From Candidatus Saccharimonadia bacterium (GTDB lineage: Bacteria > Patescibacteriota > Saccharimonadia > UBA4664): a stretch of 64,000 bases of DNA. Positions within the stretch are counted from its first letter, which is position 1. Every line of letters begins with the position of its first letter. The stretch spans positions 3,298-67,297 of the forward strand of contig JBBRSS010000003.1 of NCBI GenBank assembly GCA_038245115.1, written 5' to 3'. Below are positions 1-64,000 of this stretch, in pieces. Both the position numbers and the translations under genes were made by a program. The notes beneath the pieces were generated by a model. The model was not told the origin of the DNA. It worked only from the letters and a program-made list of their open reading frames with translations, and ran no database searches.

Positions 1-435
1 ATCGAAGAGGTCGAAGAGCGAATTGCGCCACTTGATGCGATTTTTGTTGTGGGCGGTTACACCGACTACCTCATGCACGTATTCAACAAAACCGGCTTCT
101 CGAAGTTGCTTCCAAAATTATTGGAAACCAAGGTGTTTGTCGGCAGTAGCGCAGGCTCGATGGTCGCCGGTAAGCGCATAAGTACTGAGGCCTACCAAAG
201 AATCTACGGTGAACGCGGCGACTACGACATCACAGATTACTTAGGGCTTGTAAATTTGGCCATTAAGCCACATCTGGGCTCGCCTGAATTCCCGAACAAT
301 CTGCCCGAAGTACTGGAAGAGGTGGCGAGCGGCGCGGATTTCCCGGTGTATGGCCTGCGAGACGACAGCGCTATAGTGGTCGATGGCAACGAGCAGCGGT
401 TTATCGGTAGCCAACCCTATAAAGTCAAAGGCTAG
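1..435 (+). CDS. Peptidase S51 (dipeptidase E/cyanophycinase-like) family protein, 5'-truncated at window edge
   Basis: Frame-1 translation is open from nt 1; a GSSAGSM motif resembles the S51 catalytic Ser in GxSAG; the ORF continues from upstream of the window. Confidence 0.5.
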   Translation: MEEVEERIAPLDAIFVVGGYTDYLMHVFNKTGFSKLLPKLLETKVFVGSSAGSMVAGKRISTEAYQRIYGERGDYDITDYLGLVNLAIKPHLGSPEFPNNLPEVLEEVASGADFPVYGLRDDSAIVVDGNEQRFIGSQPYKVKG

Positions 436-642
436 GGCGGTATCGCTCCGCCGAAGCGCGATAAATCGAATCTCGAGCGTCCGGGAGCAGGAATCTGGGC
501 AAGCCAAACGATATCCTGAATGAAATTCACGGCGTTGGCTTAGCTTGTGCATCCTGAGTATTCATAACCTACGATTACTAATGGGCCAAACAAGCAGCCC
601 CTGCCGTATAATGTAATTATCTAACAGAGTACAACAACAGAT

Positions 643-2484
643 ATGAAACACGTCCTGCCCTGGCTGAAACAATATTGGGGACTTACGGCGTCCATAAGTG
701 TAACTATCGTCTGTGGGGTACTTTTTTTTGGCTTTGGCCAAACTAAAGCGGCCGATTTACTGACGCTCATATTTTGCGGCATTATGGCTGCATTTTTAAC
801 TGCGGGAATAGTAAAAACCCTGCGCGAAGGTAGTATGGGGGTCGACGTTTTGGCCGTCATGGCAATTATTTCCACGCTGGCAGTGGGGGAATATTGGGCC
901 AGTTTGATTATTGTGCTGATGATGACCAGCGGCGAGGCTCTCGAGAATTATGCCGAAAGTCGAGCTCGCAGTGAGCTTACCGCCCTGCTATCGCACGCCC
1001 CCCAGATCGCCCACAAAATAACCGGGGATACTGTAACTGACGTGCCCGTGAGCACGGTGGCGGTGGGGGATCTGCTACAGGTTAAGCCCGGCGATGTTGT
1101 CCCGGTCGATTCGGTGATTGTGACCGGCCAGTCGGCTTTCGACGAATCTAGTCTAACCGGCGAAAGTTTGCCAGTGGAAAAGAGTGTTAATGATCACCTC
1201 CTGAGCGGTTCGCTCAACGGCAACAGCGTGGTCACCGTGCGTGCTCTTTCCACGGCCCACGACAGCCAGTATGAACAGATTATTGAGCTCGTGAAGGCCG
1301 CCAGCGGCTCAAAATCGCACATGGTTCGGCTGGCTGATCGTTATGCGGTGCCGTTTACCGGGATCTCGTTATTCATCGCCGGCACGGCTTGGGCGGTGTC
1401 GGGCGATCCGCTGCGATTAGCGGAAGTGCTGGTGGTGGCAACCCCTTGCCCATTATTGCTGGGTGCCCCAATTGCGCTCATTTCTGGTATGAGCCGCGCC
1501 GCCAAACACGGTATTATTATGAAGAATGGCAGTGCTCTCGAAGCCCTTGCCCGCGTGCGCACAGTGGCCTTTGATAAAACCGGCACTCTCACTCTGGGCA
1601 AGCCCACGTTGCATAAGATTCATCCCGAGCCAGGCTATACCCAGCACCAATTGCTGCAGTACTCAGCTAGTCTCGAACAGCACTCTGGGCATGTTTTGGC
1701 AAATGCCTTGGTTGAAGCTGCACGTGAGCGGCACATCGAACTTCTCGAGGCTGCGTCGCTGCGCGAGGACACCGGCACGGGGATGTATGCGGTTATTGAC
1801 GGCCAGAGTGTCTTCGTAGGTAAATTCGCAGCCCTGGCAGTGCTAAACATCAAGCCCGTCTCAGCTGCTCCCGACCACACCGCGGTCGCAGTCGCTATCG
1901 ATGGTAAATTTGCCGGATCCATCGAATTTGCCGATGAAGCCCGCGCCAACACCCCGGCTACCCTCAAGTATTTGAATCGTCTCGGTATTTCGCACACCCT
2001 CATGCTCACCGGCGATAATGAGTTCACCGCTAAGCGTATTGGCGCTAATCTTGGTATTGCCGACGTGCGAGCCAATTGTTTGCCCGCCGACAAGCTGGCT
2101 GCCATAAATTCGCTTAGCGCGCAGTTTCTACCGGTGGCCATGGTGGGCGACGGCGTCAACGATGCCCCCGTGCTCGCCGCCGCCAGTGTCGGCATCGCTA
2201 TGGGCGCCAAGGGGTCCACGGCCGCCAGCGAATCGGCCGACGTGGTTATTATGCTCGACGACATCGCCAAGGTGGCCCACGCCATTGATATCTCCCGGCG
2301 AACCATTCATATTGCCCTTCAGAGCATTCTCATTGGCATCGCCATCAGTATCGGCCTCATGCTGCTCGCCAGTACCGGCGTTATACCGGCACCCGTGGGT
2401 GCCGGACTGCAAGAGATTGTCGACGTAATCGTAATTATTAACGCTCTGCGCGCCCACCGCGGTACACTAGCTACCGTTAATTGA
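643..2484 (+). CDS. Heavy-metal translocating P-type ATPase (P1B), lacks N-terminal metal-binding domain, TM motif PCP
   Basis: DKTGTLT phosphorylation motif, GDGVNDAP hinge, TGES actuator motif; ATPCPLLLGAP in place of the usual CPC segment; multiple TM helices; TATAAT at 607-612. Confidence 0.85.
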   Translation: MKHVLPWLKQYWGLTASISVTIVCGVLFFGFGQTKAADLLTLIFCGIMAAFLTAGIVKTLREGSMGVDVLAVMAIISTLAVGEYWASLIIVLMMTSGEALENYAESRARSELTALLSHAPQIAHKITGDTVTDVPVSTVAVGDLLQVKPGDVVPVDSVIVTGQSAFDESSLTGESLPVEKSVNDHLLSGSLNGNSVVTVRALSTAHDSQYEQIIELVKAASGSKSHMVRLADRYAVPFTGISLFIAGTAWAVSGDPLRLAEVLVVATPCPLLLGAPIALISGMSRAAKHGIIMKNGSALEALARVRTVAFDKTGTLTLGKPTLHKIHPEPGYTQHQLLQYSASLEQHSGHVLANALVEAARERHIELLEAASLREDTGTGMYAVIDGQSVFVGKFAALAVLNIKPVSAAPDHTAVAVAIDGKFAGSIEFADEARANTPATLKYLNRLGISHTLMLTGDNEFTAKRIGANLGIADVRANCLPADKLAAINSLSAQFLPVAMVGDGVNDAPVLAAASVGIAMGAKGSTAASESADVVIMLDDIAKVAHAIDISRRTIHIALQSILIGIAISIGLMLLASTGVIPAPVGAGLQEIVDVIVIINALRAHRGTLATVN

Positions 2485-2487
2485 TTA

Positions 2488-2524
2488 GTGGTCGCCCCCG
2501 TTATTAACTAACGGGGGCGACCAC
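2488..2524. terminator. Bidirectional hairpin between convergent ATPase and Clp_N genes
   Basis: Inverted repeat GTGGTCGCCCCCGTTA / TAACGGGGGCGACCAC with a 5-nt loop directly after the ATPase stop. Confidence 0.5.
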
Positions 2525-2551
2525 ATGGGCGATCTGGGTGAGGCGAGTAGC

Positions 2552-3022
2552 TCAAGCTGGGGCTCCGGACCTCGAGGTGAGATGGCCTGCCTTTATGAGC
2601 TGTTCGGCGGTGATTCGCAATTCCTCCACGCCGACGCCGATGCTCTCCAGTATCTTCAGGGCGCCGACATCGGCCTTGTCGATTGCCAGCAGAGCGAGTA
2701 GGAGATGCTCTGGCTCGACAGCTTGGCTGCCCATTTCGGCAGCCATGCTGTAGGCCAACTTGAACATCAACATGCAATCGTCGGTGAACCTGATGGTCTT
2801 GAAAGCAGCCGCCTCGTAGATGTCGTCGAGCCGTCTGTTCGCCGCAACGACGGGGTCGATGTAGACGTGTCGAGCCGCTAACGCGCGGCCCGCGAGCCCT
2901 TCATCGAAGATAAGAGCCAGCAGAATGTGCTTCGTGCCGACCTTTCTGTCGCCGCGTACGCGCGCCCAGCTTTGCGCCAGAGCAATCGTCTTTTCGGTTT
3001 CCTCCGACTGACCTTCGTGCAT
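2552..3022 (-). CDS. Stand-alone Clp N-terminal (Clp_N repeat) domain protein
   Basis: Two Clp_N-type repeats (HILLALIFDE..., EPEHLLLALLAID...) in 156 aa, with no AAA+ domain. Confidence 0.7.
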   Translation of the reverse strand: MHEGQSEETEKTIALAQSWARVRGDRKVGTKHILLALIFDEGLAGRALAARHVYIDPVVAANRRLDDIYEAAAFKTIRFTDDCMLMFKLAYSMAAEMGSQAVEPEHLLLALLAIDKADVGALKILESIGVGVEELRITAEQLIKAGHLTSRSGAPA

Positions 3023-3159
3023 TGGTGCCTCCCTGAGCTAGCAATGGGGGTGTGCAGTCTGCCGGTGGCAGCGCTTGGCATATTATGGCATCGATTATAC
3101 TCAGAATCAAGAATTATTTGTTTTATAGAGCACAACCCGTATAATTGAGCGGTTACCAC

Positions 3160-3233
3160 GGCACCTTGGCGGAGTGGTTACGTAACGGTCTGCAAAACCG
3201 TGTACACGGGTTCGAGTCCCGTAGGTGCCTCCA
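3160..3233 (+). tRNA. tRNA-Cys (GCA)
   Basis: Acceptor stem GGCACCT/AGGTGCC, anticodon loop cuGCAaa, T-arm GGTTCGAGTCC, encoded CCA; TATAAT at 3141-3146. Confidence 0.85.
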
Positions 3234-3271
3234 GTTTTTATATTTTTCGGGCTCCCACGGCCCGACACCCT

Positions 3272-3357
3272 GGGCGGGTGGTGGAATGGTATACACGGGG
3301 GACTTAAAATCCCCTGGCCTCACGGTCTTGCGGGTTCGATCCCCGCCCCGCCTACCA
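3272..3357 (+). tRNA. tRNA-Leu (TAA), type II with long variable arm
   Basis: Anticodon stem GGGGA/TCCCC with loop cuTAAaa, long variable arm, T-arm GGGTTCGATCCCC, ACCA end; 86 nt. Confidence 0.8.
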
Positions 3358-3365
3358 GCAATTAT

Positions 3366-4301
3366 TTATTTGCGCGGCTGTCGCAACTTTCTCAGGCGCC
3401 GCACAATACCCCAAACCGCCAATCCCAGCAGCAACACCAGCGTCCCGCATACAATGTAGAACGTTACTCGCGGCATCAGCAGCATCCAGGCCGACACCGT
3501 CTCTTCGCGGTCCATATACTTCACGTCGGCCGTCACTTTGTACAGACCAATCGGCGCCGAAGAGGGTAGTTTGAGGTCAAATCGACGCACCGTGCCCGGC
3601 AGCACGGCCCCCTTGAAGGGTATTGCCTGGCCAACTTTACCAAACGGGCTCGCTAGCTGCGCTGTGCCTTCGGCGATAAAGTGCGTATTGCCGTCGTTGC
3701 GCATCCGCAGAGTGCCTCGTACCGGCGCTACGGCTTGATACCATGGCACTTTCAACGATTCGATGCTGCCTTTGAGCTTGAGGTCACCATTAACCGTCAG
3801 GTAAAACAAGGTTCCGATTCGCTCTACTCGCGATACAAACGCCCCGCCCTTGCCTGGCGGTGGGACTGTTTCAATGAATACAGCGCCATAGTGCCCACCC
3901 ACCGCGGCGGTTGGTGGCACGTTGATGGTGTACGCGAACGAGCCTTGAGTTCGGGATTTGACCGTAAATGTCCCTACCGGCAGCGTAAACCAGGATACCG
4001 GCGATACGTCTGCCGCCTTGCGGGCGCTCGAGAAGTCACCGAGGTAAGATTCGTCGCTTACCCGGTAGTCAGAGGCAAATATTTTGTAATGGACATCATT
4101 TTCGCCATCATTAATGACGGTAATGTCGCCGTGGTAGGTGCCAGCGGTATCGACTTTCAGATCGAGGCTGGTCGGCGACACCCCGATGCCCTGGACCGCC
4201 CCGTGCGCTGCCATCGGTACAGCCAGGGCCAAAGCCAAAACTGCACCAACGCTCAGGCGCCGCCATGCTTGCCATATTCGGCGAAACCCAGGTTTAGTCA
4301 T
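3366..4301 (-). CDS. Cell-surface protein, DUF916/DUF3324-like (CscA-like), signal peptide plus C-terminal TM anchor
   Basis: N-terminal signal (ALALAVPMAAHG), beta-rich core (VSPTSLDLKV...ITVINDGENDVHYKIF) as in DUF916, C-terminal hydrophobic helix followed by an RRLRKLRQPRK tail. Confidence 0.45.
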   Translation of the reverse strand: MTKPGFRRIWQAWRRLSVGAVLALALAVPMAAHGAVQGIGVSPTSLDLKVDTAGTYHGDITVINDGENDVHYKIFASDYRVSDESYLGDFSSARKAADVSPVSWFTLPVGTFTVKSRTQGSFAYTINVPPTAAVGGHYGAVFIETVPPPGKGGAFVSRVERIGTLFYLTVNGDLKLKGSIESLKVPWYQAVAPVRGTLRMRNDGNTHFIAEGTAQLASPFGKVGQAIPFKGAVLPGTVRRFDLKLPSSAPIGLYKVTADVKYMDREETVSAWMLLMPRVTFYIVCGTLVLLLGLAVWGIVRRLRKLRQPRK

Positions 4302-4303
4302 AA

Positions 4304-4924
4304 TTAGTTCGTGGTTATGGTGTATGTGACGGTGGTCGAGTACGCACCGATGGGCTGCGAACTGTTCACCCTAGCACTATACCAGATGGTGGTGGAGGCC
4401 GAGCCGGTACTGGACGTGGTCTTTACGGTGTAGGGCGAGCCGTTGGCGGGAATTCCCGCGTAAATGATTGCGCTCGGTGCGGCGTTGGAGATTACGGCTC
4501 CGGGTCCGGCACCAAAACTGGCCAAACTGTCCACGCGCCAACCCCAACGATTGTTGGGCAGGGTAGCAGGAGCTGCCGGAGTACCGGCACTGGTAGCGAT
4601 GGTATTTGCACCTGCGACCATGTCGGTCACAGTCGGGCTGGTTTCTTTGAGGGTCACCGTAAAGCCGGCCGTATCGTTAGTGTCGGCCGTCACGGTGTCG
4701 CTATTGGTCGATTGCTTACCAGTAGCGTCAGGGGTGATTGCACCCAGGGTTACTGTCGGCCCCGAAGAATACGAAATAATTACCGGGTTCACGGTTAGGT
4801 TAATCGTTGTATCGGTGGTTTGAGTATCGGCAGCCACCGCGAACGGCAAAGTTAACGCCACCAGGTTTATACCTAGTATCGAGACCGCCAGCGATTTATT
4901 TCGCGTAAGCTTAAGCATTACCAC
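4304..4924 (-). CDS. Secreted Thr-rich protein, WxL-domain-like (CscB/C-like)
   Basis: Signal peptide, Thr/Ser-rich core, C-terminal W-containing motifs (NNRWGWRVD, TTIWYSARV, VTYTITTN) resembling the two WxL motifs; adjacent to the DUF916-like gene, stop/start 3 nt apart. Confidence 0.4.
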   Translation of the reverse strand: MVMLKLTRNKSLAVSILGINLVALTLPFAVAADTQTTDTTINLTVNPVIISYSSGPTVTLGAITPDATGKQSTNSDTVTADTNDTAGFTVTLKETSPTVTDMVAGANTIATSAGTPAAPATLPNNRWGWRVDSLASFGAGPGAVISNAAPSAIIYAGIPANGSPYTVKTTSSTGSASTTIWYSARVNSSQPIGAYSTTVTYTITTN

Positions 4925-5039
4925 AACAATACCCGTATCAGAAGCAGAATGTCAAATCAGTTATGCCCTTGCACCTTAACCATGCGGATATCCAAGCAAT
5001 TTGGTATACTAGTTACAACCAACAACAAGGACTATATAT

Positions 5040-5597
5040 ATGTCGTCAACAATTATTATTCTTATCGTCATTGCCGTCCTGGCGGGGGCGTTGATTGCGG
5101 TCTATAACGGCCTCATAAAATCTCGGGTCCGGGTCGACGAAGCTTGGAGCGATATTACTGTCCAGCTGAAGCGTCGTTACGACCTCATTCCTAACCTAGT
5201 TAGCACAGTGAAGGGCTACGCCGCTCACGAGTCCAAGGTGTTCCAGGCGGTCACCGAGGCTCGAACCCAGGCCATGAACGCTACCGGTATCGCCCAGAAG
5301 GCCGAGACCGAGAATATGCTGGCTGATACCCTCAAAAGCCTGTTCGCCGTGTCCGAGGCCTACCCCGACCTGAAGGCAAATCAGGGCTTTCAGCAGCTAC
5401 AAGCCGAAATTACCGATACCGAAGACAAAATCCAAGCTTCGCGCCGGTTCTACAACGGTAACGTACGAGATTACAACATTAAGCTCCAGGTCTTTCCTAC
5501 CAATCTGTTGGCTGGAATGCTCGGCTTTACTCACCGCGACTTTTTTGAAGTCGGCAATCAAGCCGAAGTTGAAAAGCCTGTCGAAGTTAAATTTTAA
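5040..5597 (+). CDS. lemA: LemA family protein
   Basis: N-terminal TM helix plus the conserved LemA core (KSRVRVDEAWSDITVQLKRRYDLIPNLV...). Confidence 0.85.
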   Translation: MSSTIIILIVIAVLAGALIAVYNGLIKSRVRVDEAWSDITVQLKRRYDLIPNLVSTVKGYAAHESKVFQAVTEARTQAMNATGIAQKAETENMLADTLKSLFAVSEAYPDLKANQGFQQLQAEITDTEDKIQASRRFYNGNVRDYNIKLQVFPTNLLAGMLGFTHRDFFEVGNQAEVEKPVEVKF

Positions 5598-5609
5598 GGA
5601 GCCAATTCA

Positions 5610-6167
5610 ATGACGCTCTCACAATACAGAAGTAGTAGCAGTTGGTTGGGAGCAATCGAGCTCGGTCCGGAACTGATGACCCTCGCCGAGGAACTTCCCG
5701 CCAGCGAAGAAATGGGCCTCAGCCTGCAGCTGCGGCAGTTAATGGTGAAGCTGCCCACGGCTATCGGTGCCGACCTAGTGCTGGGCACTACAACGCGCAA
5801 AACCATATGTTTTCGCCTCCAGGCTACACTTGAACTAATCGAGCGTGTCTATCCGGCTCTAGATACCGCCGGCGTGCGGGCCGATGCGGACAACCTAGTT
5901 GAACTTATGATGTCCGACGAGCAGTTTGCGGCCGAGCCGGAGCCAGAGCCTGCGGCGCCCGCCCCCGAGGCAGAGCCCCCCGAGGTGCCGACGCTCGAAC
6001 CTTCCGACACTCAGGTACTCCCAAGTGAACCTCAAATTGCCGCGCCGATTACTCTGCCGCCAACCGAGGTAGCCCCCTCGCCGGCAGCCGATACAATTCC
6101 GGTTCTTCCGACCGTCGATCAGATAGCGCCCACCTCCGTTCCCGTATCCACCGAACCTACCCCATAG
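5610..6167 (+). CDS. Hypothetical protein with Pro/Glu/Ala-rich C-terminal half
   Basis: ORF packed between lemA and htpX; low-complexity PEPEPAAPAPEAEPPE tail. Confidence 0.4.
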   Translation: MTLSQYRSSSSWLGAIELGPELMTLAEELPASEEMGLSLQLRQLMVKLPTAIGADLVLGTTTRKTICFRLQATLELIERVYPALDTAGVRADADNLVELMMSDEQFAAEPEPEPAAPAPEAEPPEVPTLEPSDTQVLPSEPQIAAPITLPPTEVAPSPAADTIPVLPTVDQIAPTSVPVSTEPTP

Positions 6168-6174
6168 GAGAAAC

Positions 6175-7056
6175 ATGTACACTCAGATTGCGTCCAATAA
6201 GCGCCGCAGCATCTATTTGCTGATATTCTTTGTGCTGTTTGTAGGCGGCCTCGATTATCTGCTATCGCGGGCTTTTCACCAGCCGGCCGCATTTGTCCCC
6301 ATCCTTATTATCGCGATCATCTACGCCGGCATTTCCTACTTTTTTTCGGCCAAGATCGCTCTTAGTATGAGCGGCGCCAAGGAAATCCAAAAAGCCGATG
6401 CCCCGGAGCTGTACCGAATTGTGGAAAACCTCTCGATTGCCGGCGGCCTGCCTATGCCCAAGGTCTATATTGTCGACGATGCTGCCCCTAATGCCTTCGC
6501 CACCGGTCGCGACCCTGAGCACGCCGTGGTGGCCGTTACCACCGGCATATTGCCGCTGCTGAGCAAGACCGAGCTTGAGGGCGTACTGGCTCACGAACTC
6601 AGCCACGTCGGTAACTATGATATTCGGTTTATGGCCCTGGTAGTCGCGCTTGTTTCGGTGGTCTCGCTGATTGCCGACTTATTGCTCCGGCTATCGTTTT
6701 GGGGCGGGGGAGACGATGAAGAGGGCGGTAATAACCAATTATTCCTTATTCTGAGTATTGCCGGCGCTATTTTGGCTCCCCTCGTTGCCGCTATGATTCA
6801 GTTTGCCGTTTCCCGCCAACGCGAATACCTGGCCGATTCCTCTGGAGCATTACTCACCCGCTACCCCGAAGGTTTGGCCAGCGCCCTCGAAAAAATTGGC
6901 GGCGCTGACCTGCCGATGAAGCACGCCAATTCGGCTACCGCCCCGCTGTATATCTCGAACCCTCTCAAGGGCCGCAGCTTCGCCGGCCTGTTCAACACCC
7001 ACCCGCCCATGGAAGAACGCATCCGCCGCTTAAGGGAAATGGAGTCCAAACAATGA
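6175..7056 (+). CDS. htpX: Zinc metalloprotease HtpX (M48)
   Basis: HELSHV zinc-binding motif, 4 TM segments, HtpX-like length. Confidence 0.9.
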   Translation: MYTQIASNKRRSIYLLIFFVLFVGGLDYLLSRAFHQPAAFVPILIIAIIYAGISYFFSAKIALSMSGAKEIQKADAPELYRIVENLSIAGGLPMPKVYIVDDAAPNAFATGRDPEHAVVAVTTGILPLLSKTELEGVLAHELSHVGNYDIRFMALVVALVSVVSLIADLLLRLSFWGGGDDEEGGNNQLFLILSIAGAILAPLVAAMIQFAVSRQREYLADSSGALLTRYPEGLASALEKIGGADLPMKHANSATAPLYISNPLKGRSFAGLFNTHPPMEERIRRLREMESKQ

Positions 7057-7841
7057 CCAAGCCAACTCACAAACACGACCTGCCCAGCGCCTGGATTCTC
7101 TGGCGTGCTTCCTGGAAAAATTTCCGGGTCTATTGGCTGCACTATGTCAAGGTTATGGCTGTGGTTTCCCTACCGATCAACCTCCTTGGTCTCTCTACTA
7201 GCCTCGCTACAGACGCCTCACTAAACGCCTACATCTCAATCGCCGCCATCCTCATGAACGTAGCGCTCATCTGGGCCATCTTCCAAATTGAAAAGACCGG
7301 CCAGGCCCCAAGGTTATCGTCGAGTTATTATGACGGTTCGGTAGCTATTGTTCGCTATCTTCTGGTCTCCATATCGCTGGTATTGATGCTGGTTCCGGCT
7401 GCCTTTGGCGCTGCCATTTATCTTTCCAGCATTCGTGCCATCGACACCGCTAGTTCCACCCCCGAGCAGCTTCTTATAGGCTTAGTTTGCGTCCTTATTG
7501 CTTTGCCCAGCGTTTGGTTGATTGTCCGCTTTGGCCTTGCGCCTATTGTTGCTATTGTTTACGGCCTAAGCCCGTTCGCCGCTCTGCGCTACGCCCGCAG
7601 TCTCACTCTTGGCCACTTCTGGCAGACCGCTGGTCGTTACGGCATGTTAGGCTTGGGCCTCATCGCCTTGGCCGTTCCCATTGCGCTTGCGACCGCCGGC
7701 TTGTCCTTGCTCAAGCTCGGACCCCTTGCCACACTCTTTGGTCAGCTCGCTACCACCTTTACCGCCCTGCCGTTAGCTAACATATATTTGCTTCACCTTT
7801 TGCGCGGTCTTGAGCACCAATCTGTCAGTCTTGACAAATAG
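7053..7841 (+). CDS. Polytopic membrane protein, unknown function
   Basis: ATGA overlap with the htpX stop (translational coupling); 6 or more hydrophobic helices. Confidence 0.5.
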   Translation: MTKPTHKHDLPSAWILWRASWKNFRVYWLHYVKVMAVVSLPINLLGLSTSLATDASLNAYISIAAILMNVALIWAIFQIEKTGQAPRLSSSYYDGSVAIVRYLLVSISLVLMLVPAAFGAAIYLSSIRAIDTASSTPEQLLIGLVCVLIALPSVWLIVRFGLAPIVAIVYGLSPFAALRYARSLTLGHFWQTAGRYGMLGLGLIALAVPIALATAGLSLLKLGPLATLFGQLATTFTALPLANIYLLHLLRGLEHQSVSLDK

Positions 7842-7914
7842 GCGTAAGTAATACATAATAGTATTCAGTCCTGGAACACTCCGTTCCAGGCCCCGGCCGA
7901 TAGGGGAAAGTGCC

Positions 7915-8352
7915 GTGTCCAAACAAACTGTTCCAGCCATCGTTCGCAAGTATGCCGATGATGTTGCGACCTTGATGCCAAGCGATGGCATGGTCGTCAA
8001 CCGCAAGACCTCCACCGAGCCCACCTTCCGGGCGCTAACCGAACGGGTCATCACCGAAGCCTTCCCGGATCGAGGTGGGGATACCGATGTTACTGAGTGT
8101 CTCGTATTCCTCGAGGGGCTTGGCTCCAGCGTAGCTGTCGGTTCCATCTGGGATTGGTTCGGCTTCGTCTATCGTGGTGGAAATACGTACCACGCAATTC
8201 GCGCGAACCTCGAGCGGTCTTTCCTCGCGACGACGGTCGAGGCTTTGCTGTATTGCGATCCGCAGTACGCAGATCTCCAAGACGCAAACGCCGAACGCTG
8301 TCGCCTCAACGCGAATCGCCTCAGCCTACCCGCGGACGTAGTCTACGCGTAG
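7915..8352 (+). CDS. Hypothetical protein
   Basis: GTG-initiated ORF with coding-like composition, followed by a strong hairpin. Confidence 0.35.
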   Translation: MSKQTVPAIVRKYADDVATLMPSDGMVVNRKTSTEPTFRALTERVITEAFPDRGGDTDVTECLVFLEGLGSSVAVGSIWDWFGFVYRGGNTYHAIRANLERSFLATTVEALLYCDPQYADLQDANAERCRLNANRLSLPADVVYA

Positions 8353-8376
8353 CTCCGGCGCCGTCCACCCCCAGCC

Positions 8377-8416
8377 CCCGATCTCACACTCACAGCGTTG
8401 TGGGTGTGAGATCGGG
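8377..8416 (+). terminator. Strong stem-loop (18-bp stem, 1 mismatch) downstream of the 7915-8352 ORF
   Basis: CCCGATCTCACACTCACA gcgt TGTGGGTGTGAGATCGGG. Confidence 0.4.
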
Positions 8417-8482
8417 CCAAGCCCGAGTTTTCAACTCCCGAGTTGACGCCTCAGGTTAGGTATTTCCGCTATAATAGTAGTT

Positions 8483-10501
8483 ATGAATCACACCGACGCC
8501 AACGAGCGCATCCAGAAGCTTCGCACTCAGATCAACGAGTACCGTTATTACTACCATGTACTCGACGAATCCATCATGCCAGAAGCCGCCGCCGACAGCC
8601 TCAAACACGAGCTCACCCAGCTCGAAGAGCAATATCCCGACCTCATCACCCCCGACAGTCCCACCCAGCGCGTGGCCGGCGTACCCAGCTCAAAATTCGC
8701 CAAAATCACCCACACCCAGCGCATGATTAGCCTCAACGATGTCTTCGACACCGGCGAGGTCGAGGCCTGGGCCGCCCGTATCGCCAAGCTCCTTCCTGGT
8801 GAGAACATCGAATACTTTGCCGATACCAAAATGGACGGTCTGGCCTGCGCCATCACCTACCAAGACGGCGTACTCACTCAAGCCGTCACCCGTGGCGACG
8901 GTACGGTCGGGGAGGACGTCACCATCAACGTGCGCACCATCAACTCCGTCCCCCTCACGCTGCGCCGCTCCCAAGATCACCCCGAATTTCTCACCGGCCG
9001 CACCGAAATCCGCGGCGAAATCGTTATGCACAAATCCGATTTCGCCGCCCTCAACCAGGCCAACGAGGCTGCCGGCAAGCCATTATTCGCCAACCCCCGC
9101 AACCTCGCCGCCGGCACCATCCGCCAGCTCGATCCCGCCCTCGTCGCCGCCCGCCCCCTCACTTTCTACGCCTACGACCTCCTGCGCGACGATCCCGCCG
9201 ACGTGCCCACCTACGATTTCGCCTACGCCACCATCCGCGCCTTCGGCCTGCCCGCCAACCACCGCGCCACCACCTTCGCCACCATCCCCGAAGTCATGAA
9301 ATTCGTCGACTACTGGGACCAGCAGCGCCAAACCCTGCCCTTCAATACCGACGGCCTCGTCATCAAGGTCAACAACCGCGATCAATACGCCCGCCTCGGC
9401 ATCGTCGGCAAAGCCCCCCGCGGCGCCGTCGCCTTCAAATACCCCGCCGAAGAAGCCACCACCATCGTCAAAGACATCGTCATCAGCATCGGCCGCACCG
9501 GCGCCGCCACCCCCATCGCCACCTTCGATCCGGTAGTAGTCGCCGGCACCACCGTCCAACACGCCAGCCTCCACAACGCCGACGAAATCGCCCGCCTCAA
9601 CGTGCGCGTCGGTGACACCGTCATCATCTACAAGGCCGGCGACATCATCCCCAAGGTCCAAGAATCCCTGCCCAAACTCCGCCCCACCAACTCCATTCTC
9701 TTCAACATGGAGTCAGAACTCGCCCGCCAGTACCCCGAATTAGAATTTGAACGGCCCGAAGGGGAAGTAATCTACCGCGTCAAAGGTGCTACCGGTCCAT
9801 TATTCCTCAAAAAAGCCCTTGAGCATTACGCCTCCAAATCCGCCCTCGACATCGATACCCTCGGCGAGAAAAACGTCATCGCCCTCGTAGATTCCGGCTT
9901 CATCACCGACCCCGCCGACATCTATATCCTCTCCGTCGCCAACCTCCTCGGCCTCGACCGCTTCGCCGCAACATCCGCCCGCAAACTCATCGACGCCATC
10001 CACGCCAGCAAAACCCCCACCCTCCCGCGCTTCATCTACGCCCTCGGCATCCGTCACGTCGGCGAACAAACCGCCCTCGATCTGGCCGAGGCCTTCGGCA
10101 CCCTCGAAAATCTATCCCAAGCCACCCTCGACCAGCTCGAAGCCGTCGAAGGCATCGGCACCGTTGTCGCCGAATCCATCCTGGCCTGGTTATCAGACGA
10201 CGACAACCAAGACCTCCTCACCAAATTCACCCAACTCGGCGTCCAACCCCAACCCTTCACCAAAGCCACCGGCCCCCTCACCGGCGTCAATTTCGTTATC
10301 ACCGGCACATTAGAAATGGGTAGCCGCGACCAAGTCGCCGCCAAACTAGTCGCCCTCGGCGCCAAAGAGCAAAACTCCGTCACCAAAGACACCACCTACC
10401 TCATCGTCGGCGAAAATCCGGGCGGTTCTAAGTTTACTAAGGCGCAAAAACTCGGCACCAAAACTCTGGACGAGCAAGCTCTTACTGAGCTTCTAGGCTA
10501 G
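8483..10501 (+). CDS. ligA: NAD-dependent DNA ligase LigA
   Basis: KMDGLA adenylation motif, OB/Zn/HhH/BRCT order, 672 aa; TATAAT ends 7 nt before the ATG (leaderless). Confidence 0.95.
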   Translation: MNHTDANERIQKLRTQINEYRYYYHVLDESIMPEAAADSLKHELTQLEEQYPDLITPDSPTQRVAGVPSSKFAKITHTQRMISLNDVFDTGEVEAWAARIAKLLPGENIEYFADTKMDGLACAITYQDGVLTQAVTRGDGTVGEDVTINVRTINSVPLTLRRSQDHPEFLTGRTEIRGEIVMHKSDFAALNQANEAAGKPLFANPRNLAAGTIRQLDPALVAARPLTFYAYDLLRDDPADVPTYDFAYATIRAFGLPANHRATTFATIPEVMKFVDYWDQQRQTLPFNTDGLVIKVNNRDQYARLGIVGKAPRGAVAFKYPAEEATTIVKDIVISIGRTGAATPIATFDPVVVAGTTVQHASLHNADEIARLNVRVGDTVIIYKAGDIIPKVQESLPKLRPTNSILFNMESELARQYPELEFERPEGEVIYRVKGATGPLFLKKALEHYASKSALDIDTLGEKNVIALVDSGFITDPADIYILSVANLLGLDRFAATSARKLIDAIHASKTPTLPRFIYALGIRHVGEQTALDLAEAFGTLENLSQATLDQLEAVEGIGTVVAESILAWLSDDDNQDLLTKFTQLGVQPQPFTKATGPLTGVNFVITGTLEMGSRDQVAAKLVALGAKEQNSVTKDTTYLIVGENPGGSKFTKAQKLGTKTLDEQALTELLG

Positions 10502-10532
10502 GCCACAAGAAGCAATGTGCTACAATACACTC

Positions 10533-10660
10533 ACAATGCCTTCGGGCTCCGAGGACTCCACCCCAGGGGTCCGAAGTTGGTAACGGTCAGTCAGATGACA
10601 TTATCAGCGCCACAATGCCTTCGGGCTCCGAGGACTCCCCATAAGGGAGTCCGATTTTAT
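10533..10660 (+). repeat. Tandem 2x repeat of a UUCG-tetraloop hairpin element in the ligA 3' region; second copy forms an intrinsic terminator
   Basis: Perfect 27-nt direct repeat ACAATGCCTTCGGGCTCCGAGGACTCC at 10533 and 10612; each holds GCC-UUCG-GGC plus a GGACTCC.../GGRGTCC stem; the second is followed by TTTTATTT. Confidence 0.5.
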
Positions 10661-11058
10661 TTCCCGGAAGCTATTTCTTTGATCAGCCGCATTTGTATAT
10701 CTCTGAATGTAACCGGTTCCATGGTGTATAGCTTGCGCACCAGCCTTCGTCCATCGAATGCGCGTAACTGCGAAATAATTGCTGCATACATCTGCCCGTC
10801 ATGGCGGTACGAAAAATAGTATGGGTTGGCCGCTTTTACCTTGGTCGAAAGCGGGACTCCCCAAAACAGATTTGTGTCAAAGCCTCGCACAATCAGCACT
10901 GGACGTTCAAATCGGTCATTGTGGCCATCCTGCTCACGTCCAACATTCACGCCGATCGAACAATGCCAGACTTCGCGTTCGGCAAAAAATGCCCCGGCAT
11001 CAGCCTCATCCAGCCGCTTCTTTAGCGCATTCCATCCATCGAAATCTTTGCTCCACAT
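10657..11058 (-). CDS. MazF/PemK (Kid)-fold toxin-like protein, no cognate antitoxin ORF evident
   Basis: Core VWHCSIGVNVGREQDGHNDRFERPVLIVRGFDTNLFWGVPLSTKVK matches the PemK/MazF pattern (G.EQ.G.RP.L.V....VPLTS) after a 27-aa N-extension. Confidence 0.5.
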   Translation of the reverse strand: MWSKDFDGWNALKKRLDEADAGAFFAEREVWHCSIGVNVGREQDGHNDRFERPVLIVRGFDTNLFWGVPLSTKVKAANPYYFSYRHDGQMYAAIISQLRAFDGRRLVRKLYTMEPVTFRDIQMRLIKEIASGK

Positions 11059-11078
11059 AGTGATATTTTATCACAAAA
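11059..11078. promoter_or_regulatory. Perfect palindrome GTGATATTTTATCAC abutting the MazF-like start codon
   Basis: GTGATA-TTT-TATCAC at 11060-11074, immediately 5' of the ATG on the minus strand. Confidence 0.35.
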
Positions 11079-11235
11079 CCGAACAAAACAAGAACAAGTA
11101 TACGTCACCTCCATTATCACCGACACCCTCGCCACGGGCACCCTTGCGGGCCGCCGCCGCACCTAACCTTCCCGATTTCGCGCGGGCCGGGCATGTATAG
11201 CTGACTTTACATCCAGTCTGCGCTACAATGCCATC

Positions 11236-11451
11236 ATGACCCACAGCGAAACCGTTCAAAATATAGTGGCTATTCGCCGGCGCGAGTTGGGGCTAACTCA
11301 GGAGGAGCTGGCCGAACGGGTGCGGGTGACGCGGCAAACCATTATCTCCATCGAGAAGGGGAATTATGTTCCGTCGGTAATGCTGGCAATTAAATTGGCC
11401 CGCGTCTTTGGTGCGGCCGTTGAGGAGGTTTTTACGTATGAAGGCAAATAG
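11236..11451 (+). CDS. XRE-family HTH transcriptional regulator (71 aa)
   Basis: LGLTQEELAERVRVTRQTIISIEKG HTH_3 signature; CTGACT-17-TACAAT promoter with -10 ending 6 nt before the ATG. Confidence 0.7.
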   Translation: MTHSETVQNIVAIRRRELGLTQEELAERVRVTRQTIISIEKGNYVPSVMLAIKLARVFGAAVEEVFTYEGK

Positions 11452-11806
11452 GGCCAGGCTGTCTGAGTGGGCGATTGGGGCGGTGAGCGCCGTAGCCTTG
11501 CTGTTGCTCGTGGATCCTTGGGGGATGCTCATGCCCCCGGCCGTCGTAATGGCGCTCGGTGTGGCGGTGGCCGTGCTGGTGATTGGTTTTGCCATGTTCT
11601 GGTGGCGCGAGCAACCGCGCGACGAACGCGAAAGCCTGTATGCACTGCGCGCCGGCCGTGTATCGTATTTGGCCGGCGGGGCGGTATTGCTGGCCGGAGT
11701 GGTCTACCAGGCGTTTATGCACCACATCGATCCGTGGCTCCCGCTGGCGCTCGGTGCGATGATACTTACCAAATTGGTAGTCAGCGCCTGGTGGCAGCAA
11801 AAGTAA
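11438..11806 (+). CDS. Small membrane protein co-transcribed with the XRE regulator
   Basis: ATG overlaps the end of the XRE gene; 3-4 TM helices; the ORF track extends to 11408 but the RBS-less overlap start at 11438 is preferred. Confidence 0.45.
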   Translation: MKANRARLSEWAIGAVSAVALLLLVDPWGMLMPPAVVMALGVAVAVLVIGFAMFWWREQPRDERESLYALRAGRVSYLAGGAVLLAGVVYQAFMHHIDPWLPLALGAMILTKLVVSAWWQQK

Positions 11807-11861
11807 AGTTGACTTTACATTTTCCACGTCGTACATTGGGAACAATAACGAGGGAATCAAT

Positions 11862-12119
11862 ATGCAATCATCAAAAACAATCACAGCGGTCGCGGCAGTC
11901 GTAATTGTGCTCGTGCTTGGCGGAGTGGGGCTAGCCTACAAGTCGCATGCTGACCAAGTCAACGCCGACAACGTCAAAATGCAGGCCGACACCAAAATGA
12001 AGGCCGACGAGGCCGCCATGAAAGCCAAGGCCACACCTACTCCCACCGCCACCCCCGACGCCATGATGCACGAGACCTCGCCCACCCCCACCCCTGATGC
12101 CATGAAGGCCGGAAACTAA
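11862..12119 (+). CDS. Small N-terminally anchored protein, Lys/Ala/Thr-rich
   Basis: GAGGGA RBS 8 nt upstream; TM helix then low-complexity tail; promoter TTGACTTTACAT-N11-TACATT upstream. Confidence 0.4.
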   Translation: MQSSKTITAVAAVVIVLVLGGVGLAYKSHADQVNADNVKMQADTKMKADEAAMKAKATPTPTATPDAMMHETSPTPTPDAMKAGN

Positions 12120-12122
12120 CCG

Positions 12123-13826
12123 GTGGGATTGCTGCTGGCGGCCTTTGTCGCCGGCCTGCTCACGGCCCTCGCGCCCTGCGTGTTGCCGCTGCTACCGGTG
12201 ATTGTCGGCGGCTCGGTGGCCGGCAATGACCGCCGGCGCCCCTACCTCATTGTGGGCGCGCTGACGCTATCCGTCCTGGTGTTCACCCTCGCCCTCAAGG
12301 CCACCACGGCCTTGCTGGGCGTGCCGGCCGCCGTTTGGACTAGTCTGTCCGGCGGCATCCTGATCGCGCTGGGCCTGCTTACCATCTGGCCGCATACTTA
12401 CGAGCGCTTCATGGCCCGCACCGGCTGGTCGAGCTCCAGCGCCCGGCTGCTCGACGCCACCGGCCAGCGTCGCGGCTGGCTCGGCCCGGTGCTCACCGGC
12501 GCCGCACTCGGCCCAGTATTCGCCAGCTGCAGCCCCACCTTCGCGCTCATTTTGGTTACCATCTTGCCGGTTAGTTTCGGTACCGGGCTGGTCTATTTGC
12601 TGGTCTACTGCGCCGGTCTGGGGCTGTTTTTGCTCGCCCTGGCCCTCATCGGCCGCCGCCTCATCCGTCGCTTGGGCTGGGCCGTCAATCCCACCGGCTG
12701 GTTCAAACGCGGGCTGGGCGTATTATTCGTAATCATCGGGCTGGCTGTCATTACCGGCACCGATAAAACGGTTGAAAATTGGCTGCTCAGCCACCAAATT
12801 CTAGATACTACTAAGGTCGAACAGCAGCTCCTGCCCGGTCGCACCAAGGCTCCCGCAACCACCTCGGGCGGCGTCAAATTCGCCATCGCCGACCCACAGC
12901 CTGCCCCCGAGCTCACCGGCCTCACCAACTGGATCAACTCCAACCCGCTCACCCTGGCCTCCCTCAAGGGCAAAGTGGTGGTCATAGATTTCTGGACGTA
13001 TTCCTGCATCAATTGTATCCACACGCTGCCCTACGTTCAGGGCTGGTACGACAAATACCAGAAAGACGGATTGGTGGTGCTCGGCATACATGCCCCGGAG
13101 TTTGCCTTTGAGCACATTCCGGCCAATGTCGCCAAAGCCGTCAAAGACGATCATCTTACCTACCCGGTAGCGCTCGACAACGACATGGCGACTTGGCAGG
13201 CCTACAGCAACCAGTACTGGCCGGCCGAATACTTCATCGACCGCCAAGGTCGGCTGCGCCACTACAAATTCGGTGAGGGCGACTACGATCAAGATGAAAA
13301 AGTCATCCGCGCCCTCCTGTCCGAAGATGGGTCGCCGGTGGCAGGCGCTGTGAGCACTCCGGCTCCCCAAAGCCATAGCGGGGCCCAGTCGCCCGAAACC
13401 TATCTCGGCTACGAGCGCGCCTCGGGCAATGCCAACTCCGGCGGCCTCACACATAACGCCGCCCATGCCTATGCATTGCCCGGCTCACTCCAGCTCGACC
13501 AATGGGGCCTTGGCGGCTCCTGGACTGTGGGCGGCATGGACACCGCCGCCAGCGCTGGCGCCACCTTGCGCTACCGCTTTTCCGCCAAGCAGGTCTACCT
13601 GGTGATGGGCTCGGCGACCCCCGCCAAAGTCAAAGTGCTCGTCAATGGCCGCCCAGCCGCCGAGTCCGGCCTGGCCGGCGCCGACGTCTCGCCAGACAGC
13701 ACCGCCACCATTTCGGGCTCGCGGCTCTACCGGCTCGTCAAATCCAGCGCCATGCTCAACGGCGCCACTCTCGAGCTCCAGTTCGACTCAGGCATCACCG
13801 TCAACGCCTTCACTTTCGACTCGTAG
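12123..13826 (+). CDS. DipZ-like cytochrome c biogenesis protein (CcdA/DsbD TM domain fused to thioredoxin-like domain plus C-terminal domain)
   Basis: CcdA-like TM domain with two Cys (APCVLP, ASCSPTF), thioredoxin CxxC (WTYSCINC), 567 aa; GTG start. Confidence 0.75.
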   Translation: MGLLLAAFVAGLLTALAPCVLPLLPVIVGGSVAGNDRRRPYLIVGALTLSVLVFTLALKATTALLGVPAAVWTSLSGGILIALGLLTIWPHTYERFMARTGWSSSSARLLDATGQRRGWLGPVLTGAALGPVFASCSPTFALILVTILPVSFGTGLVYLLVYCAGLGLFLLALALIGRRLIRRLGWAVNPTGWFKRGLGVLFVIIGLAVITGTDKTVENWLLSHQILDTTKVEQQLLPGRTKAPATTSGGVKFAIADPQPAPELTGLTNWINSNPLTLASLKGKVVVIDFWTYSCINCIHTLPYVQGWYDKYQKDGLVVLGIHAPEFAFEHIPANVAKAVKDDHLTYPVALDNDMATWQAYSNQYWPAEYFIDRQGRLRHYKFGEGDYDQDEKVIRALLSEDGSPVAGAVSTPAPQSHSGAQSPETYLGYERASGNANSGGLTHNAAHAYALPGSLQLDQWGLGGSWTVGGMDTAASAGATLRYRFSAKQVYLVMGSATPAKVKVLVNGRPAAESGLAGADVSPDSTATISGSRLYRLVKSSAMLNGATLELQFDSGITVNAFTFDS

Positions 13827-13869
13827 GCCGTAAAATTCCCGTATCACCAAATTACCCCACCCAAAAAAC

Positions 13870-14088
13870 CTACCCCCGCCGCTCCACGTCAATCCGGTCA
13901 ACCAACTCGGTGAGCTTAGTCTTGGTGTCGGCCAGAATCGCCTTCACCTCGGCCCGCTGCTCATCGCTGCCGCCCAGCATTATCCGCTGAAACAACCGCG
14001 ATATATCGCCCAGCTCCACACTAAACTCCCGCGACCGGGCATGCAGCTGCTTGCGCTTCTCGGACCACAAATTCTTCTCAGTCGCCAT
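13870..14088 (-). CDS. Hypothetical 72-aa protein
   Basis: AGGAGG Shine-Dalgarno 7 nt upstream on the minus strand; charged helical composition. Confidence 0.4.
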   Translation of the reverse strand: MATEKNLWSEKRKQLHARSREFSVELGDISRLFQRIMLGGSDEQRAEVKAILADTKTKLTELVDRIDVERRG

Positions 14089-14103
14089 ATGCGCCTCCTG
14101 CCT

Positions 14104-14145
14104 CTAGTATAATCTCCTCATGACCGCCGACCCCCCCAGATGCGG
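14104..14145 (+). repeat. Copy A of a duplicated ~40-nt promoter/start segment
   Basis: CTAGTATAATCTCCTCATGACCGCCGACCCCCC... vs copy B CTAGATATAGTATCCTCATGACCCCCGACCCCCGC... Confidence 0.4.
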
Positions 14146-14201
14146 TTTTCGAAACCGAATTACGTGTTCGCTTTTTGTTCATAATACGATAAAATACAGA
14201 T

Positions 14202-14303
14202 ATGATTGTCTTCGTAGACGAATCCGGAATTCACCTCAAAACCGGCCACAGCGTGTTTGTGGTTGTCCAAATCGATCGCGCTTCAGGCGCTCGTTGGCTT
14301 TAA
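14202..14303 (+). pseudogene. Remnant N-terminus of a DUF3800-like protein (33 codons)
   Basis: MIVFVDESGIH...FVVVQIDRA resembles the DUF3800 start (M.IY.DESG); terminates after 33 aa in an AT-rich noncoding stretch. Confidence 0.3.
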
Positions 14304-14448
14304 AACGGCATAAAAAATACCACCCCTTGCGGAGTGGTCAGCTGGTCCGGGTAGCCCGTAGGGCTTTTCCATTCGGAATTTGTCCCCGGTAGCTCGTTAC
14401 AGGATGATACTATCATAAAACGCCAGTACCAGTAAATAACACTATCAA

Positions 14449-14491
14449 CTAGATATAGTATCCTCATGACCCCCGACCCCCGCATATACGG
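14449..14491 (+). repeat. Copy B of the duplicated promoter/start segment
   Basis: See copy A; copy B precedes a 68-aa ORF (14466-14672) of uncertain reality. Confidence 0.4.
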
Positions 14492-14845
14492 CCACATCGC
14501 GCCCTACCCCCACGGTCTCATCAACCAGGGCTCTGGCAACGCCACCGCCCGCTCCATCCAGCTCCGCCAAGGCGGCACCCTCAACGAGCCCGCCCTCTTC
14601 GAACTCTTCCGCGCCGTCATCGCGTATAATTGGGCGGCTGGCGGAAGCTCCGAATGTTCAAATAAAGCATAACCTAGCTTCTAAACCGAAAGACCTTTGA
14701 ATTATTTACATAACTATACCCTTTAGCCTTGATAAGCCCATGTGATACAACTCTAAAAAAATTAGCATAAGCGTGATAGAAATTATGAGTTTGACTAATT
14801 CGCGCCGATCACCCAAACTACAGCCATAATTCCAGGGAATCAGTT

Positions 14846-15382
14846 ATGTCATCTTATCGTCGCGCCTATACATATGCCGCCCTTCAACCTTACTTAAGCA
14901 AGCCCATCCCACTCATCCAGCTCAAATACCTCACCCGGCCCTCGCTAGCTGAGCAAAAAGCGATGGTCTTGCCGTCACCCTGCGCATTCTGTGGCCGCAC
15001 CTGGGGCGGAGTTGGATCCGGGGCGAAAGACGGTAGCTCCATCATCTGCGAGCGGTGCGCCATCAGAAACTTTCAGCTCAACGAGGGCTTCAAAACACTA
15101 ACTGCCGCCAGAGCCTACCGGCGCCGTCTCTTCGATGTGGGCTACCTGTGGTTAGAAATGCTTCTTGATGAGTACATAGCCCTCCACGAACTCAATAGCT
15201 ACGAGGACGTCTCGCCGGAAGCCTATGGCCGCATCAGTGACCTTGCCACCTTTGTAATGAATAGTTCCACAACCACCGCCCAAAAAGTTCGACTGCATAA
15301 CACCCCAGATCAAGCCATGATCGAGCAAAACCTCCGCAAGTTCATCACCCCCGCAGTGGAGCGCTTGCTTCGCCAAGGATAA
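14846..15382 (+). CDS. Hypothetical protein with Cys4 zinc-ribbon (CAFC...CERC)
   Basis: AGGGAA RBS; CxxC-x17-CxxC pair near the N-terminus; 178 aa. Confidence 0.45.
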   Translation: MSSYRRAYTYAALQPYLSKPIPLIQLKYLTRPSLAEQKAMVLPSPCAFCGRTWGGVGSGAKDGSSIICERCAIRNFQLNEGFKTLTAARAYRRRLFDVGYLWLEMLLDEYIALHELNSYEDVSPEAYGRISDLATFVMNSSTTTAQKVRLHNTPDQAMIEQNLRKFITPAVERLLRQG

Positions 15383-15569
15383 AACGTACGGCTGGCCTGA
15401 CATCCCCGGCCGATACAAGGTCAACCATGACGGAAAAATTGTTACCTTGACGCAACCCGCGAAGCTGTCCACGCCAAGCCTATCGCTGCAGAGCCCGCGT
15501 TACTACCTGCTCGAAGACATAAAACAGTCAAAGGATCTCGATGAACTTACGCAGCGGGCATTTGGGTGA
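15383..15569 (+). pseudogene. NUMOD4-like (HNH homing-endonuclease N-terminal motif) fragment without a start codon, +1 frame relative to the preceding ORF
   Basis: +1-frame translation YGWPDIPGRYKVNHDGKIVTL matches the NUMOD4 pattern W.DI.G..Y.VS..G.V.S; no ATG; ends at TGA 15567-15569. Confidence 0.25.
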
Positions 15570-15657
15570 TAGCTCCAAATCTTGCTACAACGAATTATCG
15601 CAGTAGAGCGTAGTGTGCAGTTGACAGAGAAACAAGAGCTGATACACTGTATAGGTC

Positions 15658-16224
15658 ATGAAAACCTTGAGCAACATATCGACGATCCAGTCTGGCTTCA
15701 CATTTCGCGAGGCAGTCTTCCATGACCCGGAAGGTGACGTGAACATCATTCAGGCAAAAGATATCCATGATGGGTCGATACATTTCGCCGAACTGCCAAA
15801 AGTCCAGGGTGTATCATTGCGCGCCACACGGCTTACTGGCAACATTGTGCTACTCTCAGCGCGCGGCAGCTTCCGGGCGGCGGCATGTAGCTTCGCTGAG
15901 CCAGCCGTGGCAGCATCATCCCTCTATGTTATTTGGCCTGACGATGCTCAGGCAGACCCTGAGTTTCTGTCACTCTATCTGAACAGCCCAGTGGCCCAGG
16001 CATACTTCGCTCAGAATTCAACAGGATCATCTATTAAGACACTTCTCATTGGTACGCTCCGTAACCTGCCCGTTCCCGATGTGCCACTCGATCGCCAAGC
16101 TAAGATCGTCAGATTGCGGAAGAATCAACAGCAACAGCATACTATCCTCGAGCGCCGCATCGCCATAAACCAAGCCATTCTCACAGAATTAATCACCACC
16201 GCATCACAAGGAGCCGCCGCATGA
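15658..16224 (+). CDS. hsdS: Type I R-M specificity subunit, half-size HsdS (single target-recognition domain)
   Basis: A TRD-like region plus a conserved HsdS C-terminal helix; stop overlaps the hsdM start (ATGA). Confidence 0.7.
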   Translation: MKTLSNISTIQSGFTFREAVFHDPEGDVNIIQAKDIHDGSIHFAELPKVQGVSLRATRLTGNIVLLSARGSFRAAACSFAEPAVAASSLYVIWPDDAQADPEFLSLYLNSPVAQAYFAQNSTGSSIKTLLIGTLRNLPVPDVPLDRQAKIVRLRKNQQQQHTILERRIAINQAILTELITTASQGAAA

Positions 16225-17735
16225 CCGCCAAATCCTACACCCAAGAAGAGCTCAACGGAATCCTGTGGAACGCCGCAGATTCATCCCGCACCTCTCTCGA
16301 TGGCGGGGTCTACAAAGATTACGTGCTTACCATGCTATTCTTCAAGTACCTCAGTGACTTATCGAAAAAGCAGATAGAGGTCTATCGTCAGCGATTCGCA
16401 GGTGACGTCGAGCGTATCACCAGCAAAATAAAGGCCGAGCGTTTTTACCTGCCCGTCGAAGCTACCTTCGACTACGTCTACGCCAAGAAGGAAGAAGATA
16501 ATATCGGCGAGGAGATCAACAAGGCCCTCCACCGCATTGAAGATATCAACAGGTCCAAGCTCGAAGGCGTCTTCAGTGTCGACTTCAACTCAGAATCCAC
16601 CCTCGGTAAGCTCGAGCAACGCAACAAGATGCTGCGACACCTGCTCGACGACTTCAACGGCATCGACCTGGCACATATAAATGAAGACGTCATCGGTAAC
16701 TCCTATATGTACCTCATCGAGAAGTTCGGTGCCGACGCCGGCAAGAAAGCCGGAGAATTTTTTACGGTCAAATCCGTCGCCAGCCTCGTCGCCAGGCTCG
16801 CCCAACCCAAGCCGGGCGACCGCATTTGCGACCCCGCCGTCGGCAGTGGCGGCCTGCTACTTCTGGCTGGCGCCGAAGTCGAAAAGCAGGGCTCGAACAA
16901 TTACGCGCTATATGGCCAAGAGTCCACCGGCAGCACCTACCAGCTCGCGCGTATGAACATGTTTTTGCACGGTAAAGACTCCGCCCACCTCGAATGGGGT
17001 GATACCTTGAACAACCCATTGTTCGTCGAGAACGACCGCCTCATGAAGTTCGACGTTTGTGTAGCCAATCCGCCCTTCTCACTCAAGAAATGGGGGGCCG
17101 AAAACGCCGAGAGTGATCGCTACAAGCGTTTCTGGCGCGGCATCCCGCCCAAAGACAAGGGCGACTACGCCTTCGTCACTCACATGGTAGAAACTGCCAA
17201 ACCAAAAACTGGCCGCATCGCCGTCATCGTCCCCCACGGCGTTCTTTTCCGCGGTGGTGTCGAAGGCAAAATCCGCGAAGCCTTCCTGCGCGAGAATATC
17301 ATTGATGCCGTCATTGGCCTGCCCGCCGGGCTCTTCCAGACTACCGGCATCCCCGTCGCCATCCTCGTGATCGACCGTTCCCGCGAAGTTGGCGGCGCCA
17401 ACCATAGCAAAAAAGACGTACTCTTTATTGAAGCCTCCAAGCAATTCAAGCCCGGCAAGGCCCGCAACAGCCTTAAGCCCGAGCATATCGATACCATTTT
17501 CAATACCTTCATCGCGCGCCAAGATGTCGACAAATTTGCCCACGTCGCCACCTTCGCCGAAATCCAGGAAAACGAATTCAACCTTAACATCACCCGCTAT
17601 GTTGATACCTTCGTCGAAGAGGCGGAAATCGACATCCAGGCTAACCTCAAAGAGCTCGAAGCCCTCAAGCCTGAGTTGGCTCGACTTGAAGCCCAGATGG
17701 ACGACTACCTAAAGCAGCTGGGGATTAAACCATGA
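16221..17735 (+). CDS. hsdM: Type I R-M DNA methyltransferase subunit HsdM
   Basis: N6-adenine MTase motifs: VANPPFSLKKW (motif IV) and DPAVGSGGLL (motif I); HsdM N-domain. Confidence 0.9.
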   Translation: MTAKSYTQEELNGILWNAADSSRTSLDGGVYKDYVLTMLFFKYLSDLSKKQIEVYRQRFAGDVERITSKIKAERFYLPVEATFDYVYAKKEEDNIGEEINKALHRIEDINRSKLEGVFSVDFNSESTLGKLEQRNKMLRHLLDDFNGIDLAHINEDVIGNSYMYLIEKFGADAGKKAGEFFTVKSVASLVARLAQPKPGDRICDPAVGSGGLLLLAGAEVEKQGSNNYALYGQESTGSTYQLARMNMFLHGKDSAHLEWGDTLNNPLFVENDRLMKFDVCVANPPFSLKKWGAENAESDRYKRFWRGIPPKDKGDYAFVTHMVETAKPKTGRIAVIVPHGVLFRGGVEGKIREAFLRENIIDAVIGLPAGLFQTTGIPVAILVIDRSREVGGANHSKKDVLFIEASKQFKPGKARNSLKPEHIDTIFNTFIARQDVDKFAHVATFAEIQENEFNLNITRYVDTFVEEAEIDIQANLKELEALKPELARLEAQMDDYLKQLGIKP

Positions 17736-17953
17736 GCGTCCAACCTCACGAAGGCGGCTTCCTTTTTGAGTCGACTAAACTACCAGAAACCAGCAATGTG
17801 CAAAAATTGCACGTTGCAGATTTCACCAAACGATTTGCTTACTACTGTCTGGACGCGGTTACTCGGGTTTTCCACAACCATTTCGAGGATGTCCTCGAAA
17901 TGGTATTTGTCCGCTCCAGTGCTAAAAACACCGTTGTAAGTGGCACGAAATGA
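17732..17953 (+). CDS. Small hypothetical protein translationally coupled between hsdM and the KilA-N gene
   Basis: ATGA overlaps at both ends (17732 and 17950). Confidence 0.3.
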   Translation: MSVQPHEGGFLFESTKLPETSNVQKLHVADFTKRFAYYCLDAVTRVFHNHFEDVLEMVFVRSSAKNTVVSGTK

Positions 17954-18798
17954 AAAAGATCACTGCCAAAGACGTGAGCATTTACGTTACTCAAGCACAT
18001 AATGCCGACTTCATCTCTCTCACGGATATGGCAAGATACCGGGATGAAGAACGAAGTGATTATATAATCCAAAACTGGATGCGCAATCGCAGTACCATTG
18101 AGTTCATTGGCATCTGGGAGACCATTCACAACCCTAGTTTTAAATCCATCGAATTCGATGGATTTAAAAACGAAGCCGGTTCCAATAGCTTCTCACTCAC
18201 GCCTAAGAAGTGGATCGAGACTACGAACGCAACCGGCCTGATCACCCGAAAGGGCAAGTACGGCGGCGGTACTTTTGCCCACGCCGACATTGCTCTAGAG
18301 TTTGCCGGTTGGCTTTCGCCAGAATTCAAACTATACGTAATCAAAGAATTTCAGCGCCTCAAAGATGACGAAAGTACTCGTCAGGCCCTGGGCTGGGATA
18401 CCAAGCGTACGCTGGCCAAAATCAATTACCGCATCCATACAGACGCCATCAAGCAGCATATTATTCCCGCAAAACTATCTGCCACCCAAGCAGGTATAGT
18501 TTATGCAAATGAAGCCGACGTGCTCAACAAGGCCCTATTCGGCATGACGGCCAAAGAATGGCGTACCGCTAATCCCAAACAAACTGGCAACATTCGCGAC
18601 TACGCCGAAGCCTCACAGCTTGTCTGTCTATCCAACCTTGAAAGCCTCAACGCCGAATTCATCCGCGCCGGCTACTCGCAACCAGACAGGCTCATCAAAC
18701 TCAACGAAAGCGCGATCATCCAAATGAAATCGTTGGCCCAAAACCGGGCGATCCAAGCGCTGAGTAATCTGACCGCAAAACAGGAAAGGGACAAGTAA
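17950..18798 (+). CDS. KilA-N domain DNA-binding protein embedded in the R-M operon
   Basis: FISLTDMARY...GTFAHADIALEFAGWLSPEFKLYV is the KilA-N/APSES-type signature. Confidence 0.7.
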   Translation: MKKITAKDVSIYVTQAHNADFISLTDMARYRDEERSDYIIQNWMRNRSTIEFIGIWETIHNPSFKSIEFDGFKNEAGSNSFSLTPKKWIETTNATGLITRKGKYGGGTFAHADIALEFAGWLSPEFKLYVIKEFQRLKDDESTRQALGWDTKRTLAKINYRIHTDAIKQHIIPAKLSATQAGIVYANEADVLNKALFGMTAKEWRTANPKQTGNIRDYAEASQLVCLSNLESLNAEFIRAGYSQPDRLIKLNESAIIQMKSLAQNRAIQALSNLTAKQERDK

Positions 18799-20043
18799 AT
18801 GAGTAGCCGTAAATACGTGCGGTTAAGCAGCATAGCAGATGTCCAAACCGGACCGTTCGGAAGCCTTTTTCATGAGGGTGACTATGTAGAATATGGTATG
18901 CCGATGATTACTGTCGAGAATATTAGAGACAGCAGAATTGCTCTTACGCCTGGAACGCCTATGGTTAGTATTCCAGACGCAGAAAGGTTGAAAAAGTTCG
19001 CGCTCAGAGAAGGCGATGTCGTATTTAGCCGGGTCGGTTGTGTCGACAGATCTGCACATGCAACGTTAGCGCAGCAGGGGTGGCTGTTTTCGGGTCGTTT
19101 GCTAAGGGTCAGAGCGAGACCCGGAACCGACGCCAAATTTCTCCACTATTATTTTTCTTACGAGGCCACTAAAATCCTCATTCGAAATATGGCCGTCGGC
19201 GGTACCATGGCATCCCTCAATACGGGCATCCTGAAATCATTGCCAATCCCAGATATTAAACTTGCAGAGCAAAACGGCATCGTGGGGATCCTTGAGATTT
19301 GGGATGAGGCGATCGATACTCTGACGGCAGTGATCTATGCGTATACGAGAGCGAAGAATGGCTTAGCGCAAGAATTGCTTTCGGGAGCACGGCGATTGGC
19401 CGGCTTTACAAGCAGTTGGCTGCCGGTGCGACTCGGCGAAACCACGAGTTTACTAAAAGACGGAACCCACGGCTCACATATAGACGTAAAGGACGGAATA
19501 CCCCTTCTGAGCGCGAAAGACATTGGGGACGGGCAGATCGATTTTCAAAACGAACCCCGACTAATTTCTGTTGGCGACTTCAACCACATTCACAATAAGT
19601 ACAAAATACAAGACGAAGATATCTTACTAAGTCTTGTTGGAAGTATTGGGAAGGTCGCAATTGTCGCCAACTACCATGATAATTTCACACTTCAGAGAAG
19701 CGTTGGAATTATACGATTTATCAAGCAAAACAGTCGCTTTATGTTTTATCTCTTCCGGGCTGCTAAATTTCAGAATGAACTCTCAAAAATCCAAAATAAG
19801 GGTGCTCAAGGAGGGGTCTACCTCGGGAATCTCTCTAAATTGGTACTAAACTTGCCTACGTTGCCTGAGCAGGCCGCAATCGCCAATATTCTCACTGCCT
19901 CCGATGATGAAATTGCGACGCTTATGCGAAAACTTGCACTCTTCAAGGAACAGCGCGAATATCTCCTCAACAACTTAATGAGCGGAAAAATCCGCACGCC
20001 CGAAAGCCTCAAAATACCCACCCAGGAGCCTACCCATGCATGA
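18799..20043 (+). CDS. hsdS: Type I R-M specificity subunit HsdS (two TRDs)
   Basis: Two TRDs separated by a conserved central repeat; 414 aa; start abuts the KilA-N stop; 8-nt overlap with hsdR. Confidence 0.85.
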   Translation: MSSRKYVRLSSIADVQTGPFGSLFHEGDYVEYGMPMITVENIRDSRIALTPGTPMVSIPDAERLKKFALREGDVVFSRVGCVDRSAHATLAQQGWLFSGRLLRVRARPGTDAKFLHYYFSYEATKILIRNMAVGGTMASLNTGILKSLPIPDIKLAEQNGIVGILEIWDEAIDTLTAVIYAYTRAKNGLAQELLSGARRLAGFTSSWLPVRLGETTSLLKDGTHGSHIDVKDGIPLLSAKDIGDGQIDFQNEPRLISVGDFNHIHNKYKIQDEDILLSLVGSIGKVAIVANYHDNFTLQRSVGIIRFIKQNSRFMFYLFRAAKFQNELSKIQNKGAQGGVYLGNLSKLVLNLPTLPEQAAIANILTASDDEIATLMRKLALFKEQREYLLNNLMSGKIRTPESLKIPTQEPTHA

Positions 20044-23000
20044 CATCGATTTTGACGAGGCCAAACAATCACAGCTTCCGTTTGTAGAGCTGCTGATCAA
20101 CCTCGGCTATACGTACATACCCGCAAAAGAGGTGCTGCGCCAGCGCGGCGACGATACTTCGAATTTCATCCTCAAGGATGTGGCGGCGCGCGCCCTCATG
20201 AACATCAACCAGTATGAGTATGATGACTCGCTGCACAATTTCAGTGACAAAGATGTGCACGACGCCATCGACGAGCTGGAGAACCTTCAGTTTGAAGGCC
20301 TCATCGACACGTCCAGAACCGTCTTCAATACCATTATGCCAACGCGCGGCGGCCGAACTATCAAGGTGCTACTCGACGGGAAATATGAATCCAAGAGCTT
20401 CAGGTTCATTGATTTTGACGAGCCCACCAATAATGAATTCAACGTTACGGTCGAATATCCCGCCAGCGGGAAGGGCAACATTCGCCCGGATATTGTGTGT
20501 TTCGTAAACGGGATACCCTTCGTTGTCATTGAGAACAAGAAATCCAGCGTGGATGTGGACGAGGCAATGAACCAGCTGGTGCGCAATCAGGGCGTGGATC
20601 GGTGCCCGAGGCTGTTTATCTATCCGCAGTTGCTCATTGCTACCAATGGCAAAGACATGCGCTACGGCACCACCGGCACGCCGGCTAAGTTTTATGCCAA
20701 CTGGCGCGAAAAAGATACAGCTGACACGGTTATTGAAGAGCGCGCAAAAGTGCTGATGGCTCAGCCGATCGAGCGGGGTATTTATCGGACCTTGCTATCT
20801 GATTTGAACGGCTCCGTTTTTGGGCATGCCCAAAAACTAAGTCGGGAAGTGACCGCTCAGGATCGTGCCGTGGTCGCGATGTTCGACAAAGCCCGTCTGC
20901 TTGATCTTACGAAAAACTACATTCTCTATGATGCTGGAACCAAGAAGGTCATGCGCTACCAACAGTATTTTGCCATTCACAAGATTCTAAAGCGCATTCA
21001 AAACGTGGAGCCGTCTGATGTCGGCGAACGCCGCAAAGGCGGGATCGTCTGGCACACCCAAGGCTCTGGTAAATCTCTGACGATGGTCATGTTTGTGCGG
21101 GCGTTGATCGAGGATGCGAGCATCGTGAACCCGCGAGTGATCATCGTGACCGACCGTAAGGACCTCGATCGGCAGATTAAGGGCACTTTTAACAATGCTG
21201 GGCTGAAGAAAAACGTCATTCAGGCTACTAGTGGCGAGCACCTGCTGGAGCTGATCAAGGATCGCGATAAGCGCATCATTACCACGCTCGTGCACAAGTT
21301 CCAAAGTGCCGGCCGTAATCGGGCCGACTTTGACGTGGACCACGACGCCAATATCTTTGTGCTCATCGATGAGGCCCACCGCTCGCAGGGCGGTGACGCC
21401 AATAGTGAAATGAACCTTATTATTCCCAACGCCTGTTACATCGCCTTTACGGGCACGCCTTTGCTCAAAAATGAGCGTTCGCGCGGCAAGTTTGGTGACT
21501 TTATCGACAAGTACACCATTGATGACGCCCTCGCGGATAAGATCATTTTGCCGCTGATTTATGAAGGTCGGTATGTGGACCTCAAGCAAGATAAGGATGA
21601 GATTGATCGCCTCATTGAGCGCCTTACCCAGGGCTTAAGTGATGAGCAAAAACGACAGCTCCAAAAGAATGTTCAGCAGGGGATTATTAAAGATAACCCA
21701 AAGCGGATCATAGAGATCGCCTACGACATTGAACGACACTATATAGACAAGCTCCAAGGCTCGGGCCTCAAAGCTCAGATTGTAGCGCCCTCAAAGTTCT
21801 CGGCCGTCATGATGCAGAAGTTCTTTGCCGATAGCGGCAAGGTCAACACTGCCCTAGTGATCTCCGACGAAAACGGCATCATTGCCGAAGGCGACGACCA
21901 CAAAAAAGAGGTGGATGATTATCTGAAGGATGTGAAGGAGAAATACCAGAGCCTCCTAACGTATGAAAAAGATGTTGTTTATAGCTTTGTAAATTACGAT
22001 GACAGCGTCGAGATTTTGATTGTGGTCGATAAACTTTTGACCGGCTTCGATGCGCCTCGCAACACGATCCTTTATCTGGCGCGCGAACTGACTGATCACA
22101 ACTTACTGCAGGCTATAGCTCGAGTGAACCGGCTCTATGAAAACCCTAGCTTGCCAAAGACTGCCGGGTTTATCATCGATTATTCCGAGAATGCTCAAAA
22201 TATTCACACCGCCATGCAGTTGTTCGGCAATTACGACGAAGATGACGTAAAGGGCGCGCTTGTAGACGTTAAGGACAAGATCAACGAGCTAGAAGCCGCC
22301 TACGCCGCACTCCATGATCTATTTAACGGCGTCGCTCATGATGACGAGGCCTATCTACAATTCTTGGCCGACGAGCCAACTCGCAAACAATTCGTGTTTG
22401 CGCTTAACGACTTCGTGCGGCTATTTGGCGAATCGATGACGCTTCAGGACTTCTCACTCAAATTCCCGCAGTTGCACTTGTACCGAGAGGAATGTAAGAA
22501 ATTCCTAGAGCTCCGAAAATCTGCCAATTTGCGGTACGCTGACCTCACGGATCTGCGGCCGTATAAGCTCGCGCTCATCAAAATCATGGATGACAACATC
22601 AAGGCGGACGAAGCCGAGCTGCTGACCGAGCAGATCGATATTACCAATAAAGAATTGTTTGAAAAGGCTATCGAAGAATTGGGCTCTGATAAGTCAAAAG
22701 CCGAGGCGATTGCGGCGCAAACCCAGAAAACAATCACCGAGCGACAGTCGTCCGATCCTGAGTTCTACGCACGTTTTTCAAAGCGCATTACCGAGATTAT
22801 CGATGCCATGCGCGAGAAGAAGCTGGCGGATATTGAAGCGCTTAAGCAGCTAAGACTCATTAGCGACGACGTGTTGGACAAAAAAGACGATGAGCTCCCA
22901 GAGGCCGTTGCAAAGAGCCCAGGGGCGGACATTTTATATCGTAACCTGGCTGGGAGCGTGGCGGGTATTGATGGAAATGAGTATGAACGGGCAGTGCTCG

Positions 23001-23212
23001 GGATGAATGAGGTTCTGCGGCAGGCAGCTACGGTCGACTGGTGGCGCAGCCACGAAACCAAACGGCAGATGCGCAGCAAGCTCGATGACTACCTGTACGA
23101 CGTCGTTAAAACAGAGCTGGGTGCCCAGCTTACCTATGAGCGGATTGAAAACATTATCGTGGAGGTCATGACGTTGGCTGAGCATAATCATGATGTATTT
23201 ACTCAGCAATGA
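20036..23212 (+). CDS. hsdR: Type I restriction enzyme R subunit HsdR
   Basis: N-terminal nuclease region, SF2 helicase motifs (TGSGKS Walker A, VLIDEAHRSQ DEAH box), 1058 aa. Confidence 0.9.
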   Translation: MHDIDFDEAKQSQLPFVELLINLGYTYIPAKEVLRQRGDDTSNFILKDVAARALMNINQYEYDDSLHNFSDKDVHDAIDELENLQFEGLIDTSRTVFNTIMPTRGGRTIKVLLDGKYESKSFRFIDFDEPTNNEFNVTVEYPASGKGNIRPDIVCFVNGIPFVVIENKKSSVDVDEAMNQLVRNQGVDRCPRLFIYPQLLIATNGKDMRYGTTGTPAKFYANWREKDTADTVIEERAKVLMAQPIERGIYRTLLSDLNGSVFGHAQKLSREVTAQDRAVVAMFDKARLLDLTKNYILYDAGTKKVMRYQQYFAIHKILKRIQNVEPSDVGERRKGGIVWHTQGSGKSLTMVMFVRALIEDASIVNPRVIIVTDRKDLDRQIKGTFNNAGLKKNVIQATSGEHLLELIKDRDKRIITTLVHKFQSAGRNRADFDVDHDANIFVLIDEAHRSQGGDANSEMNLIIPNACYIAFTGTPLLKNERSRGKFGDFIDKYTIDDALADKIILPLIYEGRYVDLKQDKDEIDRLIERLTQGLSDEQKRQLQKNVQQGIIKDNPKRIIEIAYDIERHYIDKLQGSGLKAQIVAPSKFSAVMMQKFFADSGKVNTALVISDENGIIAEGDDHKKEVDDYLKDVKEKYQSLLTYEKDVVYSFVNYDDSVEILIVVDKLLTGFDAPRNTILYLARELTDHNLLQAIARVNRLYENPSLPKTAGFIIDYSENAQNIHTAMQLFGNYDEDDVKGALVDVKDKINELEAAYAALHDLFNGVAHDDEAYLQFLADEPTRKQFVFALNDFVRLFGESMTLQDFSLKFPQLHLYREECKKFLELRKSANLRYADLTDLRPYKLALIKIMDDNIKADEAELLTEQIDITNKELFEKAIEELGSDKSKAEAIAAQTQKTITERQSSDPEFYARFSKRITEIIDAMREKKLADIEALKQLRLISDDVLDKKDDELPEAVAKSPGADILYRNLAGSVAGIDGNEYERAVLGMNEVLRQAATVDWWRSHETKRQMRSKLDDYLYDVVKTELGAQLTYERIENIIVEVMTLAEHNHDVFTQQ

Positions 23213-23910
23213 AACGTAATTTCCGCTATGGTGCGTACGAATATGAATACGAACTGATTTCGGAAAACCGCAAAAGCCTCAAGTTGACGGTGATGCCCAG
23301 CCTGGGCATCATTTTACGGGCTCCCGTCGACGCCGACGACCAGCGTATTAAGCGGTTTCTCGAAAAGAAATGGCGCTGGCTCGAGAAGCAACTTCAAACA
23401 TTTGAGCGCTACCACAAAAAAAGTTATGCACGCAGCTATATCTCGGGTGAAAGTTTTATGTACTTAGGCCGGCAATATGAGCTCATCGTTGCACGCGGGG
23501 AGATCGATAGTGTTGGCCTTGTGCGCGGAAAGATCCGTGTCATCACATCACTTGGAGCATCAAAACCCGAGTACACGAAAATGCTCCTGGAAAGTTGGTA
23601 CCGCAATCGCCGCAATCTCATATTCCGTGATTCCTACGTCAAATGCCTGGGTTCCTTTGATTTCGCTGCGTCACCTAAATTTCTTATTAAAGAGATGGAT
23701 AAGCGGTGGGGGAGTTATACAAACGCGGGGAATATTGTGCTTAATCCACGTCTCATTGAGGCCGATAAACGAGCCATAGAGTATGTCATCGTACACGAAT
23801 TGTGTCATGCATCTGTTCGAAATCACGGCCCGCAATTTATATCGCTCCTAAACGAAAAACTACCCAATTGGCGGGAAGTAAAAGATAGATTAGAGCTCAG
23901 GCACGGCTAG
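23209..23910 (+). CDS. YgjP/DUF45-like M48-family metallopeptidase commonly linked to hsdR
   Basis: HELCHASVRNHG HExxH motif near the C-terminus; ATGA overlap with the hsdR stop. Confidence 0.7.
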   Translation: MKRNFRYGAYEYEYELISENRKSLKLTVMPSLGIILRAPVDADDQRIKRFLEKKWRWLEKQLQTFERYHKKSYARSYISGESFMYLGRQYELIVARGEIDSVGLVRGKIRVITSLGASKPEYTKMLLESWYRNRRNLIFRDSYVKCLGSFDFAASPKFLIKEMDKRWGSYTNAGNIVLNPRLIEADKRAIEYVIVHELCHASVRNHGPQFISLLNEKLPNWREVKDRLELRHG

Positions 23911-24015
23911 ACCAATAAGTGGCCATAGTGGCTAATTCTTGGTGAAGTCGGCTCGATTTTAGTCGGCGGACCCGGCTAAACCGGCTATTTGTATACGGCC
24001 GCACTCAGCCAAAAT

Positions 24016-25059
24016 TTAGCCCCCAGTAACCGTGAAACTCCCCCCGTCACTGCCAATCGCTGATGGTGTGGCGATGGCGTGGCCGCGCCTGTTGACGAGG
24101 ACAATTTTCTGAGCACCGCTGCCGATCAGGTTTTGGGTGACACCGTTTGAGGTCGCCAGGGAGTCGGTGAAGCTCACCGAGCCAAAAACGTCGAACGGCA
24201 CCAGGCCGCCGGAGGCGTAGCTGGGGTCTTCTTGGATCCACTCGGCGCTCGATTGGGTACTGGCGTAGGTGACGGTAATCGAAAAGCTCTCGTGCTGGGT
24301 GACGTCACTGATGCTGATAAGCCACTGCGAGCCGCTCAATAGGTGAATGTCGGCGCTCATCACGTCGCCCGCGGCAACATGCATGCTGGGGATTGGCGTT
24401 TCGGGCGCCGGCAGCATCTCGTAAAACGCAATTGTGCTCGCCTGGCCGTCTTTGGTCACGGTATCGTCGGTGCCGACTTGGATGAGATCCGAGCCGGTCA
24501 CCCCGCCGATGCCAATCCAGGCCGCGTCGCCCGATTCTGATACTCCGTTGCCGCCTACGTGCGGGACTGTCCACGATCCGCTGACGCCGGTGAAATTCCC
24601 GGCGGGGGACATGTAGCCCGACCAGTTCGTCGAATAATATGCCGTGGCGGCCGGAGGGGGCGTGCCTTGACCGAGTCCGGGGGTCGGGGTTCCGCTGGGC
24701 GAAGGAATTGTCGTCGGCGCGGGGGTGGCGGCTGGGGTCACCGGCACCAGATGGCTCACTACGCTGTTGGGCGCCGGCGTTACTGGCGGCAAGGGCTTCG
24801 GCGCAATTGCCACTCGGCGCACCGGAGCTTTTGCGGGGGTGGGCTTGGGTTTGCTCGTGGGCGCCGGCGTGTGGACGGCCGGGGTGGGCGTAGCTGGCGC
24901 GGCCAGCGTGATAGCCCCGACGTGCGCCTGCATCTGCTTATGCGCACTCAGATTAGCCGCCGCCTGAATGCCAACCCCAAAACCGCCGAGGACCACTAAG
25001 GTCGCGACGAGTCCCGAACGTAAGAATGTTTTTGGCTGCTGTTTGTGTTTTTTTCTCAT
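24016..25059 (-). CDS. Membrane-anchored peptidase G1 (eqolisin/Peptidase_A4)-like protein with Pro/Thr-rich linker
   Basis: N-terminal TM; YYSTNWSGY...GNFTGVSGSWTVPHV and AAWIGIGG resemble the eqolisin SNWAGAV and W.GIDG motifs. Confidence 0.5.
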   Translation of the reverse strand: MRKKHKQQPKTFLRSGLVATLVVLGGFGVGIQAAANLSAHKQMQAHVGAITLAAPATPTPAVHTPAPTSKPKPTPAKAPVRRVAIAPKPLPPVTPAPNSVVSHLVPVTPAATPAPTTIPSPSGTPTPGLGQGTPPPAATAYYSTNWSGYMSPAGNFTGVSGSWTVPHVGGNGVSESGDAAWIGIGGVTGSDLIQVGTDDTVTKDGQASTIAFYEMLPAPETPIPSMHVAAGDVMSADIHLLSGSQWLISISDVTQHESFSITVTYASTQSSAEWIQEDPSYASGGLVPFDVFGSVSFTDSLATSNGVTQNLIGSGAQKIVLVNRRGHAIATPSAIGSDGGSFTVTGG

Positions 25060-25709
25060 GCCGTGGCTTTTTTACGGTAGGGGATGTTTACTTATGGTTA
25101 ATATATTACCATAACCGTTATGTAGAGTAGAAATTTTCTATTCACCCAAGACGAGGTCTTAGCCTTGATTCAATTGATCAGAATAGGTAAAGTATATAAA
25201 TTCTTTCACAACCAATTTAACGCAGAGCTAATTGGGCACGCGCTCGCGCCTAGCTAGCTCTCCGTTACTGCTACGGGAGCATTCCTGGCCCTCAGATCTG
25301 CCAAGCGGGCCAAACCACGAGAAGGGAAATACCTTGCCACAAGACGATAGCGGCGTGAAGGTCACTCGCTACCAGCCGTTCAGAGAGCCCCAGTCTCGAC
25401 CCCCCCGCTCGAAACCCGCCGACGACGGCGACCAAGCCAAGGTTCCGGGTTCCGATCCTTTCAAGGTCAAGTTCGACACCGGAGCGTCCACGAGAGCTGG
25501 GTTCTGACCGGCTCCCAGCACAAGCAGTAGCGGAAGCTCACCCGCCCCGGGCGGCCCGTCGACAATTCGTCGACTAGGCTGCCTGGGGTGCTTTCATTTC
25601 GCTCTTCCCATCTCGCCGCGCGGAGGTGTTCGCTCATGACCAAATTCGGCGCATAATATACGTATTAACGAGGTATTGCGCAATGGCACACAAAGGAGAC
25701 ACTGGGTTT

Positions 25710-25862
25710 ATGGGCGGGGGATGGTTGTTGGGATTTATTGGCGCCTTAATCTATTTTCTACAGCACGCTAGCTCGTTTTGGGTGGGCGTGGTCGGAATTC
25801 TTAAAGCTATTGTGTGGCCGGCCTATCTGGTTTACCACTTATTCTCGTTCCTACATATCTAA
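25710..25862 (+). CDS. Small membrane protein (50 aa)
   Basis: AAAGGAGA RBS 10 nt upstream; two hydrophobic helices. Confidence 0.35.
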   Translation: MGGGWLLGFIGALIYFLQHASSFWVGVVGILKAIVWPAYLVYHLFSFLHI

Positions 25863-25877
25863 CGCAAATACGCTAAC

Positions 25878-26273
25878 TTATTTATCGCCCTCAAGCACGG
25901 CCAAAATGTTACCGGCCGGGTCTTTGAACCAAGCAATATCCGGACCCATACCAGTGGTTTTGCCGCGCGCAACGCCTTTGGCATCGGTCTTCATTTGCCC
26001 GTCGTAGTGCTCAAACTTCACACCCTTCGCACTCAATCCGTCTACGGCTTCGTCAATATTCTCTACTGCAAAATTCAGCACCGTATATTCGGCCGGTACG
26101 TGGTTGTTTTTCGGATAAATCATCACTTCGCCGCCACCCTTGAGATGCAGATTTAGCATGCCCATAGCGTTGTCGTCGGACACGTTTACTCCGAGGGTTT
26201 CCGCATAAAATGTCTTGGCTGCTGCGATATCATCCACCGAAAAACCGCTGAAGGCTGGTGTATCTTTAAACAT
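25878..26273 (-). CDS. VOC (glyoxalase/bleomycin-resistance) family protein
   Basis: beta-alpha-beta-beta-beta VOC-like sequence; GGGAG RBS supports the MFKDTPAF start (the ORF track extends to 26300). Confidence 0.65.
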
Positions 26274-26381
26274 TGTCATTCTCCCGTTAGGTGAACGCAT
26301 TATAGCCCACTGCCAAGCCTAAATTGCAAGGACTATTAGTCCAAAATTTTCTCAAAAAGAGCTGCTCTTATTGATCCGGCG

Positions 26382-26693
26382 CTAGACTGCCGAGACACCC
26401 CAGGTGCGCAGCTGGTCAACGATTGTGGATAACGAGTGGCCCTTATCGGTCAGGCAGTACATCGGGTGCGCCTCGCCGGCACTGCAATCGCGCTTAAGCA
26501 CACCATCGTGTTCGAGTTCCTTGAGCCTGATGGCCAGAGTGCGCGGCGAAATGCCCTCCAGAGAGCGTTCAAGCTCGCCAAAGCGACGGGGTTTATCGAG
26601 TAAATCCCGAATTATCAGCAATGTCCACTTGGCTCCAATGATTTCGAGAGCCTTGGTGATGCCGCAACTTTTAGTTTTTTCGACTGCATACAT
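26382..26693 (-). CDS. HxlR-family winged-helix transcriptional regulator
   Basis: IIGAKWTLLIIRDL...RFGELERSLEGISPRTLAIRLKELEHDGVL is the HxlR signature. Confidence 0.8.
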   Translation of the reverse strand: MYAVEKTKSCGITKALEIIGAKWTLLIIRDLLDKPRRFGELERSLEGISPRTLAIRLKELEHDGVLKRDCSAGEAHPMYCLTDKGHSLSTIVDQLRTWGVSAV

Positions 26694-26716
26694 GCAGGCA
26701 TTATAGCACTTTACTT

Positions 26717-26738
26717 AGTATAGTAAAATCGCTATACT
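26717..26738. promoter_or_regulatory. Inverted repeat AGTATAG-N8-CTATACT in the HxlR/FMN-reductase divergent intergenic region, flanked by a TTATAGCA direct repeat
   Basis: Seen directly in sequence; candidate HxlR operator. Confidence 0.3.
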
Positions 26739-26767
26739 CTTTATAGCAATAACCATATGGGGAATAG

Positions 26768-27360
26768 ATGAAAATACAGATCGTGATAGGAAGTACGCGC
26801 ACCGGCCGCATTGCCGAGCGAGTCGCTAAATGGGTGGCGAATTCCGCTACCGGGCAGCCGAATTTCGAGGTCGAATTGGTTGATTTGGCCAATTATGACA
26901 TGCCATATTTCGACGAAGCTATCAGTCCGCAGTTCAACCGCGATCGTCAGCCTAGCCAGCGGTTAAGCAGTTCTTGGATAAGGTTTCTGAGGCGGATGGT
27001 TACGTAATTGTGACCCCGGAATACAACTATTCGGTTCCCGCTGTGCTCAAGAATGCGCTCGATAACTTGGCCTTTGAAATGGCCAAAAAACCCGTCGCTA
27101 TAGTTTCTTACGGCAGCGTGGGTGGGGCCCGGGCCGCCGAGCATCTCAAGACCATCTTGTTTGCGGTGAAGGCCGTGACGGTCCCAATGGCGCTGGCCGT
27201 AATTGGACCCCAGTCCATCGTTGATGCCGATGGCAATTTTACCGGTGACACTTCGAGTCCATACGGCCCAGATAAGCGTTTAATGATTTTGCTGGGTGAA
27301 CTGGCTTGGTACGCGAACACTCTCAAAGCTGGCCGTGAAACTCCCGCCGGCGTTAAATAA
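26768..27360 (+). pseudogene. NAD(P)H-dependent FMN reductase (flavodoxin-like), frameshifted
   Basis: The N-terminal part (MKIQIVIGSTRTGRIAERV...) and C-terminal part (...PAVKQFLDKVSEADGYVIVTPEYNYSVPAVLKNALD) lie in different frames; the switch is near 26950-26960, where TAG interrupts the second frame. Confidence 0.6.
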
Positions 27361-27424
27361 CGCGACTACTGCCCTCACAGCCTCAATACTTGGCACGGGC
27401 GCAACCTCACCGTATACTGGTGGC

Positions 27425-27715
27425 ATGTCAAACATTGGTGTCACAGAGGTTGAGCGCGTCGCAAAGTTGGCGCGCATTGGTTTGAGCCCGGAAGAAGCTT
27501 CCCGCTTGTCGGTTGAGCTGGGCCAAATCGTGGGCTTTGTCGAACAACTTGCCGGCGTAGACGTGGAGGGGGTTGCCCCCACCGACCAGGTTACCGGTCT
27601 GGTCGACGTCTGGCGCGAAGACGTGGTAGTGCCTAGCCTGCCGCGCGAGGAATTGCTCGCCAACGCGCCCGCCCAGCAAGACGGCTACATTGTGGTTAAA
27701 CGGGTGCTGGGTTAA
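27425..27715 (+). CDS. gatC: Glutamyl/aspartyl-tRNA amidotransferase subunit C
   Basis: MSNIGVTEVERVAKLARIGLSPEEASRL is a GatC-like start; ~96 aa; precedes gatA with stop/start overlap. Confidence 0.8.
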   Translation: MSNIGVTEVERVAKLARIGLSPEEASRLSVELGQIVGFVEQLAGVDVEGVAPTDQVTGLVDVWREDVVVPSLPREELLANAPAQQDGYIVVKRVLG

Positions 27716-29148
27716 TGGATCTCAAGCGCCCCATTGCCGATCTGGTCGCCGAAGTTCGCGCCGGTAAACTCACCGCAACTGGTCTGGTGGCGGCCAGTTT
27801 GGCGCGCATTGCCGCCACCGACTCGTATCACGCCTTGCTCGAGCTTAATCCTCAGGCCGCTCACGACGCCGAGGTGGTGGACGCGCGAATAGCCGCCGGC
27901 GAGGATTTACCGCTGGCCGGCATCCCCTTTATTGCCAAGGACAACTTTCTAACAGCAGACACCCACACCACGGCCGCCAGTAACATTTTGAAGCCGTTTC
28001 GGGCGCCCTACGAGGGCCCGGCCATTAGTCGCCTCAAGGCCGCCGGCGCCGTGCTGGTCGCCAAGGCCAACCTGGACGCCTTTGCTCACGGTTCCTCCAC
28101 CGAAAACTCGGATTTTGGCCCCACCAAGAACCCCGTTGACCCCACTAAGGTCCCCGGAGGCAGTTCGGGTGGTTCGGCGGCGGCCGTGGCCCTCGGCCAG
28201 GCTTGCTTTGCCGTGGGTACCGACACCGGCGGCTCCATCCGTCTGCCTGCCAGCTATTGCGGCGTCGTAGGCCTCAAGCCCACCTATGGCCTCATCCCTC
28301 GCACCGGAGTAGTGGCCATGGGCAGCTCCACCGACGTTATCGGCCCGCTCACCAATAGCGTTGCCGATTCGGCCCTGGTGCTCGACGTGCTAGCTGGTCG
28401 TGATGCTTCCGACGCCACCAGTATTGAGCGCGACCCGAAGACTTACGTCACTAGCAGTGGCGACCTCGCCGGCACTCGCATCGGCCTCATCAAAGAGTAT
28501 CTCGGCGCCGGACTCGACTCGCAGATCAAAGATCAGATCCTTGCCATGGTGGACCGTCTCGAAGCCCGCGGCGCCAAAGTCGAAGAGGTAAGCCTGCCCG
28601 CCACCGAATTGGCCCTCGCCGCCTACTACATCCTCGTACCGGCCGAAGTCTCGAGCAACTTGGCTCGCTACGACGGCGTGCGCTACGGTCACAGCGCGGC
28701 GGGCGCTACCGATCTGGAACAAACCTATCGCCTCAGCCGCGAAGAAGGCTTCGGTGCCGAGGCCAAACGCCGCATCATTATCGGCACCTACGTGCTCTCG
28801 AGTGGCTACTACGACGCTTACTACAAGCGAGCACAAAAAGTCCGCACCAAGCTAGTCGAAGAATTCACGGCTGCCTTTGATAAGTATGATCTACTCCTCG
28901 GGCCTACCGCCCCCACCCCGGCCTTTGATCTTGGCGCCAACTCTCAGGACCCGCTGGCGATGTATCTCAACGACGTCATGACTGTCGCCGTCAACCTCGT
29001 CGGTGTGCCCGCCATCTCAATCCCACTCGGCACCGTTGATAAACTCCCGGTCGGTTTGCAGCTCATTGCCCCTCAACGCGCCGAACGAAATCTATTTGCC
29101 GCCGCCACCGCTGCTGAGGCCATCATTGGCGATTGGAGAGCGCGTTAA
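27715..29148 (+). CDS. gatA: Glutamyl/aspartyl-tRNA amidotransferase subunit A (amidase signature)
   Basis: Amidase signature region (GGSSGGSAAAVA, GTDTGGSIR); 477 aa. Confidence 0.95.
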   Translation: MDLKRPIADLVAEVRAGKLTATGLVAASLARIAATDSYHALLELNPQAAHDAEVVDARIAAGEDLPLAGIPFIAKDNFLTADTHTTAASNILKPFRAPYEGPAISRLKAAGAVLVAKANLDAFAHGSSTENSDFGPTKNPVDPTKVPGGSSGGSAAAVALGQACFAVGTDTGGSIRLPASYCGVVGLKPTYGLIPRTGVVAMGSSTDVIGPLTNSVADSALVLDVLAGRDASDATSIERDPKTYVTSSGDLAGTRIGLIKEYLGAGLDSQIKDQILAMVDRLEARGAKVEEVSLPATELALAAYYILVPAEVSSNLARYDGVRYGHSAAGATDLEQTYRLSREEGFGAEAKRRIIIGTYVLSSGYYDAYYKRAQKVRTKLVEEFTAAFDKYDLLLGPTAPTPAFDLGANSQDPLAMYLNDVMTVAVNLVGVPAISIPLGTVDKLPVGLQLIAPQRAERNLFAAATAAEAIIGDWRAR

Positions 29149-29600
29149 TGTTTGCCTACCTGATTATTATCTTGGTTGGCGCTCTCATTTTATACGCCGT
29201 CGTCGAGAGCGGCAGTCGTAAGGGCAAGGGTCGCCGCAACACCCGTCCCGTGGCTTCCTCGCGCGGCTACCGCGGTGCTATCGATCAGTCCGAAATCAAA
29301 GCGCGTTGGGCGACCATTATGGCTACCTCCGGCACCGGCGCCAGCGGCCTCAAAAGCTCCCTTAACGAGGCCGATAAGCTCCTGGACCACGTCATGAAGC
29401 AAGCCGGCTATTCCGGCGAAAAAATGGCCGAACGTCTCAAGTTGGCCGGTCCTCGTTTCACCGATAATAACGCCGTTTGGCGCGCCCATAAACTCCGCAA
29501 CGCCCTTGCCCACGAAATCGGCTTCGACCTCGTGCCCAGCCAGGTCAAACAGGCCCTGCACGACTTCGAACAAGCCCTCAAAGATTTGCAGGCACTATAG
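29148..29600 (+). CDS. Membrane-anchored protein with C-terminal Rx4H (HEPN-like) motif
   Basis: TAATG overlap with the gatA stop; N-terminal TM helix; AHKLRNALAHEIGF contains R-x4-H as in HEPN/HepT-type RNase motifs (inference). Confidence 0.4.
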   Translation: MFAYLIIILVGALILYAVVESGSRKGKGRRNTRPVASSRGYRGAIDQSEIKARWATIMATSGTGASGLKSSLNEADKLLDHVMKQAGYSGEKMAERLKLAGPRFTDNNAVWRAHKLRNALAHEIGFDLVPSQVKQALHDFEQALKDLQAL

Positions 29601-30074
29601 ATGAGTAAAGTTATTGAACCCGGCGAAAAACACTATACGGCTGGGGCCGTTGTGATTAGCGACTCGCTTCCCGCCAAAGCTCTACTGCTCCACCATCTCA
29701 AATTAGATTACTGGCTACCTCCGGGCGGGCATCAGGAGTCTCATGAAAACCCCGCGGAGACCGCTGTCCGCGAGACACTGGAAGAAACCGGTATTGATAT
29801 CAGTACGTACATTGCGCCGACCAAGCCATTCGATGGACGCGTCAAGACTCTGCCTCCAGCCGATTATTTCCTTGAGGAGTCTATTCCCGCCTACGGCGAT
29901 CAATCAGCTCATTACCACCTCGACCAGATTTACGTCGTGAAGGTCCCCGAACAAGTGGTTCAGCTTGAAGCCGCTAAAGCCCACGACATCGGTTGGTTTA
30001 CCCTCGAAGAAACCGAAAAGCTCAACACTTTCGACAATGTCCACATGATTTTACGCAAGGAATTAGCAGCATGA
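29601..30074 (+). CDS. NUDIX hydrolase
   Basis: Nudix box GGHQESHENPAETAVRETLEETGI (G-x5-E-x7-REUxEExGU). Confidence 0.8.
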   Translation: MSKVIEPGEKHYTAGAVVISDSLPAKALLLHHLKLDYWLPPGGHQESHENPAETAVRETLEETGIDISTYIAPTKPFDGRVKTLPPADYFLEESIPAYGDQSAHYHLDQIYVVKVPEQVVQLEAAKAHDIGWFTLEETEKLNTFDNVHMILRKELAA

Positions 30075-30631
30075 ATCCCAAGATCAAATTGGCTCATCCA
30101 TACACGTACGGCAAGGGCTACATCATGCTCGATGTCCAGCTCACGGGCTTGCCCAGTACTCTGGAGTTAACGGGAACTACATACCAGGTAACGCCGGAGC
30201 TTCATTGCAGTCTGATAGCGACCAAAAAAATTGTCCCCCAGTTGGCAGAACTTGAAGGTATTTCCGCAACCGAGGCCGAGACCAAGGTCACTCAGCTCGC
30301 TTCCCAGATTATCAACGATATCAACCCATCCCTTCGCATTATCGGTCCAGAATTGCGTATCGCCGATCAGCCCGAACGAGACCGACGGACTATTGTGGTA
30401 ATGACAGAAGTAACCGGCCTAGCAGAGGTATTCCGTCGTCTGAATGAACAACTACCCTTAAACGTGCCTACCCAAACCACTCACATTGCCCTTTATGCGC
30501 TTAACGGGCTGCCCATCGGTATTACCAGTGCAAGTGAGCTCGCGGAATGGACTCGGCCATTAACCCACGAAGAGTCTGCTCAGTTTAACCGGCAGATCGA
30601 CGTAGGAAATATATTTGGAGTTCAGCTATGA
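30071..30631 (+). CDS. Hypothetical protein (possible 2H-phosphoesterase-like H-x-S/T-x motifs)
   Basis: ATGA overlaps on both sides; LHCSL near residue 45 and HIAL near residue 148 loosely recall the two 2H motifs (weak). Confidence 0.35.
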   Translation: MNPKIKLAHPYTYGKGYIMLDVQLTGLPSTLELTGTTYQVTPELHCSLIATKKIVPQLAELEGISATEAETKVTQLASQIINDINPSLRIIGPELRIADQPERDRRTIVVMTEVTGLAEVFRRLNEQLPLNVPTQTTHIALYALNGLPIGITSASELAEWTRPLTHEESAQFNRQIDVGNIFGVQL

Positions 30632-31284
30632 ATCCCGATCTTCGCGAAAAACTAGATAAATATCTCGATGAGGACTCCGACTTTCGCCAGGTCTATGACT
30701 ACACGAAGCAGCGCTTTGATGCCGCCCCGCATCTCACGGGACACAATTTCGAACATGCGCGACGCGATACTATCAACTCAATAGCAATCGGCGAACCCGA
30801 AGGTGCCGATATGACAATCGTTTTGTGCTCTGCCGTGATGCACGATATTGGTTTTCTGTATGGCGCTCATCGCAGCGTTCATGGCGAGATTGGTGCAGAA
30901 AAACTATCCGAGTTTCTAAATGATGGTGGGATCGATCTGGAGTCCGCGAAGTTGGAGCGGATTGCCGAATGTATTCGCACACACAAGGGTGTTACTCACG
31001 GCATATCTCCGGTTAGTCTGGAGGCAAAGGTTGTCGCCGACGCCGACCTGCTCGATAAATTCGGCCCCGTTGGGCTCTATCAGACCATCTTATCATTTGG
31101 GGAATTGGGCTTTGTACCTCAGGATGTTATCAGACGTATGTTTGGCCGTACTCACCTGCAGTTTGAGACATCGACCGGGACTAGCCTGGGATCAGGCTTA
31201 CAATCATATAATCAGGAGTTCGCCGAGTCGCTCGAGCGAGCCTATGCGCCATATGGCTTTGATGTACCGAAGGAGAAAGTATGA
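30628..31284 (+). CDS. HD-domain phosphohydrolase
   Basis: H...HD...H...D pattern (HNFEHARRD, VMHDIGF, DADLLDKFG); overlaps neighbours by 4 nt. Confidence 0.75.
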   Translation: MNPDLREKLDKYLDEDSDFRQVYDYTKQRFDAAPHLTGHNFEHARRDTINSIAIGEPEGADMTIVLCSAVMHDIGFLYGAHRSVHGEIGAEKLSEFLNDGGIDLESAKLERIAECIRTHKGVTHGISPVSLEAKVVADADLLDKFGPVGLYQTILSFGELGFVPQDVIRRMFGRTHLQFETSTGTSLGSGLQSYNQEFAESLERAYAPYGFDVPKEKV

Positions 31285-32735
31285 ACCCCGAACTCCGAGC
31301 CAAATACGAAGTTGTCATTGGTATCGAATGCCACGTACAGCTGGCCACAAAGTCCAAGCTGTTCTGTGCCTGCGATAATGATTCGCGCGATGCTGAGCCC
31401 AACACGCACGTTTGCCCCATCTGTTTCGGCATGCCGGGTACGCTGCCGGTGCTCAACAAGCGCGCCGTGGAGCTAGCCCTGCGCATGGGTCTGGCGCTGA
31501 ACGCCGAATACCCCGACAATCTCCACACCAAATTCGACCGCAAAAACTACTTCTACCCCGACTCGCCTAAGGGCTATCAAATTACTCAGTTCGACGAGCC
31601 CATTGTGCCTGGCGGGCACGTGGAATTCCCGTTAGATGGCGAGCTTAAGCGTGTTGGAATAACCCGTGCGCACCTCGAGGGCGACGCCGGCAAGCTGACT
31701 CATCCCGACAACAAAGACTACTCTCTTGTCGACCTCAACCGCGCCGAAACACCCTTGCTCGAAATAGTCTCCGAGCCCGATATGCGCAGCTCCGCCGAAG
31801 CCAAGGCTTACGCCAAAGAACTATTTAACTTGGCGCGCTACGCCGACGTCAGTGATGCCAACCTGTACTACGGTAATATGCGTTTCGACGTTAACGTAAG
31901 CGTCATGGAAAAAGGCTCCACAACGTTTGGTACCCGCTCCGAAACCAAGAATCTCAACAGTTTTCAGTCCATCGAAAAATCTATCGAGTATGAAACCCGT
32001 CGTCAGATCGTGGCCGTCGAAAACGGCGAACGCATCCGCCAAGAAACCCGTGGCTGGAACGAGGCAAAAGGGGAGACCTACTCCATGCGCTCCAAAGAGG
32101 ACGCCGATGAATACCGCTACTTCCCCGAACCCGACCTGCCGCCACTCGTAATCACCCGCGCCATGGTCGAAGAACAACGCAACGAACTTGGGCTACTCCC
32201 CGCCGACTTGCGCTCCGAGCTTACTGCCGCTGGTCTGCCGGTCGCGGAGGCCCAGGTCCTCGTGGCCGATCCCGACGCCGCCATCTTCTGGCACCACGTC
32301 GTGAACCTCGACCCCCAACAGGCCCGCTTTGCCTTCACCTGGCTCATCGGCGACCGCGTGAAGCTGGCCGACACCACCGCTACCACTATTACCGCCAGTG
32401 CCCTCGACCCGGCCGCCCTCGTTGGCACCGGCCAGATGCTCGCCGGCGGCAAGCTCAGCTCATCCAACGCCAAAGCCCTCCTGGCCGACCTCTGGCTGGC
32501 CGCCGCCGACCCGCTGGTACGCGCCACGGAGCTGGGGCTACTTCAGCAATCCGACGCCGCCGAGCTGGGCAAGATAGTCGACGAAGTTATCGCAGCCAAC
32601 CCCCAGGCCGTAGCAGACTATAAGGCCGGCAACGCCCGCGCCTTCGGTGCCCTCGTAGGCCAATCCATGAAAGCCACCCAGGGCAAGGGCAACCCTCCCG
32701 TAATCAACCAGCTTCTCAAGGACCGCCTTGACTAG
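31281..32735 (+). CDS. gatB: Glutamyl/aspartyl-tRNA amidotransferase subunit B
   Basis: VIGIECHVQL start, GatB/YqeY C-terminal domain, 484 aa. Confidence 0.95.
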   Translation: MNPELRAKYEVVIGIECHVQLATKSKLFCACDNDSRDAEPNTHVCPICFGMPGTLPVLNKRAVELALRMGLALNAEYPDNLHTKFDRKNYFYPDSPKGYQITQFDEPIVPGGHVEFPLDGELKRVGITRAHLEGDAGKLTHPDNKDYSLVDLNRAETPLLEIVSEPDMRSSAEAKAYAKELFNLARYADVSDANLYYGNMRFDVNVSVMEKGSTTFGTRSETKNLNSFQSIEKSIEYETRRQIVAVENGERIRQETRGWNEAKGETYSMRSKEDADEYRYFPEPDLPPLVITRAMVEEQRNELGLLPADLRSELTAAGLPVAEAQVLVADPDAAIFWHHVVNLDPQQARFAFTWLIGDRVKLADTTATTITASALDPAALVGTGQMLAGGKLSSSNAKALLADLWLAAADPLVRATELGLLQQSDAAELGKIVDEVIAANPQAVADYKAGNARAFGALVGQSMKATQGKGNPPVINQLLKDRLD

Positions 32736-32788
32736 TTCGTAGCCAGTTTTTCCCCGTTCTAAAACGTGCTAAACTAAGGTTAAGCATT

Positions 32789-33445
32789 ATGGCTTTATTT
32801 GAACTAAATACTACTTTCGTAGACCATATCTTAAATATTGGTAAGGGCCTTCAGGCCGACTTGCCAGTCTTTATGTTTGACCTGCTCGTGGGCATTTTAG
32901 TGATTCGGATATCAGTTCGTGTATTACGAACCGTGCTCAAGCTCACGCACATCCAGATTGGGCTGCGCTATGTTCTGACCTCGATAATCGAAACATTCTT
33001 GTGGATATTCCTAAGCATAACCCTCTTGAACGAGCTCGGTTTCAAGGATGTTTTGCTGCCCTTTGCCGGCTCGATTGCCTTTATCGGCTTCGCTATGGCC
33101 GCTGGTGGCTCAACCCTGCTGTCCGACATTATCGCCGCCATTTTCCTGGCCCGAGATCATGATTTCAACGTTGGTGATGAGGTAATTGTCGGCGAACCGG
33201 TGGCCCAGGGGGTTATCGAGCGTATGGATGCCCGCCGCACCCGACTACGCGACAAAAAAGGCCGGCTGCATGTAATCCCCAACTCGTTGGTCGAGCGCAA
33301 GGAGTGGGTGGTAGTTTCGCGCAGTAGCGAAATAACCGTCATGGCAAAGGCTGCCAATACCGCCAAGCGGCTTGGCACCAAAGCGTTAGAAAAACGCCCA
33401 ACATTTTCCGCAAAGAAGAAGCAGCTTCGTAATAATGAACAATAG
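32789..33445 (+). CDS. Small-conductance mechanosensitive channel (MscS family)
   Basis: 3 TM helices then the MscS beta-domain (DHDFNVGDEVIVGEPVAQGVIERMDARRTRLRDKKGRLHVIPNS). Confidence 0.75.
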   Translation: MALFELNTTFVDHILNIGKGLQADLPVFMFDLLVGILVIRISVRVLRTVLKLTHIQIGLRYVLTSIIETFLWIFLSITLLNELGFKDVLLPFAGSIAFIGFAMAAGGSTLLSDIIAAIFLARDHDFNVGDEVIVGEPVAQGVIERMDARRTRLRDKKGRLHVIPNSLVERKEWVVVSRSSEITVMAKAANTAKRLGTKALEKRPTFSAKKKQLRNNEQ

Positions 33446-33510
33446 CCACCCGGTTTACGGGCTGTATGATTGGAATGTATTATAAGAACAATTAACAACG
33501 AGCGTCCACG

Positions 33511-33774
33511 ATGAACAATGTTGAATTTGCCCTAGTTGTCCTACTGAGTGTAGGGTTTTTGATTCTCATTGTCCTCAGCATCATTCTGGTGAGTTTAATG
33601 CTGGCGATTATGAAAAATATTAAGCGCATATCGGAGCGAGCTGAATCTGCTACCGAAAACGTTGCCGGCATCGCAGAGACTATTAGCCGTAACCTAGCGC
33701 CTCTGGCAGCCTCAGGGATACTGGGTATGGTGGTAAAAAAGTTTACGGGTAAACGCAAATCGAAAGGAAACTAA
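33511..33774 (+). CDS. Small membrane protein (DUF948-like)
   Basis: N-terminal TM helix plus a coiled C-terminus; precedes a YtxH-like gene as in Firmicute stress loci. Confidence 0.4.
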   Translation: MNNVEFALVVLLSVGFLILIVLSIILVSLMLAIMKNIKRISERAESATENVAGIAETISRNLAPLAASGILGMVVKKFTGKRKSKGN

Positions 33775-33777
33775 TTA

Positions 33778-34284
33778 ATGGCTCACGCTAGTAAAGAAGA
33801 AGGGATTAGTAGTATGAAGAAAGTATCATTTTTGAAGGGCACAGTCATTGGAGCAATCGCCGGGGCCTTGGCCGGAATCTTGTTGGCGCCCAAAAGCGGC
33901 AAAGAGACTCAGGATGACATCAAGCGCAAAGTAAAAGGTACTTACGAGGACATTCAGCGTCGGCTTGAGACCATGAGCAGTGAAGTGTCTGGCCGCGTTG
34001 ACAATCTTAAGGAAGCTGCCAAAGATCTCAAGGGCGAGGCCCGCGAAGAGAGTCAAGAGCTCATTCACCGTGCCGAAGTACTGAAGCAAGACCTGCAAAT
34101 TTCCGCTACCAACCTCGCCAAAAGTGGTGCTCAAACCAAAGACGTCGCAGTGAAGCAGGTAAAGCAGCTGTTGAACGAGGGTGCCTCTGTGATGACCGAG
34201 CTCGAGCGAGTGACCCGCCAGTTGGCCGGATCAGCCAAGACTAAGGTTCAGGATGCTGCTACCAACGACGGCAAAGATAGCTAA
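33778..34284 (+). CDS. YtxH-domain protein
   Basis: GAIAGALAGILLAPKSGKETQDDIKRKV is the YtxH signature; an alternative start is M13 at 33814. Confidence 0.55.
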   Translation: MAHASKEEGISSMKKVSFLKGTVIGAIAGALAGILLAPKSGKETQDDIKRKVKGTYEDIQRRLETMSSEVSGRVDNLKEAAKDLKGEAREESQELIHRAEVLKQDLQISATNLAKSGAQTKDVAVKQVKQLLNEGASVMTELERVTRQLAGSAKTKVQDAATNDGKDS

Positions 34285-34578
34285 ATGATTCAGTCTCGGC
34301 CCGATGCAAATGCCAAACGCAGCGGCGTTAACTACGAGCGTCTAGGTAAGGCCGTGGAAGATGCGCTGATATTGGACTATATTTACGTCTTACACAGCAC
34401 TAAGCGCCAGATCTGGAGCTCGTTCGTCCGCGGCTTGTTTGCGGGTATGGGGGGTGTTTTGGGGGCTACACTGGGGATTGCTGCTCTGGTGGCCATCCTT
34501 CAGGTCTTCGGCGGCACTCCTGTGATTGGCCAGTTCTTCAAGGATGTCGGCCAAACCATCGAAAATCGAAGCCACTAG
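34285..34578 (+). CDS. Small membrane protein, unknown function
   Basis: Start abuts the YtxH stop; a C-terminal hydrophobic helix pair. Confidence 0.4.
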   Translation: MIQSRPDANAKRSGVNYERLGKAVEDALILDYIYVLHSTKRQIWSSFVRGLFAGMGGVLGATLGIAALVAILQVFGGTPVIGQFFKDVGQTIENRSH

Positions 34579-34655
34579 AGGTCGTTAAAATCTAGCGTAG
34601 CGCCTATGCTACGATGGTATGTATCAGATAGTGCTTGAGGGGAGTTTGTTAACGC

Positions 34656-37600
34656 GTGGCTGAGTTTGTCCACCTGCATAATCATAGTCACTACAGCCTT
34701 CTCGACGGGCTGCAGAAAGTTCCTGGCATGCTCGACCGCGTACAGGAACTGGGCATGGACGCGGCGGCGCTCACCGATCACGGAACATTGTCGGGTGCCA
34801 TTGAGTTCTACAAAGAGGCCAAAAAGCGCGATATCAAGCCAATAATTGGCGTGGAAACTTACGTGGCTCCACGCGGGCACCTCGATAAGGCCGGCCGCCA
34901 AGACGCCAACCCGTACCATCTTGTTTTGCTGGCCTACAACAACGTCGGTTATCACAATCTCATGAAACTCGTTACCATCGCTCAGCTCGATGGCTACTAC
35001 TATAAGCCGCGCATCGACCGCGAGCTCATTGCTCAGTATCATGAGGGGTTAATCGCGCTTTCTGGCTGCGCCGGTGGTGAGGTGGCCAGCAACATCCGCA
35101 GCGGCAATCTGGCCGAGGCTGAGGCGGTGGTGCGGTGGTATCACGAGACCTTCGGTGAGGGCAATTATTATCTCGAGCTCCAAGATCACGCTCATCAGTG
35201 GGACGAGCAGCGCGTGATCAACGAGGCCAAGATCGAGCTTTCGAAAATTACCGGGGTTGGCATGGTGGTCACGGCCGACTCGCACTACTCCCGCCACGAG
35301 GACCGCGAGGCACACGAAATTCTACTCTGTGTACAAACCGGCAAAACTATCACCGATACCAACCGCATGACCATGGACATGGACCTGTACGTGTCCGACC
35401 CGAAGGACGTCAAAAAGCGCTGGAGCCATCTGCCCGAAGTCTATGAGAATACCGTCAAAATTGCTGAGCGCTGCGACATTGAGATTGAGCTCGGGCGTAT
35501 TCTAATTCCGACCTTCCCCATACCGGAGGAGGGCCTGAGCGAACGCGATTATCTGCACCGGCTTTGTTGGCAGGGGCTGGCCTGGCGTTATGGCGGCATT
35601 GCCAAGGAAGACATCGCCCACATTACGCAAATTAAGGCTAAATCCCTAGTCGACAAGCCGGTCTCCGAGCGGCTCGAATATGAGCTGGAAGTTATCGGGC
35701 GCATGGGCTATGACGGCTACTTTTTGATTGTGTCGGATTTTATTAACTGGGGAAAGAACCAGGGCATAATTTTTGGTCCGGGGCGGGGGAGCGCGGCCGG
35801 TTCCATTGTGGCCTACGCTATGAACATTACCGATCTCGACCCTCTTAAATATGAGCTGCTGTTTGAGCGTTTCCTTAATCCGGATCGCATCAGCATGCCG
35901 GATATCGATATCGACATCCAGGATACGCGCCGCGGCGAAGTTATCGATTATGTAACCGAAAAGTACGGTCAGGAACGCGTGGCGCAGATCATTACCTTTG
36001 GCACCATGGCCGCGCGTAACGCCGTGCGCGATACTGGCCGCGCCTTGGGCTACAGCTACGCCGAGGTCGACGCCATCGCCAAACTGGTGCCGCAACCGGT
36101 CCAAGGGCGTCACATCCCGTTGGCGGTCGCGGTCGGGTTAAAGGCCGGCAAGAACGCCGAACAGCGCCCCGACCCGGATCTGGTCAAAGAATACACCGGC
36201 AATCAGCGTACCCGCGAGCTCATCAATCTGGCGATACGTCTCGAAGGCACTATTCGGTCCAACGGCGTCCACGCAGCCGGGGTAGTTATCGCGCCCGAAC
36301 CCATCGTGAACTTCGCCCCTCTCCAACGTGCTCAAAAGGGCGGGCTCGCCACCCAATATTCCATGAATCCGGTCGAGGAGCTAGGCCTGCTCAAAATGGA
36401 CTTTTTGGGCCTGTCCAACCTCACCGTTATCAATAATGCCCTGCGCATTGTCAAAAAAGTTTACGGCCAGGCGATCGATATCGCCGACATCCCACTGGAC
36501 GATTCCAAAACCTTCGAGCTTTTGGCGGCCGGTGACACTACCGGAGTTTTCCAACTGGAATCGGCTGGCATGAAGCGCTATTTGCGCGAACTCCAGCCCA
36601 CCGCTTTCGACGACATTATCGCCATGGTCGCGCTTTACCGTCCGGGTCCGATGCAGTGGATCGAAGACTTCATCAATCGCAAGCACGGCGTCACACCCAT
36701 CACTTACGTCCACCCTGCCATGGAAAACTCGCTCAAAAGCACCTATGGCGTACTCGTATATCAAGAGCAGGTCATGCAAATTTCCAAGGAAATGTCCGGC
36801 TTCACCGGCGGCGAGGCCGACACCCTCCGCAAAGCCATCGGCAAGAAAAATGTCGCTATGATGCAGAAGATGAAAACCAAATTTATTGCCGGCGCCATGA
36901 AAAACGAGGGCGCCGAGCAGAAAATGATGGAAGAGTTTTGGGGTAACCTCGAAGACTTCGCCGCCTATTGCTTCAACAAGAGCCACGCTGCCTGCTACGG
37001 CCTCATTGCCTACCAAACCGCCTACCTCAAAGCTCATTTTCCGGGCGCCTACATGGCCGCCTTGCTCACCAGCGACTTCGGCAATATCGACCGCATTGCC
37101 ATCGAGGTGGCCGAGTGCCAGCGCATGGGCATGAAAGTGCTCCCGCCCGACGTCAACGAATCGTTCCTGGAGTTTGCCGTGGTCAAAGGTACCAATAATA
37201 TTCGCTTCGGACTGTCCGCCATCAAAAATATTGGTACCGGTCCCATCGAGACCATCCTGGCGGCGCGTGACGCGGGCGGGCCATTTACCAGTATCGAAGA
37301 TTTCGCCAAACGCGTGAACTCAAGGGAGTGCAACAAAAAGGTTTGGGAATCGCTCGCCAAGTGCGGCGCCTTTGACAATCTCATCAAGGGTGATCGCGGT
37401 TTGTTGCTGCACAACATCGAAACCGTTACGGCCTACGCCAATAAAGCCCAGAAAAACGCCCTTTCGGGTCAGATCGACATTTTTGGCTCCCTCGGCGCCG
37501 AGGAGAATCTGCCGGGACTAGGCTTTGAGCCGGCACCACATCCGACATCTTCTCGTGAGCAGCTCGCTTGGGAAAAGGAGCTGTTGGGCTTATATCTGTC

Positions 37601-38276
37601 GCACCACCCCCTCGATGAGTATGCCGGCTATCTGGCCGATATGAGTGTGTCGATCGACAGCATTACTTCCGGCTCCGACGGCAAGCTAGTGCGCGTTGGC
37701 GGCCTCATTACTACCGTACGCAAAATCCTCACCAAAAAGGGCGACTCCATGGCCTTCGTCGGTCTCGAAGACAAAACCGGCCTCACCGAACTCATTGTTT
37801 TCCCCAAAGCCTACGAAAAATCTCCGGAGGTTTACGAAGTCGATAACATCATCATGGTCACCGGCAAGGTTTCAGCCAAGGACCGTGAAGGCCGCCTCAC
37901 CGGCGATCCTAAGTTAATGGTCGACTCCGCCAAAATTATCAACTACGAAGCTGCTACCAGCCACGTCTCGTCGCACCCCGCCGCCTCTCGTGCTGAGCCC
38001 ACTAAGCCCCCGGCACCAACCCGCGCAGCCGTCACTAGCCTCCCCGACACTGGTGACCATGTTTTGCTGCAGCTGTCCGACCTGTCCGACCAAAATTTGC
38101 TCCGCGCTATCAAAGAAGTCCTCAGCGCCAACGTTGGGCCATCCGAGATTTACATTCTGGTAGGGGATGACGACCCCAAAAAGATCAGATTGCCCTTCAA
38201 GGTGGCCGTCACCACCGAGCTAATAAGTAGCCTTGGCGACCTCGTGGGGCCCGACCAAGTAATTCATTCTACATAA
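34656..38276 (+). CDS. dnaE: DNA polymerase III alpha subunit
   Basis: PHP domain HLHNHSHYSLLDG, polymerase core, OB fold, 1206 aa; GTG start with GAGGGGAG RBS. Confidence 0.95.
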   Translation: MAEFVHLHNHSHYSLLDGLQKVPGMLDRVQELGMDAAALTDHGTLSGAIEFYKEAKKRDIKPIIGVETYVAPRGHLDKAGRQDANPYHLVLLAYNNVGYHNLMKLVTIAQLDGYYYKPRIDRELIAQYHEGLIALSGCAGGEVASNIRSGNLAEAEAVVRWYHETFGEGNYYLELQDHAHQWDEQRVINEAKIELSKITGVGMVVTADSHYSRHEDREAHEILLCVQTGKTITDTNRMTMDMDLYVSDPKDVKKRWSHLPEVYENTVKIAERCDIEIELGRILIPTFPIPEEGLSERDYLHRLCWQGLAWRYGGIAKEDIAHITQIKAKSLVDKPVSERLEYELEVIGRMGYDGYFLIVSDFINWGKNQGIIFGPGRGSAAGSIVAYAMNITDLDPLKYELLFERFLNPDRISMPDIDIDIQDTRRGEVIDYVTEKYGQERVAQIITFGTMAARNAVRDTGRALGYSYAEVDAIAKLVPQPVQGRHIPLAVAVGLKAGKNAEQRPDPDLVKEYTGNQRTRELINLAIRLEGTIRSNGVHAAGVVIAPEPIVNFAPLQRAQKGGLATQYSMNPVEELGLLKMDFLGLSNLTVINNALRIVKKVYGQAIDIADIPLDDSKTFELLAAGDTTGVFQLESAGMKRYLRELQPTAFDDIIAMVALYRPGPMQWIEDFINRKHGVTPITYVHPAMENSLKSTYGVLVYQEQVMQISKEMSGFTGGEADTLRKAIGKKNVAMMQKMKTKFIAGAMKNEGAEQKMMEEFWGNLEDFAAYCFNKSHAACYGLIAYQTAYLKAHFPGAYMAALLTSDFGNIDRIAIEVAECQRMGMKVLPPDVNESFLEFAVVKGTNNIRFGLSAIKNIGTGPIETILAARDAGGPFTSIEDFAKRVNSRECNKKVWESLAKCGAFDNLIKGDRGLLLHNIETVTAYANKAQKNALSGQIDIFGSLGAEENLPGLGFEPAPHPTSSREQLAWEKELLGLYLSHHPLDEYAGYLADMSVSIDSITSGSDGKLVRVGGLITTVRKILTKKGDSMAFVGLEDKTGLTELIVFPKAYEKSPEVYEVDNIIMVTGKVSAKDREGRLTGDPKLMVDSAKIINYEAATSHVSSHPAASRAEPTKPPAPTRAAVTSLPDTGDHVLLQLSDLSDQNLLRAIKEVLSANVGPSEIYILVGDDDPKKIRLPFKVAVTTELISSLGDLVGPDQVIHST

Positions 38277-38318
38277 GCTATTGCTCGTCACGCACAGATA
38301 TGATAAAGTACCGAAGTT

Positions 38319-38945
38319 ATGGAAGCTATTCGCCAACTCGAACAAAACTATCTCAAGCCTGCTCTGCCCCAACTGCAGACCGGTGATACTATCCGTGTGC
38401 ACCAACTCATCAAGGAAGGTGCTAAACAGCGTATCCAGGTTTTTGAGGGCGTGCTGATCCGCCGTCACCGTATGAACGAGGTTACGGCTTGTATCACGGT
38501 TCGCCGTATTGCTTCCGGAGTCGGGGTCGAAAAGACCTTCCTTCTCCACTCGCCCAACGTCTCTAAGATTGAGATCCTTCGCCGCGCCAAGGTCCGCCGC
38601 AACTTCCTCTCCTTCCTGCGCGAACGCCGCGGCAAGTCCGCTCGTCTCAAGGAAGTTTCTTTCGACAAAGCCGGTGCCAACGATGTATCCGTGCCCGAGG
38701 CGGCTCCAGTCGCCGACGAACTAATTGAGACCGATGTTACTGATGTGATTTCGCCCGATGATGCCCTTGATGGCGCCGTTGCGCTCGCTGACGTCGAAAA
38801 AGCTGAGAACCAAGTTGCCGCTAGCGAAGATACCCCGGGCGCCGACGTCGCCGGCGACTCCGCTCCCGACGAGCAGCAAGCCCCGGCCGATGAGACCCAG
38901 CAGGGTCTCGACAAAGCTGAAGCTGGCGAAGCTAAGGCTCTTTAG
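38319..38945 (+). CDS. rplS: 50S ribosomal protein L19 with ~90-aa acidic C-terminal extension
   Basis: The first ~115 aa align to L19 (RVHQLIKEGAKQRIQVFEGVLIRRH...SPNVSKIEILRRAKVRR); an Asp/Glu/Ala-rich tail follows. Confidence 0.9.
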   Translation: MEAIRQLEQNYLKPALPQLQTGDTIRVHQLIKEGAKQRIQVFEGVLIRRHRMNEVTACITVRRIASGVGVEKTFLLHSPNVSKIEILRRAKVRRNFLSFLRERRGKSARLKEVSFDKAGANDVSVPEAAPVADELIETDVTDVISPDDALDGAVALADVEKAENQVAASEDTPGADVAGDSAPDEQQAPADETQQGLDKAEAGEAKAL

Positions 38946-38973
38946 TCCCGCAGTTACTCGAATATCAAAACTA

Positions 38974-38998
38974 GGCACCGCAAGGTGTCTTTTCTGTT
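38974..38998 (+). terminator. Rho-independent terminator after rplS
   Basis: GGCACC-GCAA(GNRA)-GGTGTC stem-loop followed by TTTTCTGTT. Confidence 0.55.
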
Positions 38999-39205
38999 AT
39001 GAATGAAACAGAGGCCATTTTAGCCTATACAAATCCAAGCTTCCTTTCTCTTCGAGAGGGGGCCATCGTGAGGATTCCGGGTAGAGAGGTGGTCGCGCAT
39101 GTATGCAATTTTAACTCATATATGGTATAAAAATGCATACGGTCTCGGTTGGATAAAGCTCCGGGTGTGATAAATTTCGTCTAAGTAACGTGCTAAAGTA
39201 CTGCC

Positions 39206-39829
39206 ATGCCAAATATTCCGACAACATACTCGAGTGCCATTCTATCTTCCCGTTTGCCAGGTCAGATCGTAGTGGGCATCGATGAGGTCGGACGCGGCGC
39301 CTGGGCCGGGCCGTTACTGGTGGGTGCTGTTGCATTTGCCGCTACCGTCCCGGAGGGCGTCACCGATAGCAAATTACTTTCCGCCAATCGCCGGGTATAC
39401 CTCTTGCGCCACATTAAAACTGCCGCCCTCGGCATCGGGTTGGGCTGGGTATCATCATTTGAGATAGATCAGATTGGACTCGGACCGGCTCTCAAACTGG
39501 GCTCCGAGCGCGCCGTTGCGGCCCTTGAATGTGATTTCGATCTAATAATTATCGATGGCACCATCAATTTCTTGCCCGAGCATAACGTCATTACTCTCCC
39601 GAAGGCTGACCTGCTGGTGCCCGAGGTGGCCGCAGCCTCAATTGTGGCTAAGGTCGCCCGGGACGCCTATATGCATCGCCTCCATGCCCAAGACCCGCGT
39701 TTCGGTTTCGACCGCCACGTCGGTTATGGCACCGCGCTGCACGCCCGCCAGCTTACCGAATTTGGCCCAAGCCCGCAGCATCGCCGAAGCTTTAAGCCGG
39801 TCCGGGAGGCCAGCCATGTCCACGGTTGA
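39206..39829 (+). CDS. rnhB: Ribonuclease HII
   Basis: VVGIDEVGRGAWAGPLLVGAV catalytic DEDD N-terminal motif. Confidence 0.85.
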   Translation: MPNIPTTYSSAILSSRLPGQIVVGIDEVGRGAWAGPLLVGAVAFAATVPEGVTDSKLLSANRRVYLLRHIKTAALGIGLGWVSSFEIDQIGLGPALKLGSERAVAALECDFDLIIIDGTINFLPEHNVITLPKADLLVPEVAAASIVAKVARDAYMHRLHAQDPRFGFDRHVGYGTALHARQLTEFGPSPQHRRSFKPVREASHVHG

Positions 39830-40169
39830 AATCGGCCGGGCGGCTGAGCAGTTAGCAGCCGAATACCTCGAGGCCGCCAGCTATCAGATTATCAGTCGCA
39901 ACTGGCGTAACCGCTGGTGCGAAATTGACATTGTGGCCAGCCGCGGTCAACAGATTCATATTGTAGAAGTAAAATATCGTGCCAATACGGCTTACGGCTA
40001 CGCCGCCGAATACATTAGCCATAATAAATCCGCCCGCCTCATTCGCTCGGCCAGCGCCTGGCGTCAAGCCAATCGTCACACCGGGCCCTACCAAATCGAC
40101 GTAATTACCGTCGAAGGCTCTTTGGCTCAGCCCCAGATCGAGCACCTAGAGAATGTTTTAGGCGCCTAG
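39816..40169 (+). CDS. yraN: YraN-family (UPF0102) endonuclease
   Basis: GRAAEQLAAEYLEAASYQIISRNWR...EIDIVA is the YraN signature; GGGAGG RBS; 14-nt overlap with rnhB. Confidence 0.7.
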   Translation: MSTVEIGRAAEQLAAEYLEAASYQIISRNWRNRWCEIDIVASRGQQIHIVEVKYRANTAYGYAAEYISHNKSARLIRSASAWRQANRHTGPYQIDVITVEGSLAQPQIEHLENVLGA

Positions 40170-42797
40170 TTTTGTGGATTTTTCCCAGGTATCGAGAAAA
40201 CTCGCCACGTCGGCGATGTCGCGCTCGGCCCAATCCGCCTTTAGCTCCACCGCCTCCACCGCCTGAGCCGCTGGTCGTTTGAGTGCCGGGTGGGGATGAC
40301 TGGCGAAGAAGTCGCCGATTTCCTTCGCCTTCTCGTGCGTGGCAAATCCGCCCGCAGCGTACAGCGGGAAGTGCTCGAGCATATGCCCACCGGCCCCGTA
40401 ACGCTTGAGCCACAGTTCCCAATTATCCTGCACCCACTGCCACGCCTGGTCACGCCCGTCACGATTGCGCAGGCTCCACGCCAGAATGATATAGATATCG
40501 CCGGAGCGCACCTCGGGTGTCAAGGCAAATTCCAGATAGCGCGCAATTAATTCCGGCTTCCGGAAGCGTCCCAGCGCACCCAGCAGGCTAATCTTCACCT
40601 GCGGCACCGTCTCTTTGCGGTACAGCTCCAAAATTGCTTCAAATTCCTCGACGCCGCCATGACGGGCGGCAGCGTACAGTATTGCCCCGCGTAAGTCGGG
40701 ATCCACCTCGCCGCCAGCTATATATTGGCCGAACCGTCGCTTGGCCTCGGCCGTCACCGCTTCGTTATCGAACCGTACCGCTTGCTGCAGCACTACCGGG
40801 CGCATCAGGGTATCAAAGGATGTTTCGCCGTCTTGGCGCTTCCAGCCGAGGCGCTTCACGTTGGGTTCTATCAGCCACCCGCCGAATCCTTCCAGTCGGC
40901 CCCGCAAAGCGTCGTCCTCCGTGATCGCGATTAAACTGCCCAAGCCGCCGCCAACCGCGTTCCAGACTACATAATTCGGCTCGCTGCGCAGCGCCGCCGT
41001 TAGCTTCAGTGCCACGCTCGATGACGTGTGTCCGGCTTCGGTGGTGGCCAGTACGTCGCTCACTATCCCGTAACGATCCGTAGCCGCCAAGGTCAGGGTT
41101 TCCAGCGGCGGTGTTAGGGCGGCAATCATTGGCGAGGTGTACATGGTTCGAAACACCGACGTCTGGCCGGGGTTGGGCTTAAACCAATCCGAGTTCATCA
41201 GCTCCATCGGCAGATCCTCGCCGGCTGCTTCGAGCAGCTTCGGCTCGGTCTCGCCTCCGCCCGCCAATACTACGCTAAACGGCACCGGCCACAGTTGGCC
41301 CGCCTCGGCCTTCTTGGCCTCCCGTGGCGAGCTGTAGAACCGTGACTGAGTCACCTGGCCGTCATCAAAGCCAATCAGCGGGTAGCCCGGTTGGCTCGTC
41401 CAGGCCGACATTACTTCGTCCACCGGCTTGCCCGAGGCTTTGCCCTGAGCCGTCCACAGATCGTGTGTTACGCTGTTGCCGTAGGCGTGCGCCGCCAGAT
41501 AATCATGCAGGCCGCTGCGGAAATCCTCGGCTCCCAAGTAATGATGGAGCATATTGAGCACACTGGCACCCTTGGCATAAGAAATTGCGTCAAAAATTTC
41601 ATCGAGCGAACGGGGATCGTCCACTTCCACCTGGATAGGGTGCGTATTAGCCAAGCTATCCATCTCTAGCGCTTGCGAAAACTCTTCCTGAATAAAGCTC
41701 GTCCAGATTTCCCATTCGGGAAATAGCTTGTCCATCGCCAGGCTGGCCACCCAGGTCGCAAAGCCTTCATTTAGCCATAAATCGCTCCACCAAGCCATAG
41801 TCACCAAGTTGCCGAACCATTGGTGGGCTAGCTCGTGTGCCACTACCTCAGCCACGCGCTGCTTGTTACCCAGCGAGGTTTGGGTTGGATCCAGTAGTAA
41901 GGCGGTCTCACGGTAGGTTACCAATCCCCAGTTCTCCATGGCCCCGGCCGCGAAGTCCGGCAGTGCTAGCATGTCTAGCTTGGGCAGGGGATAGGGGATA
42001 CCAAAATACTCATCGAAGAACGACAACGTCCGCACCCCCACATCCAGCGCAAATTCCAGCTGATCGGTCTGGCCGGGAGTTGCCAGTACCCCCACCATTA
42101 CACCCTCGGGCGTCGCCCGTTCGACCCGCTCAAAATCGCCCACCACGTACGCCACCAGATACGTGCTCATTTTTGGCGTCGGCGCAAAAGTCACGGTCTT
42201 TCGCGCCCCAGCCGACTCTTCCTTGAGTACATTGGTGTTGGCTACGGCCGTTAGCTCGCTCGGCACCGTCAGGCTCACCTCAAATACCGCCTTGGCCGCC
42301 GGCTCGTCGATACACACAAACCCTCCGCGAGCGTGCGCCGGCTCAAATTGCGTCGTCGCAATCCAGCGCTGCTGGCCGTTGTGTTTGTAGCCGCTGCGGT
42401 AAAATCCGTGCAAATTATCGCCCAGCACGCCGCTAAATTTCAGCTCTAGTTCATGATCCCCGGCAGTTACTTCGTCCGCAAAACTAACCGTAACAGTCTG
42501 ATCATCGACGTTCATTGTTGCACTCGTCGCCGTAGCTCCACCGGTCAGCTTAGCTCCCGAAACTTCCAGCCCCGTCGCATGGAATATCAGTTCGCGCGAG
42601 GGCTCCACCAGATTAAACCCAACCTTCTCATCGCCCGAGAACCTAAACCCTTCCATATCAACATCAATATCCAATACATACCGCTCGGGAATAATTTGGT
42701 CGAGCAACCTTGCAACTTTAGCCATCGAAACCTCACGCATTACCAATTCAGTATACTTTATAGGCGGCCCCAAAATTGCATCAACCATAATCTTCAT
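40158..42797 (-). CDS. pepN: Aminopeptidase N (M1 family)
   Basis: GAMEN-type motif (AGAMENWG) and HELAHQWFGNLVTMAWWSDLWLNEG zinc-binding motif; 879 aa. Confidence 0.9.
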   Translation of the reverse strand: MKIMVDAILGPPIKYTELVMREVSMAKVARLLDQIIPERYVLDIDVDMEGFRFSGDEKVGFNLVEPSRELIFHATGLEVSGAKLTGGATATSATMNVDDQTVTVSFADEVTAGDHELELKFSGVLGDNLHGFYRSGYKHNGQQRWIATTQFEPAHARGGFVCIDEPAAKAVFEVSLTVPSELTAVANTNVLKEESAGARKTVTFAPTPKMSTYLVAYVVGDFERVERATPEGVMVGVLATPGQTDQLEFALDVGVRTLSFFDEYFGIPYPLPKLDMLALPDFAAGAMENWGLVTYRETALLLDPTQTSLGNKQRVAEVVAHELAHQWFGNLVTMAWWSDLWLNEGFATWVASLAMDKLFPEWEIWTSFIQEEFSQALEMDSLANTHPIQVEVDDPRSLDEIFDAISYAKGASVLNMLHHYLGAEDFRSGLHDYLAAHAYGNSVTHDLWTAQGKASGKPVDEVMSAWTSQPGYPLIGFDDGQVTQSRFYSSPREAKKAEAGQLWPVPFSVVLAGGGETEPKLLEAAGEDLPMELMNSDWFKPNPGQTSVFRTMYTSPMIAALTPPLETLTLAATDRYGIVSDVLATTEAGHTSSSVALKLTAALRSEPNYVVWNAVGGGLGSLIAITEDDALRGRLEGFGGWLIEPNVKRLGWKRQDGETSFDTLMRPVVLQQAVRFDNEAVTAEAKRRFGQYIAGGEVDPDLRGAILYAAARHGGVEEFEAILELYRKETVPQVKISLLGALGRFRKPELIARYLEFALTPEVRSGDIYIILAWSLRNRDGRDQAWQWVQDNWELWLKRYGAGGHMLEHFPLYAAGGFATHEKAKEIGDFFASHPHPALKRPAAQAVEAVELKADWAERDIADVASFLDTWEKSTKLGA

Positions 42798-42876
42798 TTA
42801 TAATTACCGCATCGTCGGCCTCCTGGCCGGCCATTTTATACCACAACTTAATAACAACAGAATAGGAGCGCAAACC

Positions 42877-44139
42877 ATGCAAACCAATTTTTTAGCCGCC
42901 ATTAACCTAATCGCCGAGGAAAAGAATCTTCCCCGCGATATTATTATTGAAACCGTCCAGGCCGCCCTGGCCGCCGCCTACAAGAAGGATTATTCCGACA
43001 AAGACCAAGAGGCCCGCGCCGAGCTCGACGAAGAGACCGGTGAAGTTCACATTTATGAGTCCAAGGTCGTAGTGCCCGATGGCGAAGTCGAGAACGAATT
43101 TCTCCAAATCGGCCTCACCGACGCCAAAAAGATCGATAAGAAGGCTGTTGTGCGCGCCGCCGACCTCGAAAATGAGATTGAACCCTATACGGTCGAGATG
43201 GAAGCTCACCCCGAAGACTTCGGCCGTGTAGCTGCCCAGACCGCCAAGCAGGTCATTATCCAGCGCCTCCGCGAAGCCGAGCGCGAAATCGTCTTCACTG
43301 AATACAAGGACAAAGAGGGCCTCGTGCTCAACGGTAGCGTCCAGCGCGTCGAAGGCAGCATGGCCTACGTTGATCTCGGCAAAGCCACCGGCGTCCTGTT
43401 TGCCTCCGAGCAAATCCCTGGTGAGCGTTACTATACCGGCCAGCGCCTCAAGGTGTATGTGGTGCGGGTCGAGCAGACCGCCCGCGGACCGCAGATCGTC
43501 CTCAGTCGCGCCCATTCGAGCATGGTCAAACACTTGTTTGAGCTCGAAGTACCCGAAATCGAAGCCGGGAGCGTCGAGATTGTCGGCATCGCCCGTGAAG
43601 CCGGTATCCGCTCCAAAGTCGCCGTGCAAAGCAATGCCGCCGGCGTTGACGCCGTCGGAACCTTCGTTGGCGGCCGCGGCAGCCGCGTGCAGGCCGTTAT
43701 GAGCGACCTCGGTGAGGAGAAAATCGACATCATCCCATACGCCGAAGATGCTGAAACCTTCATTGCCAATGCGCTGTCTCCTACCAAGGTAGTTAGCGTT
43801 ACTCTGAACGAGGTCGACAAGAAGGCCGTAGTTCGTGTCCCCGAAGACCAACTGTCGCTGGCTATCGGCAAGCAAGGCCAGAACGTACGCCTGGCCGCCA
43901 AACTGACCGGCTGGAACATCGACATCATTTCGGCCGACGAATCACGGGTTGAAGCTGCCGAAGCCGCTGCCGCCGCCGAAGCCGCCGCCGACGACAAGGC
44001 CGACATCGAAAGCTCGCTCATCGATGCCATCAACGCTCAGGCCGAAACTGACCCCAGCGCCGGCATCGACCCCGCGATGGACGAAGAGGCCACCGATGGC
44101 CAAACCGATGTCCTGGCCGGCCGCGAGTCCAACGACTAG
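42877..44139 (+). CDS. nusA: Transcription termination/antitermination factor NusA
   Basis: NusA N-domain, S1, two KH domains, acidic C-terminus; AGGAG RBS. Confidence 0.9.
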
Positions 44140-44367
44140 ACCGCCTGCGAATATCCGCCGACAACGCAGCGCCGACTACGCCCCCATGTATTTATGCAAG
44201 GGGGCGTCGTTGAGTGGGCGCACAATGATTTGCATGTACTTTTAAGGGGAAGATCATGGGTCTCCTCCTAGTCTCGAGCCGTAATCGGACCACGTTGCCC
44301 ATATACCGTTATCAATCCGAATTATCGAGTATGCGCAGTAATTTTGAGCATGCGCATTTCAATACCT

Positions 44368-44433
44368 TTCTAAAGTTTAGAAAACATTTTCGAATTTGAA
44401 CTCAAAAAAATTGCGAAATTCTAAATATTAGAA
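44368..44433. promoter_or_regulatory. Two palindromic operator-like sites TTCTAAA-G-TTTAGAA (44368-44382) and TTCTAA-ATAT-TAGAA (44419-44433) upstream of the PadR-like gene
   Basis: Perfect inverted repeats sharing the half-site TTCTAA; the second overlaps the likely -10 region 13 nt before the ATG. Confidence 0.4.
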
Positions 44434-44445
44434 TACCCTGCATAA

Positions 44446-44766
44446 ATGAATGTCCCAAAGTCGATTCGAATCGCCAGGTCAAAACAAACGCCGTTAAGTT
44501 ATGAGCGAATAGCCATATTAATGGCCGTTGCCGACGGGCCCATCGACAAGGCCCGCATTGCCGAAAAAGTCCTCGGAGACTCGGTCGGTGACATAGCGAT
44601 AAAAGTCAGCACGATATACTACCTTATAAGTAAATTAACTAATGAGGGCTATATCCAGGCATCAGGTTCATATACATTAACCGACAAAGGTTACCGCACC
44701 CTCCATTCCGAGCTCAACCGCATCAACCAACAGCGCCTAATTCTCAAACAAAGGCTCCATATCTAA
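44446..44766 (+). CDS. PadR-like winged-helix transcriptional regulator
   Basis: ILMAVADGPIDKARIAEKV...STIYYLISKLTNEGYIQASGSYTLTDKGYRTL matches PadR wHTH architecture; located in an AT-rich intergenic island. Confidence 0.5.
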   Translation: MNVPKSIRIARSKQTPLSYERIAILMAVADGPIDKARIAEKVLGDSVGDIAIKVSTIYYLISKLTNEGYIQASGSYTLTDKGYRTLHSELNRINQQRLILKQRLHI

Positions 44767-44771
44767 ACAAA

Positions 44772-44798
44772 TTAGCACTCCCTTGCATGGAGTGCTAA
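44772..44798. promoter_or_regulatory. CIRCE element (HrcA operator) overlapping the clpC promoter
   Basis: TTAGCACTC-N9-GAGTGCTAA exact consensus; spacer contains TTGCAT (-35), 16 nt before TATACT (-10). Confidence 0.6.
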
Positions 44799-44901
44799 TA
44801 ATGATATACTAAGTCATATCTCAACGTCGATTCGTGACCTTTCCTGTATCGCTTGACCGTCCGTATCGAAGGTGGGAGGGTAAGAGAAAGGACACCAACC
44901 A

Positions 44902-47433
44902 ATGGCCGATTTTAGTTCACAATTCGACCGGTTCACCGAGAATGCCAAGCATAGTCTCGAGAACGCTGAAGCTATTGCGACGCAAATGGGCTCGAGTTAT
45001 GTCGGAACAGAGCACATTTTGCTCGGAGTGTTGCAGCAAGAAACATCAATTGGGGCCAAAATTCTCAAAAATATTGGTGTAACTTTCGAGAAAGCCCAGC
45101 TGGTACTTAGCTTTTCGCAACAGATGGCGGGTGGCGGCTACAAGGGCGCATCCGAAACCGCTAAGCGCACACTCACTTATAGTCTTCGAGTAGCTAAGGA
45201 GTTCGGGCAGCCATATTGCGGTACCGAACACATTCTGTTCGCAATTTTAAGCGAGAAAAGCGCCCGGGCTATTAGTCTGCTCAAAAATGATCTTCAGATT
45301 GACCCCGCTCTCATCCGCGGTGAGCTCGAAAACTACCTGGGCAACCAACAATACTTCTACGCCGACGAAGAGCGTACCGGAACTCGTAATGGCAAAGCCG
45401 GCAACGGTGCCAAGTCCAAGACGCCGGCTCTCGATCACTTTGGTATCGATCTCACGGCCAAGGCAGATGAGAATAAGCTTGATCCCATGGTAGGCCGTGA
45501 ATCACAAATTAGCCGCGTAATAGCCATTCTTGGCCGCCGCAGCAAGAATAATCCCGTACTAATTGGTGAACCGGGCGTTGGCAAAACTGCCATTGCCGAA
45601 GGTCTTGCCCAGCGCATTGTGGCCGAAGAAGTGCCGGAAATGCTGCTGCGTAAACGCCTAGTAATGCTAGATCTGGCATCGGTCATCGCCGGCACCAAGT
45701 ACCGCGGTGAGTTCGAAGAGCGCCTCAAGAAGATTCTTGACGAGGCCAAGGCCAGCCCCGAGATCATCCTGTTTATCGATGAACTCCATACGGTAGTAGG
45801 GGCCGGGGCCGCCGAAGGTGCTATAGATGCAGCTAATATTCTTAAGCCCGCCTTGTCGCGTGGCGATATTCAGGTTATTGGGGCTACCACCCTCGACGAG
45901 TACCGCAAGCACATTGAAAAAGATGCTGCACTCGAACGACGTTTCCAGCCGGTGCAGGTGCCCGAAACAACGCCCGAAGAAACTATCGAAGTGCTCAAGG
46001 GTTTACGGCCGCGCTACGAGGAGCACCACCACGTTGAGATTACCGATGAGGCTATTGAAGCCGCCGGTAAACTCGCCAAACGTTATGTCGCTGACCGTTT
46101 CTTGCCCGATAAAGCCATCGACCTCATCGACGAGGCCGCCAGCCTCGCCCGCATTAAGCGCGGCGGTTCCAGTAAGGCGCTTCGTAATCTGCAAAAACAA
46201 GTTACCGAAATCCGCGATGACATCGAAAATGCTGTGTTTGACCAAGACTTCGAGTTGGCCGCCCGCCTCAAGACCCGCGAAAGTGTCATCCAGAATCGTT
46301 TGGCCTCGCTCAAGCTCAAGGAAGGCGCCGCCGATTCCGCCGTGCGCATTTACGCCGAAGATATCGCTCAGGTTGTGTCGCTCATGACTGGCATTCCCAT
46401 GACCCGACTTATAAAAACTGAGGTTGATAGCCTGCTCAAGCTCGAAGAATCTCTCGGGCGCCGGGTCGTTGGTCAAACTGAGGCAATTGAGGCCATCGGC
46501 CGTAGTATTCGCCGCTCGCGCACCGGCATCAGCGACGGCCGTCGTCCCATCGGGTCATTTATGTTCCTCGGACCCACGGGTGTCGGTAAAACTGAGCTGG
46601 CTCGCATGCTGTCGGAAGAGCTGTTCCATGATCGCGATGCGATGATCAAAATCGATATGTCCGAGTTTATGGAGCGCCACAATGTCTCGCGCCTGGTCGG
46701 TGCTCCCGCCGGTTATGTTGGCTACGAGGAGGGTGGTCAGCTCACCGAGCAAGTCCGCCGTAAGCCCTACTCGTTGATCCTCTTTGATGAAATCGAAAAG
46801 GCCCATCCGGATGTCTTCAACCTCCTCCTCCAGGTTCTCGAAGACGGTTACGTGGCCGATGCCAAGGGCCGCCGCGTTGATTTTCGCAATACGGTGATCA
46901 TAATGACTTCCAACATCGGCGCTTCGGATATGCACAAAGAAGTCGAGCTGGGCTTTCACACTGAGACCCCCGGCCAAGAGAAGCAGCTCGAAGCCGCCCA
47001 CGCCAAGATCAAGATCAAAGTCCTCGAAGATCTGAAAAGGCAGTTCCGCCCCGAGTTCCTGAATCGCATCGATGCCACCTTGGTGTTCAAAACCCTTAGC
47101 CAAAACGATATCAAGAAGATCCTGGCTATTCAGTTGGCCGATCTCCAGAAGCGTCTCGATGACCAAGAGATTAAGCTGCGAGTTACGCCGTCGGCGCGAG
47201 CCTTGCTCATGGAGCGCGGCTACGATATGAAGCAGGGCGCCAGGCCGATGCGCCGGGCCATTCAGGACCTGCTCGAAGACCCGCTGGCTACAGGCATGCT
47301 GGAGAACCGGTTTAAAGCCGGGGATAGCATCACCGCTACCAGGCGCAACGACCAGATTCATCTTTCGACTGCCCACCATACTAAGTTTGAGGCTGATCTG
47401 GGTGAGCTAGAGGCCCCCACTCCTGCCGAGTAA
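44902..47433 (+). CDS. clpC: ATP-dependent Clp protease ATP-binding subunit ClpC (class I Clp/Hsp100)
   Basis: Two Clp_N repeats, two AAA+ modules ([16 protein letters not shown] Walker A), ClpB/D2-small domain; 843 aa. Confidence 0.9.
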
Positions 47434-47477
47434 GGCCGTATTCGCTTTTTGTTCGGTCTATGGTAAACTAACTTCAT

Positions 47478-48824
47478 ATGGCTAAAGTTTCAACTAAATT
47501 TGTTTGCCAAACCTGCGCCTCAAGCTATAGCCGTTGGATGGGTAAATGCGAGCAATGCGGCGCCTGGAATTCTTTGGTGGAGGAAGCCGCCCCGGTGTCC
47601 TCGGGCGGCTTCGGTAAGTCCAAGCCCGCTACCGCTCTCAAGCCCACAACGCTTTCCGCTGTGGCGGTTGAGCGCCTCCCCAGGGTGCCGAGTGGCATAC
47701 CCGAGGTCGATCAAGTCCTCGGCGGTGGTATCGTTCCCGGCTCGGTCATTCTGCTGTCCGGCGACCCCGGTATCGGCAAGAGCACGTTAGTCCTACAGAT
47801 TGCCGCCGCCCTCGCCCTCGGGGAGCGAGTTTTGTATGTCAGCGGCGAAGAGAGCACGGCCCAGATTCGTTTGCGTGCCGAGCGTCTCGGTCTCGCGGGC
47901 AGCGGGCTCGAATTGCTCGCCGATACCAATGTCGATGCCATTACTGCCACTATTGAGCACAACCCCTACCGACTGGTCATTATCGACTCAATTCAAACTA
48001 TGGCCGTCGAAGCTCTTACCGGTTCACCCGGAACTGTTGGTCAAATTACCGCCAGCGCCCAAGTGCTCCAGGCGGTGGCCAAGCGCCGCGGCCCTGCTAT
48101 TCTCATCATCGGTCATGTCACCAAGGAGGGCAATATTGCCGGGCCCAAAATCCTTGAGCATCTGGTTGATGTAGTACTCTATCTCGAAGGCGAACGTTAT
48201 GGAGCCTTCAAGGCCCTGCGCGGCATTAAAAACCGTTTTGGCTCTACCAGCGAAGTCGGCATCTTCGAAATGGGCGAACATGGCCTGGTGCCCGTGGCAA
48301 ATCCGTCTGAGGCTTTGCTGGCCGAACGCCGCCCCGGGCCTGGCTCGGTGGTGTTGGCAACCATGGAGGGCACGCGCCCGCTCCTGGTTGAAGTTCAAGC
48401 TTTGGTGTCGCCGACTTCGTTTGGCTACCCCAAGCGAACAGCTGTTGGTTTTGACCTGAACCGACTTAATCTTTTAGTAGCCGTACTCTCAAAACGCGCC
48501 GGCCTCAATTTGAGTTCGTCTGATATTTATGTTAATGTAGTTGGCGGGTTGCGGGTCACTGAGCCGGCCGCCGATTTAGCCATTATTTTATCTGTTGCTT
48601 CGGCATTCTCAGACACGCAAATACCGAACGGACTCGTCACTTTTGGCGAAGTTGGCCTCAGTGGTGAGGTTAGGTCTGTCAGTCAGGCTGGCCGACGGGT
48701 CGCTGAGGCGACTAAGCTCGGATACAGGTTAGCCATTGGTCCAAAGTATGGGGCCGTAACCGGCATGAAGGGCGTTTCCGATGTAGCGGCTGCAGTGAAG
48801 CTGCTCTCAACAGCACATCAATAA
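47478..48824 (+). CDS. radA: DNA repair protein RadA/Sms
   Basis: C4 zinc finger CQTCASSYSRWMGKCEQCGAW, RecA-like Walker A GDPGIGKST, KNRFG motif, Lon-like C-domain. Confidence 0.95.
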   Translation: MAKVSTKFVCQTCASSYSRWMGKCEQCGAWNSLVEEAAPVSSGGFGKSKPATALKPTTLSAVAVERLPRVPSGIPEVDQVLGGGIVPGSVILLSGDPGIGKSTLVLQIAAALALGERVLYVSGEESTAQIRLRAERLGLAGSGLELLADTNVDAITATIEHNPYRLVIIDSIQTMAVEALTGSPGTVGQITASAQVLQAVAKRRGPAILIIGHVTKEGNIAGPKILEHLVDVVLYLEGERYGAFKALRGIKNRFGSTSEVGIFEMGEHGLVPVANPSEALLAERRPGPGSVVLATMEGTRPLLVEVQALVSPTSFGYPKRTAVGFDLNRLNLLVAVLSKRAGLNLSSSDIYVNVVGGLRVTEPAADLAIILSVASAFSDTQIPNGLVTFGEVGLSGEVRSVSQAGRRVAEATKLGYRLAIGPKYGAVTGMKGVSDVAAAVKLLSTAHQ

Positions 48825-48845
48825 ATCACAAGGACTTATTTTTTT

Positions 48846-50162
48846 ATGACCGATACTATCTCATTATCGTTGGCTATCGTCGGCGTTCTAATATTCTTTC
48901 TCGGGGTGCTCCGCTTGCGCCACGTTTCTATTCAGGGCTTAGTCTTTGGATTAACTGGCGCCATCATTGGTCTATTACTTGGCGCCTTGGCAAGCGTGCC
49001 CTTGAGCAAGCTACCGGCACCTTTCGGCAATATTATGCCTCTAGGTGTGACCGTAATTCTGACATTCGTGATGATGGGGGTGATGAATGCCCGACAGGCG
49101 GCACTACTGGCAATGATGCCCTTCCTCGACGTCAAAAGGGCTGACCCCTCCGCTCAGTCCGCCGAAGCTACGGCCGCCGCCGTTAGTACCTCACAGATGC
49201 CGCAGATCCTCGTTGATACGTCGGTTATTATCGACGGCCGAATTGCCGATATTGCTACCGCAGGGTTTGTGCCAGGCCGCCTGTCTGTGCCTCGTTTCGT
49301 GCTGGCCGAGCTGCAAAACATCGCCGATTCGGACGATGCTATGCGCCGCGGCCGTGGCCGCCGTGGCCTCGACGTTCTCAATACTCTGCGCGAACTTCCG
49401 GATGTTGAAATTACCATAATTGAGGATGACGCCCCCACGGTAAAAGAAGTTGACGCTAAGTTGGTCGCCCTGGCCCAGCGTTTCGGATGTAACGTCCTCA
49501 CGACCGACTACAACCTCAACCGTGTCGCCCAAATCCAGGGTGTGCGCGTACTCAATGTTAATGAATTATCAAATGCTATTCGCCCGGTAGTATTGCCCGG
49601 CGAGGAGCTATTAGTGCGGGTCGTTCAGCCCGGTAAGGAGCGTAATCAAGGGGTTGGCTATCTCGCCGACGGCACGATGATCGTGGTAGATAATGGCGAT
49701 AAATTACTGGGCCAAGAAGTGCTTACCGAGGTCACTCGGGTGTTTCAGACTGTTGCCGGCAAGATGATCTTCGCTGTTCCGCGTCAAAGTCTCGGAAATT
49801 CTGGCAACCGTTCGGACGGCCCCAAAAAGGGCCCGCAGGCGTCTGCTCCAGATAGAACCTCACCAGACAAGAACACACCCGACAAGACTCCTGATGCTCC
49901 GGCTTCCGCTCAACCCACGAATGGACCCGCTACCGATCTAGCCTCCAAGCCCGCCGGTGAACCCGGTTCGTCCCGCCGATTTGGCCGCGGCCGAGGCGGC
50001 AAACGCTCCCAGCATCACTCTGAGACTAGCGGATCCGGATCTGATCAGCGCCAGTCACCCAGCGGCGCTATCGAGGAGCGCATGGTGGTTGCTAATAACC
50101 ACACCGCCTCCGGCCACCCTCACCCCCGCGCCGATAAGCCCGTTGATCCCCGCTCAAACTAA
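48846..50162 (+). CDS. PIN/TRAM-domain membrane protein (YacL-like) with long disordered C-terminal tail
   Basis: N-terminal TM helices, PIN domain (ILVDTSVIIDGRI...), TRAM domain, then a ~130-aa Pro/Ser/Gly-rich tail; follows radA as in Firmicutes. Confidence 0.7.
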   Translation: MTDTISLSLAIVGVLIFFLGVLRLRHVSIQGLVFGLTGAIIGLLLGALASVPLSKLPAPFGNIMPLGVTVILTFVMMGVMNARQAALLAMMPFLDVKRADPSAQSAEATAAAVSTSQMPQILVDTSVIIDGRIADIATAGFVPGRLSVPRFVLAELQNIADSDDAMRRGRGRRGLDVLNTLRELPDVEITIIEDDAPTVKEVDAKLVALAQRFGCNVLTTDYNLNRVAQIQGVRVLNVNELSNAIRPVVLPGEELLVRVVQPGKERNQGVGYLADGTMIVVDNGDKLLGQEVLTEVTRVFQTVAGKMIFAVPRQSLGNSGNRSDGPKKGPQASAPDRTSPDKNTPDKTPDAPASAQPTNGPATDLASKPAGEPGSSRRFGRGRGGKRSQHHSETSGSGSDQRQSPSGAIEERMVVANNHTASGHPHPRADKPVDPRSN

Positions 50163-50206
50163 GTCTCGTCCGAACGGCCAACCGTAAGTCTGTCGTTATC
50201 CGTGTG

Positions 50207-53146
50207 CTATTTAGTAAAGCTCAGGTGGGTAGTCTCGCCGCCAATATCAGATCGAATGTACCAAATGTGATCGCCGGTACTTATTCCGCTGACTGACTTT
50301 GCAATACCGCTGGTTGTCGCCTTCAAGATGTCGTCAACGTACAGGCTGTAGCTGCCTGCTCCCGGGTCGACAGACCAAGCAAAATTGATTGGCCCCGAGC
50401 CCACTACGGCACCATCGGCCGGGAACACACCCTTAAAGCTCGACGCGCTCCCGCCGATATTTGTTACTGTTACCGCCTGATCGTCGCTCCCCTGGTATAG
50501 CCCGGCGTCGGTCACCACGGCCTTAAACGTATGGCTGCCGGTAGTTGTTGGCGAGTAGGACACTGGGTATGAGCCCGAGCCGTCAATCACCTGAGTCGAA
50601 ATAATCTGATCGTCAAAGTAAACCTCAAGCTTGTTGGACGTAAAGGTGCCCGATGTCACTTTGACGTTAAAGCTGTACGGCCCGCCGCCTGTAGCCCCCG
50701 CAATTGCCACTACCGGCTTCACGTCATCGCAATGATGCACATTATCAGTTCCACTCGGCAAGTCGCCGCCGCTGGTCGAGTATCCTGCCCGCTGCAACGC
50801 CACCAGCCAGTTCTGGAATTGGCTGGGGTTCTCGGTCTTGGTAATCTCGGGCAATATAGCACTTGAGTACACCGTGTTTTTTGCCAGCTCCGGTGTACAT
50901 TCAGTTGCCAGCAGACCTGATACCTTGTCAACTTGAGCGCTCTTACCACCAAACGAGCCCATTGGCGTGTACCAGCTGGGGAAGATGTCGACAGTGGAGT
51001 TCTTCGTGCCAGCCGATACGCTGCGCCCCGTGGTTTTATCTAGAGTTATAGTTTTTATGGTCGACGGTTTAGCGAATGCATCATTCGGTGTGCCGTTTTG
51101 TACCGCATTCATAAACGTTCTCCAGATAGGCGCAGCAATGTTGGCGGCCGCACCGCTCATGGGGCTGTTGTCATTATTTCCTACCCACACTCCGCCAACA
51201 ACATCGGGGGTAAATCCCATAGTCCAGGCGTCGTTAAAATGCTCCGTAGTGCCGGTCTTTACACCCGCATGCACACATCCGGTGGCTCTGTTGTTTGAGC
51301 AAACATTTCGCAGTGATAGTGAGTCACCAAAGACATATTGCTTGGCACTGGTATCGCTCAGAACATCCGCCATCAGTCCGGCCACCTCTGAGCTCAGTGC
51401 TTGCTTGGGCTTCTTGGGCTTAGTATTATCTTCGAGAATATTGCCTTTTTGGTCTTTCAGCAGCAAAATTGGCGTCTGCTCGTAGTGGAGTCCACCGTTG
51501 GCGAACGACTCATAGGCATTGGCCATCTCGTTAAGTTGGACCCCGCCGGTACCCAATACCAGCGACAGGCCATATTCGCTCGCCGGCTTGTTAAGCGTAC
51601 TAATACCTAGAGCTTGGGCCGTCTGGAGCGAGCTTGAAATGCCTGCCATCGCCAGCGCCTTCACCGCGGGTACGTTAAGTGATCCCGCCAAGGCCTGTCT
51701 CACGGTGATGATGCCGTAGTTCTTGTTGCCAAAGTTTTGCGGTTTGTAAGGAGTGGCATCGGTGCCAAAATTGGTCGGCACATCATATATCGTGGTGCCG
51801 GGTCCATAGGTTGGACAATCGCGGGTTTTTGCACACGCGGCGTCCTTATTTTTTCCGAAGAGGGTCGAGTACACGATTGGTTTAAAGCTCGAACCTGGCT
51901 GACGCTGGGCTGTCGCCACATTTACCTGGCCTCCTACCGGATCGTTAAAGTTTTGCGAGCCGATCATTGCCAAGATGTGACCCGATTTTGGATCCGTTGA
52001 GACCAGGGCGGCATTAGACCCGCCGAGCGACCGGACATTCTTCATATTGTTCTGGATAGCATCATAGGCGGCAATCTGCTTGTCGTAATCCAGCGTAGTA
52101 CGAACATTCAAGCCGCCTTCCGTAACGGTTGAGGTGCCATACTTACTTTCCAGATAGTCCTGAGCGTAGAGCACGAAGTGCGCTAGTCGGGGGTCGAGGT
52201 TAGCGTAAAGGTTCTGAATCTGCGAAATTTTAGCAGCGTCCGAGAGGTCGGCCACCTTCCATTTGGCGGCATCTGCTTCGGCCTGAGTCACGTATTTCTG
52301 CTCCGCCATCAGGTCGAGTACAATGTGCTGCCGGTCAATTAGCTGTGGCTGGTGAGCCCCAAACGGCGAAAAGTACGACGGCGCGTTTAGAATGGACGCC
52401 AACAGTGCCGACTGGCTGAGAGTCAGGTTCTTGGCACAGTGTTGGTCGCGGTCAGCTTTGTCGATGTCCTGCGGGAAGAACGTCTTGCAGGCGCTCTCTA
52501 TCCCGTAGGCCCGGTTGCCGTATGGTATTTCATTTAAATATAGCGTGAGAATATCGTTTTTGGAGTAGAACTGACCAATTTCAATCGACAAGATTAATTC
52601 TTTAATCTTGCGCGATATGCTTCGATCGGTGGGATCCAACAATGCGTTCTTCACGTATTGTTGGGTAATAGTGGAGCCGCCTTGGCGCCTTCCTTTGGTC
52701 AAGTCCACGAAGGCCGCGCGCAAGTAGCCCACGAAACTAAACGATCCGTGCCGATAGAAATCTTTGTCCTCAATGGCAATGGTGGCCTGCTTGGCCACGG
52801 CCGGGATCTGGTCAAACGCCACAATACTGCGATTTTGATCCCCGTAGAGCTCGTAGATCAGCTTATTGCCCGTTGAGTCATAAAACTTGGTTGTTTGCGC
52901 GGTTACGCGGGCGTTAATTTTTCCCGGCGTCGGCAGATCTTTGGCGAACCACAAAAAGACCAAAAATACGAACAACAAACCTGCACCAGCCAGCTTGGCA
53001 ACCCGTTTGGCGCCGTCTCGGCTCAGCCAGTAGGAGCGGAAGTTCCGCGGCGAGAAAGACATTAAAAAACGTTTGAAACTGCCCTTAGTACGCGAGCTAA
53101 AATCTTGCGAAGGCCGGGCAGGCTTACGGACATGTCGTTTGGGCAT
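50207..53146 (-). CDS. Class A penicillin-binding protein (PBP1A; transglycosylase plus transpeptidase) with ~230-aa C-terminal extension
   Basis: GT51 motifs (IAIEDKDFYRHGSF, GGSTITQQYVKN), transpeptidase SxxK/SxN/KTG, N-terminal cytoplasmic tail plus TM; extra beta-rich C-terminal domain. Confidence 0.9.
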   Translation of the reverse strand: MPKRHVRKPARPSQDFSSRTKGSFKRFLMSFSPRNFRSYWLSRDGAKRVAKLAGAGLLFVFLVFLWFAKDLPTPGKINARVTAQTTKFYDSTGNKLIYELYGDQNRSIVAFDQIPAVAKQATIAIEDKDFYRHGSFSFVGYLRAAFVDLTKGRRQGGSTITQQYVKNALLDPTDRSISRKIKELILSIEIGQFYSKNDILTLYLNEIPYGNRAYGIESACKTFFPQDIDKADRDQHCAKNLTLSQSALLASILNAPSYFSPFGAHQPQLIDRQHIVLDLMAEQKYVTQAEADAAKWKVADLSDAAKISQIQNLYANLDPRLAHFVLYAQDYLESKYGTSTVTEGGLNVRTTLDYDKQIAAYDAIQNNMKNVRSLGGSNAALVSTDPKSGHILAMIGSQNFNDPVGGQVNVATAQRQPGSSFKPIVYSTLFGKNKDAACAKTRDCPTYGPGTTIYDVPTNFGTDATPYKPQNFGNKNYGIITVRQALAGSLNVPAVKALAMAGISSSLQTAQALGISTLNKPASEYGLSLVLGTGGVQLNEMANAYESFANGGLHYEQTPILLLKDQKGNILEDNTKPKKPKQALSSEVAGLMADVLSDTSAKQYVFGDSLSLRNVCSNNRATGCVHAGVKTGTTEHFNDAWTMGFTPDVVGGVWVGNNDNSPMSGAAANIAAPIWRTFMNAVQNGTPNDAFAKPSTIKTITLDKTTGRSVSAGTKNSTVDIFPSWYTPMGSFGGKSAQVDKVSGLLATECTPELAKNTVYSSAILPEITKTENPSQFQNWLVALQRAGYSTSGGDLPSGTDNVHHCDDVKPVVAIAGATGGGPYSFNVKVTSGTFTSNKLEVYFDDQIISTQVIDGSGSYPVSYSPTTTGSHTFKAVVTDAGLYQGSDDQAVTVTNIGGSASSFKGVFPADGAVVGSGPINFAWSVDPGAGSYSLYVDDILKATTSGIAKSVSGISTGDHIWYIRSDIGGETTHLSFTK

Positions 53147-53212
53147 AGTTGTTGGGCACCTATAGAATAATTACTTACGCATTATATCACTGCTTCGGAC
53201 TATAATGAGCTT

Positions 53213-53671
53213 ATGCTTTTAACGAACCATACCCTCACCGGCGTCCTTCTCGGACTGACAATCGACGATTATGCGGTTCTTGCTCCGGTGAGTGTAGCTT
53301 CACATCTGGTGCTGGATATGACGCCGCATTTTGGTCACCCCTCGATGAAGGATGGCTTTAGAGGTAAGCCCTTCATATTGTTGGGATCTTTCGACTTCGC
53401 TGTATCGTGCATCGTTACCGCCGCCACCTGCATCGCAATGCCTCAGCGCACCGGGCACATTTTGGTGGGTGTCATCGGCGCGGACTTGCCCGACTTAACC
53501 TACATCCCGATAGTCATTTTCGGGTATAAATCAATGTACAAGATCCCGGGTTACCGTGCCATGATTAGTTTTTTGGCGCGCATTCAGTGGTACGAGCACC
53601 CGCCCGGTCTCATTACCGAGTTCTTTTGGGCGGCCTTAATGCTTACATTGATATCCACCCGGCTCGGCTAG
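53213..53671 (+). CDS. Membrane protein, DUF457/YdjM-like putative metal-dependent hydrolase
   Basis: Start MLLTNHTLTGVLLGL... and conserved His residues resemble membrane-bound LexA-regulon hydrolases (weak). Confidence 0.35.
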   Translation: MLLTNHTLTGVLLGLTIDDYAVLAPVSVASHLVLDMTPHFGHPSMKDGFRGKPFILLGSFDFAVSCIVTAATCIAMPQRTGHILVGVIGADLPDLTYIPIVIFGYKSMYKIPGYRAMISFLARIQWYEHPPGLITEFFWAALMLTLISTRLG

Positions 53672-53701
53672 TCGCAAACTTCGTGATAAACTACCTCCCA
53701 T

Positions 53702-54874
53702 ATGGACGAATTACTTACTCGCGGTGTTGATCAGATAATAGGCCAGTTAGAACTGGAGCAGGCGCTGGCCAGCGGCCGGCATTTGCGCATTAAGTTTGGC
53801 GTTGACCCTACCCGACCCGACTTGCATATCGGCCATGCTGTCGCTTTGCGCAAACTCCGCCAGTTTCAGGATATGGGGCACACGGTTATCTTTTTGATCG
53901 GTGATTACACCACCAAAATTGGTGATCCGTCCGGTAAATCCAAAACCCGCCCCATGCTCACCGACGAAGAGATCGCGAATCACGTTACAACCTATCTCGA
54001 TCAGGTCGGCCTCATTTTGGACGTCAAAAAGGCCGAAATTCGGTATAACTCCGAGTGGCTCAGTAAATTAACTTTTGCCGACCTCATTAGCCTCGCCTCC
54101 AATGTCAGTGTTGCTCAAACCATCGAGCGCGAGGATTTCAAAAACCGGCTCGAATCTGGTCAAGAATTGGCCCTGCATGAAATTCTCTACCCGCTGATGC
54201 AGGCCTACGACTCCGTGGCCCTCGAGGCGGATCTGGAATTTGGCGGCAATGATCAGCTCTTCAATCTGATGGCCGGTCGCGCCCTGCAAAAGAAGCTCGG
54301 TCAAAAGCCGCAGATTGTCTTTACCTGTGAGCTGCTTGTCGGCCTCGACGGCGTTAAAAAAATGAGCAAGAGCCTCGACAATTACGTTGGCATTACCGAT
54401 ACTCCCCTCGATATGTATGGCAAAATTATGAGCCTGCCCGACAACATGATTGCTTCTTACTACCGACTTACTACCGAGATTGAGCTTGAAGTCATCGATG
54501 AACTCGTCAAAACTCTGGCCGGCGGCGCCAACCCGCGCGATTCCAAGGCCTCGCTGGCCCGCGAGACCGTCCGTATTTATCACGGCGACAAAGCTGCACT
54601 CAAAGCTGAAGCCGATTGGAATTCAACTTATCGCGATAAGCAGGGGCCGGTAGCCGAACAGATCGAGGAAATTAAGTTGAGCGGCAAAGACAATGTTCTC
54701 ATAGACTTTTTAGTGTCGGCCGAAATTATTTCGTCACGTACCGAAGTTCGTCGGCTCATAAGCTCAAATGGTATTAAGGTTGACGATCAACCCGTTACCG
54801 ATGAGAACCAAGCGTTAACAGGGGGAGAAATGATTCAGGTAGGGAAGCGCCGCTTCTTTAAGCTCAAAAAATGA
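53702..54874 (+). CDS. tyrS: Tyrosine--tRNA ligase
   Basis: Class I HIGH (DLHIGH) and KMSKS motifs plus a C-terminal S4 domain; 390 aa. Confidence 0.85.
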   Translation: MDELLTRGVDQIIGQLELEQALASGRHLRIKFGVDPTRPDLHIGHAVALRKLRQFQDMGHTVIFLIGDYTTKIGDPSGKSKTRPMLTDEEIANHVTTYLDQVGLILDVKKAEIRYNSEWLSKLTFADLISLASNVSVAQTIEREDFKNRLESGQELALHEILYPLMQAYDSVALEADLEFGGNDQLFNLMAGRALQKKLGQKPQIVFTCELLVGLDGVKKMSKSLDNYVGITDTPLDMYGKIMSLPDNMIASYYRLTTEIELEVIDELVKTLAGGANPRDSKASLARETVRIYHGDKAALKAEADWNSTYRDKQGPVAEQIEEIKLSGKDNVLIDFLVSAEIISSRTEVRRLISSNGIKVDDQPVTDENQALTGGEMIQVGKRRFFKLKK

Positions 54875-56922
54875 ATCACGACTGGCAGCAACGCCCCATC
54901 GGCTCCATCAAGGGGGTCGGGGCTCAGATGGAGCTTAAACTTGCTCGGTTGGGTATTGCCACCGCCGGAGATTTAATTCATCATTTTCCGCGGCGCTACG
55001 ATGATTTTTCAAAAATTATTCCTATTCGACTGATGCGCCCCGGTAATGTCACTTTCCGCGGCGAAGTGGAGCGCGTGTCCAGCCGTTATGCCAGAGGCCG
55101 CAAGCTACACCTCACCGAAGCCATTATTTCTGATGGTACCGGCACCGTGAAGGCCATTTGGTTCAATCAGCCCTATTTGGCAAAATCTATTCCTACCGGC
55201 ACCCCGGTGCTGGTAAGCGGTCAAATCAAGTTTGTTAATAATGATCTTGCACTCCAATCGCCGGCAATTGAGGCGATTACGCCCGGCAAAATATCCAAGG
55301 ATACTGCTCGTATCGTGCCGGTGTACCCCGAAACCGAGGGGCTGTCGAGTAAACAGCTACGCGGTCTGGTACAAGAAATGCTGCCGTTGGCCGCAACCGT
55401 TAGCGAGACGCTGCCGGATGAAGTGCTGGCTTCGGCCAAGTTAATGCCGCTGCCCAAAGCGCTGCGCGAGATCCACTTCCCGGCTTCGCAGGCTTCGCTT
55501 ACCAAGGCTCGTCACCGACTGGCTTTTGAAGAGCTGTGGTATTTAATACTTACCAGCCTCGTCATAAAGCACGAAATAAAGACCGAAACTGCCCCCGAAG
55601 TGCCGTTTAGCGTCGATGGCGCCAAGGAGTTTGTGGGGGCACTCGATTTTGAGCTCACTCCGGCCCAAAAGCGCGCCGCCTGGGAGATATTCCAGGATAT
55701 GGGCTCGGCCAGCCCCATGAACCGCCTGCTGGAGGGCGACGTGGGCTCGGGTAAAACCGTTGTGGCCACTATGGCGGCATTTATGGCTATGCGTAGCGAT
55801 TATCAGGCCGCTCTAATGGTTCCCACGGAGATCCTCGCCCGCCAACACGCCGCCGCCCTTACGCCCCTGCTCGATCGCCTCGGCCTCGAACTGGTTGTGG
55901 TGCTCGGCAAGCAGTCCGCCGCCGAACGCGCCCTAGCGGTTGCTCGCATCAAGGCCGGCGGCCCGTTACTGGTCATCGGCACCCAGGCCTTGCTCGGCGA
56001 ATCTGTCGCCATGCCCGACCTCGGCCTGGTTATTATCGACGAACAGCACCGCTTCGGCGTGGGCCAACGTTTAGCCCTAAAGGCCAAGGCCGGCCGCTTG
56101 CCGCACCTGCTCTCGATGACCGCCACCCCCATCCCGCGCACCCTTCAGCTCACGGTCTACGGCGAACTCGATATCTCGATCATCGAGGGCCTCCCGCCCG
56201 GCCGCCAGCCCATTACCACTCGCGTGCTCGACGCCAAGGGCCGCGAGGGAGCCTATCACCTCATCAACGCGCAGATTGACGCCGGCCGGCAGGCCTTTGT
56301 GGTTTGCCCGCTCATCGACGATTCCCCCGAGCTGGCCTTTAAGAGTGTCTCGTCCGAATTCGACCGTCTCTCCCGGGGCCCCTTCAAGCACCGCCGTCTG
56401 GGCCTGCTCCACGGCCGCCTTACTACCCCGGAAAAACAAGACGTCATGGATAAATTTGCGGCCGGCGAGCTCGATATCCTCGTGGCCACCAGCGTTATTG
56501 AGGTCGGCATCGACATCCCCAACGCCACCGTCATGCTGGTCGAAGGCGCCGAACGCTTTGGTTTGGCGGCGCTCCACCAGCTACGCGGCCGCATCGGCCG
56601 CGGCGCTCACGCCTCGCACTGCTTCCTGGTAGCCGAGTCCAAAGCCCCGGGTACCCTCGAGCGCCTCAAGGCCCTCGAAAAGTCCCAGGACGGCTTCCGC
56701 CTGGCCCAAATTGACCTAGAACTTCGCGGCCCCGGCGAAATCTACGGCCGCCGCCAACACGGCGCCCTCGATGTCCAGCTGGCCGACACCACCGACGCCA
56801 AACTTCTCTCGGCGGTCCGCAATGAAGCCCTAAAATTCCTCACTGACCCCGCAGCTATGGTAAAATACCCTCAAGTGGCGGCCAAAGTGAACGCCCTCAA
56901 AGCCGTAACCTCACTGGATTAG
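54871..56922 (+). CDS. recG: ATP-dependent DNA helicase RecG
   Basis: Wedge domain, SF2 helicase motifs (GDVGSGKT, DEQHRFGV), 683 aa; ATGA overlap with tyrS. Confidence 0.9.
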   Translation: MNHDWQQRPIGSIKGVGAQMELKLARLGIATAGDLIHHFPRRYDDFSKIIPIRLMRPGNVTFRGEVERVSSRYARGRKLHLTEAIISDGTGTVKAIWFNQPYLAKSIPTGTPVLVSGQIKFVNNDLALQSPAIEAITPGKISKDTARIVPVYPETEGLSSKQLRGLVQEMLPLAATVSETLPDEVLASAKLMPLPKALREIHFPASQASLTKARHRLAFEELWYLILTSLVIKHEIKTETAPEVPFSVDGAKEFVGALDFELTPAQKRAAWEIFQDMGSASPMNRLLEGDVGSGKTVVATMAAFMAMRSDYQAALMVPTEILARQHAAALTPLLDRLGLELVVVLGKQSAAERALAVARIKAGGPLLVIGTQALLGESVAMPDLGLVIIDEQHRFGVGQRLALKAKAGRLPHLLSMTATPIPRTLQLTVYGELDISIIEGLPPGRQPITTRVLDAKGREGAYHLINAQIDAGRQAFVVCPLIDDSPELAFKSVSSEFDRLSRGPFKHRRLGLLHGRLTTPEKQDVMDKFAAGELDILVATSVIEVGIDIPNATVMLVEGAERFGLAALHQLRGRIGRGAHASHCFLVAESKAPGTLERLKALEKSQDGFRLAQIDLELRGPGEIYGRRQHGALDVQLADTTDAKLLSAVRNEALKFLTDPAAMVKYPQVAAKVNALKAVTSLD

Positions 56923-56929
56923 AGTCAAC

Positions 56930-57781
56930 ATGTACGCAGGATTTGTAACCCCCAAGCGGGTGATTAAGAAAACTGGCATCCACCAGCGATTAGATGTGGC
57001 CGCCTACAAAATGATTGCGCATTATTTGCCGGATGAAGCGTTTCCGAACATTAAGGACATTTTGAGTTTTGAGGGATACAACGGACCCGACGGGCTTAAA
57101 TCAAAGATTGGACTCCATCCCAAAGGTAGTCGTCCGGATGACAACGACACCCATAACCCCAGTCACCTCTACGACCCGGTTACCGATACCGGTGAGGTTC
57201 CGATGCATATCCAAAACCATTACAACGGCCTCGTGAAGTGTCTAATTGAGGCCGATATGGTTCGGGCGTCATTTGAAGCCGCCTGGGTAGCTCACTACAT
57301 CGGTGACGGCCTCACTCCGGCTCATCATTACCCCCTCGAAGATAAGATCGCCGAAGCTGCTTCCAAGGCCAGTAAAGATCTCACGGACGGTCGGTTTGTT
57401 AAATTTTCTGGCCAGATCAAGAAAAACTGGGACATCTGGGGTGCTAAAGGTCATATGAGTACCCATCAAAACTTTGAAATGGGTATCGCCTTTGCGTTAC
57501 TGATATTCCCAATTAGGGCTCAATTTACTGACATTGAGCTCGGTCGGGCTCGTAGCATTGGGCCTGTGGAATACTTCAAGAATGAGGCGCGCGAAGTCGC
57601 CGACCTCGATCTCTACCAGAGATTTTATAAAGAGGGGTGGAATAGCGATATCGCTACTATCATCAAAAAAGTGTTAGCTCCGCAGGCGGCCCGCACCATC
57701 GGTATTATTTGGCTATTAGCTTTGCTTGAGGCCGGTGAACGCTTAGCTACCGAGCCGACCGCCACGCCAACAACCGTATGA
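56930..57781 (+). CDS. Zinc-dependent phospholipase C / S1-P1 nuclease-superfamily-like protein
   Basis: PSHLYDPVTDTG and AHYIGDGLTPAHH resemble the PLC motifs HFYDPD and HYLGDxxQPMH. Confidence 0.45.
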   Translation: MYAGFVTPKRVIKKTGIHQRLDVAAYKMIAHYLPDEAFPNIKDILSFEGYNGPDGLKSKIGLHPKGSRPDDNDTHNPSHLYDPVTDTGEVPMHIQNHYNGLVKCLIEADMVRASFEAAWVAHYIGDGLTPAHHYPLEDKIAEAASKASKDLTDGRFVKFSGQIKKNWDIWGAKGHMSTHQNFEMGIAFALLIFPIRAQFTDIELGRARSIGPVEYFKNEAREVADLDLYQRFYKEGWNSDIATIIKKVLAPQAARTIGIIWLLALLEAGERLATEPTATPTTV

Positions 57782-58320
57782 GGATAATCGCCGGGGATCT
57801 GGGCGGCCGCCCTTTCGAGCAGCCCAAAACCCGCAGTGTGCGGCCGATGTCCGATAAGGTCCGGGCGGCCTTATTTGACGTCGTCGGCCCCATCTCCGGA
57901 CTGGCCGTGCTCGACGCCTACGCCGGCTCCGGTGCCGCCGGTTTTGAGGCCGCCAGTCGCGGCGCTATCCTCGTCGACGCCATCGAAAACAACCCCCGCG
58001 TCGCCAAAACCATCCAACAAAACGCCCGCCTGCTGGGCCTCGATTGGGGCTACGTGCTCTACCAAATTAGTGTCGAAACCTGGCTCGCCTCGCCGCACCA
58101 GCAAGATAACCGCTCGCGCTACGGCCTCATCATCGCCGACCCGCCCTACGCCCACCTCGAACCCGACATTATCGAGCGTCTGGCCGATTTCCTGACCCCC
58201 GGCGGTGTTTTGGCCCTGTCTCACAGTAGCAAGACGGCGCCACCAGTGTTAAAATCAATCGAGCTTGCGGTCGCCAAGACCTACGGCGATACCGCTCTGA
58301 GCTTCTACAAAAGAGCATAA
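57778..58320 (+). CDS. rsmD: 16S rRNA (guanine966-N2)-methyltransferase RsmD
   Basis: DAYAGSGAAGFEA SAM motif and IADPPY catalytic motif; ATGA overlap with the upstream gene. Confidence 0.8.
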   Translation: MRIIAGDLGGRPFEQPKTRSVRPMSDKVRAALFDVVGPISGLAVLDAYAGSGAAGFEAASRGAILVDAIENNPRVAKTIQQNARLLGLDWGYVLYQISVETWLASPHQQDNRSRYGLIIADPPYAHLEPDIIERLADFLTPGGVLALSHSSKTAPPVLKSIELAVAKTYGDTALSFYKRA

Positions 58321-58330
58321 ATACACCCAT

Positions 58331-58416
58331 GCGGATGTGGTGGAATGGTAGACACGCTAGCCTTAGGAGCTAGTGGGGGCAACCCCGTGAAGGTTCAAGT
58401 CCTTTCATCCGCACCA
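58331..58416 (+). tRNA. tRNA-Leu (TAG), type II
   Basis: Acceptor GCGGATG/CATCCGC, anticodon stem CTAGC/GCTAG with loop cuTAGga, long variable arm, T-arm GGTTCAAGTCC, ACCA; 86 nt. Confidence 0.85.
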
Positions 58417-59954
58417 GGCATTATTTCGCCCGCTTTTATTAGGCTGGCAAACGGTTCGTTCCAGACATAATCCACTACTTTTGCGTTATCTACACGAAGG
58501 TTCAAAAACAAAATCCGGCAGAGAGTATCCTTTTCGACGGCAGAACCGGCTTTCATCCTTTCCGAAGCCATTTTAACGACGTTCAAGAATTCGTCGCGGC
58601 CCAGCTTGATTTGTCGCGGGTTGGCAATCTTTTTCTCCATCTCTAGTACTTGCGCCTCGAGGTCCCCTCGACGAACGGCTAGGTCGTTAATGAAGTCGTT
58701 GTTGACCGTGAAGGCGGTTGTGTCCCTATCCATGCGGCCGAGGTTGCGGCTGCGCTCATTAATGTCACGGGTCATGCTTGTAATGGCGGCCCGTCGGCTG
58801 ATTATCTCGGTCCTCATCTCAGCCACCTTCTCATCGGTGAAGCTGTCGATTTGGGCACTGTACACGTCGTATACGGTGTCCGAGAGCCGCATGCCGTCAA
58901 GAACGCCATATATGGAATTGAAGACATTACGCGCCCGTAGGGAGCGTGGAGTGCGGGTACACAACTTATTGTCGCAGCGATAGGATAAAACGTAGGTACC
59001 GCCTCCGGTCCTGTTCTTACCGACGAGCATGTATTTACGGTCGTTGCATACTGCACAGAACACTAAACCACGGAGGGGGTAAAACGCCGAGCGCTTCGTG
59101 GGGGAGGTGTCTTTTTTCCGACCATAGCCAATGACGCTGACATTTTCGTAGGTCTCCTCTGTAATTATAGGGACAAAGTTGTATATTTCGCGCAGGTCCA
59201 CAGCATGCCCGGCCTGGGCCAACTTTCCGTAATAAAAGGGGTCCTTGAACATAACGGCCAGGCTGTTCTTCGTTGGCCGGATTGCGCGGCGGTAGCGACC
59301 TTTAGTCGTCCGCTGGTACCCGGAGTCCTCTAGAAACTTTGCGATGGCAGCAAGTGTTTCGCCGGCTTCGCGTTTTACCCACGCCTGCTGGATTAATTTG
59401 AAATTGTTGTTTTGCGTGTAGAGGCCGGTCATCTCATCGCGGTCATACCCCCATTTCGGTGAGCCGGATGATTTTCCCTCACGGAAGTTACCATCTACCC
59501 CTCGTGAAACCTTGTCAGATAAATCGTCGGAGAAGTGTTTCGATAACACGAACAAGAAGCCGAGCAGCAGCTTCCCGTTGGCATCATTTGTGAACTGGTG
59601 ACTATGTAGGCGTATATCCTGTAGGACATTAGTATCGAGCAGGCTCATGATGACCCCGCTCTCCTGCGCATTGCGACTCAACCGGTCCGGATGCCAGCAC
59701 AAGATGGCATCATACTTACCTGCTTTTATCTCCGCCACCATTTTGTCGAAGCCTGGCCGCTGGTCGGCAAACTTAGCCGACTTGGTCTCTCGTATCTCGG
59801 CCACGATACGCAGACCAAGGCGCTCGGCTAAATCGCGACATTCACGTACCTGGTCCGGGATAGAGCGGATTTGGCGTTTTTCATCCTCGGTGGACTTTCT
59901 AGCATAAAGTACGTACCGAAGTTTAGTTAGGTCAGTCGGTTCTTGGCTTAGCAT
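58395..59954 (-). CDS. Large serine recombinase (resolvase N-domain, recombinase domain, zinc ribbon)
   Basis: YVLYARKSTEDE catalytic Ser motif, recombinase domain, Cys-rich ribbon (CAVCNDRKY...YRCDNKLC); the 3' end overlaps the tRNA-Leu 3' end by 22 nt. Confidence 0.85.
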   Translation of the reverse strand: MLSQEPTDLTKLRYVLYARKSTEDEKRQIRSIPDQVRECRDLAERLGLRIVAEIRETKSAKFADQRPGFDKMVAEIKAGKYDAILCWHPDRLSRNAQESGVIMSLLDTNVLQDIRLHSHQFTNDANGKLLLGFLFVLSKHFSDDLSDKVSRGVDGNFREGKSSGSPKWGYDRDEMTGLYTQNNNFKLIQQAWVKREAGETLAAIAKFLEDSGYQRTTKGRYRRAIRPTKNSLAVMFKDPFYYGKLAQAGHAVDLREIYNFVPIITEETYENVSVIGYGRKKDTSPTKRSAFYPLRGLVFCAVCNDRKYMLVGKNRTGGGTYVLSYRCDNKLCTRTPRSLRARNVFNSIYGVLDGMRLSDTVYDVYSAQIDSFTDEKVAEMRTEIISRRAAITSMTRDINERSRNLGRMDRDTTAFTVNNDFINDLAVRRGDLEAQVLEMEKKIANPRQIKLGRDEFLNVVKMASERMKAGSAVEKDTLCRILFLNLRVDNAKVVDYVWNEPFASLIKAGEIMPGADERT

Positions 59955-60430
59955 TGAGACATTCTACACCATACCTACAATTTTATGCGCCCGCCGCTGT
60001 TATCGGTGATGGATGTTTCATTTAGACGGGTCTCGGTAGGGGAGGGCTTTATTGCCGAAATTGCTTCTACGAGTTCATATAACCGACGATTTACCGCATC
60101 GGGCCGACCGCGCACATATTCATCCTGCTTTTGCCTACGCTTGGCCTGCATGTGCCCCAGCTCCCCGCATGCGCCGCCTTATTGCGGCGCGTTAATCATT
60201 CCGATGCGGTAAACAAAAAAGCCAATCAAAAAATACCAGTAGGGGCTGACATTATCGGAGTGGCCTTAACGCGGGCCATGAGACCTATCGCGCGATAGGC
60301 TCCCAGATGCTGAGCAGATTACAGATATTCATTAATTGACCTTGACGCTTTCCCGGAATGGGCGGGTCGAATTGCTTGGAACGTTTCAAGCAGTCAATGA
60401 GTATGATGGATTTTCAAGCTTACGGATTAA

Positions 60431-60799
60431 TTATATTTCGCTGGGCTTATCTGTCAAACCCTCGGAACTTTTCCCAGCATAGATAGGCGATGGAAGCGGT
60501 CCATAGTCGGTGGTTAAGTCGAGTTTGGTTCCATAGCCATATTTTGCGAGGAGGTCGATAGCCTTAAGGTCTCCCTCCAGTGCGCGCACAATCAGTGTCG
60601 CAACGATTGCCCGTATCGGCGCGCCCTTAAAACGGCTCCCGTCGTTGAATGTCAGCTTAAATCCGTCGTCTGCCAGCATTTCCTGTATCCACGTACTTAA
60701 ATGCTTTGTACCGCGCGGCTTGCCGGAAGGGTTACCAGACACGCCGGACTTCCATTGCGACTTTACGAGATGTGATGTTTTGGGAGTTAGGTTCGCCAT
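60431..60799 (-). CDS. DUF5681-like protein (phage/plasmid-associated)
   Basis: SGNPSGKPRGTKH resembles the DUF5681 GNPAGRPKG motif. Confidence 0.35.
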   Translation of the reverse strand: MANLTPKTSHLVKSQWKSGVSGNPSGKPRGTKHLSTWIQEMLADDGFKLTFNDGSRFKGAPIRAIVATLIVRALEGDLKAIDLLAKYGYGTKLDLTTDYGPLPSPIYAGKSSEGLTDKPSEI

Positions 60800-60825
60800 T
60801 GCCTGATTTATGCCTGTTATGGCTA

Positions 60826-61263
60826 TTATACCCGGCCAGGTATTCCGCGAAGGTAAGTGCTGGCTTCCAGGTAGCGGCGGTGGCGCGCTTTGTCCTTCTC
60901 CGTCGGGTTGGATAGGCGGCCGAGGTTCATGTTGTCGGCAAGGTCGGCTAGCTTAATGCGCGTCGCCTGGGCGTTCGTGCCGATGTTGTGTACGTAATCC
61001 ATGTAGGGGACTGCTTTAGCGTGCGTAAGGAGGGCCAAGACCTGAGCGCCGGTTTCTGATAAGCCCTCGGCTTGGAGGTCGGCCAGTGTAAAGGCCGTAT
61101 CCTCAACAATGTCGTGCAGAAGGGCGATTATACGGTCATCGGGGTCGGTGAGGCTCAGTGCGACTCTCAGCGGGTGTAGGATGTATGGCTGACCGCCTTT
61201 GTCCACCTGGCCGCGATGGGCTTGGGCGGCGATGGTTAGCCCGCGTTCAAAGTCTAGCGTCAT
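60826..61263 (-). CDS. Small alarmone hydrolase (RelA/SpoT-type HD domain, (p)ppGpp pyrophosphohydrolase-like)
   Basis: AHRGQVDKGGQPYILHPLRVA...LLHDIVEDT matches the SpoT/Mesh1 HD N-terminal signature; 145 aa single domain. Confidence 0.6.
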   Translation of the reverse strand: MTLDFERGLTIAAQAHRGQVDKGGQPYILHPLRVALSLTDPDDRIIALLHDIVEDTAFTLADLQAEGLSETGAQVLALLTHAKAVPYMDYVHNIGTNAQATRIKLADLADNMNLGRLSNPTEKDKARHRRYLEASTYLRGIPGRV

Positions 61264-61667
61264 TCTTTCGCCTCACGGGCGACGACTTCGGCCCTGGACT
61301 TGGCGTAGTCCCATGCTGAAAACTCCACAATGCCGCCGTTTGGAGTCTCATCAATGATAAATGGGTCTTCGCCGTACTGAGTGTATGAGGCGTATAGCTG
61401 CTCTGCCGTTATGCCAGCAGCAAATGGACCTGTGAATGAGCGGTCTACAATTTCCTGGCAAACACGGACAGCCTCAGCGTATGAGTCATACGTGCCCTTT
61501 TTGTACCGCTCACTCTCATCCATGAAGTGGTAATTATCATCAACTTCAACTGTGTACTGACCGGCCCCGGCGCTGGTCTTCGGTTTTGGCAAAGCCGCCG
61601 CCAATATTTTGCTTATCTGGCTCGGCGTTTTGCCTTTAGTTGAGATGAGGGCGATTAGTCGTTTCAT
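61260..61667 (-). CDS. Hypothetical protein
   Basis: ATGA overlap with the downstream SAH gene; 135 aa. Confidence 0.35.
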   Translation of the reverse strand: MKRLIALISTKGKTPSQISKILAAALPKPKTSAGAGQYTVEVDDNYHFMDESERYKKGTYDSYAEAVRVCQEIVDRSFTGPFAAGITAEQLYASYTQYGEDPFIIDETPNGGIVEFSAWDYAKSRAEVVAREAKE

Positions 61668-61812
61668 TGTATATATCTCCTTCCGGTGAGCACGAAAATG
61701 CGGCTCACTTCAAATTAATGAAGTAGCCGCAATGGACGCCGTAATTGGCCGCTGTCCTACATTCATACTATAGCATGAATAGCGAAGTACTGCAAATTAC
61801 TGACAGGGCATC

Positions 61813-62160
61813 TTACCAAAGGTTAAGTAGATTTACTGCGACAATGGCCATAACAATCGGGAAAAGAAAATCTATTATCGAAGTGACGGTGAATAGACTT
61901 AAAACCAAAACGTTATTTGTATCTGGAACGCGCTTATATTTTTGGATGCGTACCCAAAAAAGGGGTATAGAAAGTATCGAAATGACAAATACCCCAGGCA
62001 AGATTAGTAGGAAGATGTCGAGCATAGGGTGGTTATGGGCGATAAAGCTCCAGATTATCCCGGCAATCAACCACCATCCGATAGTGTTTTTGGCATAGCG
62101 ACTTGCAGACTCGTTAAACCAATCCCGGTGGATACCCATAATTATGTCTGGTTGTGACAT
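61813..62160 (-). CDS. Small membrane protein
   Basis: 3 hydrophobic helices, 115 aa. Confidence 0.35.
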   Translation of the reverse strand: MSQPDIIMGIHRDWFNESASRYAKNTIGWWLIAGIIWSFIAHNHPMLDIFLLILPGVFVISILSIPLFWVRIQKYKRVPDTNNVLVLSLFTVTSIIDFLFPIVMAIVAVNLLNLW

Positions 62161-62263
62161 TGAAAAAGCCTAAACGTAATTTCGCTAAACATAGCCTAAA
62201 TAAGTTCATAATGCAAACATTTGTTAGTGTTGCTTACAAAAGGCGACAAATACGCTTAGTTTT

Positions 62264-62491
62264 ATGGATGCTAGGCGAGAAAACAAAATACTTGATGAAG
62301 TTGGAAGTCGCCTGGCTTTGGCCCGTAAAGACAAGCAAATGTCCCAAGAGGAACTTGCGGCTAAAACGGGCCTAGATAGAGTAGCCATTGGATACATTGA
62401 GCAAGGTAGGCGGCGGCCGACGTTAACTACCATCATCCGACTCAGTCGCGGTCTCGGCGTCAGCCTGGAAAAGCTATTTACCGGGCTGTAG
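62264..62491 (+). CDS. XRE-family HTH regulator
   Basis: MSQEELAAKTGLDRVAIGYIEQGRRRPTLTTIIRLSRGL HTH_3 motif. Confidence 0.7.
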   Translation: MDARRENKILDEVGSRLALARKDKQMSQEELAAKTGLDRVAIGYIEQGRRRPTLTTIIRLSRGLGVSLEKLFTGL

Positions 62492-63160
62492 CTATTCGCT
62501 GTTGAGCGGGAAAGTGAGTCCTTGGTGATTATTCTTAACGTTACCCACATCACGGTGTACCTCGTGACGCTTCATCGGCTGGTCGTACGGGTCTAAGAGG
62601 AGCTGCAGTTCGCCCGGTTCGGTTTTCGGGTCTAGCCAGTGTGCCTCTTCATCGCGGTCTAATATAACTGGCATACGGTCATGTATGTCCTCAAGGGTGG
62701 AGTTCGGCTTAGTTGTTATTATGGTATAGCTCTTATGGGCCACACCGGCACTGTCGTACCACACGTCGTAAAGCCCGGCGAAGCTGAATAGCGCGCGGTT
62801 TTGAAGCTGAAAGTAGTAAGGCTGTTTGAATGTTTCCCGCTTTTGCCACTCATAAAAACCGGATGCAGGTATCAACGCCCGACGCTTTTTATATGGACCT
62901 CGGTAAAGTGGCTTTTCAGCTAATGTCTCAGCCCTGGCGTTGATACTGGTAAATGCGGGCTTGAACTCCTTCGACCACGATGGCACCAACCCCCACGTCA
63001 TAAGCTCTACCCCCTCAGCTGTGGCCACCGGCATACTTTGCGTAGGGGCGACATTATAATTGGCTTTCATGTCACGCTCAAACTTCTCGTCCATTTCAAG
63101 CTGCGAGTAGTAGTCCATGAGGACTTTGCCATTTACGACGATGCTGTATCTTCCGCACAT
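62492..63160 (-). CDS. SOS-response-associated peptidase (SRAP/YedK, DUF159)
   Basis: N-terminal MCGRY with catalytic Cys2; 222 aa. Confidence 0.8.
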   Translation of the reverse strand: MCGRYSIVVNGKVLMDYYSQLEMDEKFERDMKANYNVAPTQSMPVATAEGVELMTWGLVPSWSKEFKPAFTSINARAETLAEKPLYRGPYKKRRALIPASGFYEWQKRETFKQPYYFQLQNRALFSFAGLYDVWYDSAGVAHKSYTIITTKPNSTLEDIHDRMPVILDRDEEAHWLDPKTEPGELQLLLDPYDQPMKRHEVHRDVGNVKNNHQGLTFPLNSE

Positions 63161-63164
63161 GTGT

Positions 63165-63389
63165 TTAGGGTATCACGCGGAGCAGGTGGTCTAGCGAAAC
63201 TTTCAATTTCTGAGCAATAGCGCAGGCCAGGTAGAGCTGGAGGTTGGTATTGCTGCCGCGCTCTATGGCCATTATTTCATCCGCAGATATGCCAAGATGC
63301 CTGCCCAGCCCGGCCGGAGTCCACTTTTGCTCGATACGTAGGGACTTCATATTTTTGCCAAACCGCACAAGGTCCTGGCTGTAGGCCAT
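63165..63389 (-). CDS. XRE-family HTH regulator
   Basis: HTH_3-like (TPAGLGRHLGISADEIMAIERG). Confidence 0.6.
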   Translation of the reverse strand: MAYSQDLVRFGKNMKSLRIEQKWTPAGLGRHLGISADEIMAIERGSNTNLQLYLACAIAQKLKVSLDHLLRVIP

Positions 63390-63595
63390 TAAAGCAGTTC
63401 CAGGATATTCATATCGAGTGCGTCGGCTATTCGTTGTGCTTCAAAGACCGTGGCGACCCGCGTACCGCGTTCAATGGCTAGAAGGTAGTCGACACTCATC
63501 CCGACTTCCGACGCAAGCTGTGATGGCTCGCGGTGCGCAAGCTGGCGATAGTGCTGGATATGCAGCCCGAAGCTCTCTTTTGACAGTTGTCTCAT
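63389..63595 (-). CDS. XRE-family HTH regulator
   Basis: HTH_3-like (SQLASEVGMSVDYLLAIERG); overlaps the previous gene by 1 nt. Confidence 0.6.
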   Translation of the reverse strand: MRQLSKESFGLHIQHYRQLAHREPSQLASEVGMSVDYLLAIERGTRVATVFEAQRIADALDMNILELL

Positions 63596-63665
63596 AGATT
63601 ATCCCCCTGATTATGTAGAAGATAATACATCAAAACCGAACAATAACCATACACAATTAAGGAGA

Positions 63666-63959
63666 CTACGTAGTTGTTGAGTATGTACGCTGAAAAGTGT
63701 TTTCGACGAGGCGGACTTTTTGGTCAGTCCGATATCTCCACAGCGAGTCCGACTCTGGTACGCGCTCGACCATTTCAGAGTCGAGGCGTAGTGAGACAAC
63801 GTCAGTGATGCCGTCGGCAGAGGGCTTACTCGCAACTACGGCAAGGAAGCTTGAGGCCCCGGGGTTACGGTTCTTTGGGTCAGCGGCAGTATCAATGAGC
63901 TTTTGTACGGGTATCGCTTCATACCAGGAAAATTGGACGCGCTTTCCGGGCTCGAGCAT
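63666..63959 (-). CDS. Hypothetical protein
   Basis: 97-aa ORF with coding-like composition inside the island. Confidence 0.3.
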   Translation of the reverse strand: MLEPGKRVQFSWYEAIPVQKLIDTAADPKNRNPGASSFLAVVASKPSADGITDVVSLRLDSEMVERVPESDSLWRYRTDQKVRLVENTFQRTYSTTT

Positions 63960-64000
63960 CTGTATTGCATTTTCATCGCCCGCGTGCGCGTATGGTATTC

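What the first reader, a model, noticed from the sequence alone, without database searches (positions are those of the whole stretch)
27425..32735. gatCA and gatB split by a four-gene insert: membrane HEPN-like protein, NUDIX, unknown (2H-like?) and HD hydrolase
gatC-gatA-gatB are normally contiguous. Here gatA's stop overlaps (TAATG) the start of a membrane-anchored protein with an Rx4H motif (LRNALAHE, HEPN/HepT-like). A NUDIX hydrolase follows (abutting), then an unknown protein with two loose H-x-S/T-x motifs (ATGA overlap), an HD phosphohydrolase (ATGA overlap) and gatB (ATGA overlap). The tight coupling implies obligate co-expression with the tRNA-dependent amidotransferase. The domains share a theme: an RNA-cleaving HEPN-like motif, possible 2',3'-cyclic phosphate handling (2H/HD) and nucleotide pyrophosphatase (NUDIX). 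This may be an undescribed tRNA/RNA-end surveillance or nucleotide-signal module attached to Glu/Asp-tRNA transamidation.
Basis: partly seen in the sequence, partly recalled or inferred. Interest (0 to 1): 0.65.

Follow-up and report, generated by a model that had tools for sequence, protein, structure and literature searches.

The report
Membrane HEPN gene inside gatCAB operon
In this Saccharibacteria (TM7) genome, and in hundreds of its relatives, an uncharacterised membrane-anchored protein with an RNase-type HEPN domain always sits between the gatA and gatB genes of the tRNA amidotransferase, whereas the NUDIX, 2H-like and HD genes beside it are variable passengers.

Summary
Seven genes run head to tail from 27425 to 32735: gatC, gatA, a 150-aa membrane protein (P3), NUDIX, a 186-aa unknown (P5), HD and gatB. 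All junctions overlap or abut.

The "four-gene module" does not hold. Among 80 species-level genomes, gatA is directly upstream of P3 wherever DNA is available. In 50 of them gatB follows P3 with nothing between. The P3|gatB junction is an insertion slot with variable cargo. The closest relatives lack exactly P5+HD, and the three cargo genes have lower GC3.

P3 diverges about as slowly as GatA and GatB. Its positional counterpart in Southlakia epibionticum is depleted in published Tn-seq data, although polarity on gatB is not excluded.

P3 matches no Pfam family and I found no paper that discusses it. What it does for GatCAB, whether tRNA cleavage or binding or membrane tethering, is inferred rather than shown.

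The parts
27390..27418 (+). Promoter-like site (TTGGCA-17-TATACT) ending 6 nt before the gatC ATG. It is the only such site the simple scan found upstream of or within the seven-gene block.
   Evidence: a consensus match only, not evidence of function
27425..27715 (+). gatC (96 aa)
   Evidence: PF02686 and TIGR00135 at 84 bits, above the cut-off of 47
27715..29148 (+). gatA (477 aa), the glutaminase subunit
   Evidence: TIGR00132 at 538 bits, above the cut-off of 481
29148..29600 (+). P3: the conserved fourth gene of the operon. It encodes a 150-aa membrane-anchored HEPN-fold protein, and its start overlaps the gatA stop (TAATG).
   Evidence: gatA lies directly upstream of P3 in every fetched locus where that DNA was present. 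The family has at least 6830 clusters at 90% identity, all 146-170 aa among those listed.
29151..29216 (+). P3 residues 2-23: a single transmembrane helix, followed by a disordered basic linker (residues 26-41)
   Evidence: AF2 model helix 2-23 and pLDDT below 50 for residues 26-41. K+R average 6.1 in the 25 residues after the helix and 0.26 before it, across 80 sequences, so the C-terminal domain is predicted to be cytoplasmic.
29286..29585 (+). P3 residues 47-146: five-helix HEPN-fold domain
29496..29513 (+). P3 R117-N-A-L-A-H122: the Rx4H motif of HEPN RNases, within the invariant block A113-H114-K-L-R117-N118-x-x-A-H122
   Evidence: A113, H114, R117, N118 and H122 are invariant in 80 of 80 distinct sequences.
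29601..30074 (+). NUDIX hydrolase (157 aa), variable cargo. The Nudix box G43-x5-E-x7-REUxEExGU is intact (nt 29727-29795).
   Evidence: PF00293. Present in only some loci. GC3 is 0.54.
30071..30631 (+). P5 (186 aa): divergent 2H-like phosphoesterase, variable cargo. Motifs are H45-C-S-L and H138-I-A-L.
30628..31284 (+). HD phosphohydrolase (218 aa; H43, H72-D73), variable cargo. It lies directly upstream of gatB in every locus found that has it. Its first 8 codons (MNPDLREK) resemble those of gatB (MNPELRAK).
   Evidence: PF01966 and a weak match to PRK10119. Position and N-terminal similarity.
31281..32735 (+). gatB (484 aa)
   Evidence: NF004012 at 570 bits, above the cut-off of 338; GatB_N plus GatB_Yqey domains

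Best explanation
**Origin (shown).** The window comes from a member of Candidatus Saccharimonadia (Saccharibacteria/TM7, Patescibacteria).

**Core operon (shown).** In this class the tRNA-dependent amidotransferase operon has four genes, not three: gatC-gatA-P3-gatB. P3 is a roughly 150-aa protein with one N-terminal membrane helix, a basic disordered linker and a HEPN-fold domain predicted to face the cytoplasm. Its R-N-x3-H motif is invariant. P3 has the same GC3 level as the gat genes and diverges at about the same rate.

**Function of P3 (inferred).**
- P3 is made together with GatCAB by translational coupling.
- It probably works as a dimeric, metal-independent HEPN ribonuclease, or as an RNA-end binding module held at the inner face of the membrane.
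- Its most likely substrate is tRNA, the RNA that GatCAB handles. Possible roles are turnover or quality control of Glu-tRNA(Gln) and Asp-tRNA(Asn), or holding the transamidation complex at the membrane.

**Cargo slot (shown).** The junction between P3 and gatB is a permissive insertion slot. Small genes have repeatedly been placed there with overlapping start and stop codons.

**Cargo in this window (inferred).** The cargo here is NUDIX + 2H-like + HD. These three probably cooperate with each other in nucleotide or RNA-end phosphoester processing, for example 2',3'-cyclic or ADP-ribose-type substrates. They are accessory to GatCAB, not part of it.
For: **Conservation of P3 with gatCAB**
- 441 species-representative genomes encode a P3 relative.
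- In the 80 species-level loci fetched, gatA is directly upstream of P3 wherever upstream DNA is present, usually with a 4-nt overlap. gatB follows P3 directly in 50 loci. Nothing is ever inserted between gatA and P3.
- A profile search found at least 6830 clusters. All those listed are 146-170 aa, and the named ones are Saccharibacteria or Patescibacteria.
- Over 66 loci, the P3 domain has a median identity to the window of 54%. The values for GatC, GatA and GatB are 59%, 63% and 55%.

**Fold and motif**
- AF2 model with pLDDT 84.
- R117, N118 and H122 are invariant.
- Weak CARF_HEPN sequence hit.
- Charge distribution predicts that the domain is cytoplasmic.

**Independent published data (Wang et al. 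2023, PMC10633639, Tables S1 and S2)**
- Southlakia epibionticum has gatC/gatA/SEML1_0535 (420 bp)/gatB in the same layout.
- SEML1_0535 is flagged as a 'core family' and 'Patescibacteria enriched'.
- It is annotated automatically as DUF4145-like, and as ECOD 'Nucleotidyltransferase substrate binding subunit/domain' (the HEPN fold class).
- Its Tn-seq calls are GD, GD, ES, similar to its gat neighbours.

**Cargo status of NUDIX, P5 and HD**
- Variable slot contents.
- A clean P5+HD indel against the nearest relatives.
- Gene order shuffled in L086.
- A GC3 drop in the three genes.

**Cooperation among the three cargo enzymes**
- 2H-HD fusion (P0128).
- NUDIX-2H fusions in both orders (P0139, P0215, P0214).
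Against: - No experiment or co-folding result shows that P3 touches GatCAB or cleaves RNA.
- The Tn-seq depletion of SEML1_0535 could be a polar effect on gatB. Its homology to P3 is inferred from position, size and fold annotation, not from an alignment.
- A conserved Rx4H motif does not prove catalysis through it. For the Legionella HEPN toxin, the authors argue that the motif is not the catalytic site (PMC11586414).
- P3 matches no Pfam HEPN family, including DUF4145.
- Cargo in the slot is enriched in phosphoesterases (2H, HD, His_Phos_1, HAD, NUDIX). That pattern would also fit a looser functional link to a HEPN cleavage product, so 'pure passengers' is not proven.
Confidence: 0.6

Rival explanations
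1. All four inserted genes form one RNA-end surveillance pathway tied to transamidation. The HEPN protein cuts tRNA or RNA and leaves a 2',3'-cyclic phosphate. The 2H enzyme opens it, HD removes the phosphate, and NUDIX handles a nucleotide by-product.
For: - The HEPN and 2H-like folds are confirmed.
- From established knowledge, HEPN RNases leave 2',3'-cyclic phosphate ends.
- The slot's cargo across genomes is dominated by phosphoesterases that could heal such ends: 2H, HD, His_Phos_1 and HAD, alongside NUDIX.
- 2H-HD and NUDIX-2H fusions exist.
Against: - 50 of 80 loci have no cargo at all.
- The nearest relatives lack P5+HD.
- Other cargo is unrelated to RNA ends: PNPOx-like, RibD_C, Ldh_2, cupin, MBL, GIY-YIG.
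- Cargo GC3 differs from that of the operon.
- An ASCH-2H homologue sits in a nucleotide-metabolism neighbourhood (NUDIX, GMP synthase, deaminase) with no gat genes.
Confidence: 0.15
2. P3 is a general housekeeping membrane-tethered endoribonuclease, playing an RNase Y-like role in mRNA or rRNA turnover. Its place in the gat operon is historical and secures constitutive expression, without any specific link to GatCAB.
For: - Intact HEPN motif and cytoplasmic membrane tether.
- Class-wide presence.
- Other unrelated genes also ride in this operon.
Against: - The gatA-P3 junction is never broken in about 78 loci, whose GatA and GatB have diverged to roughly 50% identity, while the neighbouring P3-gatB junction is broken often.
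- From established comparative genomics, such persistent adjacency usually marks proteins that interact or act in one process.
Confidence: 0.2
3. P3 is not a nuclease. It is a structural membrane anchor or oligomeric pore of the Csx28 type: one N-terminal membrane helix plus a cytoplasmic HEPN-like bundle. It would localise GatCAB or sense its state.
For: - The architecture and size resemble Csx28: 177 aa, an N-terminal membrane helix, a cytoplasmic four-helix bundle and an octameric pore (bioRxiv 10.1101/2021.11.02.466367).
Against: - Absolute invariance of R117, N118 and H122 is typical of active HEPN sites.
- No sequence similarity to Csx28 was found.
Confidence: 0.12
4. P3 is a toxin or anti-phage HEPN effector (HepT-like, abortive infection) that happens to be lodged in the gat operon.
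For: The best structural matches include HepT-type toxins (5yep, 8xdj, 7ae2).
Against: - There is no MNT antitoxin gene next to it.
- There is no Tyr at the AMPylation position of the RX4HXY motif; P3 has H-E-[VI].
- Inheritance is vertical and class-wide at a fixed locus, at the same evolutionary rate as GatA and GatB. Defence genes are patchy and fast-evolving.
- There is no significant PADLOC match.
Confidence: 0.03

Closest known systems
HepT / DUF86-type minimal HEPN toxins of type VII HEPN-MNT toxin-antitoxin systems (PDB 5yep, 7ae2, 8xdj)
   Same: - An Rx4H motif about 30 residues from the C-terminus.
- These proteins act as dimeric RNases, and some are reported to digest tRNA (PMC11586414).
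   Different: - P3 has an N-terminal membrane helix.
- It has no partner MNT gene.
- It has no Tyr acceptor (RX4HXY), showing RNxxAHE[VI] instead.
- It is not mobile or patchy: it is fixed between gatA and gatB across a whole class.
- It has no sequence-level match to Pfam HEPN families.
Csx28, accessory protein of type VI-B2 CRISPR-Cas13b
   Same: - Same overall build: a protein of about 150-180 aa with a single N-terminal transmembrane helix and a C-terminal cytoplasmic four-helix bundle.
- That bundle is regarded as a divergent HEPN domain (my own recollection of the literature; the passages read describe only the bundle).
   Different: - Csx28 is a defence accessory that forms an octameric pore and depends on Cas13b.
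- P3 is a housekeeping-operon gene with a canonical, invariant RNxxxH motif.
- No detectable sequence similarity.
- Oligomeric state of P3 is unknown.
DUF4145 (PF13643), a HEPN-clan family
   Same: An automated language-model annotation in Wang et al. 2023, Table S2, calls the Southlakia positional orthologue a 'DUF4145 domain-containing protein'. The motif style (RN..AH late in the domain) is similar, from my own recollection of that family.
   Different: None of the 30 P3 sequences matched PF13643, even at E up to 10. By the Pfam test, P3 is not a member.
Canonical gatCAB operon (for example in Bacillus subtilis) and split gat loci in other bacteria
   Same: The same three subunits are present with equivalog-level scores, in the order C-A-B.
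   Different: - An extra conserved gene lies between gatA and gatB.
- From my own knowledge, split gat loci in other phyla carry unrelated genes, and I know of none with a HEPN protein.
- I found no paper that mentions both HEPN and GatB.
2H phosphoesterases (Usb1, LigT/ThpR, CPDase, viral ns2/VP3 and Acb1 phosphodiesterases), for P5
   Same: - Two His-x-Ser/Thr-type motifs on two beta strands about 90 residues apart.
- One fused homologue gives a weak hit to Pfam 2H-SAK.
   Different: - The second motif in this window is H-I-A-L, with Ala in place of Thr.
- The substrate is unknown.

Membership tests
HEPN superfamily (P3) | All-alpha up-and-down helical bundle of the HEPN fold | tested here: met
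   [not shown]
HEPN superfamily (P3) | Conserved Rx4-6H motif, with a polar residue after the Arg | tested here: met
   R117-N118-x3-H122 is invariant in 80 of 80 distinct sequences.
HEPN superfamily (P3) | Sequence-profile match to a curated HEPN-clan family (HEPN, DUF86, DUF4145 and others) | tested here: not met
   No Pfam or NCBIfam hit for the window protein. Among 30 homologues there was only one weak HEPN_Swt1 hit (E 0.11) and two Hypoth_Ymh hits (E 0.15). PADLOC CARF_HEPN gave E 0.004. The PDB sequence search found nothing.
HEPN superfamily (P3) | Metal-independent endoribonuclease activity from a dimeric composite site | not testable with these tools
   This needs biochemistry or a multimer prediction.
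HepT-MntA (type VII) toxin-antitoxin (P3) | Adjacent MNT nucleotidyltransferase antitoxin gene | tested here: not met
   The neighbours are gatA and either NUDIX or gatB, in the window and in related loci.
HepT-MntA (type VII) toxin-antitoxin (P3) | RX4HXY motif with the Tyr that is AMPylated | tested here: not met
   The residues after H122 are E (75%) and then V/I/A/L, with no Tyr. The motif definition comes from PMC11586414.
2H phosphoesterase superfamily (P5) | Two H-x-[ST]-x motifs | tested here: inconclusive
   H45-C-S-L has an invariant H and S. H138 is invariant, but the window has H-I-A-L where the six close homologues have H-x-T-x.
2H phosphoesterase superfamily (P5) | Two-lobed alpha+beta 2H fold with the His motifs on central strands | tested here: met
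   [not shown]
2H phosphoesterase superfamily (P5) | Match to a curated 2H family profile | tested here: not met
   No Pfam or NCBIfam hit for the window protein. There is only a sub-threshold 2H-SAK hit (E 0.0086, 16.8 bits against a cut-off of 27) in the fused homologue P0215.
NUDIX hydrolases (29601-30074) | PF00293 above the gathering score, and a Nudix box GX5EX7REUXEEXGU | tested here: met
   46.3 bits against a cut-off of 21.1. The box at residues 43-65 was read from the translation. No equivalog-level subfamily was reached.
HD phosphohydrolases (30628-31284) | PF01966 above the gathering score, and H...HD...D metal ligands | tested here: met
   32.3 bits against a cut-off of 22. H43 and H72-D73 are present. 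The match to PRK10119 is only weak: 46.6 bits against a cut-off of 286.
GatCAB amidotransferase | All three subunits at equivalog level | tested here: met
   TIGR00135 84 against 47, TIGR00132 538 against 481, and NF004012 570 against 338 bits.

The most novel reading that the evidence does not exclude
P3 is a genuine fourth subunit of the Saccharibacteria transamidation machinery. It would be a housekeeping, membrane-anchored HEPN ribonuclease that docks GatCAB at the inner face of the membrane. There it would cleave or hold the acceptor end of mischarged Glu-tRNA(Gln) or Asp-tRNA(Asn). This would be a tRNA quality-control role for a protein fold otherwise known in bacteria almost only from toxins and phage defence.
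Probability: 0.15. Interest if true: 0.85.

Novelty: new variant of a known kind. Interest (0 to 1): 0.6.

Why it matters
- From established knowledge of the family, HEPN domains in bacteria are known almost only from conflict systems: toxin-antitoxin pairs, abortive infection, and CRISPR effectors and accessories.
- Here a HEPN protein with an intact nuclease-type motif is fixed inside an essential translation operon of a whole bacterial class. It is conserved about as well as the enzyme subunits and matches no curated family.
- In one cultivated species its positional counterpart is depleted in a transposon screen.
- If it acts with GatCAB, it would reveal a new component of indirect Gln/Asn-tRNA formation and a housekeeping role for HEPN RNases.
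- The hypothesis can be tested directly, because Southlakia epibionticum is genetically tractable.
- The finding also shows a recurrent insertion slot in an essential operon, with a possible mechanism: reuse of gatB's first codons. This bears on how very small genomes add accessory genes.

Tried and rejected
- **Sequence searches of solved structures.** The P3 and P5 profiles found nothing useful in the PDB. P3 had no hit, and P5 gave only a chance-level match to urease gamma.
- **Family scans.** Pfam and NCBIfam scans of P3 and P5 were negative. PADLOC gave only a weak CARF_HEPN match.
- **Fold searches.** The AFDB Foldseek library was unavailable. Foldseek against the PDB was not significant for P5.
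- **Literature.** These term combinations returned no papers: 'Swiss army knife' + '2H phosphoesterase' + 'RNA repair'; HEPN + Saccharibacteria; HEPN + GatB + amidotransferase.
- **Cluster look-up.** Looking up P5 relatives gave almost no names.
- **Toxin-antitoxin or defence reading of P3: rejected.** There is no MNT partner and no Tyr in the motif, and inheritance is strictly vertical.
- **'Four-gene module obligately tied to GatCAB': rejected.** The slot is empty in 50 of 80 loci, and the P5+HD block is absent from the nearest relatives.
- **Ongoing gene conversion between the HD and gatB starts: not supported.** Own-locus similarity (3.6 of 7 residues) is only slightly above cross-locus similarity (2.8 of 7). 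A single old duplication is more likely.
- **Not achieved.**
  - I could not align SEML1_0535 directly to P3.
  - I could not test whether P3-like genes lie between gatA and gatB in other Patescibacteria classes.

Full report
**1. The observation**

Seven forward-strand ORFs fill 27425-32735 with no spacer.
- gatC 27425-27715
- gatA 27715-29148
- P3 29148-29600 (TAATG overlap with gatA)
- NUDIX 29601-30074 (TAG then ATG)
- P5 30071-30631 (ATGA overlap)
- HD 30628-31284 (ATGA overlap)
- gatB 31281-32735 (ATGA overlap)

GatC, GatA and GatB reach NCBIfam equivalog scores. NUDIX and HD pass the Pfam thresholds. P3 and P5 match no Pfam or NCBIfam family. A simple scan found one promoter-like site, just upstream of gatC (27390-27418), and none inside the block. 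The description at the stated coordinates is therefore correct.

**2. Organism and reach of P3**

- A single-sequence search with P3 gave 488 relatives. The named ones are from Candidatus Saccharimonadia.
- A scan of one genome per species found 441 genomes that encode a relative.
- A profile built from divergent members found at least 6830 clusters at 90% identity. All those listed are 146-170 aa, none has a Pfam domain, and all are named 'hypothetical'.
- P5 is much rarer near the window. The word-indexed search found 7 relatives, and an exhaustive profile search found 336 cluster representatives.

**3. Gene order in relatives: the key result**

I called ORFs in 85 fetched loci and labelled them with profiles built from the window's seven proteins.
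- Wherever upstream DNA was present, gatA lies directly upstream of P3, usually with a 4-nt overlap. Nothing is ever inserted between them.
- In 50 of the 80 species-level loci, gatB follows P3 directly.
- About 28 other loci carry one to three extra genes between P3 and gatB.
- In two loci no gatB lies within the fetched downstream DNA.

The cargo differs from locus to locus:
- NUDIX, in about 10 loci
- His_Phos_1, in 6 loci
- HD, in 5 loci, always directly upstream of gatB
- HAD, 4 genes
- PNPOx-like, 4 genes
- the P5 family, in 3 loci
- nucleoside deoxyribosyltransferase-like, in 2 loci
- singletons: GIY-YIG, RibD_C, an mTERF-like protein, and one Ldh_2/cupin/metallo-beta-lactamase set
- several unknowns

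Independent gene calls on other contigs gave further layouts:
- gatC-gatA-P3-P5-gatB
- gatC-gatA-P3-HD-gatB
- gatC-gatA-P3-NUDIX-HD-gatB
- gatC-gatA-P3-P5-NUDIX-HD-gatB, with the order shuffled
- one copy of the window's own order

The two nearest relatives, at 83-87% and 75-83% nucleotide identity, align through gatC-gatA-P3-NUDIX. They resume exactly at the gatB start, so they lack window 30080-31280, which is P5+HD.

In the window, GC3 is 0.68-0.73 for gatC, gatA, P3 and gatB. It is 0.52-0.54 for NUDIX, P5 and HD.

The unit is therefore a conserved four-gene core, gatC-gatA-P3-gatB, plus a variable cargo slot at the P3|gatB junction.

**4. What P3 is**

- The AF2 model (pLDDT 84) has a helix at residues 2-23, a disordered basic stretch at 26-41, and a five-helix domain at 47-146 with pLDDT mostly above 90.
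- Thirteen positions are invariant across 80 distinct sequences: W54, A75, D76, K77, L78, D80, G90, R96, A113, H114, R117, N118 and H122. The Rx4H motif (RNxxAH) is therefore fully conserved.
- K+R average 6.1 in the 25 residues after the membrane helix and 0.26 before it. This predicts a cytoplasmic HEPN domain.
- Over 66 loci, the domain's identity to the window (median 54%) matches that of GatC (59%), GatA (63%) and GatB (55%).
- At sequence level P3 is outside all curated HEPN families. Pfam gave only chance-level hits in 30 members. PADLOC gave a weak CARF_HEPN match at E 0.004 over residues 80-147.

**5. Published data**

Wang et al. 2023 (Cell; PMC10633639) list the following genes for Southlakia epibionticum: SEML1_0537 gatC, 0536 gatA, 0535 'hypothetical protein' (420 bp, overlapping gatA by 4 nt and abutting gatB) and 0534 gatB.
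- SEML1_0535 is marked as a core family and as Patescibacteria-enriched.
- Its Tn-seq calls are GD, GD, ES. Normalised reads fall from 127 to 6 to 3 across the three time points.
- Table S2 gives an automated name, 'DUF4145 domain-containing protein'. It also gives an ECOD assignment, 'Nucleotidyltransferase substrate binding subunit/domain', for residues 26-135.
- The main text does not mention the gene, GatB or HEPN.

I treat SEML1_0535 as the positional orthologue of P3 by inference, because I could not align it. The Tn-seq depletion may be a polar effect on gatB. Searches for papers combining HEPN with Saccharibacteria, or HEPN with GatB, found none.

**6. What P5, NUDIX and HD are**

- The P5 model (pLDDT 89) has H45-x-S and H138 at the start of two beta strands.
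- Foldseek ranks the same proteins first, but without significance. The 2H assignment is therefore likely rather than certain.
- In this window the second motif is H-I-A-L, where close homologues have Thr.
- Elsewhere the P5 domain is fused to HD (P0128) and to NUDIX in both orders (P0139, P0215, P0214). It is also fused to ASCH, a 6-phosphogluconolactonase-type domain and HAD.
- One ASCH-P5 gene lies beside NUDIX, GMP synthase and a deaminase, with no gat genes nearby.
- The Nudix box and the HD metal ligands are intact.

These facts suggest that NUDIX, 2H and HD work together on nucleotides or RNA ends. They do not show a dependence on GatCAB.

**7. How the cargo got there**

- The HD gene starts MNPDLREK and gatB starts MNPELRAK (18 of 24 nt identical). 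P5 starts MNPKIKLA.
- In most HD-bearing loci the HD N-terminus follows the GatB N-terminal pattern M-x-P-E-[LI]-R-x-K.
- Own-locus similarity (3.6 of 7 residues) is close to cross-locus similarity (2.8 of 7). I estimate both to be far above what unrelated sequences would give.
- This fits one old insertion just inside the 5' end of gatB that duplicated its first codons. The newcomer would then have inherited gatB's coupled translation start. This is an inference.

**8. Mechanism**

Shown:
- the four-gene core
- the HEPN fold
- the invariant motif
- the predicted cytoplasmic tether
- the evolutionary rate
- the variability of the cargo

Inferred:
- P3 is made with GatCAB.
- It acts as a dimeric HEPN RNase or RNA-end binding module at the membrane, most plausibly on tRNA.

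HEPN RNases are known to cleave tRNA anticodon loops and acceptor stems (abstract of bioRxiv 10.64898/2025.12.03.690598; PMC11586414). The unbroken gatA-P3 adjacency, at about 50% GatA/GatB identity, argues for a functional or physical link. That argument rests on established comparative-genomics reasoning.

The main rivals are:
- a general membrane RNase with only a historical link to the operon
- a non-catalytic anchor or pore of the Csx28 type
- a toxin or defence element, which the data make very unlikely

**9. Verdict**

The unit of interest is different from the one proposed. It is a class-wide, uncharacterised, membrane-anchored HEPN gene embedded in the gatCAB operon, with a cargo slot beside it. 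P3 is a new variant within the HEPN superfamily, in a context I found described nowhere. Interest is moderate to high, because the function is open and can be tested in a tractable organism.

Noticed in passing
window 30628-30651 against 31281-31304 (also 30071-30079); L005, L018, L022, L087: The HD gene begins with a near-copy of gatB's first eight codons: MNPDLREK against MNPELRAK, 18 of 24 nt identical. P5 also starts MNP. The same resemblance between the HD and GatB N-termini is seen in most HD-bearing loci. It suggests that the cargo gene was inserted just inside gatB's 5' end and duplicated its translation start.
   Followed up: partly
window 26768-27360 (+): The NADPH-dependent FMN reductase/flavodoxin-like gene upstream of gatC is split into two overlapping ORFs: 26768-27007, and 26974-27360, which matches FMN_red profile positions 66-146. 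Relatives have one intact gene of 196-197 aa (L001, L086, L087). This is a frameshift, either a pseudogene or an assembly error.
   Followed up: partly
window 14336-14400 (-): Rfam match above the gathering score to the DUF3800-II RNA motif (61.2 bits against 43.2).
   Followed up: no
window 27390-27425: The promoter-like -10 box ends only 6 nt before the gatC ATG, so the operon mRNA may be leaderless or nearly so.
   Followed up: no
window 16221-23212 (+): An HsdM-type N6 DNA methylase (16221-17735) is followed by three long ORFs, the last of 1058 aa. This looks like a type I restriction-modification locus, although only HsdM was checked.
   Followed up: no
window 24016-25059 (-): A predicted secreted protein has a long Pro/Thr/Ala-rich linker and a C-terminal peptidase A4 (scytalidoglutamic peptidase family) domain. 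In my experience this family is unusual in bacteria.
   Followed up: no
window 8001-14000: This stretch has raised G+C (up to 0.65) and strongly negative GC skew (-0.37 at 9001-10000). It covers NAD-dependent DNA ligase (8483-10501) and a DsbD/thioredoxin-like membrane protein (12123-13826). The cause of the skew was not examined.
   Followed up: no
L072 and L085 (related loci): In two genomes, gatC-gatA-P3 is not followed by gatB within 3.5-6 kb. L085 continues with Lgt, two DsbA-like genes and a transporter. L072 continues with MscS and YtxH, which lie downstream of gatB in the window. gatB may have moved or been lost from the locus while P3 stayed with gatA.
   Followed up: partly
L088 5001-5912 (related locus): An ASCH-P5 fusion protein sits beside NUDIX, GMP synthase and a cytidine/tRNA-type deaminase in a genome region with no gat genes. 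This points to a nucleotide-metabolism role for the P5 family.
   Followed up: no

Follow-up and report, generated by a model that had tools for sequence, protein, structure and literature searches.

A CIRCE element embedded in the predicted clpC promoter of Saccharibacteria points to HrcA control of the clpC–radA–PIN operon

HrcA and its operator CIRCE, a 9-bp inverted repeat with a 9-nt spacer, form the paradigm of Bacillus subtilis, in which the operator lies downstream of the transcription start. The clpC gene is generally associated with other regulators. In Firmicutes, it belongs to the CtsR operon, which is arranged as ctsR-mcsA-mcsB-clpC-radA-disA and followed by the PIN gene yacL. In Actinobacteria, clpC and clpP come under ClgR, whose operator consensus is of the CGC-N5-GCG type. 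In Mollicutes, CIRCE/HrcA covers the dnaK operon plus clpB and lon (PMC5138195, PMC7737663). A literature search retrieved no report linking HrcA or CIRCE to Saccharibacteria or the CPR, and none of clpC as a direct CIRCE target.

The window, i.e., the whole 64-kb stretch of DNA analyzed here, carries such a site upstream of clpC. A pattern search of the window located the exact CIRCE consensus, TTAGCACTC-N9-GAGTGCTAA, at positions 44772–44798, which confirms its identification in a preliminary description of this DNA. It is the single match in the 64 kb, even when three mismatches are allowed; none of 100 dinucleotide-preserving shuffles of the window contained a match, and none is expected by chance. 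On the plus strand, direct reading gives the order ...caaa TTAGCACTC ccttgcatg GAGTGCTAA taaTGaTATACTaagtc..., in which the palindrome forms a perfect 11-bp stem. The element starts 5 nt past the stop codon of a small upstream ORF, and 103 nt separate the end of its right arm from the clpC ATG (44902); the preliminary description had rightly placed it upstream of clpC, but at 104 bp. The operator, promoter, and leader are laid out as follows:

44772–44780, plus strand: left arm of the CIRCE, TTAGCACTC, an exact match
44781–44789, plus strand: 9-nt spacer of the CIRCE, CCTTGCATG, containing the −35-like hexamer (direct reading)
44783–44788, plus strand: −35-like hexamer TTGCAT, inside the CIRCE spacer, with 3/6 matches to TTGACA
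44790–44798, plus strand: right arm of the CIRCE, GAGTGCTAA, an exact match
44802–44810, plus strand: extended −10 element, TG, then A, then TATACT (direct reading)
44817–44901, plus strand: predicted 5′ leader of clpC, from the promoter geometry, with a probable start near 44817 placed from the −10 element

The TG of the extended −10 element occupies 44802–44803 and TATACT occupies 44805–44810, beginning 6 nt past the right arm of the CIRCE, with a gap of 16 nt between TTGCAT and TATACT. Direct reading therefore bears out the earlier observation that TTGCAT lies in the spacer, 16 nt before TATACT. The claim that the CIRCE overlaps the clpC promoter was also upheld, in that a predicted sigma-70-type promoter of this proteostasis gene has its −35 element in the spacer and an extended −10 element adjoining the operator. 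This site is absent from the output of a generic promoter scan of the window, as TTGCAT agrees with TTGACA at just three of six positions. Given the weak −35 element and the missing scan entry, the promoter is called from its TG-extended −10 element and from its conservation in relatives.

This conservation was examined in 47 informative loci, i.e., related CPR-type clpC loci with sufficient upstream DNA; the closest of the ClpC relatives, taken from GTDB species genomes, show 95% ClpC identity to the window. These relatives assign the window to Candidatus Saccharibacteria/Saccharimonadia, within the CPR. A CIRCE with at most three mismatches lies 17–151 nt upstream of the clpC start in 43 of the 47. 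In two more loci (L023 and L024), nusA and clpC are adjacent and the element instead precedes the pair, so that 45/47 loci, with ClpC identities of 44–97%, have the element at clpC or at nusA-clpC. In the latter two (L023:737-2146 and L024:2624-4201), the CIRCE before nusA has a TTGACA spacer, and clpC begins 18–33 nt past nusA; the essential nusA would therefore also be HrcA-controlled there. No recognizable CIRCE was found upstream of clpC in L018 and L029, which counts against an HrcA reading, and none occurred at clpC in the ~27 non-CPR loci fetched alongside (Firmicutes, Lachnospiraceae, Chloroflexota, and others). On a metagenome contig, a CIRCE with an embedded −35 element (L113:8926-8952, minus strand) lies upstream of a clpC whose product reaches only ~48% identity with the named Saccharibacteria ClpCs. 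The link between CIRCE and clpC may extend beyond the Saccharibacteria class.

Within the element, conservation is concentrated in the cores. Among 46 clpC-associated sites, the left core GCACTC is invariant in 45 and the right core GAGTGC in all 46. Mismatches are confined to the outer positions 1, 3, 25, and 27, and those of the left arm to positions 1 and 3 alone. Among the intergenic columns of the close-clade alignment, just those of the two arms, the TTG of the spacer (T24, T25, and G26 of the −35 element), the TG, and TATACT are invariant, while the rest of the leader has diverged. This is the pattern of a selected site that is kept (45/47 loci) as the flanking intergenic DNA changes.

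The promoter geometry is retained as well. A TTG is present within the CIRCE spacer at 41 of the 46 sites, a −10 hexamer of the TATACT/TATAAT type with at least 5/6 matches lies 4–6 nt past the right arm at 42, often with an upstream TG, and the spacing between the −35 and −10 elements is 16–18 nt at 40 of 41 sites. The TTG occurs in two registers, starting either at spacer position 1 (TTGACx), as in the −35 element of the distant relatives, or at position 3 (xxTTGCAx), as in the window. This 2-nt shift of the −35 element is matched by an altered offset of the −10 element, and the spacing is kept at 16–18 nt. Such a conserved geometry is expected if the promoter is a real one of the sigma-70 type, placed where a bound dimer would cover it.

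A stem of 11 bp could also be explained as an RNA or DNA hairpin, acting as a terminator or attenuator of read-through from nusA or the small ORF, or as an mRNA stability element. Besides the perfect stem, its start just past the stop codon of the upstream ORF suits this explanation, as does a terminator scan that lists the palindrome on the minus strand. However, no T-tract follows the palindrome on the plus strand, and no minus-strand gene reads into it. The comparative data also conflict with a mere requirement for pairing: the sequence itself is conserved, its cores being invariant over the 46 sites with one exception, and at least eight sites have one-sided changes that break an outer pair, e.g., TTAGCACTC with GAGTGCCAA. 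The same sequence precedes hrcA and dnaK, overlapping their promoters. Furthermore, since the −35 element is inside the loop, the palindrome would lie outside the clpC mRNA. We consider the hairpin explanation highly improbable and retain the reading of the palindrome as an operator.

The leader downstream of the predicted start contains a Shine-Dalgarno-like AAGGA at 44888–44892 and is poorly conserved in sequence among close relatives. Pairing between CCUUUCC and GGAAAGG looked possible, and an RNA thermometer or otherwise structured leader was considered and rejected: its stability did not exceed that of shuffles (z = +1.0), no consensus pairs were recovered across 13 relatives, and the leader had no Rfam match. 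A conserved, stable 5′-UTR structure sequestering the Shine-Dalgarno sequence was accordingly not found.

The genes around the element are arranged as follows:

42877–44139, plus strand: nusA, the upstream neighbor (TIGR01953)
44446–44766, plus strand: small winged-helix ORF of 106 aa, with a weak PadR-like match (E = 9e-4)
44902–47433, plus strand: clpC, a class III Hsp100 unfoldase of 843 aa (Pfam, NCBIfam)
47478–48824, plus strand: radA, 44 nt past clpC (TIGR00416, 543 bits, above the cutoff)
48846–50162, plus strand: PIN-domain gene, 21 nt past radA (PF01850, gene layout)
50207–53146, minus strand: PBP1A gene, convergent, closing the unit (gene layout)

The product of clpC is a ClpC-type Hsp100. 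Pfam identified a double Clp_N domain, two AAA+ modules, and a UVR motif in the middle domain, and an LGF tripeptide, which corresponds to the [LIV]-G-[FL] ClpP-docking loop, can be read in the translation. Its best solved relative is B. subtilis ClpC, with a single end-to-end match at E = 4e-250, in contrast to ClpB, which aligns in two pieces. Conservation of ATGGCCGATTTTAG... in 12 relatives corroborates the start codon. Another Clp-related gene in the window (2552–3022, minus strand) encodes a stand-alone protein of 156 aa with a Clp_N domain only and without an AAA+ module. Downstream of clpC, terminator-like sites on the plus strand occur only inside radA or the PIN gene and show no excess over shuffled sequence. 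From the layout, radA is a probable member of the clpC operon and the PIN-domain gene its probable last gene, and we infer that both are co-transcribed with clpC from the start near 44817.

On the upstream side, nusA precedes clpC in 45 related loci. The small winged-helix ORF between them, which ends 5 nt before the repeat, holds the position of ctsR in Firmicutes, and together with its PadR-like match this suggests another explanation, namely that the palindrome is the operator of this small protein, a local clpC regulator in the place of ctsR. Its distribution argues otherwise. The ORF is intact in only 2/45 related loci (L003, 61% identity; L046, 41%), and in the closest relatives, L001 and L002, it is a remnant of which the 3′ end alone survives, whereas the CIRCE is present in 45/47 loci. 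Moreover, the repeat at 44772–44798 is the exact HrcA consensus, and the small ORF is itself preceded by two other, different palindromes of 15 nt each, TTCTAAAGTTTAGAA (44368–44382) and TTCTAAATATTAGAA (44419–44433); L003 has different palindromes, GTCCTAACTTGGGAC and GTCCCAAGTTAGGAC, in the same places. The protein was rejected as a clpC regulator on the basis of its distribution among the related loci, and this explanation is extremely improbable, even more so than a hairpin. The ORF looks like a self-regulated, decaying, lineage-specific regulator, and HrcA remains the preferred ligand of the repeat.

Several other features of the window were recorded. A type I restriction-modification cluster at 15658–23910 consists of an hsdS fragment, hsdM, a KilA-N gene, hsdS, hsdR, and a YgjP-like metallopeptidase gene; its G+C content is 0.50, compared with 0.55–0.58 in the flanks, and it is therefore probably a mobile island. 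A gene for a peptidase A4 of the eqolisin type is located at 24016–25059 (minus strand). Toward the end of the window, a large serine recombinase gene (58395–59954, minus strand) overlaps the 3′ end of tRNA-Leu (58331–58416), and the DNA beyond it, up to 64000, has a lower G+C content and carries DUF5681, HD-domain, and SRAP genes. The region 58331–64000 may be an element integrated at tRNA-Leu.

The regulators known for clpC elsewhere were sought as well. A search of the window for the CtsR heptad repeat, RGTCAAANANRGTCAAA, that tolerated two mismatches found none, in agreement with the preliminary description. At Saccharibacteria-type loci, no CtsR box was found with up to one mismatch; the positive control for this search was weak, with one Firmicutes locus matched, so that the missing genes are stronger evidence than the missing box. 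Neither ctsR nor mcsA nor mcsB was detected in the window (Pfam on all long ORFs, NCBIfam on the upstream ORFs), and "CtsR", "McsB", and "ClpX" are absent from the annotation tables of Southlakia (PMC10633639). The window thus has neither a heptad repeat at the clpC promoter nor ctsR-mcsA-mcsB upstream of clpC. By direct reading, no ClgR-type CGC-N5-GCG box is visible at 44799–44901. The preliminary description regarded HrcA control of clpC as an atypical wiring; this is so relative to the Firmicutes and Actinobacteria models, but within Saccharibacteria the arrangement is the rule.

The window itself does not contain the regulator. Neither hrcA nor groES/EL, dnaK, or grpE was detected in the 64 kb by Pfam searches of all long ORFs, and short HrcAs used as tblastn queries gave no hrcA in the window or in the 80 clpC loci; HrcA is therefore a presumed regulator in the window's own genome. 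In the clade, however, HrcA is documented. According to the supplementary tables of Wang et al. 2023 (PMC10633639), SEML1_0720 of the cultivated Saccharibacterium Southlakia epibionticum is a gene of 729 nt assigned to KEGG K03705 (hrcA), with PF01628 and PF03444; its structural matches to 1stz cover the winged-helix and sensor parts only, it is essential by its Tn-seq score, and it immediately precedes grpE and dnaK. For this genome, the tables also give the order nusA (0513), Clp ATPase (SEML1_0512, non-essential), a hypothetical gene, and radA (0510) (PMC10633639), which is the synteny of the window.

Homologs of this regulator are abundant. With a full-length Saccharibacterial HrcA of 233 aa as the query, matches at E ≤ 1e-20 were obtained to at least 8000 proteins of the database. 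Among the 120 matches listed (P0241–P0360), the proteins have ~233 aa and are 84–91% identical; many of these lie on contigs of 0.4–0.9 Mb, and several carry NCBI Saccharibacteria names. Another query, L125, was rejected as a Saccharibacteria HrcA, as it belongs to a Kazan/other Patescibacteria group. The homologs of the HrcA on L087, one of the hrcA matches of the metagenome scan described below, are named Candidatus Saccharibacteria or Saccharimonadales by NCBI. In Saccharibacteria and other CPR, HrcA has ~230 aa, compared with ~340 aa elsewhere, and its DNA-binding domain aligns with that of Thermotoga maritima HrcA (1stz, chain of 338 aa) at E = 8.5e-14. NCBI labels these Saccharibacteria and CPR proteins merely "transcriptional regulator" or "DeoR family"; since most are annotated in this way, their regulon is easily overlooked.

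The preliminary description had suggested comparing the CIRCE copies at hrcA and dnaK, and for the clade this comparison revealed the same CIRCE-in-promoter design. In contigs labeled Saccharibacteria by NCBI (L201–L211), the order is gmk (or adk), CIRCE, hrcA, and grpE, with the −35 element within the spacer. In L208–L211, dnaK is preceded by two tandem CIRCEs (e.g., L208:6123-6199 and L210:4624-4700): an exact copy around a TTGACA −35 element and a second copy, with two or three mismatches, 23 nt downstream in the leader. Outer-position variants (CTAG..., ...CCAA, and ...CCAG) are common to the clpC and hrcA sites. At hrcA, the operator and the 3′ end of gmk, the gene upstream, overlap, and the ATG lies 6–8 nt past the −10 element (L203:3954-4003, L208:2955-3003, and L210:2954-3003), so the hrcA mRNA is probably leaderless.

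A motif-first metagenome scan for CIRCEs with TTGMM in the spacer returned 80 loci. The genes downstream were short hrcA (16), with grpE (14) after it, as well as dnaK (12), clpC (6), GroEL (6) and GroES (3), hsp20 (6), dnaJ (5), htpG (5), and rpoH-like genes (3). Four or five of the clpC matches are 66–75% identical to named Saccharibacteria ClpC. The groES-groEL pairs with a CIRCE were seen only on metagenome contigs without taxon assignment.

Expression data from TM7x provide a weak hint of co-regulation. In one growth-phase comparison, RadA (TM7x_02270, −1.97) and a Clp ATPase two genes away (TM7x_02280, −0.71) decrease together with groES, groEL, dnaK, dnaJ, and grpE, although the signal is small (PMC10768705). 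TM7x_02280 is annotated as "ClpX", and its identity as clpC is given by synteny alone.

Collectively, these comparisons make it highly likely that 44772–44798 functions as a CIRCE operator recognized by the Saccharibacteria HrcA, situated within a sigma-70-type promoter of the clpC-radA-PIN operon. HrcA very probably also controls clpC in Saccharibacteria, and the comparative evidence supports the HrcA–clpC interpretation of the preliminary description. In the mechanism that we infer, an HrcA dimer on the CIRCE would cover the −35 element in the spacer and adjoin the TG-extended −10 element; with the former inside the operator and the latter next to its right arm, bound HrcA would exclude RNA polymerase. 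By analogy with B. subtilis, GroEL/ES would keep HrcA active. Unfolded proteins produced by heat or other proteotoxic conditions would occupy GroE, HrcA would be released from the CIRCE, and clpC would be induced together with hrcA-grpE, dnaK, and probably groESL. Since the Saccharibacteria HrcA is ~100 residues shorter than the characterized HrcAs, its regulation by GroE is an extrapolation.

This shortness also bears on a further possibility, namely that HrcA binds at clpC but only sets its basal level or insulates it from nusA read-through, with no induction by heat or proteotoxic stress, as control by GroE may no longer operate in the truncated CPR HrcA. The length of 233 aa against 338 aa for the 1stz chain and the restricted structural match of the Southlakia copy would fit such a role, and the essential score of its hrcA suggests that constant repression matters. 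On the other hand, the regulon found at the same motif (dnaK, grpE, dnaJ, groESL, and hsp20) is the classical stress set, and the same genes shift together between TM7x growth phases (PMC10768705). We judge a purely homeostatic role to be unlikely, though less so than a hairpin, and favor stress-responsive repression of clpC by HrcA.

Transcription factors are very few in CPR/Patescibacteria, and gene regulation there is, to our knowledge, almost unexplored. The predicted control of clpC-radA-PIN by HrcA, alongside hrcA-grpE and dnaK, offers a concrete, conserved, and testable regulatory link in this group, for which genetic tools now exist. As a tentative generalization, to which we give somewhat less than an even chance, the truncated, essential HrcA of 233 aa may act as the sole master regulator that governs proteostasis in Saccharibacteria, and possibly also in CPR/Patescibacteria at large. 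It would have absorbed the Clp (class III) branch; the clpC-radA-PIN operon would couple DNA repair and an RNase to folding stress; and the operator design with the −35 element in the CIRCE would be typical of the lineage.

Its sequence, its placement, and the set of genes that share it assign the element to the CIRCE/HrcA family. The locus shares distinct features with each of the systems described at the outset. Compared with the HrcA/CIRCE paradigm of B. subtilis, the operator has the identical 9-N9-9 consensus, the repressor is orthologous with the same winged-helix DNA-binding domain, and, as predicted from the CIRCE sites, hrcA-grpE-dnaK is autoregulated in the Saccharibacteria clade as in the classical system. 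Yet the target in the window is clpC-radA-PIN, the operator encloses the −35 element and abuts the −10 element rather than following the transcription start, and the Saccharibacteria HrcA has ~233 aa instead of ~340 aa. With the Firmicutes CtsR operon, the locus shares an orthologous ClpC, the clpC-radA-PIN order, and a repressor site on the promoter, but ctsR, mcsA, mcsB, and the CtsR box are missing, and a CIRCE stands in the place of the box; the order of a cluster common to Firmicutes has been kept, while its regulator appears to have been swapped from CtsR to HrcA. The ClgR system of Actinobacteria likewise places clp genes under stress-linked transcriptional control, although ClgR, unlike HrcA, is an activator with an unrelated operator.

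The swap from CtsR to HrcA parallels the regulon consolidation of Mollicutes, with which Saccharibacteria have in common a reduced genome, very few transcription factors, and one HrcA system for chaperones and AAA+ genes. The two belong to different phyla, and the AAA+ target in Mollicutes is clpB or lon, whereas here it is clpC, the partner of ClpP. As HrcA control of AAA+ genes is known in Mollicutes, the clpC case extends a known kind of regulation. HrcA control of clpC would therefore be a modest, previously undescribed extension of a well-known system, and one that is not surprising in principle.

Follow-up and report, generated by a model that had tools for sequence, protein, structure and literature searches.

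An 8,863-bp genomic island in Candidatus Saccharibacteria, very probably integrated at a tRNA-Leu(TAG) gene by its own large serine recombinase

The stretch of DNA analysed here (the window, 64 kb) very probably ends inside an 8,863-bp site-specific genomic island of a Candidatus Saccharibacteria (TM7) chromosome, integrated at the 3' part of a tRNA-Leu(TAG) gene by the island's own large serine recombinase (LSR). The window holds the left 5.6 kb of the island, cut by the window end as the initial annotation had noted, and a 10-kb Logan contig (L001), identical to the window over 5,614 bp, carries the rest. The remainder was read from L001, and the composite coordinates reach 68540. The following features form the left end.

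58331..58416, + strand: tRNA-Leu(TAG), the intact target gene, with attB in its 3' part (ARAGORN; Rfam 60.9 bits)
58404..58416, no strand: attL core, the 13-bp TTCATCCGCACCA, made up of the acceptor stem's 3' strand and CCA
58395..59954, - strand: large serine recombinase (integrase), 519 aa (Pfam, PHROG, family alignment)
59975..60151, - strand: small ORF (58 aa) immediately upstream of the LSR, a conserved partner in the LSR family
60430..60457, - strand: sigma-70-like promoter, perfect consensus TTGACA-16-TATAAT (12/12 matches, by consensus match only)

The initial annotation proposed looking downstream for a second, directly repeated tRNA 3' end, and a copy of TTCATCCGCACCA lies 8,863 bp away, beyond the window (composite 67267-67279; L001 1262-1274). 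The 13-mer is found once in the 64-kb window and in two identical copies in L001, where none is expected (200 shuffles). In the closest relative, L002 (80% RecG identity), the gene order is recG-rsmD-tRNA-Leu(TAG)-mazEF, the whole block is missing and the core is single-copy; synteny is lost at 58416 and regained at composite 67359, and the tRNA at this empty site is identical to ours at 85 of 86 positions. The repeat, together with the absence of the block from L002, therefore delimits a bounded insertion, which is the opposite of the core-gene picture (no repeat, same genes in all relatives) that had been set against a mobile element. The GC content of the island is 0.51, versus 0.549 for the rest of the window.

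The LSR has the Resolvase domain (Pfam, 8e-22), a Recombinase domain (23.8 bits, cutoff 21.1) and a sub-threshold Zn_ribbon_recom match, and aligns with the integrases of PHROG 95 (3.9e-56); its best NCBIfam matches, XisF (70 bits) and CcrB (46 bits), are both far under the family cutoffs. In the family alignment (A1) the catalytic S21 and a cluster of four Cys are invariant, and the window LSR is full length with every family-invariant residue. Its reading frame ends on the complementary strand of the tRNA 3' end, which supplies the final seven codons and the stop (22 nt); the 22-nt overlap is as first described. This overlap had been taken as the usual signature of integration into a tRNA gene: the integration stands, but not the generic signature, since the 22-nt overlap is a rule of this LSR family. 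The integrase/tRNA-gene integration signature is normally a feature of tyrosine integrases. For serine integrases a 2-bp core suffices, so the 13-bp identity reflects tRNA restoration and not mechanism, and the crossover would lie somewhere within the 13 bp. In the pathway we propose, the island attP would be recombined with attB in the tRNA 3' part by the LSR, the island-borne copy of the last 13 nt would keep the gene complete, while the original 3' end is displaced to become the far boundary. The LSR gene lies so near attP that integration carries its reading frame into the tRNA, where it ends at a TGA that corresponds, reverse-complemented, to the conserved T-loop (TTCAA).

More than 1,000 homologues of the LSR were found, mainly in Saccharibacteria, and the association with tRNA genes is family-wide. 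Of 65 metagenomic or viral loci that could be evaluated, 58 have an opposite-strand tRNA gene at the LSR stop, with the ORF overlapping the tRNA in 54 and by exactly 22 nt in 36; furthermore, at all seven additional loci retrieved by exact-protein look-up the LSR ends inside the tRNA gene, like the window locus. The tRNAs targeted include Leu, Met, Pro, Gly, Arg, Ser, Ala and Phe. The stop codon is usually supplied by the T-loop: TGA at positions 20-22 accompanies the 22-nt overlap (39 loci) and CGA accompanies read-through (11 loci). This group of LSRs thus almost always targets tRNA genes, which is unusual for serine integrases: published surveys treat such targeting as unknown or unproven, and in TIGER only 14 of 297 serine-integrase elements were at t(m)RNA genes and experimental proof was called for (PMC7192596).

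These data also bear on whether the island may still be mobile, as we infer, or is a fixed, now immobile acquisition whose LSR has another role or none and whose repeat and overlap are relics. We consider fixation unlikely, because the LSR retains its full length and invariant residues, both 13-mers are identical, and the rsmD/tRNA-Leu(TAG) site of another genome (L082) is occupied by a different island. In addition, related LSRs (49-62% identity) differ in both target tRNA and cargo, a pattern that requires repeated recent integration events. In favour of fixation, neither an excised circle nor an empty site in the same population was observed, in MAG data that cannot show activity, and for most LSR relatives no attR repeat of at least 10 nt was found within 10 kb. 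Many of those islands may extend further, have decayed or be fixed; others in the family are 5.4-7.2 kb long and bounded by 14-21-nt direct repeats.

Besides the LSR (93 loci), the only gene that recurs across the family is the small ORF upstream of it, detected in 41 of 51 loci by HMM and in 31 by tblastn, in each case 17-72 nt from the LSR and with a conserved C-terminus (...SIsDNNGGRIxL). The 58-aa protein had no match in Pfam, PHROG or NCBIfam, nor any detectable similarity to known directionality factors. It is the best candidate for a recombination directionality (excision) factor, or a cofactor, and together with the LSR it would form the minimal mobility module. The promoter consensus (L001 8084-8111) lies about 280 nt upstream of both genes.

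A close parallel in layout is offered by the ssrA islands of Dehalococcoides (DsiB; McMurdie et al. 2011, PMC3146451). These are also small (from about 7-10 kb upward), reside in a streamlined genome, are inserted at a tRNA-like gene whose 3' end recurs as a direct repeat of about 20 bp, carry variable cargo without transfer genes (IME-like), and have a reverse-strand LSR beside attL whose ORF always crosses attL into the target gene. However, they belong to a different host phylum, target the tmRNA gene instead of tRNA genes, and have a syntenic module of six genes, one of them for a second, small serine recombinase (DsiA), where the LSR here is accompanied only by a 58-aa non-recombinase ORF. 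Classical tRNA-gene islands (Islander/TIGER) similarly pair an intact tDNA, restored by island sequence, with a directly oriented, displaced 3' fragment, and place the integrase gene beside the tDNA and the cargo in between, but use tyrosine integrases. With the large serine integrases of phages and ICEs (phiC31, Bxb1, A118, TP901-1; SCCmec CcrAB) the island LSR shares an architecture of Resolvase, Recombinase and zinc-ribbon domains, the catalytic Ser close to the N-terminus, short att sites and the expectation of a separate small directionality factor for excision; the island family differs in targeting tRNA 3' ends, in an attP that overlaps the integrase stop and in its own 50-65-aa partner ORF.

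The remaining features of the island inside the window are cargo genes and one intergenic region.

60431..60799, - strand: DUF5681 protein, 122 aa (Pfam 1.3e-12)
60826..61263, - strand: stand-alone HD hydrolase, 145 aa, Aph1-like (Pfam HD_4 4.8e-8; PHROG 990 2e-40)
61260..61667, - strand: 135-aa protein of an unannotated family, with a 4-nt overlap at the start of the HD gene
61813..62160, - strand: 115-aa predicted membrane protein (ORF list)
62161..62263, no strand: AT-rich intergenic region (GC 0.40) from which XRE75 and the leftward gene string diverge
62264..62491, + strand: XRE-family HTH regulator, 75 aa (XRE75; Pfam HTH_3 7e-16)
62492..63160, - strand: SRAP protein (YedK/HMCES-type), 222 aa, N-terminal Cys2 (PF02586 5.7e-68, full length; PHROG 1599 1e-58)
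63165..63389, - strand: XRE-family HTH regulator, 74 aa (Pfam HTH_3 1.8e-5)
63389..63595, - strand: XRE-family HTH regulator, 68 aa (Pfam HTH_31/HTH_3 about 1.6e-7), with a 1-nt overlap with the next XRE gene
63666..64000, - strand: C-terminal part of a 277-aa membrane protein (full gene composite 63666-64499; L001 4042-4875)

Taken with a retron beyond the window edge, the HD hydrolase, SRAP, small XREs and membrane proteins would make up a cargo of defence or immunity type, on an integrative carrier that would be non-self-transmissible because no transfer or packaging genes are present. The SRAP and DUF5681 calls of the initial annotation hold (the former with its N-terminal MCGRY), but nothing supports its likening of SRAP plus XRE to a phage lysogeny/SOS module. 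No capsid, portal, tail, terminase or lysis genes were found in the complete 8.9-kb island, which therefore is not a prophage. That it is a prophage or a decayed remnant with a leftover XRE/SRAP lysogeny/SOS control module is extremely unlikely, even though its LSR, HD, SRAP and XRE proteins all match PHROG families, DUF5681 is present in FelixO1-like phages and IMG/VR contigs encode two distant LSR relatives (29% identity): the boundaries are clean and not eroded, a single-protein scan of IMG/VR returned nothing, and the approximately 90 relatives share only the LSR and small ORF, with cargo such as restriction-modification, retron and toxin genes. Cargo found in relatives instead of ours includes restriction-modification systems, Mrr, HATPase/methylase pairs and an RHS-type toxin.

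A PICI-like phage satellite, excised on helper-phage infection and packaged through a small-terminase-like protein (DUF5681, or the Sf6-type TerS in L083), would fit the size of these islands (5-9 kb) and is suggested by an Sf6_terminase-like gene (8e-35) near the LSR in L083, L084 and L092, whose TerS-like protein has a 23-residue C-terminal motif in common with the DUF5681 protein (pairwise E 3e-5). DUF5681 itself is recurrent, but not universal (about nine related loci), and DUF5681 or TerS-like genes are limited to a minority of islands. In addition, the DUF5681 gene of FelixO1-like phages adjoins a Ro60/vWA-like gene and not a large terminase, primase/replicase, capsid-remodelling and helper-sensing genes are absent from the island, and no helper phage is known, all of which makes a satellite very improbable and leaves the cargo carrier as our preferred reading.

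Regarding the HD protein, its RelA/SpoT-type domain was correctly recognised at first, but a ppGpp hydrolase manipulating the host stringent response is not the best guess. Among solved structures its closest relative is Aph1 (PDB 7SMG) from Bacteroides caccae, at E 5e-27 and with 40% identity across 135 residues aligned without gaps, versus 1e-11 or weaker for (p)ppGpp hydrolases and Rel enzymes, a gap of 16 orders of magnitude. Aph1, likewise a single-domain enzyme on a mobile element (about 145-149 aa for the pair), has no detectable (p)ppGpp hydrolysis, 12 of 12 tested homologues cleave (p)ppApp specifically, and about 14% of Aph homologues are near integrases (PMC10083569). The protein further resembles Aph1 in its length (145 aa) and in lacking the C-terminal helix found in dimeric small alarmone hydrolases. 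By sequence, then, the HD protein is probably a (p)ppApp hydrolase, which would destroy (p)ppApp made by toxins. The possibility that it hydrolyses (p)ppGpp and resets the stringent response is a real one, though we think it doubtful; it is consistent with the RelA/SpoT-type fold and motifs (HD_4; TIGR00691 5e-15) and with the signature residues, of which three of six are identical to Aph1 and one is conservative (R96 to N, D116 to N and K133 to R differ), as point variants of Aph1 can widen specificity to ppGpp (PMC10083569). Unlike Aph1, the island gene has no (p)ppApp synthetase toxin (MuF/Tas1-type) or Tis1-like immunity gene beside it. The 135-aa protein encoded next to it has 69 homologues, none annotated, which stand alone elsewhere; its AF2 model (pLDDT 83.6) gave no significant PDB fold match, and the 115-aa protein had no family matches.

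The retron is of type VI (PADLOC: RT_VI 1.7e-60, HTH_VI 9e-20), and its RT has the NAxxH, VTG and FVDD motifs. It would consist of a small toxic protein, an HTH antitoxin, the RT and a structured upstream RNA, and may function as such in the island. The small protein and RNA are candidates assigned by position and folding: the RNA upstream of the small-protein CDS has a folding z of -3.4 and a1/a2-like repeats, and further repeats bracket the CDS. This architecture agrees with published descriptions (bioRxiv 10.1101/2025.10.22.683967 and 10.64898/2026.04.27.721009), and as in Retron-Vpa2 and Retron-Sen3 the order is small protein, HTH, RT, the HTH overlaps the RT start, the RT falls in the type VI clade and structured RNA lies upstream of and around the small-protein CDS. 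Differently from those, the island retron sits in Saccharibacteria and is known from sequence alone, its small protein showed no detected similarity to described type VI clusters, and the RT is followed, 31 nt downstream, by the gene for the rare 277-aa membrane protein. The latter is probably unrelated to the retron: only two homologues are known, and the one with genomic context has no adjoining RT.

SRAP would be an abasic-site-shielding protein among the cargo. The XREs are no more than small HTH regulators, with a fourth in the retron. Two are in tandem as initially described; the third diverges not from this pair but from the 115-aa/135-aa/HD/DUF5681 string, and converges with SRAP, their stop codons abutting at 62491/62492. 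Homologues of this XRE75 are present in islands L082, L133 and L165. The intergenic region in front of it is a candidate control region and contains short direct repeats (AGCCTAAA twice, CTAAAC(G/A)TA twice), which as two-copy repeats may be due to chance.

The integrative element that the initial annotation had placed at tRNA-Leu(TAG), with a large serine recombinase (LSR) as its driver, was confirmed by a direct repeat of the tRNA 3' end and by an empty site in a relative. Using an exact-protein look-up we retrieved from SRR19962014 a 10,154-bp Logan contig (L001), 5,614 bp of which match the window without a difference. Window and contig combined reach position 68540, in what are here called composite coordinates. 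In this extension the final 13 nt of the tRNA, TTCATCCGCACCA, occur a second time in direct orientation, and these two copies in L001 compare with none in 200 shuffled sequences, while the 64-kb window holds a single copy, in the tRNA. The LSR gene adjoins the predicted attL and lies within the block flanked by the intact tRNA and the 13-bp repeat, 8,863 bp apart. The RecG protein encoded upstream assigns the host genome to Candidatus Saccharibacteria, and the closest genome (L002, an 829-kb contig with a RecG of 80% identity) shares the order from recG to rsmD and tRNA-Leu(TAG), after which come a single small ORF and a mazE/pemK pair. Nucleotide similarity between L002 and the window or L001 ends at 58416 and restarts at composite 67359, 80 bp past the second repeat; L002 has no counterpart of the sequence from 58417 to composite 67358, and its copy of the core is single. 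The repeat position and this synteny break together give a core-to-core island length of 8,863 bp. GC content is 0.51 in the island and 0.549 in the remaining window. The flanking repeat and the absence of the block at the same site in a relative identify a tDNA-integrated genomic island. The absence of a repeat and the presence of the same genes in all relatives had been named as observations that would speak against a mobile element; the repeat is there and L002 lacks the block. The boundaries can be placed as follows:

58331-58416, plus strand: tRNA-Leu(TAG), called by ARAGORN, with which Rfam agrees
58404-58416: putative attL core, the 13-bp tRNA 3' end
composite 67267-67279: putative attR, the direct repeat of the core
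reconstructed attB (empty site) junction: GGTTCAAGTCCTTTCATCCGCACCAATGTTGACAATATTTTAATC
reconstructed attP (circle) junction: GATTTGACCGTTCATCCGCACCAGGCATTATTTCGCC

A scan of the reconstructed attB and attP for dyad symmetry gave at most 11-12 matches in 20 and was uninformative. At the tRNA side L001, an independent assembly, ends at window position 58387, 30 nt before the tRNA 3' end, and its first 31-mer contains one island base. An assembler with k=31 produces such an end if the sequence forks precisely where the tRNA meets the island; as no more than a hint, the break could reflect an empty site, or another strain with the same tRNA, in the sample. L001 crosses attR unbroken. Directly outside attR lies the mazE/pemK toxin-antitoxin pair (L001 549-1129, composite 67412-67992), which is kept in L002 (16661-17241; 89% and 73% identity), where an additional, diverged mazEF pair is found 1.4 kb further on (18662-19253).

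From the far end to the tRNA, and mostly on the minus strand, the island consists of a 215-aa protein anchored in the membrane by its N-terminus, a non-coding stretch of about 430 bp, a 65-aa ORF, a 98-aa HTH protein, a 313-aa reverse transcriptase (RT), a 277-aa membrane protein, the small HTH regulators XRE68 and XRE74 (named by their length in amino acids), an SRAP protein, XRE75 on the opposite strand, a 115-aa membrane protein, a 135-aa protein, an HD hydrolase, a DUF5681 protein, a 58-aa ORF and the recombinase. The domain calls made earlier for DUF5681, HD_4, SRAP and three XRE-type HTH proteins were all reproduced by Pfam, and the genes discussed below are located as follows:

59954 to 58395, minus strand: LSR, 519 aa, the longest ORF adjoining the tRNA, with its last 22 nt, including the stop codon, within the tRNA 3' end
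directly upstream of the LSR, minus strand: small ORF of 58 aa, conserved partner
60431-60799: DUF5681 protein (Pfam)
60826-61263: HD_4 hydrolase (Pfam)
62264-62491, plus strand: XRE-type HTH protein (Pfam)
62492-63160, minus strand: SRAP protein (PF02586, 5.7e-68, profile positions 1-208 of 214)
63165-63389, minus strand: XRE-type HTH protein (Pfam)
63389-63595, minus strand: XRE-type HTH protein (Pfam)

Among the 15 island proteins, searches of Pfam, PHROGs and NCBIfam found no capsid, portal, tail, terminase or lysis genes, and no relaxase or coupling protein was found among them either. Having neither virion nor transfer genes, the element is not a prophage and not a conjugative element, and is best described as a small integrative cargo island. 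The absence of virion structural, packaging and lysis genes from these 15 proteins rules out a prophage, and the comparison of the SRAP and XRE genes with phage lysogeny and SOS modules therefore gives way to a non-phage island with a predicted type VI retron. As a small carrier of defence cargo this island is ordinary; it is less so in its integrase class, in the strict geometry by which the target tRNA comes to supply the integrase with its stop codon, and in the clade to which it belongs.

The 519-aa protein has the domain composition expected of a large serine recombinase. It contains a resolvase catalytic domain (PF00239, 8.3e-22, residues 15-161) with the motif YARKS21T, whose S21 and R19, together with Q28, are invariant across 22 family members, a Recombinase domain (PF07508, 23.8 bits against a cutoff of 21.1), and a zinc ribbon that scores below threshold (PF13408, 16.7 against a cutoff of 25.3) and whose C300, C303, C327 and C332 are invariant in the family alignment. 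In PHROGs it matches integrases (3.9e-56). All these data indicate that it is an LSR. The 22-nt overlap of its ORF with the tRNA-Leu 3' end, already noted in the initial annotation, was reproduced.

More than 1,000 relatives of the LSR were found at E < 1e-20; the best 120 of these share 49-62% identity with it and have lengths of about 520 aa, and wherever a source is named it is Saccharimonadales or Saccharibacteria. In all seven further genomic contexts obtained by exact-protein look-up the LSR ORF ends inside a tRNA on the opposite strand (Leu-TAG in one, Pro-GGG in two and Met-CAT in four). An alignment-seeded scan of metagenomes and IMG/VR added 82 loci, 65 of which could be evaluated because at least 60 nt were available past the stop, and an opposite-strand tRNA gene was present at the LSR stop in 58 of these 65 (89%). 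The ORF overlaps the tRNA in 54 of the 58, by exactly 22 nt in 36, and in the other four the tRNA starts 9-31 nt past the stop. These tRNAs are specific for Leu (26; TAG, GAG, CAG and TAA), Met (15), Pro (9), Gly, Arg and Ser (2 each), Ala and Phe (1 each), and the association holds down to 29% LSR identity. The IMG/VR scan gave no relatives with the LSR alone, and only two distant ones, of 29% identity, with the family alignment.

The constant overlap follows a simple sequence rule. A T-loop with TTCAA, read in the fixed frame that the ORF takes in the tRNA complement, places TGA at positions 20-22 from the tRNA 3' end and so produces the 22-nt overlap; 39 loci have a TGA codon with a measured overlap of 22 nt, and one exceptional TGA locus, which probably differs in frame, continues to 89 nt. 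When the T-loop has TTCGA the codon becomes CGA and the ORF continues to 34-64 nt (11 loci). The CCA end is encoded by 56 of 56 tRNA genes. The last residues of the LSR in its integrated state are therefore set by the tRNA and do not reflect selection on the protein. In the excised form the present ORF would read into the other island end and measure 558 aa, compared with 519 aa when integrated; the corresponding excised and integrated lengths in three relatives are 529 and 526, 565 and 515, and 523 and 523 aa.

Direct repeats of the tRNA 3' end also bound islands of 5.4-7.2 kb in the related loci L170 (21 nt), L107 (19 nt) and L123 (about 14 nt), the only clear ones in a search for attR within 10 kb in 36 related loci; the other loci searched, L129 excepted, had no repeat of 10 nt or more within this distance besides T-loop matches. 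Taken together, the repeats point to a crossover in the 3' strand of the acceptor stem. A different arrangement was seen in L129, where two complete but diverged tRNA-Leu genes (4569-4650 and 11548-11633) enclose the island, instead of a tRNA and a fragment.

Comparison by tblastn of all island proteins with about 90 related loci showed that only the LSR and the small ORF immediately upstream of it recur. Of 51 loci, 41 contain this ORF according to an HMM built from the tblastn hits, and its distance to the LSR start is 17-72 nt in every case; the C-terminal half of its product is conserved and ends in ...SIsDNNGGRIxL, and no known family matches it. About 280 nt further upstream there is a perfect match to the -35/-10 consensus. 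Serine integrases require a separate directionality factor for excision, a role for which the small ORF is the obvious candidate, given its conservation, its place next to the LSR and their common orientation. The genes for the HD, SRAP, retron and unknown proteins were found, within the sampled loci, in this island only, and the relatives mainly carry genes that serve defence or competition, namely restriction-modification systems, Mrr, pairs of HATPase and methylase, and a giant protein of RHS type.

In another Saccharibacteria genome (L082, 1-11622), one of the seven contexts from the look-up, an LSR island with an NgoMIV-type restriction enzyme and methylase occupies the same rsmD/tRNA-Leu(TAG) site. 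Further in, this locus has a tyrosine integrase together with an excisionase-like gene of the HTH_17 type, as well as genes homologous to XRE75 and XRE74, which suggests tandem or nested elements at this hotspot. In L083 and L090, related-LSR islands are located at tRNA-Pro(GGG) with the same host flanks (infC-rpmI-rplT and peptidase M50/rpmB), and the unit of island and tRNA has opposite orientations in the two genomes with respect to these flanks.

That tRNA genes harbour genomic islands is textbook knowledge, and such islands have been attributed to tyrosine integrases. A 2014 survey stated that serine integrases were not known to use tRNA genes, and a 2020 survey counted 14 of 297 serine-integrase elements at t(m)RNA genes, adding that 'experimental proof will be required' (PMC7192596); later resource papers contained nothing further on tRNA targeting by these enzymes. 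The closest precedent is provided by the ssrA islands of Dehalococcoides, in which the gene of the LSR DsiB adjoins attL on the reverse strand and invariably extends over attL into the tmRNA gene, with a 20-bp repeat at the far end, and which were judged to be integrative mobilisable elements (PMC3146451). An LSR ORF that crosses attL is common to those islands and the present family (PMC3146451), but the targets are the tmRNA gene in one case and tRNA genes of many specificities in the other, the accessory genes are a six-gene module with a second, small serine recombinase (DsiA) as opposed to one 58-aa ORF, and the host phyla differ. A Dehalococcoides-type ssrA module was accordingly rejected for this island, as only the LSR and the 58-aa ORF are conserved and the targets are tRNA genes. 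A full-text search for Saccharibacteria or Patescibacteria together with serine recombinases or integrases returned nothing relevant, its coverage being incomplete and a prior description elsewhere possible; the tRNA-targeting LSR clade of Saccharibacteria is without description in the searchable literature.

We put at about even the chances that these enzymes form a large undescribed LSR clade that is specialised on tRNA 3' ends and is a main vehicle for the exchange of defence genes in Saccharibacteria and other Patescibacteria. Its hallmarks would be a fixed register in which attP and the integrase stop overlap, a stop donated by the T-loop, so that the C-terminus changes on excision, and a partner of about 55 aa that acts as directionality factor. 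If so, they would be the first well-supported tRNA-specific serine integrases, and organisms that are very difficult to engineer would gain ready-made integration tools with few cofactor needs. The location of 58 of 65 evaluable relatives at tRNA 3' ends of at least eight amino-acid specificities makes a statistical case and is accompanied by a simple rule at the sequence level. Because serine integrases work on short sites and independently of host factors, the Saccharibacteria enzymes with tRNA attB sites could become genetic tools for the Candidate Phyla Radiation. In these reduced epibionts the islands also illustrate the exchange of retrons, restriction systems and toxin immunity at a small number of tRNA hotspots.

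Regarding the cargo, the HD protein had been read as a ppGpp hydrolase. Its best solved relative is Aph1 of Bacteroides caccae (7SMG; E 5.2e-27, 40% identity over 135 ungapped residues), whereas the best Rel/SpoT domains score 1e-11 or weaker and Mesh1 about 1e-5 to 1e-6, so that this single-domain protein is closer to Aph1 than to (p)ppGpp hydrolases. Aph1 cleaves (p)ppApp with no detectable activity on (p)ppGpp and protects against toxins that synthesise (p)ppApp; 12 tested homologues are also (p)ppApp-specific, and about 14% of homologues are encoded near integrases (PMC10083569). At the proposed specificity signature of Aph1 (D24, R96, D116, R119, K133 and Y134; PMC10083569) the island protein has D21, N93, N113, R116, R130 and Y131, that is, three identical residues (D, R and Y), one conservative change (K to R) and two differences (R to N and D to N). 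Judging from its sequence the protein probably hydrolyses (p)ppApp and would provide enzymatic immunity as a stand-alone enzyme; a broader or ppGpp-directed activity is less likely, though with an appreciable probability. This Aph1-like reading replaces the previous one and shifts the predicted role from manipulation of the stringent response to immunity against (p)ppApp-making toxins.

The part of the island beyond the window appears to carry a retron whose predicted protein components fit the definition of type VI. The RT is recognised by PADLOC as RT_VI (1.7e-60, the next best type scoring 5e-44) and has the motifs NARQH (NAxxH), VTG and the catalytic site FVDD, and the HTH protein as HTH_VI (9.2e-20), its gene (L001 2782-3078) overlapping the RT start at 3069. 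Two recent preprints describe type VI retrons as composed of a small-protein toxin, an HTH antitoxin and an RT, and report that the coding sequence of the small protein sits in a structured 'hybrid' RNA that also holds the template for reverse transcription (10.1101/2025.10.22.683967; 10.64898/2026.04.27.721009). In this regard, the 65-aa ORF lies 60 nt upstream of the HTH gene and has a strong ribosome-binding site (GGAGGG), the 641 nt around it fold far more stably than shuffled sequences (z = -3.4), a 12-nt inverted repeat (L001 2136/2392) resembles an a1/a2 stem, and an 11-nt repeat pair (L001 2499/2782) brackets its coding sequence. There is no Rfam model for the retron upstream RNA, a search of the island with Rfam for a retron msr or other RNA gave nothing at E up to 1, and the small protein has no homologues; the putative retron RNA and small protein are assigned by position and folding only. 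The 277-aa membrane protein encoded downstream of the RT (composite 63666-64499, L001 4042-4875) was considered as a new retron effector. It is extremely rare, since 5.8 billion clustered proteins include just two homologues of it (61-62% identity), and the only one with genomic context follows a non-RT gene with a 4-nt overlap, which leaves this role unsupported.

SRAP is a full-length domain protein with the N-terminus MCGRY and the catalytic Cys2. The plus-strand XRE gene is convergent with SRAP and divergent from the gene string leading to the recombinase, and the XRE intergenic regions contained only short two-copy repeats as operator-like sequences, possibly by chance. The 135-aa gene lies upstream of the HD gene with a 4-nt overlap. 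Its product gave no match to PDB sequences at E up to 10, and its confident AF2 model (pLDDT 83.6) only weak ERH-like structural matches (E 0.04, TM about 0.4). Its 69 homologues, all unannotated, stand alone in other genomes, so that it is not a conserved partner of the HD gene; on these grounds, and because no fold match is significant, a Tis1-like immunity partner or a toxin was rejected. DUF5681 recurs in about nine related loci. A role as small terminase stays a low-probability lead, because its neighbour in FelixO1-like phages is a DUF2828/DUF7788 protein and not a large terminase. The DUF5681 protein and an Sf6-type small-terminase-like protein in L083 (7701-8171) have in common only a short, 23-residue C-terminal motif, YG-KLDLT...P-PIY-G-S (pairwise E 3e-5), which may be a common docking tail.

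Elsewhere in the window, tRNA-Cys and tRNA-Leu(TAA) lie at 3160-3357, and a 311-aa ORF (3366-4301, minus strand) with no Pfam match ends 9 nt past the 3' end of tRNA-Leu(TAA). This geometry recalls the LSR/tRNA arrangement, and the ORF could be an unrelated gene or mark another island boundary. In addition, a type I restriction-modification system occupies 16221-23212, in the stretch of lowest GC content (0.48-0.51), and an RNA motif lies at a lower coordinate:

14336-14400, minus strand: DUF3800-II RNA motif (Rfam, 61.2 bits against a gathering score of 43.2)
16221-17735: hsdM
17950-18798: KilA-N domain protein, between hsdM and hsdS
18799-20043: hsdS
20036-23212: hsdR
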